Positions 1 through 32,000 of a DNA stretch of 32,000 bases are shown here, in pieces (positions within the stretch are counted from its first letter, which is position 1; each line of letters opens with the position of its first letter). The notes beneath the pieces are model-generated. The model did not search any database and was not told the DNA's origin. It saw only the letters and a list, made by a program, of their open reading frames with translations. Origin of the DNA: Cupriavidus necator. GTDB lineage: Bacteria > Pseudomonadota > Gammaproteobacteria > Burkholderiales > Burkholderiaceae. The stretch spans positions 990,001 through 1,022,000 of the forward strand of contig NZ_CP066019.1 of the NCBI RefSeq assembly GCF_016127575.1, written 5' to 3'. The translations under genes and the position numbers were made by a program.

Positions 1-1
1 C

Positions 2-1516
2 TCCACGGATAAGCCCGATCTCACCCAGGGCGTGCCGCTGGCTGACCTTGCTGACGGCGGCATGGTCACAGGCCAGGTTGGCGGCAAACCGGTCTTGCTT
101 GTGCGTCGGGCTGATGAACTGTTTGCCATCGGTGCGACCTGTACCCACTATGGCGGGCCACTGGCGGACGGCCTGCTGGTCGGCGATACGATCCGATGTC
201 CGTGGCATCACGCCTGCTTCAGTCTTCGCACCGGCGAGGTCCTCGGGCCGCCCGCCCAGGACGATCTGAAATGCTGGCGCGTGGAACAGCAAGACGGGAA
301 GGCCTTCGTCCGCGACGCGCTGCCGGCGGTGCGGCCACCGAGGCTTGCCTCGGCCCGGCTCCCTGAATCCGTGGTGATCATCGGCGGCGGCGCCGCCGGG
401 ACTGCCGCGGTCGAAACCCTGCGGCGCGAAGGCTATAGCGGCCCCGTCACGCTGCTGAGTGCCGATCGCTCATTGCCGTACGATCGGCCGAATCTGTCGA
501 AAGACTACCTCGCCGGGACAGCAAACGCGGACTGGCTGCCAATGCGGCCACCGACGTTCTACGCGGATCACGACATCGACGTGCGCTCCGACAACCGTGT
601 CGTCAAGCTCAGCCCCGAGCAAAAATCCGTCACGCTCTCGGACGGCAGCAACGTGAGCTACGGCGCGCTTCTGCTTGCCGTCGGTGCCGTGCCGATACGG
701 CTGGACGTTCCTGGCGCAACCTTGCCGCACGTGAGCGTGCTCCGCACGCTGGCCGACTGCGACGCCCTGATCGCGCGTCTCGGCACGGCACGCCGATGCG
801 TCGTGGTGGGCGCAAGCTTTATCGGGATGGAAGTCGCGGCAGCGCTGCGAACGCGAGGACTGGAAGTGCATGTTGTCGCGCCCGAAGCGCATCCGATGGA
901 GCGGGTCCTGGGCGCGACGCTCGGCGACATGATCAAGGCGCTTCACGAATCGCACGGGGTAACGTTCCATCTCGGGGCCACGGTGGCAGAGATTCAGCCG
1001 GATCGGGTGAGATTGTCGACCGGCGCGGAGCTGGCCGCCGACCTGGTCGTGACCGGGATCGGCGTTCGCCCCGACGTGGCCTTGGCGCAGGACGCCGGCC
1101 TCGCACTGGACAAGGGCGTGGCGGTCGATGAATTCCTCCAGACCAGCGAACCTGACATCTATGCCGCGGGCGATATTGCGCGCTGGCCCGACCCGGGAAC
1201 GGGCCAGCGTATCCGCGTCGAACACTGGGTGGTCGCCGAGCGCCAGGGCGTGGTGGCAGCGCGAAATATCCTGGGACAGCGGCAACGCTTTGCGGCCGTG
1301 CCATTCTTCTGGACCCAGCACTATGATGTGGCCATCAACTACGTAGGCCACGCGGAGCAATGGGATCGTTTCGATGTCGACGGCGATCCCGCCGCGCATG
1401 ACTGTACGGTGACCTATTGGGGCAAGGATAAAAGGCTTGCGGTCGCCACGGTCGGGCGCGACCTGGCGAGCCTTCGCGCGGAGGTGGCGTTCGAGCAGGA
1501 GACGACAGGACACTAG
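2..1516 (+). CDS. Rieske [2Fe-2S] domain fused to FAD/NAD(P)-dependent pyridine-nucleotide-disulfide oxidoreductase (ferredoxin-reductase-like); 5' end probably cut by window edge
   Basis: ORF 32..1516 stays open back to nt 2 (STDKPDLTQG...). Rieske ligand motifs CTHYGGPL and CPWHHACF. Two Rossmann motifs (VVIIGGGAAG, CVVVGASFIG). AAGDIA FAD motif and reductase C-terminal domain. Confidence 0.8.
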   Translation, partial: STDKPDLTQGVPLADLADGGMVTGQVGGKPVLLVRRADELFAIGATCTHYGGPLADGLLVGDTIRCPWHHACFSLRTGEVLGPPAQDDLKCWRVEQQDGKAFVRDALPAVRPPRLASARLPESVVIIGGGAAGTAAVETLRREGYSGPVTLLSADRSLPYDRPNLSKDYLAGTANADWLPMRPPTFYADHDIDVRSDNRVVKLSPEQKSVTLSDGSNVSYGALLLAVGAVPIRLDVPGATLPHVSVLRTLADCDALIARLGTARRCVVVGASFIGMEVAAALRTRGLEVHVVAPEAHPMERVLGATLGDMIKALHESHGVTFHLGATVAEIQPDRVRLSTGAELAADLVVTGIGVRPDVALAQDAGLALDKGVAVDEFLQTSEPDIYAAGDIARWPDPGTGQRIRVEHWVVAERQGVVAARNILGQRQRFAAVPFFWTQHYDVAINYVGHAEQWDRFDVDGDPAAHDCTVTYWGKDKRLAVATVGRDLASLRAEVAFEQETTGH

Positions 1517-2481
1517 GCAGGGGCGAGTGCGCGGTCCGCAAGCCCTTCAAGCAGGTCGGCCGACGGGACAAAGAACAGGCTGCCGGTGACCGCCTTGCTG
1601 AAGTCAAGCAGCCGGTCGTAATTGCCGGGCGGCAATCCGACGAACATGTTCTCGAGCATCTTCTCGATCGGCGCGGGCGAACGGGCGTAGCCGATGAAGT
1701 AGGTGCCGAACTCGCCCGCGCCAGGGCGGCCGAACGGCATGTTGTCACGCAGGATCTTCACTTCCTGCCCGTTCTCGACCAGCGTAGTCAGCGAACTGTG
1801 CGATGACGATGGCTTGACCTCTTCGTCCAGTTCGATGTCGGACAGTTTCTTGCGCCCGATGATCAGTTCCTGTGTCTCCACGGGAAGGGCGTTCCACGCG
1901 GTCATATTGTGCAGATACTTCTGCACGATGACGTAGCTGCCACCGGCAAACTCGGCATCCTCGTCGCCGATCACCGTGAAATCGACCGCCTCGCGTCCGG
2001 CCGGATTCTCCGTGCCATCGACAAAGCCGATCATCGCCCGCATGTCGAAGTTGCGGAAGCCGTGCACCTCGTCGACAACCTGGATCGCATCGCCGAGCTT
2101 GCCGAGCAGTTGCGTGGCAAGCTCAAAGCAGAGGTCCATCGATTCGGCACGGATGTGCAACAGCAGGTCACCCGGCGTGGCGATGGCGACGCGATCGCCG
2201 GTGCCGAACTCCCGGAACGGGTGCAGCGCCGCGGGACGGGGCTTGCCGAACAGCCTGTCCCACGCGTCGGCGCCGAAGCCGCAGACACAGGACAGGTTGC
2301 CTGACGGCACACGATGGCCGACCGCGCGCACGACGGCGGCAACGTCGGCACACCAAGCGCGGACGGTGCCGGCGTGGTCGTCGCCGTCGGTGAGCGTCGC
2401 AACGATGAATATGGCGCTGCGGGTGACTGTGCCGGAAACGGCCTGTGGTTCGGGGATCTTTGTAGGCATCGGACTCTTCAT
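1513..2481 (-). CDS. Dyp-type (dye-decolorizing) haem peroxidase
   Basis: 322-aa ORF with the DyP signature GFVDGTENP and typical size. Possible alternative start at the second Met (nt 2469). No clear SD upstream of 2481. Confidence 0.85.
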   Translation of the reverse strand: MKSPMPTKIPEPQAVSGTVTRSAIFIVATLTDGDDHAGTVRAWCADVAAVVRAVGHRVPSGNLSCVCGFGADAWDRLFGKPRPAALHPFREFGTGDRVAIATPGDLLLHIRAESMDLCFELATQLLGKLGDAIQVVDEVHGFRNFDMRAMIGFVDGTENPAGREAVDFTVIGDEDAEFAGGSYVIVQKYLHNMTAWNALPVETQELIIGRKKLSDIELDEEVKPSSSHSSLTTLVENGQEVKILRDNMPFGRPGAGEFGTYFIGYARSPAPIEKMLENMFVGLPPGNYDRLLDFSKAVTGSLFFVPSADLLEGLADRALAPA

Positions 2482-2701
2482 GTTGGTTATACCGATTCGG
2501 TTTGCGGGCTGACGGAAGAGAATTCAACGCATAAGCCTACACGAATTGAGTGGCGCCTCTGACCTTTCATTTTCTCCTGACCAGGCAGTGTCAGTTGCAG
2601 TTGTCAATCCAGGCAGCTGGAGCAAGGCCTGTGCCTGTGACGGCATCCTTGGGTAGTCAGGCGGTTCGGGCGCGCGGCAAGCGCTGCGCGGCATCCGCGA
2701 C

Positions 2702-2747
2702 GGACAAAATGTCCATGCTGAGCCAGGTCTCGCGGGTCATTTTGTCC
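2702..2747. promoter_or_regulatory. Two dyad boxes (GGACAAAATGTCC and GGTCATTTTGTCC) that also form a 10-bp inverted repeat
   Basis: GGACAAAATG (2702-2711) is the exact reverse complement of CATTTTGTCC (2738-2747). Box centres are 33 bp apart, in the DyP/selB divergent intergenic region. Confidence 0.35.
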
Positions 2748-2755
2748 ATTCCGTT

Positions 2756-2830
2756 GTCACATAAGGCATCGCTTATAGGCACGCAAAGAATCGCTGAATT
2801 TACCTTAAGTGGCCAGGCAATTATCTTGTC
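2756..2830 (+). repeat. Left copy of a ~75-nt imperfect direct repeat (promoter-like: TTTACC-N17-TATCTT)
   Basis: Ungapped alignment to 16909..16983 at offset 14153. Perfect 14-mer TGAATTTACCTTAA (2795-2808 = 16948-16961). About two thirds of flanking positions are identical. Confidence 0.6.
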
Positions 2831-2918
2831 TCCAACGATGCAGGAACACTAAGCAAAGCGGCATCGAAGCACGCTTCAGCAAGCCTCATCGGCCATTCAA
2901 ACAAGGATAGGGGAGACC

Positions 2919-3005
2919 ATGCATGATCACGACGAGGATACCCCGGAGACCATCCCTGATGGTCTCCGTCACGTCAGTCTGCCGGGCTACCTGACGCAGC
3001 CATGA
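2919..3005 (+). CDS. 28-codon upstream ORF (MHDHDEDTPETIPDGLRHVSLPGYLTQP) whose stop overlaps the selB start (ATGA)
   Basis: ATG at 2919 preceded by AAGGATAGGGGAG. TGA at 3003-3005 overlaps the selB ATG at 3002-3004. selB itself has no SD. Very short, so coding status is unproven. Confidence 0.3.
   Translation: MHDHDEDTPETIPDGLRHVSLPGYLTQP
2945..2967 (+). promoter_or_regulatory. Perfect 10-bp stem / 3-nt loop hairpin inside the uORF, 35 nt before the selB start
   Basis: GGAGACCATC-CCT-GATGGTCTCC. The 5' arm sequence GGAGACCAT is duplicated at 2912-2920, where it covers the uORF SD and start codon. Confidence 0.45.
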
Positions 3006-4912
3006 TCGTCGGCACGGCAGGACATATCGATCATGGCAAGACCTGCCTGGTCAGGGCGCTGTCGGGCATGGATACCGACCGCCTGGAGGAAAGGAAGGCG
3101 CGCGGCTTCTCGATCGAGCTTGGCTATGCGTACGTGCCGCTCGAGAACGGCGACGTGCTCGGCCTGGTCGATGTCCCGGGCCATCAAAAGCTGATTCACA
3201 CCATGGCCGCGGGCGCATGCGGCATCGACTTCGCGCTGCTCGTGGTCGCCGCCGATGACGGCGTGATGCCGCAAACGCGCGAGCACCTGGCCATTGTGCA
3301 ACTGCTCGGCATCCGGCGCGGCGCGATCGCGTTGACCAAGGTAGATCGCGTGAATGACGTGCGGCTACGGCAGGTGCGTGAGGAGATCGCGTCTTTCCGG
3401 CGCGGCAGCATGCTGGAAGACGCCCCGGTTTTTGAAACCTGTGCAATGCGCGCCGACGACCCGGGTGTGAACGCGTTGAAGCGGCACCTGCATGCGGCGG
3501 CGGCCGCGTCGCGAACGAAGCGCGACGACGGGCTGTTCCGCCTTGCGGTTGACCGGGTCTTCACGCTTGCCGGGCAGGGGACGATCGTGACGGGAACCGT
3601 GGTGTCCGGGCGCATCCATGTCGGCGACAGGGTGTTGCTCGCGCCGAAGAACGAGTCTGTGCGCGTGAGCGGCATCCATGCGCAGAATCGTCCTGCTGCT
3701 GCCGGGCGGGCGGGGCAGCGCTGCGCGCTGAACCTGGCCGGCATCGACAAGGGCGCGATCGAGCGCGGTGACTGGGTGGTCGATGTGCGCCTGGCGCAGG
3801 CGTCGGAGCGCATCGATGTGATGCTGACCCTGTTGCCGGACGCCCCTGCGCTGGAGCACTGGGCGCCCATGCATGTTCACCTGGGCACGCAGCACCAGGT
3901 GGCGCATGTCGCGCTGCTCGATGGCCCGACGCTTGCGCCCGGCCAGCGCGCGCGCGTGCAGCTTGTGTTCGAGCGGCCGGTATGCGCGCTGCCTGGCGAT
4001 CCCTTTGTCGTGAGGAACGCGCAGGCCAGCCGCACCATCGGCGGCGGCGATGTACTGGATCCGTTCGCGCCCGCGCGCAAGCGCCGTTCCCCGGCGCGGC
4101 TGGCTTGGCTCGACGCGATGCAGGCCATGCTTGACACCGGATCGGTCGGGGCATTGCTCGAGCAGGCGCCACACGGGCTGTCGCGCGCATTGCTGGAACG
4201 CCTGAGCGGCATGCCGGCGGCGGCCATCGAGCTGCCGTGTGACACGCGCGTGATCGAACTTCCGGGCAACGATGCCTTGCTGGTGTCCGGCGCGGCGTGG
4301 CGGGCGCTGACGGGGCGATTGACCACTGCGCTCCGGCAATTCCACCAACGCTCGCCGGATGTGCTTGGCCCGGAGGTGGCGCGCTTGCGCAGGATCGCTG
4401 CACCGCTGGCGCAAGACGCGTTGTGGTGCGCGCTCGTCGATGACGCCTGCGCGCGCGGCGAGATCGTCCGGACCGGCCCCTGGCTGCACCTGCCTGAGCA
4501 CACCGTGACGCTCGACGACGCGGATCGCACGCTCGCCGCGACGCTGCAGCAGGACATGAAAGCGGGGCGCTTCGATCCGCCATGGGTGCGCGAGCTGGCG
4601 AGCGCGCATGGCGTGCCGGAGGACAAGGTGCGGCAACTGATGCGCAAGCTCGCGCGTCATGGCGAGACGTTTCAGGTCGTGCATGACCTGTTCTATGATC
4701 CGGAGGCTATTCGCGAGCTGGCCTTGCTCGCCGCTGTCGACGCCAGCAAGAACGCCGGTACGGTCGTCGCCGGGGCATTTCGCAATGCCACCGGACTCGG
4801 ACGAAAGCGTGCGGTTCAGGTCCTGGAGTTTTTTGACCGTGTTGGCTATACGCGCTTCGACCGTGGCCGCCATCTGGTGCGCACGGACAGTCGTTGGCTG
4901 GAGTTGCTCTGA
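3002..4912 (+). CDS. selB: Selenocysteine-specific translation elongation factor SelB
   Basis: 636 aa. GTPase motifs GHIDHGKT (G1), DVPGH (G3), TKVD (G4). Long C-terminal winged-helix extension ending in GLGRKRAVQVLEFFDRVGYTRF, typical of the SECIS-binding WH4 domain. Confidence 0.9.
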   Translation: MIVGTAGHIDHGKTCLVRALSGMDTDRLEERKARGFSIELGYAYVPLENGDVLGLVDVPGHQKLIHTMAAGACGIDFALLVVAADDGVMPQTREHLAIVQLLGIRRGAIALTKVDRVNDVRLRQVREEIASFRRGSMLEDAPVFETCAMRADDPGVNALKRHLHAAAAASRTKRDDGLFRLAVDRVFTLAGQGTIVTGTVVSGRIHVGDRVLLAPKNESVRVSGIHAQNRPAAAGRAGQRCALNLAGIDKGAIERGDWVVDVRLAQASERIDVMLTLLPDAPALEHWAPMHVHLGTQHQVAHVALLDGPTLAPGQRARVQLVFERPVCALPGDPFVVRNAQASRTIGGGDVLDPFAPARKRRSPARLAWLDAMQAMLDTGSVGALLEQAPHGLSRALLERLSGMPAAAIELPCDTRVIELPGNDALLVSGAAWRALTGRLTTALRQFHQRSPDVLGPEVARLRRIAAPLAQDALWCALVDDACARGEIVRTGPWLHLPEHTVTLDDADRTLAATLQQDMKAGRFDPPWVRELASAHGVPEDKVRQLMRKLARHGETFQVVHDLFYDPEAIRELALLAAVDASKNAGTVVAGAFRNATGLGRKRAVQVLEFFDRVGYTRFDRGRHLVRTDSRWLELL

Positions 4913-4968
4913 CAGGGAAAACCGCCTGCCGCCATTGAGATTCCTGGGAATTCTCAAGCGTTGCGGGG

Positions 4969-5016
4969 CTCTCCACTCCTCCCTCCTCCCCACACTACAT
5001 CCTTATCCACAAATTC
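4969..5016 (+). terminator. G-free C-rich tract, candidate Rho utilisation (rut) site after selB
   Basis: 48 consecutive nt with 0 G and 25 C, counted by hand, in a genome that is otherwise G-rich. Starts 57 nt after the selB stop. Confidence 0.3.
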
Positions 5017-5021
5017 GAGGC

Positions 5022-5044
5022 CGTATTGCGGTGACAGCAATACG
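5022..5044 (+). other. 8-bp perfect hairpin CGTATTGC-GGTGACA-GCAATACG
   Basis: Seen directly. No U-tract follows it and the loop does not fit an anticodon loop. Confidence 0.3.
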
Positions 5045-5310
5045 ACGATTCGCACTTTCGTAACGAACCTCCACCACGCGATCCCGGAATCGGCATCCTG
5101 TGCGCCAGCGGACGCGATGCGCGTGCGTCCGCGGCTTCGATGGAATAGGAGATAAATATCATAATTAAATTGGATATAAAGATCATGCTCATTTGAAATT
5201 TGAAATACATCGATTAGTCATCATTTTCCCATTTTTAATGCACTGCACGAAAACTGTGCGTGAATTTAAAAAGAATTCAGCGAATATCGTCCGAATACGG
5301 CATTTGGTGC

Positions 5311-5326
5311 TGGCATGCTACTTGCG
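5311..5326 (+). promoter_or_regulatory. Sigma54-type -24/-12 promoter candidate (TGGCAT-N5-TTGCG)
   Basis: GG at 5312-5313 and GC at 5324-5325, exactly 10 nt apart. Located at the downstream edge of a 28% GC island, about 170 nt upstream of the flavoprotein start. Confidence 0.4.
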
Positions 5327-5408
5327 CTAGGTATGTCCAGGCGCCAACGGCGGCGCAACATTAACTAGTAGTTACGACCAACGGTGGTCGTGATTCCGGG
5401 ACAAAGGC

Positions 5409-5455
5409 GTCCGAGTCAGGCGAGCGGTGCTCGCTGGGCCGGATGCATTTTTTTT
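5409..5455 (+). terminator. Intrinsic-terminator-like hairpin + T8 run inside the operon leader (possible attenuator)
   Basis: Core stem GCGAGC-GGT-GCTCGC (5420-5434), extendable with wobbles and bulges to about 5409/5445. TTTTTTTT follows at 5448-5455, 41 nt before ATG 5496. Confidence 0.4.
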
Positions 5456-5495
5456 GTCTGTAAGTGGTGCACAGGGGGAGTCAGGGGTGTCAGTG

Positions 5496-7466
5496 ATGCT
5501 GCAATCGATACCAAACACAAAGGCTGTCCAAGCGCCGGTCGTCGTGATCGGCACCGGGCCGGTGGGCGTGCGGCTTGCGCAGGACTTGCATCGTCGCGAT
5601 CCTTCCATTCCGCTGGTGATCTACGGCAACGAACCATGGGAGCCATACAACCGCGTGCGCCTGTCTTCCTTTCTTGCCGGCGATGCGAGCTGGGCCACGC
5701 TCACGCAGGGGCTTGCACTGCCGCAGGGACCCGCGATCGCAGCGCGGCTCAATTGCGCAGTGGTGCATGTCGATCGCGGCGCGCAGGAGATTGAAGACTC
5801 GGCCGGGCGCACGCAACGCTATTCCCACTTAGTGCTGGCCACCGGATCACGTCCGCGGATCCCGGACGTGCCGGGCATCGGCCAGGCCAATGTCTACGTT
5901 TTCCGTGACATGAACGATACCCAGCGGCTGCTCGCACGCCGTATCCGCAGCCGCCGTACGGTGGTGTTGGGCGGGGGGCTGCTGGGCCTGGAAGCGGCGC
6001 GCGCAATGCAGCGCTTCAACACCGAGGTGCTGGTCATCGAGAACAACGACCGGCTGATGATGCAGCAATTGGACCAGGCCGCCGCGGATCTGCTGCGCGC
6101 CCATGTCGAGGCGGCCGGAATCCAGGTATTGACGGGCGCCGCAGTGAAACGCGTGCATGGTGAAGGAGCGGTTACCGGCATCACCCTGCGCACCGGCGAT
6201 GTCATCGAATGCGATACCGTCGTGATTGCCGCCGGCATCAAGCCGAACACCGACCTGGCCCTGCAGGCCGGCCTGAATGTGGGGCGCGGCATTCGCGTCA
6301 GCGACCGCATGCAGACGTCCGATCCACATATCTACGCCGTTGGCGAATGCGCGGAACATCGCGAACAAGTGTACGGGATCGTCGCCCCTGGCCTGGAACA
6401 GGCGGCAGTCGCCGTGCATGCAATATGCGGCGGCGACGCCAGCTATGCCGGTTCGCTACAGGCAACGCGCCTGAAAGTGCTCGATATGCCGGTGTTCAGC
6501 GTGGGCCGCGTCGGCGAGCATGACGGTATCGGCTCGGCGAGCACGGCGGCTTATGAAGACAAAAAAACTGGCATCTACCGGAAGGTGCTGGTCGAGCGCG
6601 GTCATCTGATTGGCGCGATGGCGGTCGGCGAAGGCGCAGACCTGCGTCGGCTGCAGGACGCGGTCAGCGGCAATCACCGGATACTGCCATGGCAGCTTTG
6701 GCGGTTTCGCAGGACCGGCTCGCTGTGGCAGGAGGGCGAAGCCAGCGTCGTCAACTGGCCGGCAAGCGCGGTCGTCTGCAACTGCACCGGCGTTACCCGC
6801 GGTCAGCTTGGCGAAGCGGCGGCTGCCGGGTGCCGTTCGATCGAGCAACTCGCAGCGTGCACGCGTGCCTCTACGGTATGCGGTTCGTGCAAGCCGTTGC
6901 TGGCCGAGTTGGCCGGTGGCGCGGTGATGCGAGAACCGGTGCGCGCGCATCGTCCGCTCCAGGGCGCGGCCGCGGCGGCACTGGCGCTCGCCTTGCTGGC
7001 ACTCGTTGCGCCTGCCATCCCCTTTGCGAAGACGGTGCAGCTGCAGTGGCGCTGGGACGAGCTATGGCTGGTGAGTTTGTATAAGCAGGTCAGCGGATTT
7101 TCCATTCTCGGGTTGAGCGTACTTGCCCTGCTTCTCTCATTCCGGAAGCGCTGGTCGCGCCTTGGCTATGGCGATTTTGCCATCTGGCGCGTGCTGCATG
7201 TGGTGCTCGGATTGGGTGTGCTGGCGGGACTCTATGCGCATACGGGAGGCAGGCTTGGCAGCCAGCTGAATTTCCTGTTGATGGCGAGTTTCACCGGCCT
7301 GATTCTGGCGGGCAGCATGTCGGGGCTGATGATCGCGCAAGGGCATCGCCTGCCAGTGGCACTGGTTCGGCGCTGGCGCGACAACAGCACCTGGGTGCAC
7401 ATCTTGCTGTTCTGGCCGGTACCCGTGCTGCTCGGGTTCCACATTCTCAAAACTTACTATTTCTAG
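5496..7466 (+). CDS. Fusion protein: NirB-N-terminal-like FAD/NAD(P)H oxidoreductase + BFD-like [2Fe-2S] domain + 5-TM membrane domain with two H-x13-H pairs (putative di-haem b)
   Basis: Start chosen at ATG 5496 (GTG 5493 is an alternative). The track ORF start at 5427 would translate a T8 terminator-like run. Motifs: VVVIGTGPVG and VVLGGGLLG Rossmann folds, CNC...CGSC (aa 451-488 of the 679-aa ORF). Five hydrophobic helices with H591/H605 and H658/H672. Confidence 0.8.
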   Translation: MLQSIPNTKAVQAPVVVIGTGPVGVRLAQDLHRRDPSIPLVIYGNEPWEPYNRVRLSSFLAGDASWATLTQGLALPQGPAIAARLNCAVVHVDRGAQEIEDSAGRTQRYSHLVLATGSRPRIPDVPGIGQANVYVFRDMNDTQRLLARRIRSRRTVVLGGGLLGLEAARAMQRFNTEVLVIENNDRLMMQQLDQAAADLLRAHVEAAGIQVLTGAAVKRVHGEGAVTGITLRTGDVIECDTVVIAAGIKPNTDLALQAGLNVGRGIRVSDRMQTSDPHIYAVGECAEHREQVYGIVAPGLEQAAVAVHAICGGDASYAGSLQATRLKVLDMPVFSVGRVGEHDGIGSASTAAYEDKKTGIYRKVLVERGHLIGAMAVGEGADLRRLQDAVSGNHRILPWQLWRFRRTGSLWQEGEASVVNWPASAVVCNCTGVTRGQLGEAAAAGCRSIEQLAACTRASTVCGSCKPLLAELAGGAVMREPVRAHRPLQGAAAAALALALLALVAPAIPFAKTVQLQWRWDELWLVSLYKQVSGFSILGLSVLALLLSFRKRWSRLGYGDFAIWRVLHVVLGLGVLAGLYAHTGGRLGSQLNFLLMASFTGLILAGSMSGLMIAQGHRLPVALVRRWRDNSTWVHILLFWPVPVLLGFHILKTYYF

Positions 7467-7478
7467 AGCCTACCAGCG

Positions 7479-8900
7479 ATGGCAAGCAAAAGCCGCAGAG
7501 TTCTGTGGGTCTACTGGGGTGTGTTGAGCGTGGCGATGCTGGCATATTTCTCGATTGGGCTGTTCTACAAGGAGGCGGCGAGGCATCCGCTCCTGGTATC
7601 CGCGCGCATGGCATTCCTGCCGGGTCAGACCAGCCACGGCCACTACCAGATCGAACTGGCGTGCGAGAGCTGCCACAGCAAGCCGTTCGCCGGCCCGGAG
7701 GCCATCCAGGAGGCATGCGCCAAATGCCATGAGAATGAGCTGAAGGAAGCCAGAGATTCGCATCCGGCCAGCAAGTTCGACGATCCGCGCAATGCCGAGC
7801 GGCTGGGAAAGATCGATGCGCAGGCATGCGTCACCTGCCATGCCGAGCACAAGCCGCGCACGACGCTTGCCATGGGCGTAACGCAGCCGCAGGACGTCTG
7901 CTACCACTGTCATGCCGGTCCGGACGAGATGCCGTCGGACCACAAGGACTTCAAGTTCGACAGCTGCACCGCGGCCGGCTGCCATAACTATCACGACAAT
8001 CGCGCGCTGTACGAAGATTTCCTGCTAAAGCATGCGCAGGGCGGCAAGCTGAACGAAAAGCCGCTGCTGCCGCAGCGCGATTTTGCCGTAGCGGTGCGTG
8101 AGATGAGCGGCTACCCGGCGGCGAAGTATCCGTTCCGGACACTCTCGGCAGCCGAGCAGGATGCGCCGCACGGCAAGCGCGGCAGTACGGCGTTGCAGGC
8201 CGACTGGCTCGGCACCGCGCATGCCAGGGCTGGCGTCAATTGCACCGGTTGCCATGCATCGAAGGGCAAGGACGGTTCCACGAAATGGAGTGACCACCCA
8301 GGCAGCCCAGCAGCGTGCGAAGGATGCCATGCGGCCGAGGCCAAGGGGTTCCTGGCGGGAAAGCACGGCATGCGACTGGCGCAAGGCCTGACGCCGATGA
8401 CGCCCGGCGACGCCCGTCTGCCAATGAAGGAAGCGGCTGCCCACACGGAACTTGGTTGTACTTCCTGCCATTCTGCCCATCGCTTCGATGCCAGGACAGC
8501 GGCGGTGGAGTCATGCATGAGTTGCCATGACGACAAACACACCCTGGCCTACAAGCGTTCGCCGCACTACGCGCTGTGGCAAAAGGAGACCGCCGGACAG
8601 GCGCCGCCGGGTTCTGGCGTGACATGCGCCAGCTGCCACATGCCGCGGGTGCGGATGTCCACCGACGAAGGCTCGCGCATCGTGGTTCAGCACAACCAGA
8701 ACGATACCCTGCGGCCGAACGAAAAGATGATACGGACCACGTGCATAAGCTGCCACGGGCTCGGCTTCTCGATCGACGCGCTGGCCGACAAGACGTTGAT
8801 CGACAACAACTTCAAAGGCATGCCGGCCCGGCACGTGAAGAGTATCGACATGGCTGTGGCCAAGGATGCGGAAACGCGCAGCAAGCGAAGCACGCCTTAG
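7479..8900 (+). CDS. Membrane-anchored multihaem cytochrome c (10 CxxCH + 1 CX4CH)
   Basis: N-terminal TM helix VLWVYWGVLSVAMLAYFSIGLF. Haem motifs: CESCH, CAKCH, CVTCH, CYHCH, CTAAGCH, CTGCH, CEGCH, CTSCH, CMSCH, CASCH, CISCH. Starts 12 nt after the upstream gene. Confidence 0.85.
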   Translation: MASKSRRVLWVYWGVLSVAMLAYFSIGLFYKEAARHPLLVSARMAFLPGQTSHGHYQIELACESCHSKPFAGPEAIQEACAKCHENELKEARDSHPASKFDDPRNAERLGKIDAQACVTCHAEHKPRTTLAMGVTQPQDVCYHCHAGPDEMPSDHKDFKFDSCTAAGCHNYHDNRALYEDFLLKHAQGGKLNEKPLLPQRDFAVAVREMSGYPAAKYPFRTLSAAEQDAPHGKRGSTALQADWLGTAHARAGVNCTGCHASKGKDGSTKWSDHPGSPAACEGCHAAEAKGFLAGKHGMRLAQGLTPMTPGDARLPMKEAAAHTELGCTSCHSAHRFDARTAAVESCMSCHDDKHTLAYKRSPHYALWQKETAGQAPPGSGVTCASCHMPRVRMSTDEGSRIVVQHNQNDTLRPNEKMIRTTCISCHGLGFSIDALADKTLIDNNFKGMPARHVKSIDMAVAKDAETRSKRSTP

Positions 8901-8954
8901 CTGCGCGTCGTTCTGGCGCTTGCGGGCTTCTTTTCAACAGTGAAGGAGAGAGAA

Positions 8955-9530
8955 ATGAAACGATATGCGAACTTGCAGGCAAGCAGTCTGGCAATGGGCG
9001 CGGCGCTGGCCGTTAGCGCCTTTCCCGCGCACGCATCCGGCATCAGTCCAAAGGAAATGGCGGATGCCCTGCACGCCGTGATGGCGGCCGACCGGACCGT
9101 GTATACCCGCCTGATCGTCAACCGCCTGCAGAACGAAGAGAAGGTGATCAAGGCGACTGAGCACTGGAAGGATGAGAAGACATTGGTGCTGCCGGCGCAG
9201 ATGTTTCGCTTCGGCGCGGAGGAGGTAGCCAAGAGCAAGCCGAATTTCAGTTATTCGCTGTTGTCCCTGTGGCCGCTGAATAAGCAGAACGCTGCGAAAA
9301 CCCCAGTGGAGAAGGAAGGGCTGGACTTCGTCGCCAAGAACCCCGGAAAGAACTTCTACAAGGAAGAGACTCTCGGCAAGAAGACCTATTTCACCGCCGT
9401 GTACGCCGACACGGCGATCGCGCCGGCCTGCGTCACTTGCCACAACGGCCATAAGGACAGCCCGCGCACCAATTTCAAGATTGGCGACGTGATGGGTGGC
9501 GTGGTGCTGCGCATCCCTGTCAGCAATTGA
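8955..9530 (+). CDS. Periplasmic DUF3365 (Tll0287-like) c-type haem protein
   Basis: ATG 8955 preceded by GAAGGAGAG. Signal peptide MKRYANLQASSLAMGAALAVSAFPAHA. Single CVTCH motif near the C-terminus, followed by GDVMGGVVLRIPV. Ends at TGA 9528-9530 (see finding on an in-frame extension). Confidence 0.8.
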   Translation: MKRYANLQASSLAMGAALAVSAFPAHASGISPKEMADALHAVMAADRTVYTRLIVNRLQNEEKVIKATEHWKDEKTLVLPAQMFRFGAEEVAKSKPNFSYSLLSLWPLNKQNAAKTPVEKEGLDFVAKNPGKNFYKEETLGKKTYFTAVYADTAIAPACVTCHNGHKDSPRTNFKIGDVMGGVVLRIPVSN

Positions 9531-9610
9531 GCCAGCGAAAAGCTGAGCGATGACGACGTGAAGGCAGTAGCGGATTACATGATCGCAATTGTCAAGTAAA
9601 GGAATATTCC

Positions 9611-10027
9611 ATGACACCGCAAGAGATCACCCTGGTACAAAGCTCCTGGCAGAAGGTGGTGCCGATCAAGGAAAAGGCCGCCGAGCTGTTCTACGGCAAG
9701 CTGTTCGAAATGGATCCCTCGCTGAGGCCACTGTTCAAGGGCGACACCGTCGAACAGGGGCGCAAGCTGATGGCGATGATCAATGCCGTCGTCACGAAAC
9801 TGGACCAGCTCGACGACATCGTTCCCGCTGTACAGGAACTCGGCCGGCGCCACGTCGCCTATGGCGTCAAGGACGAGGACTACGACACCGTGGCCGGCGC
9901 CCTGCTGTGGACACTGGGTGCCGGCCTCGGGGACGCCTTTACCGATGAGGTGAAGGGCGCCTGGACCAGCGCCTACGTGATCCTGGCCGGGGCCATGAAA
10001 GACGCCGCCGCGACCGCCTGGGACTGA
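9611..10027 (+). CDS. Single-domain globin, no signal peptide
   Basis: 138 aa. N-terminal LVQSSWQKV...ELFYGKLFEMDPSLRPLFKG and proximal-His region ELGRRHVAYGV are typical of bacterial globins. RBS AAGGA lies 6 nt upstream. Confidence 0.8.
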   Translation: MTPQEITLVQSSWQKVVPIKEKAAELFYGKLFEMDPSLRPLFKGDTVEQGRKLMAMINAVVTKLDQLDDIVPAVQELGRRHVAYGVKDEDYDTVAGALLWTLGAGLGDAFTDEVKGAWTSAYVILAGAMKDAAATAWD

Positions 10028-10045
10028 CTCAGGAGGAATGAGGCC

Positions 10046-10702
10046 ATGCTGGAAGCAGTGTCACTGACCGCCGCGCGCGGCGACCGGCCGATTTTCATCA
10101 GGCTGGGGCTGCGCGTGGAGCCCGGGCAAGCGGTGCATGTCACAGGCGCCAACGGCAGCGGCAAGACTACCCTGCTGCGAATCCTGGCTGGCCTGCTGCG
10201 CCCGGAATCGGGCGAGATCCGATGGAACGGGTGTGCGGTGGCGGCGAGCCGGCCGCTGCCCGATTCCGCATACCTCGGTCACCGCAACGGCCTGAAAGCG
10301 GAGCTGAGCGCGCTGGAGAACCTGCGCAGTGCCTGCGCGCTGTACGGTTGCCGCACGGATCGTGCGCACCTGCAGCGGGTGCTGGCACAAGTCGGGCTGG
10401 CCGCTGGTGCCGACACCGCTCTCGGGCTGTTGTCGCAGGGGCAGCAGCGCCGGGTTGCGCTGGCGCGTGTGCTGTCCAGTGGCGCGAAGCTATGGCTGCT
10501 CGACGAGCCGACCACCGCACTCGACCAGTCCAGCATCCGGGCCTTTGAGGGATTGTGCGAACACCATCTGCAGTCGGGCGGCATGCTGGTGTTTGCGAAC
10601 CACTACCCGCTGCGGCTGGTGGCCGCGCGGATGCGCGAGCTTGCCATCCCGGCGATCGCCGATCGATCGCAGCAGGAGGCGGCATGCTGGATCCGGTCCT
10701 GA
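10046..10702 (+). CDS. ccmA: Haem exporter ATP-binding protein CcmA
   Basis: Walker A GANGSGKTT, ABC signature LSQGQQRRV, Walker B LWLLDEP. RBS AGGAGG. Confidence 0.9.
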   Translation: MLEAVSLTAARGDRPIFIRLGLRVEPGQAVHVTGANGSGKTTLLRILAGLLRPESGEIRWNGCAVAASRPLPDSAYLGHRNGLKAELSALENLRSACALYGCRTDRAHLQRVLAQVGLAAGADTALGLLSQGQQRRVALARVLSSGAKLWLLDEPTTALDQSSIRAFEGLCEHHLQSGGMLVFANHYPLRLVAARMRELAIPAIADRSQQEAACWIRS

Positions 10703-11355
10703 AACTGATCGCGCGTGAGCTGCTGCTGGCGTGGCGTCGCCCGTCGGCGGTGCTGACACCGCTCGCCTTTTTTGTCGCGGTGGTCAGCCTGTTTCCGCTG
10801 GCGGTTGGCCCGGAGCGGATGTTTCTCGCCAGGCTGGCGCCCGGTGTGATCTGGGTCGCCGCCTTGCTGGCGACGCTGCTGGGCATGGAGCGTTTGTTCG
10901 AATCCGATTTCCGCGACGGCAGCCTGGAAGTTATCGCGCTCGCGCCGCAGTCCCTGACCTTGATGGTGCTCGGCAAGGTGACCGGCTTCTGGCTCGGGGC
11001 GGGCCTGCCGCTGGTGTTGCTGACGCCACTGCTTGGCGTTCAGCTCGGCGTGCCTGACGGCGAGCTGGCACAACTGGCACTGTCGCTGCTGCTCGGTACG
11101 CCGACGCTGTGCCTGATCGCGGCAATCGCTGCCGCGCTGACGCTGTCGCTGCAGCGCGGCGGCCCGCTGCTGGCATTGCTGGTGCTGCCACTGGCAGCGC
11201 CGGTACTGGTGTTCGGCTGCGGCGTCGCCGCCGCCAGCACTGCGGCGGAATTGCAGGCGAATCTTTCGCTGCTGGGGGCATGCCTGCTGACTGCCGTTGC
11301 GTCGGCGCCATGGGCCACCGCCGCGGCGCTCAGGATTGGATTGGAGTCTGTCTGA
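10684..11355 (+). CDS. ccmB: Haem exporter membrane protein CcmB
   Basis: Start at MLDPVLKLIARELLLAWRRP, overlapping the ccmA end by 19 nt. Polytopic, about 223 aa, in the expected gene-order position. Confidence 0.9.
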   Translation: MLDPVLKLIARELLLAWRRPSAVLTPLAFFVAVVSLFPLAVGPERMFLARLAPGVIWVAALLATLLGMERLFESDFRDGSLEVIALAPQSLTLMVLGKVTGFWLGAGLPLVLLTPLLGVQLGVPDGELAQLALSLLLGTPTLCLIAAIAAALTLSLQRGGPLLALLVLPLAAPVLVFGCGVAAASTAAELQANLSLLGACLLTAVASAPWATAAALRIGLESV

Positions 11356-12092
11356 TGGCCACCTTGAATATCTGGAAGTACGCCGCGCCCCAAGCCTTCT
11401 ATCCGCTCGCCGGGCATCTGGTGCCATGGTTTGGCGCTGCTGCCGCAGTGTCTGGCGCGATGGCGCTATACCTTGGCCTGGTGGTGGCGCCGCCCGATTT
11501 CCGCCAGGGCGAGGTGTACCGCATCCTGTTCATCCATGTCGCGGCCGCCTGGATGTCGATGTTCATCTACGTGGTGATGGCCGTCTACGCCGGGCTTGGC
11601 CTGGTGTTCGGCACCCGTCTGTCGTCGCTGATGGCAACCGCGCTGGCGCCCAGCGGTGCGTTGTTCACCTTCCTCACGCTGTGGACCGGCGCACTTTGGG
11701 GCAAGCCGACCTGGGGCACCTACTGGGTATGGGACGCGCGCATGACCTCCGAGCTGCTGCTGCTGTTCCTCTATCTCGGCTTCATCGCGCTGCAGGCCGC
11801 GATCGACGATCCACGGCGCGCAGCCAGGGCCGGCGGGGTGCTGGCGCTGGTCGGATTGATCAACCTGCCGGTCATCTATTTCTCCGTGACCTGGTGGAAC
11901 ACGCTGCATCAGGGGGCATCGGTCAGTCTGACCAAGGCGCCGCAGATGGCCGGCATCATGATCGTTGCCATGCTGGGCATGACCTTCGCCTTCTGGATGT
12001 ATGCGATCGCCGTCGCGCTGGCGCGGGTGCGCTGCCTGATCGCGCGCAGCGAGGCCGGCCGCAGGTGGTGGCGGCAAGGCGAGGACATCTGA
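11355..12092 (+). CDS. ccmC: Haem lyase/exporter subunit CcmC
   Basis: Start MATLNIWKY overlaps the ccmB stop (TGATG). Tryptophan-rich WWD motif WGKPTWGTYWVWDARMT. Confidence 0.9.
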   Translation: MATLNIWKYAAPQAFYPLAGHLVPWFGAAAAVSGAMALYLGLVVAPPDFRQGEVYRILFIHVAAAWMSMFIYVVMAVYAGLGLVFGTRLSSLMATALAPSGALFTFLTLWTGALWGKPTWGTYWVWDARMTSELLLLFLYLGFIALQAAIDDPRRAARAGGVLALVGLINLPVIYFSVTWWNTLHQGASVSLTKAPQMAGIMIVAMLGMTFAFWMYAIAVALARVRCLIARSEAGRRWWRQGEDI

Positions 12093-12136
12093 AACCGACG
12101 CGCACTCGGATCAACGCGCTCAACAGCAGGGAGGGA

Positions 12137-12334
12137 ATGATGGATCTGAATGGATTTTTTTCGATGGGTGGCCAAGGCGCTTTCGTCTGGGGCGCATACG
12201 GCGTGACGGCGCTGCTGTTCGCTGTCGAAGTCCTGCTGGTACTGCGCTGCGGCGTGTCGACTCGGCGCACGCTGGCAGATGCGCACCCCGCCGCGCCCGG
12301 CATGCGGCTGCAAGAGCAACGGGGTACGCAATGA
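12137..12334 (+). CDS. ccmD: Small membrane protein CcmD
   Basis: 65-aa ORF MMDLNGFFSMGGQGAFVWGAYGVTALLFAVEVLLVL with a single TM helix. RBS GGGAGGGA. Lies between ccmC and ccmE. Confidence 0.7.
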   Translation: MMDLNGFFSMGGQGAFVWGAYGVTALLFAVEVLLVLRCGVSTRRTLADAHPAAPGMRLQEQRGTQ

Positions 12335-12789
12335 GGATGCTCAACAAGGCGCGCGGGCGACGCCTGCTCATGATCGCCGTGGGATTGCTGTTGCTTTGGA
12401 CGGCTGCCGCATTGATCCTGAATGCCTTCCGCAGCAATATGGTGTTCTTCTTCTCGCCAAGCCAGCTCGCGGCAGGGGAGGGCCCGCGCGACAAGGCCTT
12501 CCGCCTTGGCGGCATGGTCGAGCGCGGCAGCCTGCGGCGCGCCCCGGATGGGCTGGGGGCGTCCTTCATACTGACCGATACGGTCAACCGGGTGCAGGTG
12601 GTCTACCGCGGCATGCTGCCCGATTTGTTTGGCGAAGGGCAGGGTGCCATTGCGTTCGGCCGCATGGGTGGCAACGGCATCTTCGCGGCCGAGGAGGTGC
12701 TGGCCAAGCATGATGAAGTGTACATGCCGCCGGAGGTCGCCGCTTCGCTCAAGCTCGCCGAAGCGGCGCAGAAAGGTGGGGCCAGATGA
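12331..12789 (+). CDS. ccmE: Haem chaperone CcmE
   Basis: N-terminal anchor and covalent haem-binding His motif LAKHDEVYMPPEV. ATGA overlap with ccmD. Confidence 0.9.
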   Translation: MRMLNKARGRRLLMIAVGLLLLWTAAALILNAFRSNMVFFFSPSQLAAGEGPRDKAFRLGGMVERGSLRRAPDGLGASFILTDTVNRVQVVYRGMLPDLFGEGQGAIAFGRMGGNGIFAAEEVLAKHDEVYMPPEVAASLKLAEAAQKGGAR

Positions 12790-14756
12790 TTCCCGAACTC
12801 GGTCAATGGTGCCTGGCGCTTGCGCTCGCGCTGGCGCTGTCGCAAGCGGCGCTGCCGCTCCTGGGGGCGGTGCGCGGCGTCGATGGCTGGATGCGCACCG
12901 CACATGCCGCAGCACGCATGCAGTTCCTGTTTCTCTCGCTGGCCTTTGTTTTCCTGTCGGCGGCGCTGCTGGGGAACGATTTTTCGGTGCGCTATGTCGC
13001 AAACCACTCAAACAGCAGCCTGCCGGCGATCTATCGCTTTGCCGCCGCCTGGGGCGGCCATGAGGGATCGTTGCTGCTTTGGTCACTACTGCTGGCAGCC
13101 TGGTCGGCCCTGGTGAGCTGGCGCAGCGACAGCCTGCCGCTGATGTTCTCGTCACGCGTGCTGGCCGTCCTGGGCATCGTGTCGAGCGGCTTCCTTTGCT
13201 TCATGCTGTTCACCTCGAATCCTTTCGAGCGCCTGTGGCCGGCGCCCCCGGACGGCGGTGACCTCAACCCACTGTTGCAGGACATCGGGCTGGTGATCCA
13301 CCCGCCGATGCTGTATATCGGCTATGTCGGACTGGCGGTGCCCTTCGCGTTCTCGGTGGCCTCCCTTCTGACCGGGCGCATCGATTCACTCTGGGCACGC
13401 TGGTGCCGGCCATGGACCATCGGCGCCTGGCTGTTCCTGACACTCGGCATCGCCCTTGGCAGTGCCTGGGCCTACTACGAACTGGGTTGGGGCGGCTGGT
13501 GGTTCTGGGATCCGGTCGAGAATGCTTCCTTCATGCCATGGCTGCTTGCCACCGCGCTCATGCATTCGCTGGCGGTCACGGAAAAGCGGGGCATATTCGC
13601 CGGCTGGACCCTGTTGCTGGCGATCGCCGCCTTTGGCCTGAGTTTGCTGGGCGCCTTTCTGGTGCGCTCCGGCGTGCTGACCTCCGTGCATGCCTTTGCC
13701 GCGGATCCGGGGCGCGGCGTGTTCCTGCTGTCATTGTTCGCATTCATCGTCGGCGGCGCACTCTGTTTGTACGCGTGGCGCATGGGGCGCGTGCGGAGCA
13801 GTTCGGCGTTCGCGCCGTTCTCGCGCGAGGGGGTGCTGATGCTGAACAATCTGTTCCTGGCCGTAGCAACCGCGTCTGTTTTGCTGGGCACAGTCTATCC
13901 GCTGGCGCTCGATAGCCTGGGCCTGGCGAAGATATCAGTCGGTGCGCCGTATTTCGAGGCGGTGTTTGTGCCGCTGGTCGTGCCAATGCTGTTTCTGATG
14001 GGCGTGGGCCCGCTGATGCGCTGGAAGCATGCTTCGCTGCCGGATCTGAAGCGTCGGCTGAAATGGGCGCTGGCCGCGGCGCTTGCCTTTGGCCTGGTCA
14101 CGCCCTGGCTGCTAGGCACATCGAGCATCGGCATCAGCCTCGGCCTGGCCCTGGCCGGCTGGATCACCTGTGCTCTGGTCGCGACCGCGGCCGAGAGCGT
14201 GCGCGACCGGCGCGGGGCAGGAGCGTTGCGCAGTCTGGCCGCCCGTCCGCTGTCGTTCCACGGCATGTTGATCGCGCACCTTGGCATTGCAGTGTGCATT
14301 GTCGGGGTCACCATGGTCGGCGGCTATGCAGGCGAACGCACGGTGAGCATGTCGGTCGGCGACTCGCTCGAGTTCCGCGACTACCGCTTCCGCTTCGACT
14401 CGGTGGAAACACTGGCGCGCGACAACTACCAGGCCCGGCGCGCGAGCATTACGGTGACGCGAGACGGCCAGCTGGTGACATTGCTGCGGCCAGAGAAGCG
14501 CTTCTATCCGGTTCAGCGCAAGGTGATGACCGAGGCGGCGATCGATCCCGGCCTGACGCGTGACCTCTATGTATCGCTTGGCGAAGCGTTGCCCGACGGT
14601 AGCTGGACTTTGCGGCTTTACCACAAGCCGTTCATAAGCTGGATCTGGTCCGGCTGCCTGCTGATGGCATTTGGCGGCTTGCTTGCGCTCGGCGACCGCC
14701 GCTATCGGGCGCGCATCGCGCCGGCCGCCACGCCGCTGAACCTGGGGGTGGAGTGA
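12786..14756 (+). CDS. ccmF: Cytochrome c haem lyase subunit CcmF
   Basis: 656 aa, polytopic, with WWD motif WGGWWFWDPVEN. Overlaps the ccmE stop. Confidence 0.95.
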   Translation: MIPELGQWCLALALALALSQAALPLLGAVRGVDGWMRTAHAAARMQFLFLSLAFVFLSAALLGNDFSVRYVANHSNSSLPAIYRFAAAWGGHEGSLLLWSLLLAAWSALVSWRSDSLPLMFSSRVLAVLGIVSSGFLCFMLFTSNPFERLWPAPPDGGDLNPLLQDIGLVIHPPMLYIGYVGLAVPFAFSVASLLTGRIDSLWARWCRPWTIGAWLFLTLGIALGSAWAYYELGWGGWWFWDPVENASFMPWLLATALMHSLAVTEKRGIFAGWTLLLAIAAFGLSLLGAFLVRSGVLTSVHAFAADPGRGVFLLSLFAFIVGGALCLYAWRMGRVRSSSAFAPFSREGVLMLNNLFLAVATASVLLGTVYPLALDSLGLAKISVGAPYFEAVFVPLVVPMLFLMGVGPLMRWKHASLPDLKRRLKWALAAALAFGLVTPWLLGTSSIGISLGLALAGWITCALVATAAESVRDRRGAGALRSLAARPLSFHGMLIAHLGIAVCIVGVTMVGGYAGERTVSMSVGDSLEFRDYRFRFDSVETLARDNYQARRASITVTRDGQLVTLLRPEKRFYPVQRKVMTEAAIDPGLTRDLYVSLGEALPDGSWTLRLYHKPFISWIWSGCLLMAFGGLLALGDRRYRARIAPAATPLNLGVE

Positions 14757-15316
14757 TGCGACGGTTTGTTCCTGCTGCGATCTTCATCATGCTCTTGCTG
14801 CTGCTCGGCCTCGGGCTTGCGCCGAGACCAAGCAGTCCGCCATCCCCCCTGATCGGCAAGAGCGCGCCGGCTTTCAGGCTGCCCTTGCTGGACGCGCCTC
14901 AGCAAACTGTGGCGCCTGCCGATCTGTGCGGACAGGTCTGGGTGCTGAACGTCTGGGCATCGTGGTGCGGCGCCTGCCGCGAGGAGCATCCGAAGCTGAT
15001 GGAGCTGGCGCGCCTTACCCGGGTGCCCATCTATGGGCTGGATTACAAGGATGGGCGCGACGAGGCCGGTGCCTGGCTTGCGCGGCACGGCAACCCTTAT
15101 CGCGCCAGTCTGTTCGATGCCGATGGCCGGGTCGGCATCGACTACGGCGTGTACGGTGTTCCGGAAACCTTCGTGATTGACCGTCGCGGCGTGATACGCC
15201 ACAAGCATGTCGGTCCGCTGACCGAGGAGGTGGTGCGCAAAGAACTGTTGCCGATGTTGGCGGCGCTCGAGAACGAGCCGGACGTAGCACTGGCAAGCAG
15301 GGGAAAAGGGGGCTGA
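14753..15316 (+). CDS. ccmG: Thiol:disulfide oxidoreductase CcmG/DsbE
   Basis: Thioredoxin-fold motif WASWCGACREEH and GVYGVPETFVID. Start is GTG 14753 or ATG 14756, overlapping the ccmF stop. Confidence 0.9.
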   Translation: MMRRFVPAAIFIMLLLLLGLGLAPRPSSPPSPLIGKSAPAFRLPLLDAPQQTVAPADLCGQVWVLNVWASWCGACREEHPKLMELARLTRVPIYGLDYKDGRDEAGAWLARHGNPYRASLFDADGRVGIDYGVYGVPETFVIDRRGVIRHKHVGPLTEEVVRKELLPMLAALENEPDVALASRGKGG

Positions 15317-15317
15317 C

Positions 15318-15767
15318 ATGAAATCAAGCGTTCGCCGGTGGTGCGTACTTGGGTGTTTGCTGGGCGGTCTGCTGGCCAATGCAATCGGCGCCGAGCCGGC
15401 ACAGGCCGATGCCGAGCAGGCTCTGCAGGCCCGGGTCACGAGGCTGGCCGTCGACCTGCGTTGCGTGGTATGCCAGAACCAGTCGCTTGCCGATTCCAAT
15501 GCCAGCCTGGCGATTGACTTGCGCAGCGAGATTGCCGGCATGCTGCGCGATGGGAAAAGCGAGCGCGATGTGACCGAGTTCATGGTGCAGCGCTACGGCG
15601 ATTTCGTGCTGTACAGCCCGCCGCTGCAGCCCACCACCTGGCTCCTGTGGCTTGGCCCGTTCCTGCTCATGTTGGTGGGAATGGTGGTGCTCTACCGGCA
15701 TGCTGCCGGATCGCGGGCACGCGAGCGGGCGGGTAAGGCTGGCGGCAGCGAGGAGGGAAGCATATGA
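15318..15767 (+). CDS. ccmH: Cytochrome c maturation protein CcmH
   Basis: Signal peptide plus the LRCVVCQNQSLADSNA motif, with a C-terminal TM helix. Confidence 0.85.
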   Translation: MKSSVRRWCVLGCLLGGLLANAIGAEPAQADAEQALQARVTRLAVDLRCVVCQNQSLADSNASLAIDLRSEIAGMLRDGKSERDVTEFMVQRYGDFVLYSPPLQPTTWLLWLGPFLLMLVGMVVLYRHAAGSRARERAGKAGGSEEGSI

Positions 15768-16801
15768 CATCGGCGCAGGTATTCTGGGGATTCGCCACCG
15801 CCCTGACCATTGGTGCGCTGCTGACCGTATTGCAGCCAATGGTGGCAGGTATCGCCGTTGCGAAAGGCCGGGCGCGCCGGGTTCAGTTCCTGGCCGGGCT
15901 AGCTATCACGCTGGTGGCCCTGGCAGGGTATCTTGCTGTCGGCCGGCCGGACCTGATCGGGCCGGAATCTGGCAGCGGGTCAGGAGCAACGCCGCGGGAA
16001 ACGTCGATTCCGCATCTGATCAAGCGTCTTGAGGCGCATCTGCAGCAATGGCCTGACGATGCCGATGCCGCACTGTTGCTCGCGCGCTCATACTATGCCG
16101 CAGCCCGTTTCGCCGAGGCGGTGCCGGCGTTCGAGCGCGCATTCGTGCTGAAGGCACCCGCGGCACCGCAGCTTGCCGATTATGCCGATGCGCGTACTGC
16201 GCAAAATGGGGGCACTTTTGATGCGCAGGCACAGAAGGCTGTTGAACGCGCGCTGGCACTTGATGCGCAGCATGTGAAGTCGCTGTGGCTGGCGGGCAGC
16301 TTTGCCTTCAATGACCGGCGCCCTGCCGACGCGATTGTTTACTGGACGCGCCTGGCGCCATTGCTGCCAGCCGATTCCGAAGAGCTACGCCGTCTGCAGG
16401 CCAACATTGCCGGAGCGCGTGCGCAGGTGGGGACCGGTTCGGCTGTTGCGGGCAACAAGAAGCAGCTTTCCGGCACCGTAGCAATTGCCCCCGAATTGCA
16501 GGCGTCTGTTGGCAGTACCGACACGCTCTACGTATTCGCACGCGGGCTGCAAGGGCCGCCGATGCCGCTGGCTGTCTTCAAGGCAGTGCCTGGACGCTGG
16601 CCGGTGGCGTTTTCGCTGGACGAGAGCATGGCGGTGATGGGCGGTGCGCGCCTGAGTGAGCGGGAAAGCGCGATGGTTGTCGCACGAATCTCACGTTCCG
16701 GCCAGGCGATCGGCCAGCCAGGCGACCTGGAAAGCGGGGCGGTACAGGTGAAGGTGGGCGCTGCTGGCATCCAGCTGTTGATTGATACGGTAAGGAAATG
16801 A
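15764..16801 (+). CDS. ccmI: TPR-containing cytochrome c biogenesis protein CcmI (CycH-like)
   Basis: ATGA overlap with ccmH, two N-terminal TM helices and a TPR-like periplasmic region. Terminal position in the ccm order. Confidence 0.75.
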   Translation: MTSAQVFWGFATALTIGALLTVLQPMVAGIAVAKGRARRVQFLAGLAITLVALAGYLAVGRPDLIGPESGSGSGATPRETSIPHLIKRLEAHLQQWPDDADAALLLARSYYAAARFAEAVPAFERAFVLKAPAAPQLADYADARTAQNGGTFDAQAQKAVERALALDAQHVKSLWLAGSFAFNDRRPADAIVYWTRLAPLLPADSEELRRLQANIAGARAQVGTGSAVAGNKKQLSGTVAIAPELQASVGSTDTLYVFARGLQGPPMPLAVFKAVPGRWPVAFSLDESMAVMGGARLSERESAMVVARISRSGQAIGQPGDLESGAVQVKVGAAGIQLLIDTVRK

Positions 16802-16908
16802 GGGTTGATCCGCGACGATCATAGGGTAGACGACCAGCTGCCGCTGCCCACAACGCCGCCCAGCGTCTCAGTAGCGGATTCTGTGGTCCCGCGATGTGCT
16901 GCTTGATC

Positions 16909-16983
16909 GCAACTTAATGGATTGCTTATGCGTCGGCTAAGAATATATGAATTTACCTTAACTGGGTGAGCAGATATCTTTCC
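16909..16983 (+). repeat. Right copy of the direct repeat, upstream of apbC (promoter-like: TTTACC-N17-TATCTT)
   Basis: See the left copy. The -35-like TTTACC (16952-16957) and -10-like TATCTT (16975-16980) are conserved in both copies. Confidence 0.6.
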
Positions 16984-17054
16984 AGCATTGCCGCCACGCC
17001 GCCAAAGCACGCCTGGTGCATGCATCCCTACATTCACCAGCAGCGGAGTATGTC

Positions 17055-18143
17055 TTGAGCGTCAGCACTGAGCAGGTCACCGAAGCCCTGCGCACCGTCA
17101 TCGACCCCAATACGGGCAAGGACCTGGTGTCCACCCGCTCGGCCAGGAACATCCGCGTCGACGGCGGCGATGTCTCGCTGGAAGTCGAACTCGGCTACCC
17201 CGCGAAGAGCCAGTTCGATCCGATCCGCGAGCTGGTGGTTGCTGCGGTGCGGCAAGTGCCGGGCGTGAGCAACGTCAGCGTGGCCGTGACCATGAAGATC
17301 GTCGCGCACGCGGTGCAGCGCGGGGTCAAGCTGCTGCCGGGCGTGAAGAACGTGATTGCGGTGGCGTCGGGCAAGGGCGGGGTGGGCAAGTCCACCACGG
17401 CTGTGAACCTGGCGCTGGCGCTGGCGGCGGAAGGCGCGCGCGTCGGCATGCTCGACGCAGACATTTATGGGCCGAGCCTGCCGATGATGCTGGGCATCGA
17501 CGGCCGCCCGGAATCCGCCGACGGCCAGACCATGGAGCCGCTGGAAGGGCACGGTCTGCAGGCCAACTCGATCGGCTTCCTGATCGAGCAGGACAACCCG
17601 ATGGTATGGCGCGGCCCGATGGTCACCTCGGCGCTGGAGCAGCTGCTGCGCCAGACCAACTGGCACGACCTGGACTACCTGATCGTCGACATGCCGCCGG
17701 GCACCGGCGACGTCCAGCTGACGCTGTCGCAGAAGGTGCCGGTCACCGGCGCGGTGATCGTCACCACGCCTCAGGATATCGCGCTGCTGGATGCCAGGAA
17801 GGGCCTGAAGATGTTCGAGAAGGTGGGCATTCCCATCCTGGGCATCGTCGAGAACATGGCGGTCTACTGCTGCCCGAACTGCGGCCATGTCGAGCATATC
17901 TTCGGCCACGGCGGCGGCGAGAAGATGTGCGCCGACTACGGCGTCGACCTGCTGGGCAGCCTGCCGCTGAACCTGCAGATCCGCGAGCAGGCCGACTCCG
18001 GCCGCCCGACCGTGGTGGCCGAGCCCGACAGCCCGGTGGCCGGGATGTACCGCGCCATCGCGCGCAAGGTGGCGATCAAGGTCGCCGACAAGGCGCGCGA
18101 CATGACCAGCAAGTTCCCGAGCATCGTCGTGCAGAACACCTGA
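17055..18143 (+). CDS. apbC: Fe-S cluster carrier ATPase ApbC/Mrp
   Basis: Deviant Walker A SGKGGVGKST, CPNCGH motif and an N-terminal DUF59-like region. TTG 17055 lies 6 nt after GGAG and is preferred over the track start GTG 17016. Confidence 0.9.
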   Translation: MSVSTEQVTEALRTVIDPNTGKDLVSTRSARNIRVDGGDVSLEVELGYPAKSQFDPIRELVVAAVRQVPGVSNVSVAVTMKIVAHAVQRGVKLLPGVKNVIAVASGKGGVGKSTTAVNLALALAAEGARVGMLDADIYGPSLPMMLGIDGRPESADGQTMEPLEGHGLQANSIGFLIEQDNPMVWRGPMVTSALEQLLRQTNWHDLDYLIVDMPPGTGDVQLTLSQKVPVTGAVIVTTPQDIALLDARKGLKMFEKVGIPILGIVENMAVYCCPNCGHVEHIFGHGGGEKMCADYGVDLLGSLPLNLQIREQADSGRPTVVAEPDSPVAGMYRAIARKVAIKVADKARDMTSKFPSIVVQNT

Positions 18144-18198
18144 CCAGGGTGAGCGATTTACGCGCGGCGCCCGTCGCGCGCTGACATGGAGCAATGGC

Positions 18199-19617
18199 AT
18201 GAGACGCCTTCGCAACGCCAAGATCGTGGCCACGCTGGGCCCCGCGAGTAGCACCCCCGAGCTCATCGACGCGCTGTTCGAGGCCGGTGCCGATGTCTTC
18301 CGGCTCAACTTCAGCCACGGCACCCACGAAGACCACCGGCAACGGTTCGAAGCGATCCGCGCCGTGGAGCGCAAGCGAGGCCGCCCCATCGGTGTGCTGC
18401 TCGACCTGCAGGGTCCGAAGCTGCGCATCGGCACCTTCGCCGACGGGCCAGTGCAACTGGCCGCGGGAGCCGGCTTCCGGCTGGACCTGGACAGCGCGGC
18501 GCCCGGCTCGGCCAGCAGGGTCTGCCTGCCGCACCCGGAGATCTTCGCCGCGCTGAGCGAAGGCGTCGAGCTGCTGCTGGACGACGGCAAGATCCGGTTG
18601 CGCGTCGAGCAGTGCGGCGCCGGCTTCGCCGAGACCACGGTCGTCAACGGCGGTACGCTCTCGGACCGAAAAGGGGTGAACGTGCCTGATGCGGTGCTGC
18701 CGCTGTCGGCCATGACCGAAAAAGACCGGCGCGACCTCGACTTCGGTCTGGCCCTGGGGGCGGACTGGATCGCGCTGTCCTTCGTGCAGCGGCCCGAAGA
18801 CATCCGGGAGATCAAGGCAATTGTCAACGGCCGCGCCGGCATCGTGGCCAAGCTGGAGAAGCCCGCCGCCATCCAGAGCCTGGATCTGATCGTCGCCGAG
18901 GCCGATGCCATCATGGTGGCGCGCGGCGACCTGGGCGTGGAGATGCCGGCCGAGCAGGTGCCCTCGCTGCAGAAGCAGATCGTCCGCGCATGCCGCAAGG
19001 CCGGCAAGCCGGTCATCGTTGCCACGCAAATGCTCGAATCGATGATTGCCGCCCCGGTGCCCACCCGCGCGGAAGCGTCAGACGTGGCGACGGCGATCTA
19101 CGACGGTGCCGACGCGGTCATGCTGTCGGCCGAGTCGGCTTCGGGCCGGTATCCGGTGGAGGCGGTGCGAATGATGAACAGCATTATCTCCCGCACGGAA
19201 TCCGACCCGCTGTACCGCGACGCCATCGAGGCATCCCACACGCCGCCGCGCGCGGACGCGGCTGATGCCATCGGTTATGCGGTGCGGCATATCGTGGGCT
19301 TGCTCAGGGTGCCGGCGACGGTCGCCTATACCAGCTCGGGCTATTCGGCGCTGCGTATGGCGCGCGAGCGGCCGCAGGTGCCCATTCTCGGCATGACACC
19401 GCGCATGGCGACGGCGAGGCGGCTGACGCTCACCTGGGGCGTGCATGCGGTGCTCTGCCACGAGGTGCTGGATGTGCCGGAGATGACCGATCTGGCCAGC
19501 CGCACTGTGCTGGCGGAGGGCTTCGGGGAAGCCGGACAGTCCGTCGTCATCTCCGCGGGGCTGCCGTTCCTGGTGGCGGGAACCACCAACCTGCTGCGGA
19601 TTGCGCAGATCCAATGA
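18199..19617 (+). CDS. pyk: Pyruvate kinase
   Basis: 472 aa. Motifs KIVATLGPAS, FRLNFSHG, MVARGDLGVE and TQMLESM. Confidence 0.95.
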   Translation: MRRLRNAKIVATLGPASSTPELIDALFEAGADVFRLNFSHGTHEDHRQRFEAIRAVERKRGRPIGVLLDLQGPKLRIGTFADGPVQLAAGAGFRLDLDSAAPGSASRVCLPHPEIFAALSEGVELLLDDGKIRLRVEQCGAGFAETTVVNGGTLSDRKGVNVPDAVLPLSAMTEKDRRDLDFGLALGADWIALSFVQRPEDIREIKAIVNGRAGIVAKLEKPAAIQSLDLIVAEADAIMVARGDLGVEMPAEQVPSLQKQIVRACRKAGKPVIVATQMLESMIAAPVPTRAEASDVATAIYDGADAVMLSAESASGRYPVEAVRMMNSIISRTESDPLYRDAIEASHTPPRADAADAIGYAVRHIVGLLRVPATVAYTSSGYSALRMARERPQVPILGMTPRMATARRLTLTWGVHAVLCHEVLDVPEMTDLASRTVLAEGFGEAGQSVVISAGLPFLVAGTTNLLRIAQIQ

Positions 19618-19816
19618 GGGGGTAGGGACACCGCCGAACAGGTACGACCCGGGGCATTGCCGCAGCGTTGCACGGTCCCCGCTGACAGAGGCCACTGCCA
19701 CCTCCGTCAGCGGGCCGGGCCGCTCCCCTCCTGACCTCGACTCCCCCCTCGAAAGAGGTAGGCAATGCTGAGGCTTGGCTCATTTGCCCCGACTCTCGTT
19801 GACTACGGCTTTGGAA

Positions 19817-19841
19817 GCCCCCGGCGGGGCCATTGTTATTT
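19817..19841 (+). terminator. Weak intrinsic terminator candidate
   Basis: GCCCC-CGGC-GGGGC stem-loop followed by the T-rich CATTGTTATTT. Lies 200 nt after the pyk stop. Confidence 0.25.
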
Positions 19842-20118
19842 AGCCGAAGACCGGGCAAATGATGGCCATGATGGTATCGAAACCGTGCAAAAGTCATACC
19901 CTGCCAATCAGCAGGGTGCCTTTGACGGCGCGCAGGCATGAGTGGCGCGGTTAAAGGCCTTCCGGCTGGCCAGCCATGCACGGTTTTATCGATGCCAACA
20001 CTGTACATGCGCTGGCGCGTGGTCTAGTCTTCACGTTGACCCGCGTTCGGCTGAAATCCGGGCGAAGGGGCCAATCAAGGCGCCAGTAAAAGCGCCAGTA
20101 TCGGGGGTCTGGACTGCC

Positions 20119-20706
20119 ATGAGTATCGAGATCGGAAAAGACATCACTGCGTTTGCCGACCAACTGCTGGACGCCGTATTCCTGGTCGACACAGGCGGCC
20201 GCATCCAGTATGTCAGCGCCGCGTGCGAGGGCATTTTTGGCTATACGCCGAAGGATATGGCGGGCGAGTTCATCATCGATCTGGTCATGCCCGCCGACCG
20301 GGACCGGACCATTATCGAGGCCAAGCAGGTGATGTCGGGAAAGAAGCGGATCGGTTTTGAAAACCGCTATCGCCACAAGGACGGCAGTGCCGTCCATATC
20401 ATGTGGTCCGCCGGATGGCTCCAGTCGGAACGGTTGCGCGTCGGGGTTGCCCGCGATGTCACTGCGCTGAAGAAGGAGAGCATTCTTGACCTTGGGCTGG
20501 CGCTTTCTTCCGTTCCGTTGGCGCCCCACGAGCAGAAGGTCTTGCGGCTGCTGTTGACCGACGCATCGGAAAAGCAGATTGCCCAGCGCCTCGGCCTGGC
20601 CGTTTCAACGACCCATTCCTATGTGACCGGCATTTTCCGGAAATTCGGCGTCAGGGGCCGGGCGGGGTTGATGAGCCTGTGGCTGGAAAATCTGACCAGG
20701 GACTAA
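20119..20706 (+). CDS. PAS-domain LuxR-family (HTH) transcriptional regulator
   Basis: Start at MSIEIGKD. PAS-like region DAVFLVDTGGRIQYVSAACEGIFGYTPKDM...ENRYRHKDGS. C-terminal LuxR HTH region EKQIAQRLGLAVSTTHSYVTGIFRKFGV. The track's N-terminal extension from 19942 looks non-coding. Confidence 0.8.
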   Translation: MSIEIGKDITAFADQLLDAVFLVDTGGRIQYVSAACEGIFGYTPKDMAGEFIIDLVMPADRDRTIIEAKQVMSGKKRIGFENRYRHKDGSAVHIMWSAGWLQSERLRVGVARDVTALKKESILDLGLALSSVPLAPHEQKVLRLLLTDASEKQIAQRLGLAVSTTHSYVTGIFRKFGVRGRAGLMSLWLENLTRD

Positions 20707-20810
20707 ATACGCAATATAGATTGTATTTCTCGAATACAAACCATGATCTGTATTGGTCAGAAACTTCGTCCCCGCGCCTCATAAATCGCTTATCTCTACC
20801 GGCGCCGCCA

Positions 20811-22052
20811 TCAGCGCCTGACCAGCGAACACTGCGATTTCGACACCGGCATGAACGCCTGCTCGCCCGGCACCGTGGCCAGCACCTTGTAGTAGTCCCA
20901 TGGGTACCTGGACTCGGCCGGCGTCTTGACCTCGAACAGATACATGTCGTGGACCATGCGGCCGTCTTCGCGGATGCGGCCGTTCTTTGCAAAGAAGTCG
21001 TTGATCGGCATCGACTTCATCTTCTTCATCACCGCCGCGGTCTCGTCTGTGCCGGCTGCCTGCACGGCCTTCAGGTAGTGCGTCACCGATGAATACGCAC
21101 CCGCCTGGCTCATGTTGGGCATTTTCCTGAGCTTGTCGAAATAGCGGCGCGACCAGGCTCGCGTGGCATCGTTCATATCCCAGTAGAAAGCTTCGGTCAG
21201 CACCAGCCCGGAGGCCGTCTTCAGGCCGATGGCGTGGATGTCGTTGATATAGAGCAGCAGGCCCGCCATGCGCTGCGTGTTGTTGCGGGTCAGGCCGAAT
21301 TCGGAGGCGGCCTTGATCGCGTTGACGGTATCGCCGCCGGCATTGGCCAGGCCCACCACCTGTGCCTTGCTGGCCTGCGCCTGCAGCAGGTAAGAGGCAA
21401 AGTCGCTGGTGGCCAGCGGGTGGCGCGCGGCGCCCAGCACCTTGCCGCCGGTCTCGTTGACGACCGCGGTGGCCGAGTCCTGCAGCGTGTGGCCGAAGGC
21501 GTAGTCCGCCGTCAGGAAGAACCAGGACTTGCCGCCGCGCTGCACCATCGCGCGCGCGGTGGTGTTGGCCAGCGCGTAGGTGTCGTAGGCGTAGTGCACT
21601 GACACCGGCGTGCACAGGTCGTTGGTGATGCGCTCGGTGCCCGGGCCGGAGAACACCACGATGCGGTTCTTCTGTCGTGCAACCTCAAGCACCGCCAGCG
21701 CCGGCGCAGACGCGGCCACGTCGAGGATGGCGTCGACATTGGCAGTGTCGAACCATTCGCGCGCCTTGTTGGCGGCGATGTCGGCCTTGTTCTGGTGATC
21801 GACCACCACCAGCTCGATCTTCTTGCCCAGCACCTTGCCGCCGAAATCGTCGATGGCCATCTGCGCGGCGGTGGCGCTGCCGCGGCCGGTGACGTCGGCA
21901 TACAGGCCGCTCATGTCGAGCAGCATGCCGAGCTTGACGACATCGTCAGAGACGGCGGCCCTGGGCTGGGCCTGGGCGGTGCCGCAGGCAAGCGCCGCGG
22001 CGAAGGCGAGGGCGCTGGCGGCAATGCGGCGGAGCGCGTGGCGATGGTTCAT
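20811..22052 (-). CDS. ABC transporter periplasmic substrate-binding protein (branched-chain amino acid/amide-type, LivJ-like family)
   Basis: 413 aa with signal peptide MNHRHALRRIAASALAFAAALACGTAQA. Overall type-I PBP-like composition and motifs (VKLGMLLDMSG..., DYAFG). Confidence 0.8.
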   Translation of the reverse strand: MNHRHALRRIAASALAFAAALACGTAQAQPRAAVSDDVVKLGMLLDMSGLYADVTGRGSATAAQMAIDDFGGKVLGKKIELVVVDHQNKADIAANKAREWFDTANVDAILDVAASAPALAVLEVARQKNRIVVFSGPGTERITNDLCTPVSVHYAYDTYALANTTARAMVQRGGKSWFFLTADYAFGHTLQDSATAVVNETGGKVLGAARHPLATSDFASYLLQAQASKAQVVGLANAGGDTVNAIKAASEFGLTRNNTQRMAGLLLYINDIHAIGLKTASGLVLTEAFYWDMNDATRAWSRRYFDKLRKMPNMSQAGAYSSVTHYLKAVQAAGTDETAAVMKKMKSMPINDFFAKNGRIREDGRMVHDMYLFEVKTPAESRYPWDYYKVLATVPGEQAFMPVSKSQCSLVRR

Positions 22053-22080
22053 GGTGTCTCCCTGGTTTATTGTTGTTGGC

Positions 22081-23136
22081 TTATACCGTGGCGATCGGCG
22101 TCACCGGCGACCCCACCGCGCCGGGCAGGCGCAACGGCGGGGCGGTGAGCTGGAAGCGGGTGCGGCCGTTGGCGCGCAACCAGTCCGCCAGCTCGCGCAG
22201 GTACCACAGCTCGCCCAGCGGTAGGCCCAGCTTGAACAGGCAATGGTGGTGCAGCGGCAGCAGCGGGTGGCTCTTGTCGCCGTCGGGCGCGGGGCGGGCG
22301 GGGTAGCGTTCCACCGCGTAGTTGTCGGCGATCAGCGCGGCGATGCCGGCATCGGTGATCCAGTTCAGCAGGCGCTCGTCGCGGCCGTCCAGCGCGCAGC
22401 AGCTGTGGTGCAGCACGGCTTCATCGGGTTTGCGCTGCATCGACAGCACCACCTCGGCAAAGCCGGTGCGCAGCAGCAGCATGTCGCCGCGTTCGACTTC
22501 CACATTGCCGGCATCCAGCGCGTGCATCAGGTCGTCGTAGCCGACATTGCGGAAGTCCATGCCGAAGGTATGCGCCAGGTCCACCAGCACGCCGCGGCCC
22601 TGCATCCCCTTGACCGCGAAGTTCTCGATGCCCAGCGCCTGCGCGGCACTGTGGTCGTGGCCGCAAGGGTGCGCGGCGAAGTTGTCATCCTCGGCATAGT
22701 CCACCGGGCCGACGATATGCTCGTTGGCGCGGTAGCCGTTGTAGTACACGCGCTCCGGGCGGCCATCGCCGTCGGCATCGAACAGCGCCCCCACGTGCGC
22801 CAGCGCATCCCATTGCGTGCTGTATTGCAGGCACAGCAGCACCTGGTCGTCGCTGATGACGTCGGTGGCGGTGGGATCGACCTTGGCCAGCGGGAAGTTC
22901 AAATAGGGGATGTCGTCGCGCAGGGTAGGCCGCAGCACCGGCGGATGCCGGCGCGGGTTGAGCTTGTTGCCGCCGGGGTAGTCCAGCGGCAGCGACAGGC
23001 AGAAGCTGATGCCGGCCTGCACCTCGCGCGCGCCCTTGACGACTTGTTCCGGGCCGATCAGGTTGATGCGGCCGAGCTGGTCGTCGGGGCCGAAGTCACC
23101 CCAGTTGGAACCTTGCGGACGTTGCTTCCAGCGCAT
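22081..23136 (-). CDS. Putative cyclase-family (kynurenine-formamidase-like fold) protein
   Basis: 351 aa. N-terminal WGDFGPDDQLGRINLI and QWDALAHVG are typical of the cyclase family. Lies 28 nt upstream of the SBP gene on the same strand. Confidence 0.7.
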   Translation of the reverse strand: MRWKQRPQGSNWGDFGPDDQLGRINLIGPEQVVKGAREVQAGISFCLSLPLDYPGGNKLNPRRHPPVLRPTLRDDIPYLNFPLAKVDPTATDVISDDQVLLCLQYSTQWDALAHVGALFDADGDGRPERVYYNGYRANEHIVGPVDYAEDDNFAAHPCGHDHSAAQALGIENFAVKGMQGRGVLVDLAHTFGMDFRNVGYDDLMHALDAGNVEVERGDMLLLRTGFAEVVLSMQRKPDEAVLHHSCCALDGRDERLLNWITDAGIAALIADNYAVERYPARPAPDGDKSHPLLPLHHHCLFKLGLPLGELWYLRELADWLRANGRTRFQLTAPPLRLPGAVGSPVTPIATV

Positions 23137-23472
23137 GAGTCATGCCTCCTGTCGTGTGCGTGGCCGAGGGAGCGGCCGGTGTATGGGGTATCGGTGCGGC
23201 GTGGTTGCGCGATGCGCGTGGCCACGCGGGAAGGTCTCCTGTCCGGTTCTCGTGGCATGAAACCGGTTGCATCCCTTATAGGCCATATTGCGGGGAATGG
23301 TCATTTTGCGGTGCAGCAGGATTACGGCGAGGCGGCATCCTTATAGAGGCGGGCAATGCCGGTTCATGATGTGTTATCGTACAACTAGGTTGGGGAAGCT
23401 GCTTATTTCCGCCTAAAAATAGTAGAGAATAGGGAATTCCCGGGGCCGTAGACCACCATAAACGGATGGCAA

Positions 23473-23485
23473 GTTGTCAGACAAC
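23473..23485. promoter_or_regulatory. Operator-like palindrome GTTGTC-A-GACAAC upstream of garD
   Basis: Perfect 6-1-6 dyad, 43 nt before the garD ATG, in the divergent region shared with the cyclase operon. Confidence 0.3.
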
Positions 23486-23527
23486 GTAACACTAAAAGTG
23501 CGCAACGCGCACCCGGCTGGAGATGAC

Positions 23528-25093
23528 ATGACAGTGACCCCGACAGCAGGTGGACAGGCGGCTCGCCCGCTGTACATCACGATGCACGCGAACGACAACG
23601 TCGCGATCGTGGCCAACGACGGCGGCCTGCCGGCGGGAATGGAATTCCCCTGCGGCCTGGTGCTGGCCGAGGGCGTACCCCAGGGCCACAAGGTGGCGCT
23701 GACTGACCTGCGCGAGGGCGACGCGGTGATCCGCTACAACGTGGTGATCGGCTATGCTCTGAAAGACCTGCCGCGCGGCAGCTGGGTCAATGAGCGCGTG
23801 ATCCGCATGCCGGCCGCGCCGGAACTGCACGACCTGCCGGTCGGCACGCGCGTGGCGCCGCTGCTACCGCTGGAAGGCTATACCTTCGAGGGCTACCGCA
23901 ATGCGGACGGCTCGGTTGGCACACGCAATATCCTGGGCATCACCACTACGGTGCAGTGCGTGGAGGGCGTGGTGGAGTTTGCCGTGCGGCGCATCAAGGA
24001 AGAACTTCTGCCGAAGTATCCCAATGTCGACGACGTGGTGGGCCTTGAGCACACCTACGGCTGCGGCGTGGCAATCGACGCGCCCGATGCCGGCATCCCG
24101 ATCCGCACCATCCGCAATATCGCGCTGAACCCCAATTTCGGCGGCGAGGTGATGATCGTCAGCCTGGGTTGCGAGAAGCTGCAGCCGGCGCGCCTGATCG
24201 GCGCCGGCACCATCCCGATCCAGCAGGAGGGCGAGCCCGACGTGGTCTGCCTGCAGGACGAGCAGCACGTGGGCTTTGCCTCGATGATCGATTCGATCAT
24301 GGCCACGGCAGAGAAGCATCTGGCCCGCCTGAACGCGCGCCGGCGCGAGACCTGTCCGGCGTCAGACCTGGTGGTCGGCGTGCAGTGCGGCGGCAGCGAT
24401 GCCTTCTCCGGCGTCACCGCCAACCCCGCGGTGGGCTTTGCCACCGACCTGCTGGTGCGCGCCGGGGCCACGGTGATGTTCTCCGAAGTGACCGAGGTGC
24501 GCGACGGCATCGACCAACTGACCGCGCGCGCGGCCACCCCCGAGGTGGCCGAGGCGCTGGTGCGGCAGATGGCCTGGTACGACCGCTACCTGGAGCAGGG
24601 CAAGGTCGACCGCAGCGCCAACACCACGCCGGGCAACAAGAAGGGCGGCCTGTCGAACATCGTGGAAAAGGCGATGGGCTCGATTGTCAAGTCGGGCACC
24701 GGCCCGATCCACGGCGTCACCGGCCCCGGCGAGAAGGTCACGCAGAAGGGGCTGATCTACGCCGCCACGCCCGCGGGCGATTTTGTCTGCGGCACGCTGC
24801 AGCTGGCCGCCGGCATGAACCTGCACGTGTTCACCACCGGGCGCGGCACGCCGTACGGGCTGGCCGAGGTGCCGGTGATCAAGGTGTCCACCCGCAATGA
24901 CCTGGCACGGCGCTGGCATGACCTGATGGATGTCAACGCCGGCCGCATCGCGACCGGCGAGGCCACCATCGAGGAAGTGGGCTGGGAGCTGTTCCACACG
25001 CTCCTGGCCGTGGCCAGTGGCAAGAAGTCATGGGCCGAGCACTGGAAGATCCGCAATGCGCTGGTGCTGTTCAACCCGGCACCGGTGACCTGA
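23528..25093 (+). CDS. garD: Galactarate dehydratase / UxaA-family dehydratase
   Basis: Close to remembered E. coli GarD blocks: [99 protein letters not shown] 23528 lies after GGAG. Confidence 0.85.
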
Positions 25094-25111
25094 GCCTCGG
25101 CTCTGACGGCG

Positions 25112-25336
25112 CTAGGTGCGCCCGCGCAACGGCCTGAGCAGATGCGACAGGCCGTTGTGGTCCAGCTCATGCATCAGCGCCAGCAGCGCGCCGATCTGCC
25201 CCGGCGGGAAGCCCTCGCGCGCGAACCAGTTCAGGTAGTTGCCTGGCAGGTCGGCGATCACCGTGCCTTTGTGCTTGCCAAAGGGCATGGTGACTGTGAC
25301 CAGCCGCTTGAGGGCGTCGGCGTCGAAATCGTTCAT
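25112..25336 (-). CDS. DUF3820-like small protein
   Basis: Conserved-looking core MPFGKHKGTVIADLPGNYLNWFAREGFPPGQIGALLALMHE. Start taken at the internal Met (MNDFDAD). No clear SD. Confidence 0.55.
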   Translation of the reverse strand: MNDFDADALKRLVTVTMPFGKHKGTVIADLPGNYLNWFAREGFPPGQIGALLALMHELDHNGLSHLLRPLRGRT

Positions 25337-25386
25337 GGGTGGCGGAAAGTCGGAAGGCTCCACGCTATCACAGTCAGCAAGCCGCA

Positions 25387-26313
25387 CTACCTGGCGGTCA
25401 TCTCCCACTTTCTCGCGAGTCCAAGCCGCTCGAATCGTTCGAACAGGAAGTCGATGAAGACGCGAATCCTGGCCGGCTGGTGGCGGCGGCACTGATACGC
25501 GACGTTGATCGTCAGCTTGGGCAGTTGCCAATCCGGCAGGACCGGCACCAGCCGGCCGGCAACGATGTCTTCGTAGATGATGTAGAGCGGCTGTACCAGG
25601 ATGCCATGGCCCGCCAGGGCCGCTGCGCGGATCACCTGGCCTTCATTGGAGTCGAGCACGCTGGTCACAGGTACGGTTGCCGTTTCGTCGCCTCGCCGGA
25701 AGTGAAGCAGGTAGGGATCATTGGCAAGGTTGTAAATGAGCATCTGATGCTGCCGCAAGGCATCTGGCGCATCTGGCATGCCGCGCTCGGCAAGGTAGCC
25801 AGGCGACGCCGCCAGTACGCGGCGCGTCTCGGCCAGTTTTCGCACCGTGATCCCTGAATCCCCCTCATGTTCGCGTGTCCGGATGGCGACATCGATCCCG
25901 GCCTCGATAAAGTCAGGATAGCGATTGGCCGCAATGATCTGGACCGCCAGGTTCGGATAGCACGCCCGAAATGCCGGCAATGCCGGCGCGAGATGGATCA
26001 TCGCGAAGGATGCCGATGCGGTCACGCGAAGAACGCCGGTTGGATTGAGCGTGGCCTCGTTGATGGCGGCCTCGGCTTCGGCCATTTCAGCCAGCATCGC
26101 GGCACAGCGCCGGTGATACTCACGGCCGGCATCCGTGAGCCAGAGCCGGCGCGTGGTGCGCTCGACCAGGCGCGCTCCCAGGCGCTCTTCCAGCGCATTG
26201 AGGCAGCGGGTGGCTGCCGCACTCGACATGCCGAGTTGCTCCGCCGCCTTTGTGAGGCTGCCGAGTTCCGCAACCTGCACAAAAAACTCAATCTGCGTCC
26301 ACTTGTCCATCAA
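25387..26313 (-). CDS. LysR-family transcriptional regulator
   Basis: N-terminal wHTH region FFVQVAELGSLTKAAEQLGMSSAAATRCLNALEERLGARLVERTTRR. 308 aa, divergent from the hydroxyquinol cluster. Confidence 0.9.
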   Translation of the reverse strand: MMDKWTQIEFFVQVAELGSLTKAAEQLGMSSAAATRCLNALEERLGARLVERTTRRLWLTDAGREYHRRCAAMLAEMAEAEAAINEATLNPTGVLRVTASASFAMIHLAPALPAFRACYPNLAVQIIAANRYPDFIEAGIDVAIRTREHEGDSGITVRKLAETRRVLAASPGYLAERGMPDAPDALRQHQMLIYNLANDPYLLHFRRGDETATVPVTSVLDSNEGQVIRAAALAGHGILVQPLYIIYEDIVAGRLVPVLPDWQLPKLTINVAYQCRRHQPARIRVFIDFLFERFERLGLARKWEMTAR

Positions 26314-26424
26314 TTCTTCCGGCTAGAGGAGAACACTACTTCGCTGCCACCTCTTTTTACCTGTGGAGGAAGGAATTAATGTTAGCAGCAAGCGAGAAGC
26401 AGAAAACATGCGGAGACACCCGGA

Positions 26425-27306
26425 ATGCGAAACCTCAATGAAGACACGATCACGCAGGCGGTGCTTGCGTCGATGGCGAACTGCCGCGATGCGCGCCTGC
26501 GCACCGTGATGACCAGTCTCGTCCAGCATTTGCATGCCTTCGCGCGTGATGTGAAGCTGAGCGAGGAAGAATGGTTCGCGGCCATTCGTTTTCTGACTGC
26601 GGTGGGCCATATCACCGATGACAAGCGCCAGGAATTCATCCTGCTGTCCGATGTGCTTGGCCTGTCGATGCTGGTGACGGCACAAAACAACGTGAAGCCG
26701 GCAGGCTGCACCGAGTCCACTGTATTTGGCCCGTTTTACGTGGAAGACAGTCCCGCGTACGACAGCGGCGCGGATATCTCGAATGGCGCGCAAGGCGAGC
26801 CCTGCTTTGTGCGCGGGCAGGTGCGGGACTGGGAGGGGACGGCCATTCCGGATGCCACCATCGAAGTCTGGCAGGCGGACCAGCACGGCCACTATGACGT
26901 GCAGATTCCGGGCCCTGACGGCGCGCATACCCACCGTGCGCGCGGGCGTTTGCGAACCGGCGAAGACGGCAGGTTTTCGTTTCGCTCGATCCTGGCCGAA
27001 CCCTATCCGATTCCGCATGACGGCCCGGTCGGCGCGCTGCTGGAGGCGCTTGGCCGCCATCCCTGGCGGCCTGCCCACCTGCACTTCATGATCAGTGCAC
27101 CGGGTTGCGAGACGCTGATTACCCATGTCTTTCGCGACGGTGACCGCTACCTCGACTCCGACGCCGTGTTCGGCGTGCGCTCGACGCTGGTGGCTGACTG
27201 GGTGCAGCACCCGCCGGGCATTGCGCCTGATGGCAGCTTGCTCGAGGACCCTTACTACACCCTCGATTTTGATTTTGTCCTGAGCCGCGCGCACGAACGG
27301 AAATGA
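26425..27306 (+). CDS. Intradiol ring-cleavage dioxygenase, hydroxyquinol 1,2-dioxygenase-like
   Basis: 293 aa. N-terminal LNEDTITQAVLASMANCRDARLRTVMTSLVQHLHAFARDV is typical of hydroxyquinol/catechol 1,2-dioxygenases. Fe-ligand region HPWRPAHLHF. Confidence 0.85.
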   Translation: MRNLNEDTITQAVLASMANCRDARLRTVMTSLVQHLHAFARDVKLSEEEWFAAIRFLTAVGHITDDKRQEFILLSDVLGLSMLVTAQNNVKPAGCTESTVFGPFYVEDSPAYDSGADISNGAQGEPCFVRGQVRDWEGTAIPDATIEVWQADQHGHYDVQIPGPDGAHTHRARGRLRTGEDGRFSFRSILAEPYPIPHDGPVGALLEALGRHPWRPAHLHFMISAPGCETLITHVFRDGDRYLDSDAVFGVRSTLVADWVQHPPGIAPDGSLLEDPYYTLDFDFVLSRAHERK

Positions 27307-27605
27307 TCAGGCACATCGTCATGTGGAAGGTGAAGGGTGAGACGGCGCATGAACGGGCTGATGCCCAGCAACGCATCAAGGCGGCCTTCGAGGCCTTGCC
27401 CGGCCGCATTCCAGGCCTGCGCCACGTGGAGGTCGGTATCGACGTGAGCCGCGTTGACTACGCGTGCGACACGGTGCTGCTTGCCGAGTTCGAATCGCTC
27501 GCGGCGCTCAAGGCCTACGCCGATCACCCGGAGCACCTTCACGTCCGCGAGCAGCTGGCAGGGCTGCGCATCGCCCGCCACCAGGTCGACTACACCATTG
27601 ATTGA
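27303..27605 (+). CDS. Dabb (stress-responsive alpha/beta barrel) family protein
   Basis: 100 aa starting MIRHIVMWKVK, with YADHPEHLHV. ATGA overlap with the upstream gene. Confidence 0.75.
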   Translation: MIRHIVMWKVKGETAHERADAQQRIKAAFEALPGRIPGLRHVEVGIDVSRVDYACDTVLLAEFESLAALKAYADHPEHLHVREQLAGLRIARHQVDYTID

Positions 27606-27615
27606 GGGATGCAAT

Positions 27616-28680
27616 ATGGAAACAGCACTGGAATTCGTCTACCAGGCAGCGCCTGCCAGAGTCGTATTTGGCGCGGGTAGCCTGCAGCACCTGGAGCGCG
27701 AGATCGGCTTGCTCGGCGCGCAGCGCGCGCTGGTCTTGTGCACGCCCGAGCAGCGCGATGGGGCGCAGGCAATCATGGCATCCCTTGGCCAGCGCGCGGC
27801 AGGCCTGTTCGACCGTGCAGTCATGCATGTGCCGATCGACACGGCCCGGGAAGCACGCGAGCTTGCCCTGGCCTGCAATGCCGACTGTGCCATCGCGTTT
27901 GGCGGCGGTTCGACGATCGGGCTCGGGAAGGCGATTGCCCTGGAAAGCAGCATTCCCATCCTGGCGATCCCCACCACCTATGCCGGCAGCGAGATGACCC
28001 CGATCTACGGCGTTACCGAGGGCGGGGTCAAGCGTACCGGCAGCGATATGCGGGTGCTGCCACGGGCGGTGATCTACGACCCGGAACTGACCCTGACCCT
28101 GCCGGTCGACCTGTCCGTGACCAGCGGCATCAACGCCATCGCGCACGCCGCCGAGGGACTCTACGCCAGCAATGCCAATCCGATCACCAGCCTGATCGCT
28201 GAAGAAGGTATCCGTGCCCTGGGCCAGGGCTTGCCTGGCATCCATCGCGACGCCGCCGATATTGTGGCCCGCGGCCAGGCGCTCTACGGTGCGTGGCTGT
28301 GCGGAATGGTCCTGAGCAACGTCGGCATGGCACTGCACCACAAGCTTTGCCACACACTCGGTGGCAGCTTCAACCTGCCGCACGCCCAGACCCACACGGT
28401 GGTGCTGCCACACGCACTGGCGTTCAACGCGGACTTTGCGCCGCAGGCAATGCAGCGGATCGCCCGCGCCCTGGGCACTGACAATGCCGCGCGCGGCGTC
28501 CATGACCTGGCGAGCAAGCTCGGGGCGCCGACGTCGCTGCGTGAACTCGGCATGGCGCACGCAGACCTGGACCGCGCCGCGGAGATCGCCAGCGCCAATC
28601 CCTACTGGAATCCGCGCCCGATTTCCCGGGAGGACTTGCGTGCGCTGCTGCAGGACGCCTTCGACGGAACGCGTCCGTAA
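27616..28680 (+). CDS. Maleylacetate reductase (iron-containing alcohol dehydrogenase family)
   Basis: Start at METALEFVY (ATG 27616), 354 aa. GGGSTIGLGKAIA motif and His-rich metal site HKLCHTLGGSFNLPHAQTH. Confidence 0.85.
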   Translation: METALEFVYQAAPARVVFGAGSLQHLEREIGLLGAQRALVLCTPEQRDGAQAIMASLGQRAAGLFDRAVMHVPIDTAREARELALACNADCAIAFGGGSTIGLGKAIALESSIPILAIPTTYAGSEMTPIYGVTEGGVKRTGSDMRVLPRAVIYDPELTLTLPVDLSVTSGINAIAHAAEGLYASNANPITSLIAEEGIRALGQGLPGIHRDAADIVARGQALYGAWLCGMVLSNVGMALHHKLCHTLGGSFNLPHAQTHTVVLPHALAFNADFAPQAMQRIARALGTDNAARGVHDLASKLGAPTSLRELGMAHADLDRAAEIASANPYWNPRPISREDLRALLQDAFDGTRP

Positions 28681-28744
28681 TGCGCAACTCGCCGAGCTGC
28701 CACGGGACAGCGTCCCCCAAAACCAATATAGATGGAGACAAAGC

Positions 28745-30403
28745 ATGAGCATCAATCCGAAGCAAACACCCGAGCCGGCCGCAGAAATCTTCGACGTAGC
28801 CGTGATCGGATATGGCCCGACCGGACTCGTCGCGGCCTCGCTGCTGGGCGAGGCTGGCTACAAGGTGGTTGTCATTGAACGCTGGCCCACGCCTTATGGC
28901 CTGCCGCGCCTGACCCATATCGATGGCGAGACGGCACGGATCGTCCAGGCGTGCGGAGACGTTGACCAGGCCCTGCGCGATGCCTGTGGGCTGGGTCCGT
29001 ATCAGTATCGCAACGCCGACGATGAGCTCCTCATTGAACTGGACTGGACCGGGCACGCGTGCGGCTTCCCGGCCCATATCTCGATTTACCAGCCCGATAT
29101 CGAAGACGCCATTCATCAGCGCGCGGCAAGCTTTCCCGGGGTCGAGATCCTTCGCGGCTGGGAGGCAGAGACGCTCAGGCAGGACGAGGATGGCGTCAGG
29201 ATCTCCGCGCACCTCTGGCGCGGCGCGCAGGACTCGCAATGGACGACACCGTCGCGCGAGTTCATCGCAAAGTACGTCATTGGCGCCGACGGGGCGAACA
29301 GCTTTGTCCGCCGCAGTCTGTGCATCGAACGCGACGACTTCGGGCAGAACGAGCGCTGGTTGAACCTTGACTCGGAGAACAAGCGGGACCTTGGCGAGAA
29401 GTTCTCGCTCACGACCATCTATTGCGACCCGGCGCGGGCCCATATGTACATGCCGATCGGCACCCGGCGGACTCGCTTCGAACTGCGGGTGCTGCCTGGC
29501 GAGGATACTGCCTACTGGGAGGACGAGGCCGTCGGCTGGCGCTGGCTGAAGGAGCAGCATGGCCTGGGCCCGGAAGACATGCGCCTGTTGCGCCATGTCG
29601 TCTACACATTCGAAACCCGCATGGCGCACCGGTGGCGCGACGGGCGGATCTTCCTGGCCGGCGATGCCGCGCATACGATGATGCCCTATATGGGGCAAGG
29701 CGCGTGTTCGGGCATGCGAGACGGCATCAACCTGGCCTGGAAGCTGGACCTGGTGCTCAGTGGCCGAAGCGCGCCGGGTCTGCTGGATACGTATGAAGAA
29801 GAGCGCAGGCCCCACGTCAGCAAGATCATGGAGATGGCGAGATTCCTTGGCAAGGTTGCCAACGAAGACGATCCGCAAAAGGTTGCCGAGCGCGACGCCG
29901 CATTCCGGGCCCGGTCGATCCCCCCGATGCCGCCGTTTCCGAGGCTCGAAGCCGGCATCGTGCATGCCGAGGTGGATGGCAGCCTGTTGCCCGCGATCGG
30001 CACGCCCGCTCCGCAGGGACGCGTGCGCAAGGGGGAAGTCGAAGGGCGCCTCGATGACGTGGTCGGTCATGGCTTCCTGCTGATCGCTCTTGACGATCCG
30101 TTGCGCTACCTCGATGAAGGCCAGCTCGGTTTCCTTGAGCAACTCGGCTGCCATATCGTCGTGCTGTCCGACGCGGCGTCGATACCCGGGGCAGTGGTGG
30201 AACTCAATGGCGCGCAGGCAGCGTTCATGCGCGCGCATGGCATGCAGGCTTACATCAGCCGGCCGGACTTTGCTGTCTTCGGCGGCGTTTCCGACCTGGC
30301 GCATCTGCCCGGCCTGGTCGATTCCCTGCGCCAGAAGCTGCACTGGCGCGGTGCGGCGCAATCCAGCATGCTGGCCGGGACCAGCGCAGCGGCTGTTTCG
30401 TGA
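28745..30403 (+). CDS. FAD-dependent aromatic-ring monooxygenase (MhpA / phenol-hydroxylase-like, single component)
   Basis: Start MSINPKQ. Motifs DVAVIGYGPTGL (GxGxxG), GADGANS and FLAGDAAHTMMPYMGQG. 552 aa. Confidence 0.85.
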   Translation: MSINPKQTPEPAAEIFDVAVIGYGPTGLVAASLLGEAGYKVVVIERWPTPYGLPRLTHIDGETARIVQACGDVDQALRDACGLGPYQYRNADDELLIELDWTGHACGFPAHISIYQPDIEDAIHQRAASFPGVEILRGWEAETLRQDEDGVRISAHLWRGAQDSQWTTPSREFIAKYVIGADGANSFVRRSLCIERDDFGQNERWLNLDSENKRDLGEKFSLTTIYCDPARAHMYMPIGTRRTRFELRVLPGEDTAYWEDEAVGWRWLKEQHGLGPEDMRLLRHVVYTFETRMAHRWRDGRIFLAGDAAHTMMPYMGQGACSGMRDGINLAWKLDLVLSGRSAPGLLDTYEEERRPHVSKIMEMARFLGKVANEDDPQKVAERDAAFRARSIPPMPPFPRLEAGIVHAEVDGSLLPAIGTPAPQGRVRKGEVEGRLDDVVGHGFLLIALDDPLRYLDEGQLGFLEQLGCHIVVLSDAASIPGAVVELNGAQAAFMRAHGMQAYISRPDFAVFGGVSDLAHLPGLVDSLRQKLHWRGAAQSSMLAGTSAAAVS

Positions 30404-31482
30404 GCGCGGGAGCCATGATGACGACAACGGTTTCTTCGGCAGCGCTTGCGTTCCAGCGGGCGATGCCGGTCACACGCTTGCTGGATTGCGGCATGGACTA
30501 TGCCGACGCCGTCCGGCTGTTCGACGCCACCAGCCGGGGAGAGGATTGGGATCGCGTGGCCGAGTCGCTCGCCGATGCTCAGCTGGAGCGCGCCGAGCAT
30601 GCTGCCAGGGCCGGCCACCTGGTGACAGCCGCCCAGGCCCAGTCCATGGCGATTGCCGACCTGGTCTTTGCGCAGATGGCCTTCAATCACGACGCGCCAC
30701 GCAAACTCGGCTTGTACAGTCGCCTGGTGGCTGCGACGCACCAGCTTTGCCACTGGTCCGCACAAGGCCTCGAGCGCGTTGAGCTTTCATTCGCAAATGG
30801 TCGCCTGACAGGGTGGCTGATGCGCCCGCCAGCCGGCCACGCGCGCGGCACCGTGCTGCTCTTTGGCGGGCAGAGCGGCTGGGGGGTGGCATACCTGCCG
30901 CTGGCGCGGGCCCTGGCGGAACGCGGTCTCGCCACGCTGATGGCGGAAGGCCCGGGGCAGGGCGAAACCCGGCTGGTCCACGGCATTCATGTCGACGTGG
31001 ATATTCCCGCGGCCTACCGGTGCTTTGTGTCACGGATAGCCGAGGATGCATCGCTTGGCGTCCCCGGCATCTGGGGGAACAGCGTGGGCGGGCTCTGGGC
31101 GGCAGCCACGGCAGCGACGGACGACAGGATCCGGGCGTGCTGCATCAACGGTGCCCTCGCAGCTCCCACACTGCTGCCGTTCCGGACGTTCGAGGAGCAG
31201 GCAGCCGCCATGCTGGGCAGCACGAACCAGGCAGCCATCCAGGCCAATTTCGAACGCATGCGCTTTCACTCGCACCGCGACAGGATCGCTTGCCCGCTGC
31301 TCGTGCTGCATGGCGGCGAGGATCCGTTGGTGAAGCTGGAAGACCAGCAGCCGTTCCTGGACGCGGCGCTCACGGACGACGTGACGCTACGAATCTGGCC
31401 GGATGGCGAGCATACGATCTACAACCACGCGGCCGAGCGGACTGCACTGGTGGCGGATTGGTTCGCGGACCGGCTCTGCTGA
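30400..31482 (+). CDS. Alpha/beta-fold hydrolase with N-terminal helical cap
   Basis: Nucleophile elbow GNSVGG, LLFGGQSG oxyanion-like region, and VLHGGEDPLV plus DGEHT for the acid/His. GTGA overlap with the monooxygenase stop (ATG 30415 is an alternative). Confidence 0.7.
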   Translation: MSAGAMMTTTVSSAALAFQRAMPVTRLLDCGMDYADAVRLFDATSRGEDWDRVAESLADAQLERAEHAARAGHLVTAAQAQSMAIADLVFAQMAFNHDAPRKLGLYSRLVAATHQLCHWSAQGLERVELSFANGRLTGWLMRPPAGHARGTVLLFGGQSGWGVAYLPLARALAERGLATLMAEGPGQGETRLVHGIHVDVDIPAAYRCFVSRIAEDASLGVPGIWGNSVGGLWAAATAATDDRIRACCINGALAAPTLLPFRTFEEQAAAMLGSTNQAAIQANFERMRFHSHRDRIACPLLVLHGGEDPLVKLEDQQPFLDAALTDDVTLRIWPDGEHTIYNHAAERTALVADWFADRLC

Positions 31483-31499
31483 ATGGACGCCGCGCGCCG

Positions 31500-32000
31500 T
31501 CAAGCGCGCCGGATCTTCGCTTCTTCCACAGCCGCGCGCACGCACTCGGCCAGCAACTCTGACGCGCGGGTGCGCGTCGCGCGGGCCGTGCGCGCGATCA
31601 CCAGCGGCTGGCGCACGGTATCTTCCCGTATCGGCTTTTCCACGACGGCGGTGATCTGGGACGACGCCGGCGCCTGCGTGATCAGCAGCGCCGCGCCCAG
31701 TCCGTTCGCCACCATGCCGCGCGCCAGTTCCAGCGAAGTCGCGCGGTAGCGCACCTCGGGCTGCAGCCCGAATTGCCAGAACGGCGCCATCAGGAATTCA
31801 CGGCTGTGCGGCAGGTCGATCAGGATCAGCGGTTCCTGCGCCAGTTCGTGCAGCGACAGGCTGCCTTTGCGCCTGGCCAGCCGCGAGCCCGCGGGCAGCA
31901 GGCCGTAGGGCCGCAGCTCTGCCAGCAGTTCGCGCTCGATGTCTTCGGGCATGCCTACGTCGTAAGTCAGCGCCAGCTCGATCTGCCCGCCGTGCAGCCA
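31500..32000 (-). CDS. LysR-family regulator, C-terminal substrate-binding part (5'-truncated: N-terminus lies beyond the window end)
   Basis: The reading frame stays open to nt 32000 (WLHGGQIELALTYDVGMPEDI...). This is a typical LysR effector-domain sequence. Confidence 0.75.
   Translation of the reverse strand, partial: WLHGGQIELALTYDVGMPEDIERELLAELRPYGLLPAGSRLARRKGSLSLHELAQEPLILIDLPHSREFLMAPFWQFGLQPEVRYRATSLELARGMVANGLGAALLITQAPASSQITAVVEKPIREDTVRQPLVIARTARATRTRASELLAECVRAAVEEAKIRRA

Follow-up and report, generated by a model that had tools for sequence, protein, structure and literature searches.

A widespread, uncharacterised flavoprotein and multihaem cytochrome module in Cupriavidus necator, predicted to carry NAD(P)H electrons across the membrane and very probably linked to nitrate assimilation

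Locus and extent of the operon

Four closely spaced genes of Cupriavidus necator H16 chromosome 2 (H16_B0948-B0951) encode a flavoprotein with a membrane domain, a multihaem cytochrome c, a monohaem DUF3365 protein and a globin, which raises the question of what such a set accomplishes and under which control. We analyzed the genes within a window of 32,000 nucleotides, meaning the whole stretch of DNA under study. The four reading frames and the gaps of 12, 54 and 80 nt given in a preliminary description are all present, and a second cytochrome c maturation system follows:

5496..7466, + strand: g1 (H16_B0948), 656 aa, flavoprotein with membrane domain
7479..8900, + strand: g2 (H16_B0949), 473 aa, multihaem cytochrome, 12 nt after g1
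8955..9530, + strand: g3 (H16_B0950), 191 aa, DUF3365 monohaem protein, 54 nt after g2
9611..10027, + strand: g4 (H16_B0951), 138 aa, globin, 80 nt after g3
10046..16801, + strand: ccmABCDEFGHI (ccm2; H16_B0952 onward), identified by gene calls and Pfam

The start of ccmA lies 18 nt past the end of g4, and a terminator scan of the + strand found none in this interval. Since ccm2 genes are induced together with the module genes (see below), the transcription unit probably extends past 10027 through ccm2, to about 16801. The notion of a four-gene unit thus needs revision in both directions: the local operon is larger, with ccm2 probably included, and the universal core is smaller, comprising three genes. 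The combination had been called unfamiliar, and indeed our search of literature and curated families found no description of this four-gene cluster. The genes are confirmed as real, and the module as widespread and uncharacterised.

Domain architecture and a predicted electron path

The profile matches of g1 are Pyr_redox_2 (E 2e-59), Rubredoxin_C and Fer2_BFD. Residues 15-390 form a ferredoxin-reductase-type FAD/NAD(P)H module, residues 426-472 a BFD-like [2Fe-2S] domain with invariant Cys428, Cys430, Cys462 and Cys465, and the C-terminus (about 485-656) a membrane domain with five hydrophobic helices. The top Foldseek matches of the AlphaFold2 model (pLDDT 78) are NADH-ferredoxin reductases, and the flavin module thereby resembles in fold enzymes that reduce [2Fe-2S] partners. 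Against the NirB model TIGR02374, g1 aligns with positions 1-465 of 794 only (399 bits vs. a cut-off of 578), and the profile search detected no sirohaem domain, which bears out the earlier warning that a nitrite reductase (NirB) label would be wrong. The membrane domain matched no family in Pfam or the PDB, and a few members only gave marginal matches to DUF4079, DUF4405 and Ni_hydr_CYTB. Its His568 and His582 (helix 3) and His635 and His649 (helix 5), arranged as H-x13-H pairs on two helices, do not vary among 24 homologues, nor does the strongly basic loop R550-K551-R552. Together with the BFD cysteines, these residues fit a topology with the flavin and iron-sulfur modules in the cytoplasm and the C-terminus outside, the positive-inside pattern being judged by reading the sequence.

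Following a single-helix N-terminal membrane anchor (aa 8-26), g2 is a periplasmic 11-haem cytochrome c. Its ten CXXCH motifs and one CX4CH motif are invariant in 24 homologues, as are 12 further histidines outside the motifs, and it contains no catalytic-type CXXCK motif. With 12 invariant non-motif histidines for 11 haems and no CXXCK, g2 has no obvious open catalytic haem and may be a wire alone; its AlphaFold model (pLDDT 49.5) was unusable.

The g3 protein consists of a signal peptide and a Tll0287-like/DUF3365 (sCache_heme) domain (69 bits vs. a cut-off of 24). For the domain earlier termed haem "sensor-like", the current class is Cache rather than PAS. A single CXXCH makes g3 a monohaem c protein; it contains no other Cys and, unlike Tll0287-type proteins, lacks the axial Cys, and the sixth position of its haem is probably exchangeable. 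A Cys-less sCache_heme protein binds NO tightly and has NO-sensor properties, and all three assayed sCache_heme proteins "readily" made superoxide with O2 (bioRxiv 10.64898/2026.02.01.703092). Of the four proteins, g3 is the best conserved, at 58-87% identity across phyla. The fourth protein, g4, is a single-domain globin with invariant Tyr28 (B10), Gln49 (E7) and His81 (F8). No hydrophobic N-terminal segment was found in it, in agreement with the cytoplasmic location first proposed. The Tyr-B10/Gln-E7 pair is the pocket of NO-dioxygenating flavohaemoglobins, and among solved structures the Methylacidiphilum globins 3wfw and 3s1i/3ubc ("hemoglobin-like flavoprotein") come nearest.

Domains and topology agree with the continuous path first predicted, from NAD(P)H through FAD, [2Fe-2S], the 4-His membrane domain and the 11-haem cytochrome to the DUF3365 protein, and we consider an NAD(P)H-driven transmembrane chain ending at g3 probable. 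The steps are read from domains and topology, and the role from context. The cytoplasmic FAD module of g1 would oxidise NAD(P)H and deliver single electrons to the BFD [2Fe-2S] cluster, and these would cross the membrane through two putative b-haems in g1, a cytoplasm-facing one ligated by His568/His635 and a periplasm-facing one ligated by His582/His649. The inner-membrane-anchored g2 would collect and store electrons in the periplasm and hand them to g3, whose haem has no Cys ligand. An additional class I cytochrome c gene occurs in about half of loci, where electrons may pass to that cytochrome too.

Conservation, variants and genomic neighborhood

Homologues of g2 are encoded in at least 546 species genomes. 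In a synteny sample of 80 loci, g1 was fused, directly upstream of and colinear with g2 in 70/72, g3 followed g2 in 74/78, and g4 was found in 60/74 (about 81%); the four-gene order recurs across phyla. Absence of conserved synteny would have spoken against a single module, and these counts instead support the claim that the four genes form one. The membrane domain occurs in 560 clusters at E <= 1e-10, always in C-terminal position. All ten members scanned are full or truncated flavoreductase-type proteins, nine of them with a BFD domain, and the flavin part belongs to one of two NAD(P)H-flavin folds unrelated to each other, Pyr_redox_2 or FAD_binding_6/NAD_binding_1. Variants in which an FNR-like flavin module is combined with EF-hand or cNMP domains retain g2 and g3: a 10- or 11-haem g2 homologue was next in all four contexts examined, and a g3 homologue was present in three, the fourth contig ending shortly past g2. 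The three-gene core is also found without globin and nas genes, alongside cNMP or EF-hand domains, so the core chemistry need not involve nitrogen oxides.

Genes of nitrate assimilation are frequent neighbors. Among 81 loci we counted nrtA in 38, nrtB in 34, nrtC/D in 36, nasT in 29 and nasA in 7; in 17/62, nrtA directly followed the module in the same orientation. A nas/nrt gene (nrtABC, nasT or nasA) lay within 10 kb in 26 of the 42 fully flanked loci, while 16 had no nas or nrt neighbor; loci with such genes nearby span Beta- and Gammaproteobacteria, Verrucomicrobiota and Nitrospirota. Three loci run on into COX2-like, COX1-like and SCO1 genes and an unnamed ORF, a continuation that resembles an sNOR-type NO reductase cluster.

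Promoter, leader and expression

Upstream of g1 lie the following elements:

5244..5260, + strand: NtrC-like dyad TGCAC-N7-GTGCg, a weak candidate activator site about 50-65 bp 5' of the -24 element
5311..5325, + strand: sigma54 -24/-12 element TGGCATGCTACTTGC, the sole match in the 32 kb window (0.3 expected)
5341..5412, + strand: ANTAR-target-type leader of three hexaloop hairpins with loops A..G..
5341-5356, + strand: leader hairpin 1, GCGCC-AACGGC-GGCGC
5373-5392, + strand: leader hairpin 2, TACGACC-AACGGT-GGTCGTG
5399-5412, + strand: leader hairpin 3, GGAC-AAAGGC-GTCC
5406..5455, + strand: long stem resembling a terminator, which closes with 8 consecutive U (5448-5455)

Of 69 related loci, 37 have a comparable sigma54 element ahead of g1, where shuffled sequences predict 0.34. 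The dyad, inside an AT-rich island (5140-5300, 31% G+C), has one mismatch to TGCAC-N7-GTGCA, a pattern with 2 matches in the window vs. 2.4 expected, and its position alone is suggestive of an activator role. In Rfam, narK RNA (RF03032) gave a sub-threshold match to 5352-5413, with 28.1 bits (E 0.0026) where the gathering score is 43.2. At least one ANTAR-type hairpin occurs in 29/69 related leaders (shuffles 2.9 +/- 1.8), and 9/69 have two or more (0.09 expected). Positions 5326-5470 fold with a minimum free energy of -63.6 kcal/mol (z = -3.9; no shuffle equal). The 5' arm of the terminator-like stem overlaps hairpin 3, which points to an antitermination switch; a simple terminator scan missed this stem because its U run is partly paired.

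During the nitrogen-depleted phase of an RNA-seq experiment (ammonium depletion, no nitrate added), B0948, B0950, B0951, ccmA2 and ccmG2 rose 22-37-fold, with log2 values of 4.48-5.20 for the three module genes, 4.73 for ccmA2 and 4.42 for ccmG2; nasD, narK5 and assimilatory nitrate reductase are listed as co-induced (PMC3734047 Table S2). The same study lists H16_B0948 among nitrogen-stress-induced genes and cites the finding of Brigham et al. that sigma54 consensus elements lie upstream of most such genes (PMC3734047). The sigma54 promoter, the ANTAR-type dual-hexaloop leader with its terminator, the induction with nas genes and the nrt/nasT neighbors elsewhere together argue for nitrogen plus NasT control, and we regard regulation by and genomic linkage with nitrate assimilation as highly probable.

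Alternative functions

The preliminary description likened the control to a NorR-type NO-stress regulon, in which an NO-sensing enhancer-binding protein drives the sigma54 promoter. The promoter itself, the globin and the NO-binding-type haem domain would suit this proposal. It is largely refuted by the absence of GT-N7-AC boxes from the 399 bp upstream (4913-5311; 1.4 expected by chance), by induction upon nitrogen depletion in the absence of any added NO source, by a leader and nasT/nrt neighbors indicative of NtrC plus NasT, and by a window that contains no enhancer-binding protein gene. The same regulation, sigma54 with an ANTAR leader, fits poorly with a periplasmic ferric, metal or oxyanion reductase that feeds iron to nitrate-assimilation enzymes, or with export to an extracellular acceptor as originally suggested. 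Metal reducers typically use multihaem wires, and g2 weakly matches two decahaem families, DmsE and GSU2203, yet these models score far under their cut-offs (51 vs. 192 bits), and the loci surveyed show no recurrent outer-membrane cytochrome or MtrB-like partner. The only recurrent porin, adjacent in 11 loci, is a 440-aa protein from nitrate clusters that matches the alginate-export family over about one third of the profile, and we consider metal reduction or export very improbable.

The strongest competitor, although still unlikely, is a periplasmic assimilatory reductase in which g2/g3 would reduce nitrite or hydroxylamine to ammonium with NAD(P)H electrons, allowing nitrogen scavenging under nitrogen limitation independent of the quinone pool. 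Induction by nitrogen limitation, position inside nrt/nas clusters and a capacity of 11 haems to hold six electrons (nitrite) or two (hydroxylamine) all accord with it, as does the database name of g2, "ammonia-forming cytochrome c nitrite reductase". A distant relationship to octahaem nitrite reductase and NrfA shows in the C-terminal half of g2 (E about 1e-7), but this weak likeness is restricted to non-catalytic haem pairs, NrfA models give 20-25 bits vs. cut-offs of 595-692, the CXXCK haem is missing and the invariant histidines suffice to bis-His-ligate all 11 haems. Moreover, nasD (assimilatory nitrite reductase) is co-induced and full-length NirB adjoins the module in one related locus, which suggests that at least some hosts can already reduce nitrite in the cytoplasm. 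The proposal also leaves the globin unexplained. EF-hands are present in NOX5 and DUOX, and the EF-hand or cyclic-nucleotide-binding domains of the variants, the H-x13-H pairs of g1 and the shared logic of NAD(P)H to flavin to two membrane haems to the outside recall a bacterial NADPH oxidase, forming superoxide or peroxide from O2 at the g3 haem or a periplasmic redox signal; within nas operons, the superoxide could capture NO, yielding peroxynitrite and in turn nitrate. The superoxide made by sCache_heme proteins agrees with this, but in vitro autoxidation of reduced haem is no evidence of function. The sequence has no ferric-reductase domain match, its domains come in the opposite order, an 11-haem wire would be superfluous for reducing O2 at the membrane face and the benefit of deliberate superoxide during nitrogen starvation is not obvious; we judge this role improbable. 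Equally improbable is a sensing device, in which g1-g2 would keep g3 ferrous as a periplasmic receptor for NO, nitrite or redox state that signals to nitrate uptake or regulation. The sensor fold of g3, the NO-sensor properties of its Cys-less relative and its leading conservation speak for it. Against it, g3 is stand-alone with no recurrent transducer neighbor, it would be costly to devote 11 or more haems and an NAD(P)H dehydrogenase to keeping one sensor haem reduced, and nitrate and nitrite are already sensed by NasS/NasT (PMC4724949).

A possible guard for nitrate assimilation

The detoxification of N-oxides or hydroxylamine that was first suggested fits the context better than these alternatives, once its NorR-type control is set aside. 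The chemistry that we favor, though tentatively, is removal of NO during nitrate assimilation; for the whole reading of electron chain, nitrate-assimilation regulation and N-oxide chemistry, the best explanation at hand, we estimate a probability of roughly 0.4. A precedent exists in Bradyrhizobium, where a globin and a flavoprotein form an NO-detoxifying pair within a NasT-controlled nas operon (PMC4724949). In C. necator, the four genes would form the start of a sigma54-dependent operon, one that continues into ccm2 and is additionally gated by NasT-type antitermination. NO, and possibly nitrite or hydroxylamine, would be reductively removed at g3/g2 in the periplasm, while in the cytoplasm g4, with its Tyr-B10/Gln-E7 pocket, would dioxygenate NO to nitrate and perhaps be re-reduced by the flavin/FeS module of g1. 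Through this division of labor, the module may serve as an accessory guard for nitrate/nitrite assimilation.

Gene organization of the module

Gene calls reproduced exactly the positions proposed in the preliminary description for four co-directional genes, together with their intergenic gaps of 12, 54 and 80 nt, and domain searches confirmed the domain calls for each. Window position 5496 corresponds to position 1,070,065 of AM260480.1 (C. necator H16 chromosome 2). Since selB is H16_B0947 (PMC12271211) and H16_B0948 to B0951 are followed by ccmA2 (B0952) in the gene names of PMC3734047, these are the locus tags of the four genes, here called g1 to g4; "module" denotes these genes and homologous loci.

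Genes of the module and the adjoining maturation operon (window coordinates)
5496-7466, + strand: g1 (H16_B0948), FAD/NAD(P)H and BFD domains followed by a membrane domain
7479-8900, + strand: g2 (H16_B0949), N-terminal helix, ten CXXCH motifs and one CX4CH
8955-9530, + strand: g3 (H16_B0950), Tll0287-like/DUF3365 protein with one CXXCH
9611-10027, + strand: g4 (H16_B0951), 138-aa globin
10046-16801: ccmA2 to ccmI, complete second cytochrome c maturation operon (ccm2), 18 nt after the globin gene

The 583-bp intergenic region between selB and the module contains the module promoter and leader. The selB gene (3002-4912) is isolated, with no adjoining selA, selC or selD, and its induction by 5.1 log2 on H2/CO2, alongside formate dehydrogenase, has been reported (PMC12271211). 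Further redox genes stand beside the locus: a 494-aa Rieske [2Fe-2S] domain fused to a Pyr_redox_2 flavoprotein (32-1516, + strand) and, convergent with it, a DyP-type peroxidase gene (1513-2481, - strand), the two ends overlapping by 4 nt. A megablast of the region against PLSDB plasmids returned a 49-base NirB fragment as its sole match.

A flavoprotein joined to an unclassified membrane domain

The domain search of g1 identified Pyr_redox_2, Rubredoxin_C and Fer2_BFD, and found neither NIR_SIR nor NIR_SIR_ferr. Its ~470 N-terminal residues are homologous to the FAD/NAD(P)H and BFD half of NirB (E 4e-119) and also to NorW, the NADH:flavorubredoxin reductase (E 3e-49), but g1 scores under both cut-offs, and a membrane domain stands where NirB has its sirohaem/[4Fe-4S] half. 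The NirB model TIGR02374 is matched only over positions 1-465 of 794, with 399 bits against a cut-off of 578. With no sirohaem/[4Fe-4S] domains and this sub-threshold score, a NirB label is wrong, as the preliminary description had argued. An AlphaFold2 model of g1 (pLDDT 78, containing no cofactors) matches NADH-ferredoxin reductases in Foldseek, such as putidaredoxin reductase, BphA4 and rubredoxin reductase, and the best 50 PDB matches listed all cover the flavoprotein part. Reductases of this type hand single electrons to small FeS partners.

Across 24 g1 homologues, the BFD cysteines (Cys428, 430, 462 and 465), four membrane histidines (His568, 582, 635 and 649) and a basic loop (R550-K551-R552) are invariant. 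The C-terminal 170 residues comprise five hydrophobic helices, and the positive-inside pattern predicts a cytoplasmic N-terminal part and an external C-terminus; of the histidines, 568 and 635 would then lie towards the cytoplasm, 582 and 649 towards the periplasm. Both histidine pairs share the same spacing (H568-x13-H582 and H635-x13-H649), and the topology fits. This arrangement is the geometry of a two-haem transmembrane wire, and we infer that the domain binds haem. Neither a single sequence of the membrane domain, nor 12 of its members, nor a profile gave a significant match in Pfam or PDB; nothing was found with PF01794 (Ferric_reduct) even at E <= 10, nor in the profile search of PDB. 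Marginal hits (E 0.01-0.065) to the di-haem cytochrome b clan (Ni_hydr_CYTB, DUF4405 and relatives) appeared for 2-3 of the 12 members. In NCBIfam, g2 and g3 lack a dedicated model, and g1 reaches none of the cut-offs.

An 11-haem cytochrome, a haem-Cache protein and a globin

All 11 haem motifs of g2 are invariant, as are 12 further histidines, and Trp10, Trp13 and Gly27 of its membrane anchor are nearly so. The histidines suggest bis-His wire haems, and the anchor residues a specific contact with g1. The AlphaFold2 model of g2 (mean pLDDT 49.5) was too poor for a fold search. With NrfA and the octahaem nitrite reductase TvNiR, g2 shares the character of a periplasmic multihaem cytochrome c, and a GVxCAxCHMPR ... 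CxxCH pair near its C-terminus aligns with the last two haems of both; it differs in having 11 haems, a membrane anchor and no recognisable catalytic pocket, and no CXXCK haem motif was found in it. Assignment as NrfA was rejected, since NrfA is a pentahaem protein with a catalytic CXXCK haem and its models score far below threshold on g2 (NF008339, 25 bits against 595; TIGR03152, 20 bits against 692). The Tenderiales 'uet' undecahaem cluster is unrelated to the module.

Many homologues of g1 nevertheless carry the JGI/IMG name 'nitrite reductase (NADH) large subunit', and those of g2 appear in NCBI and JGI as 'ammonia-forming cytochrome c nitrite reductase subunit c552', 'NrfA' or 'formate-dependent nitrite reductase'. 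Because these labels put g1 and g2 in families to which neither belongs, nirB and nrfA counts in metagenomic nitrogen-cycle surveys may be inflated.

The third protein is a clear member of the sCache_heme/Tll0287-like family, with 69.4 bits against PF11845 (cut-off 24.1) and a conserved CXXCH whose C190, C193 and H194 are invariant in 54 homologues. Its N-terminus reads as a putative cleavable signal peptide. In g3 itself every cysteine belongs to CXXCH; in 38 of the 54 homologues the mature part has just the two CXXCH cysteines, and no third cysteine is conserved. The protein is a genuine member of a Cys-less stand-alone subtype. No other protein of the module is as well conserved: g3 keeps 58-87% identity even in loci whose g1 flavin part drops to 35%. 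A recent preprint reclassifies DUF3365 as a haem-binding Cache domain and describes about half of the family as stand-alone proteins like g3 (Deshpande et al. 2026 preprint). According to the same preprint, a member without the axial cysteine can exchange its sixth ligand, and its grip on NO equals that of dedicated NO sensors; a stand-alone Cys/His protein of P. putida shows no such NO binding. In lacking this cysteine, g3 differs from Tll0287 (structure 5B82) and the P. putida protein and resembles the NO-binding signalling members. A further difference is that it is always encoded beside a dedicated electron-supply chain; multihaem cytochromes and globins are not mentioned in the available part of the preprint.

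The fourth gene encodes a globin domain only, with no signal peptide and, at 138 aa, no fused reductase, so that the record's 'Hmp' label (flavohaemoglobin) was rejected; the Hmp model is matched over positions 4-136 of 399, with 80 bits against a cut-off of 432. At least 95% of 48 homologues retain Tyr28, Gln49 and His81, which, in positions assigned by alignment to Vgb (Vitreoscilla haemoglobin) and Hmp rather than from a structure, make up the Tyr-B10/Gln-E7/His-F8 pocket common to those two proteins. A Tyr-B10/Gln-E7 pocket is typical of NO-dioxygenating haemoglobins. In the PDB the closest structures are 3wfw (E 2e-32) and 3s1i (E 4e-27); these and 3ubc are Methylacidiphilum 'Hell's Gate' globins. 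Globins of Fe-oxidisers described in the literature are unrelated to the module. By co-encoding only, g1 is a candidate partner reductase for g4.

Conservation of the module and its nitrate-assimilation neighbours

Both g1 and g2 have thousands of homologues, many of them on shared contigs. A g2 profile scan of one genome per GTDB species returned at least 546 genomes, from which 80 loci were kept. Carriers of the module span at least four phyla and include C. necator H16 and Thiobacillus denitrificans. The 80 loci derive from Betaproteobacteria (Burkholderiales, Methylophilaceae, Gallionellaceae, Thiobacillus), Gammaproteobacteria (Chromatiales, Thiotrichales, Methylococcales, Cellvibrionales, Granulosicoccus), Verrucomicrobiota, Nitrospirota and Terriglobia. 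Gene order was counted by tblastn with the window proteins. Neighbouring ORFs were clustered across loci and the recurrent families annotated, excluding families 9, 10, 12 and 16, which were antisense shadow ORFs from naive ORF calls in high-G+C loci.

Gene order and recurrent neighbours of the module (gene order: denominators are loci where the position was visible; neighbours: tblastn with a reference panel, 81 loci)
Fused g1 directly upstream of g2: 70/72
g3 directly downstream of g2: 74/78
Globin g4 present: 60/74 (58 downstream, 2 upstream of g1)
Extra 128-aa class I cytochrome c between g3 and g4: 42/74
NrtA-like nitrate ABC binding protein: 38/81
NrtB: 34/81
NrtC/D: 36/81
ANTAR response regulator (NasT type): 29/81
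Porin, partial alginate-export match: 11/81
Assimilatory nitrate reductase: 7/81
COX2-like/COX1-like/SCO1/ORF cluster: 3/81

Synteny of this extent clearly bears out the view that the four genes form a conserved unit. The neighbours belong largely to nitrate assimilation: nrtA follows the globin gene on the same strand in 17 of 62 loci, and 26 of the 42 fully flanked loci, from four phyla, have some nas or nrt gene no more than 10 kb away. The nitrate reductase gene itself is usually not adjacent to the module, and in C. necator the link with nitrate assimilation consists of co-regulation only.

At three loci (L004 12497-15721, L014 and L023), the module continues into genes for COX2-like, 484-aa COX1-like and SCO1/SenC proteins and a 201-aa ORF, a cluster that presumably resembles the norSY-senC-orf1 (sNOR) nitric oxide reductase genes of ammonia oxidisers; L004 then runs into cysG-like and full-length nirB genes. 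Two metagenome-assembled genomes, with loci L033 and L014, are labelled 'Halobacteria archaeon' and 'Streptomycetaceae', respectively. Both probably reflect binning errors and not true hosts, since the module proteins and the nrt/nasT genes beside them have a proteobacterial look.

Variants of the first protein

We searched 1.84 billion representative proteins with a profile built on the membrane domain and retrieved 727 clusters (560 at E <= 1e-10), always with the domain in C-terminal position. Most of these proteins are g1-like, and the BFD domain was present in 9 of 10 scanned. In some, an FNR-type module (FAD_binding_6/NAD_binding_1), unrelated to Pyr_redox_2, takes its place, and such variants add an EF-hand or two to three cyclic-nucleotide-binding domains (P0254, P0314 and P0367, at loci L088, L087 and L085). 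One variant of this EF-hand/cNMP type is named 'nitric-oxide synthase' by JGI. All four variant contexts fetched have a 10- or 11-haem g2 homologue downstream, followed in three by a near-identical g3 homologue; the fourth contig stops soon after g2. Neither globin nor nas genes were found in these four contexts. Because the variants keep g2 and g3 without them, the universal core is three genes: the reductase-BFD-membrane protein, the 11-haem cytochrome and the haem-Cache protein. An interchangeable flavin input is expected if the first protein merely injects NAD(P)H electrons into the membrane domain. As far as domain content can tell, the EF-hand and cNMP variants would imply Ca2+- or cNMP-gated electron export, reminiscent of NOX5.

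Among Myxococcota (Polyangium, Byssovorax), the g1 versions P0380 and P0374 carry a ~570-residue Pro/Ser/Ala-rich low-complexity linker between BFD and membrane domain; at their locus L086, g3 is a predicted lipoprotein and a gene for an FHA-domain sigma54 activator lies nearby. Four of six apparent stand-alone membrane proteins proved to be contig-end truncations. The two genuine cases, both in gammaproteobacterial MAGs (L061 1716-2390 and L064 2788-3438), are 216-224-aa membrane domains directly upstream of g2 with no flavoprotein, and at L061 g3 is placed upstream instead.

Promoter, leader and expression

Upstream of g1 lie an AT-rich island (31% G+C), the window's only sigma54 -24/-12 element (5311-5325) and, at 5244-5260, a single NtrC-like dyad, a candidate site that is not significant alone. 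Among 69 related loci, 37 have sigma54 elements, against 0.34 expected. The 170-nt leader forms three hairpins with hexaloops of the form A..G.. (AACGGC, AACGGT and AAAGGC), which is the ANTAR-target signature, and a long stem ending in U8 overlaps, with its 5' arm, the third of these hairpins. The Rfam narK RNA motif matches the leader at E 0.0026, under its gathering score, and ANTAR-type hairpins occur in 29 of 69 related leaders against 2.9 from shuffles, a tenfold enrichment. No GT-N7-AC NorR box lies in 4913-5311, upstream of the sigma54 promoter, where 1.4 would be expected by chance. The NorR-type control suggested earlier is therefore abandoned, and the regulatory context is corrected to one of nitrate-assimilation neighbours, an ANTAR-type leader and induction on nitrogen depletion.

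This induction appears in published RNA-seq comparing the nitrogen-depleted phase with exponential growth (PMC3734047). B0948 is also named there among nitrogen-stress-induced genes in a discussion of sigma54 consensus promoters that cites an independent microarray. A paper on the Methylomonas NtrC regulon does not mention the module.

Induction in the nitrogen-depleted phase relative to exponential growth (log2, PMC3734047)
B0948 (g1): 4.50
B0950 (g3): 5.20
B0951 (g4): 4.48
ccmA2: 4.73
ccmG2: 4.42
Assimilatory nitrate/nitrite genes B0776-B0780: 5.6-6.25

Judging from the 18-nt gap between g4 and ccmA2, the lack of a terminator there and the co-induction, the local operon probably extends through ccmI and ends at about 16801. 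The transcription unit would then be longer than the four-gene module. The ccm2 operon presumably matures the 12 c-type haems of the module. Since ccm genes occur at this place only in C. necator among 80 related loci, it looks like a lineage-specific dedicated maturation system. Just after ccmI (about 17055-18143) lies a gene for an ApbC/Mrp-type Fe-S carrier (FeS_assembly_P and ParA/NUBPL); another lies at L085 4612-5697 (minus strand), divergent beside an FNR-type variant on an unrelated metagenome contig. On these two cases only, the carrier may serve the BFD cluster.

Likeness to known systems

As the preliminary description supposed, the combination is not a recognised characterised pathway: our literature search found no paper describing the cluster, and NCBIfam lacks specific models for g2 and g3. 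One close likeness is with narK-bjgb-flp-nasC of Bradyrhizobium japonicum, where the nitrate-assimilation genes likewise include one for a single-domain globin and one for an NAD(P)H flavoprotein. In that organism NO arises during nitrate assimilation from the assimilatory nitrate reductase, and Bjgb and Flp have been shown to clear this by-product (Cabrera et al. 2016, PMC4724949). The B. japonicum genes are under NasS/NasT control; the module, with its ANTAR-type hairpins overlapping a terminator, nasT beside 29 loci and the sub-threshold narK hit, is a candidate for such control. Flp, a soluble FAD/NAD(P)H protein, serves NasC as well (PMC4724949), whereas g1 has a BFD cluster and a membrane domain of di-haem type, and in the module, unlike bjgb-flp, an 11-haem cytochrome and a periplasmic haem-Cache protein always follow the flavoprotein.

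In its proposed electron logic the module would work like an exporter of the NOX/ferric-reductase-domain family coupled with a multihaem wire. NOX, DUOX, FRE and MsrQ with Fre pass electrons from cytoplasmic NAD(P)H through a flavin to two stacked membrane haems, held by histidine pairs on two helices, and on to an acceptor at the outer face; NOX5 carries EF-hand domains, as do some variants of g1. Membership of g1 in this family was rejected: PF01794 finds nothing in it, and it has five helices where the family has six, an N-terminal reductase and thus reversed domain order, the family's FAD_binding_8/NAD_binding_6 dehydrogenase being C-terminal, an interposed BFD [2Fe-2S] cluster and, in most members, a flavin module of the Pyr_redox_2 type. 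The acceptor also differs, being a multihaem cytochrome c in the module and O2 or Fe(III) directly in the NOX family. Transmembrane NAD(P)H electron export and nas-linked N-oxide protection, the two functions proposed for the module, are each of a known kind.

Proposed function

The analysis establishes the parts and their compartments, their conservation as a unit, their induction by nitrogen starvation and their genomic and regulatory embedding in nitrate assimilation. We read the module as an NAD(P)H-driven transmembrane electron chain, with a probability of about 0.8. Its linkage with nitrate assimilation is highly probable. Electrons would flow outward from NAD(P)H, because redox span and membrane potential both favour this direction and transfer inward to NAD(P)+ would, on thermodynamic reasoning, be uphill. 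The end-point of the chain is probably g3. The chemistry of the module could be N-oxide removal, a tentative proposal to which we give somewhat less than even odds, based on the Cys-less g3 and the NO-binding precedent of its family, the globin pocket and NO removal in Bradyrhizobium. The module would then act as a two-compartment N-oxide guard for nitrate assimilation. In the periplasm, NO, and possibly nitrite or hydroxylamine, would be reductively removed through g2 and g3; an alternative exit for the electrons would be the extra cytochrome c and, from it, an NO reductase. The cytoplasmic g4 globin would dioxygenate NO. The main weakness of this proposal is that the three-gene core also exists outside any nitrogen context, so that its chemistry may be more general.

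A periplasmic reductase driven by NAD(P)H and converting nitrite or hydroxylamine to ammonium is an attractive alternative, but g2 has no CXXCK haem, its likeness to NrfA and TvNiR is confined to non-catalytic haem pairs, and its histidines suffice to make all haems six-coordinate. The EF-hand and cNMP variants, together with the superoxide that sCache_heme proteins are reported to form (Deshpande et al. 2026), hint at NOX-like oxygen reduction or redox signalling, yet this would leave the long haem wire and the regulation unexplained. Pure sensing by g3, metal reduction and NorR control are less likely. An unlikely further reading is that the module represents a new class of transmembrane electron exporter, built on BFD and an unclassified di-haem membrane domain with interchangeable flavin modules, whose 11-haem capacitor and Cys-less haem-Cache end-point form a new type of N-oxide reductase. 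Such an enzyme might, for example, convert NO or hydroxylamine to ammonium, both detoxifying and assimilating it, and be switched by cyclic nucleotides or Ca2+ in other lineages; a new N-oxide reductase in g3 would be categorically new.

Because about 15 haems and one Fe-S cluster are spent on the module just as nitrogen runs out in C. necator, it must be important to the cell. If the proposed electron path is true, cytoplasmic NAD(P)H would directly reduce periplasmic cytochromes, bypassing the quinone pool. The module would then be an overlooked component of nitrate assimilation and would provide the first physiological context for stand-alone haem-Cache (DUF3365) proteins.
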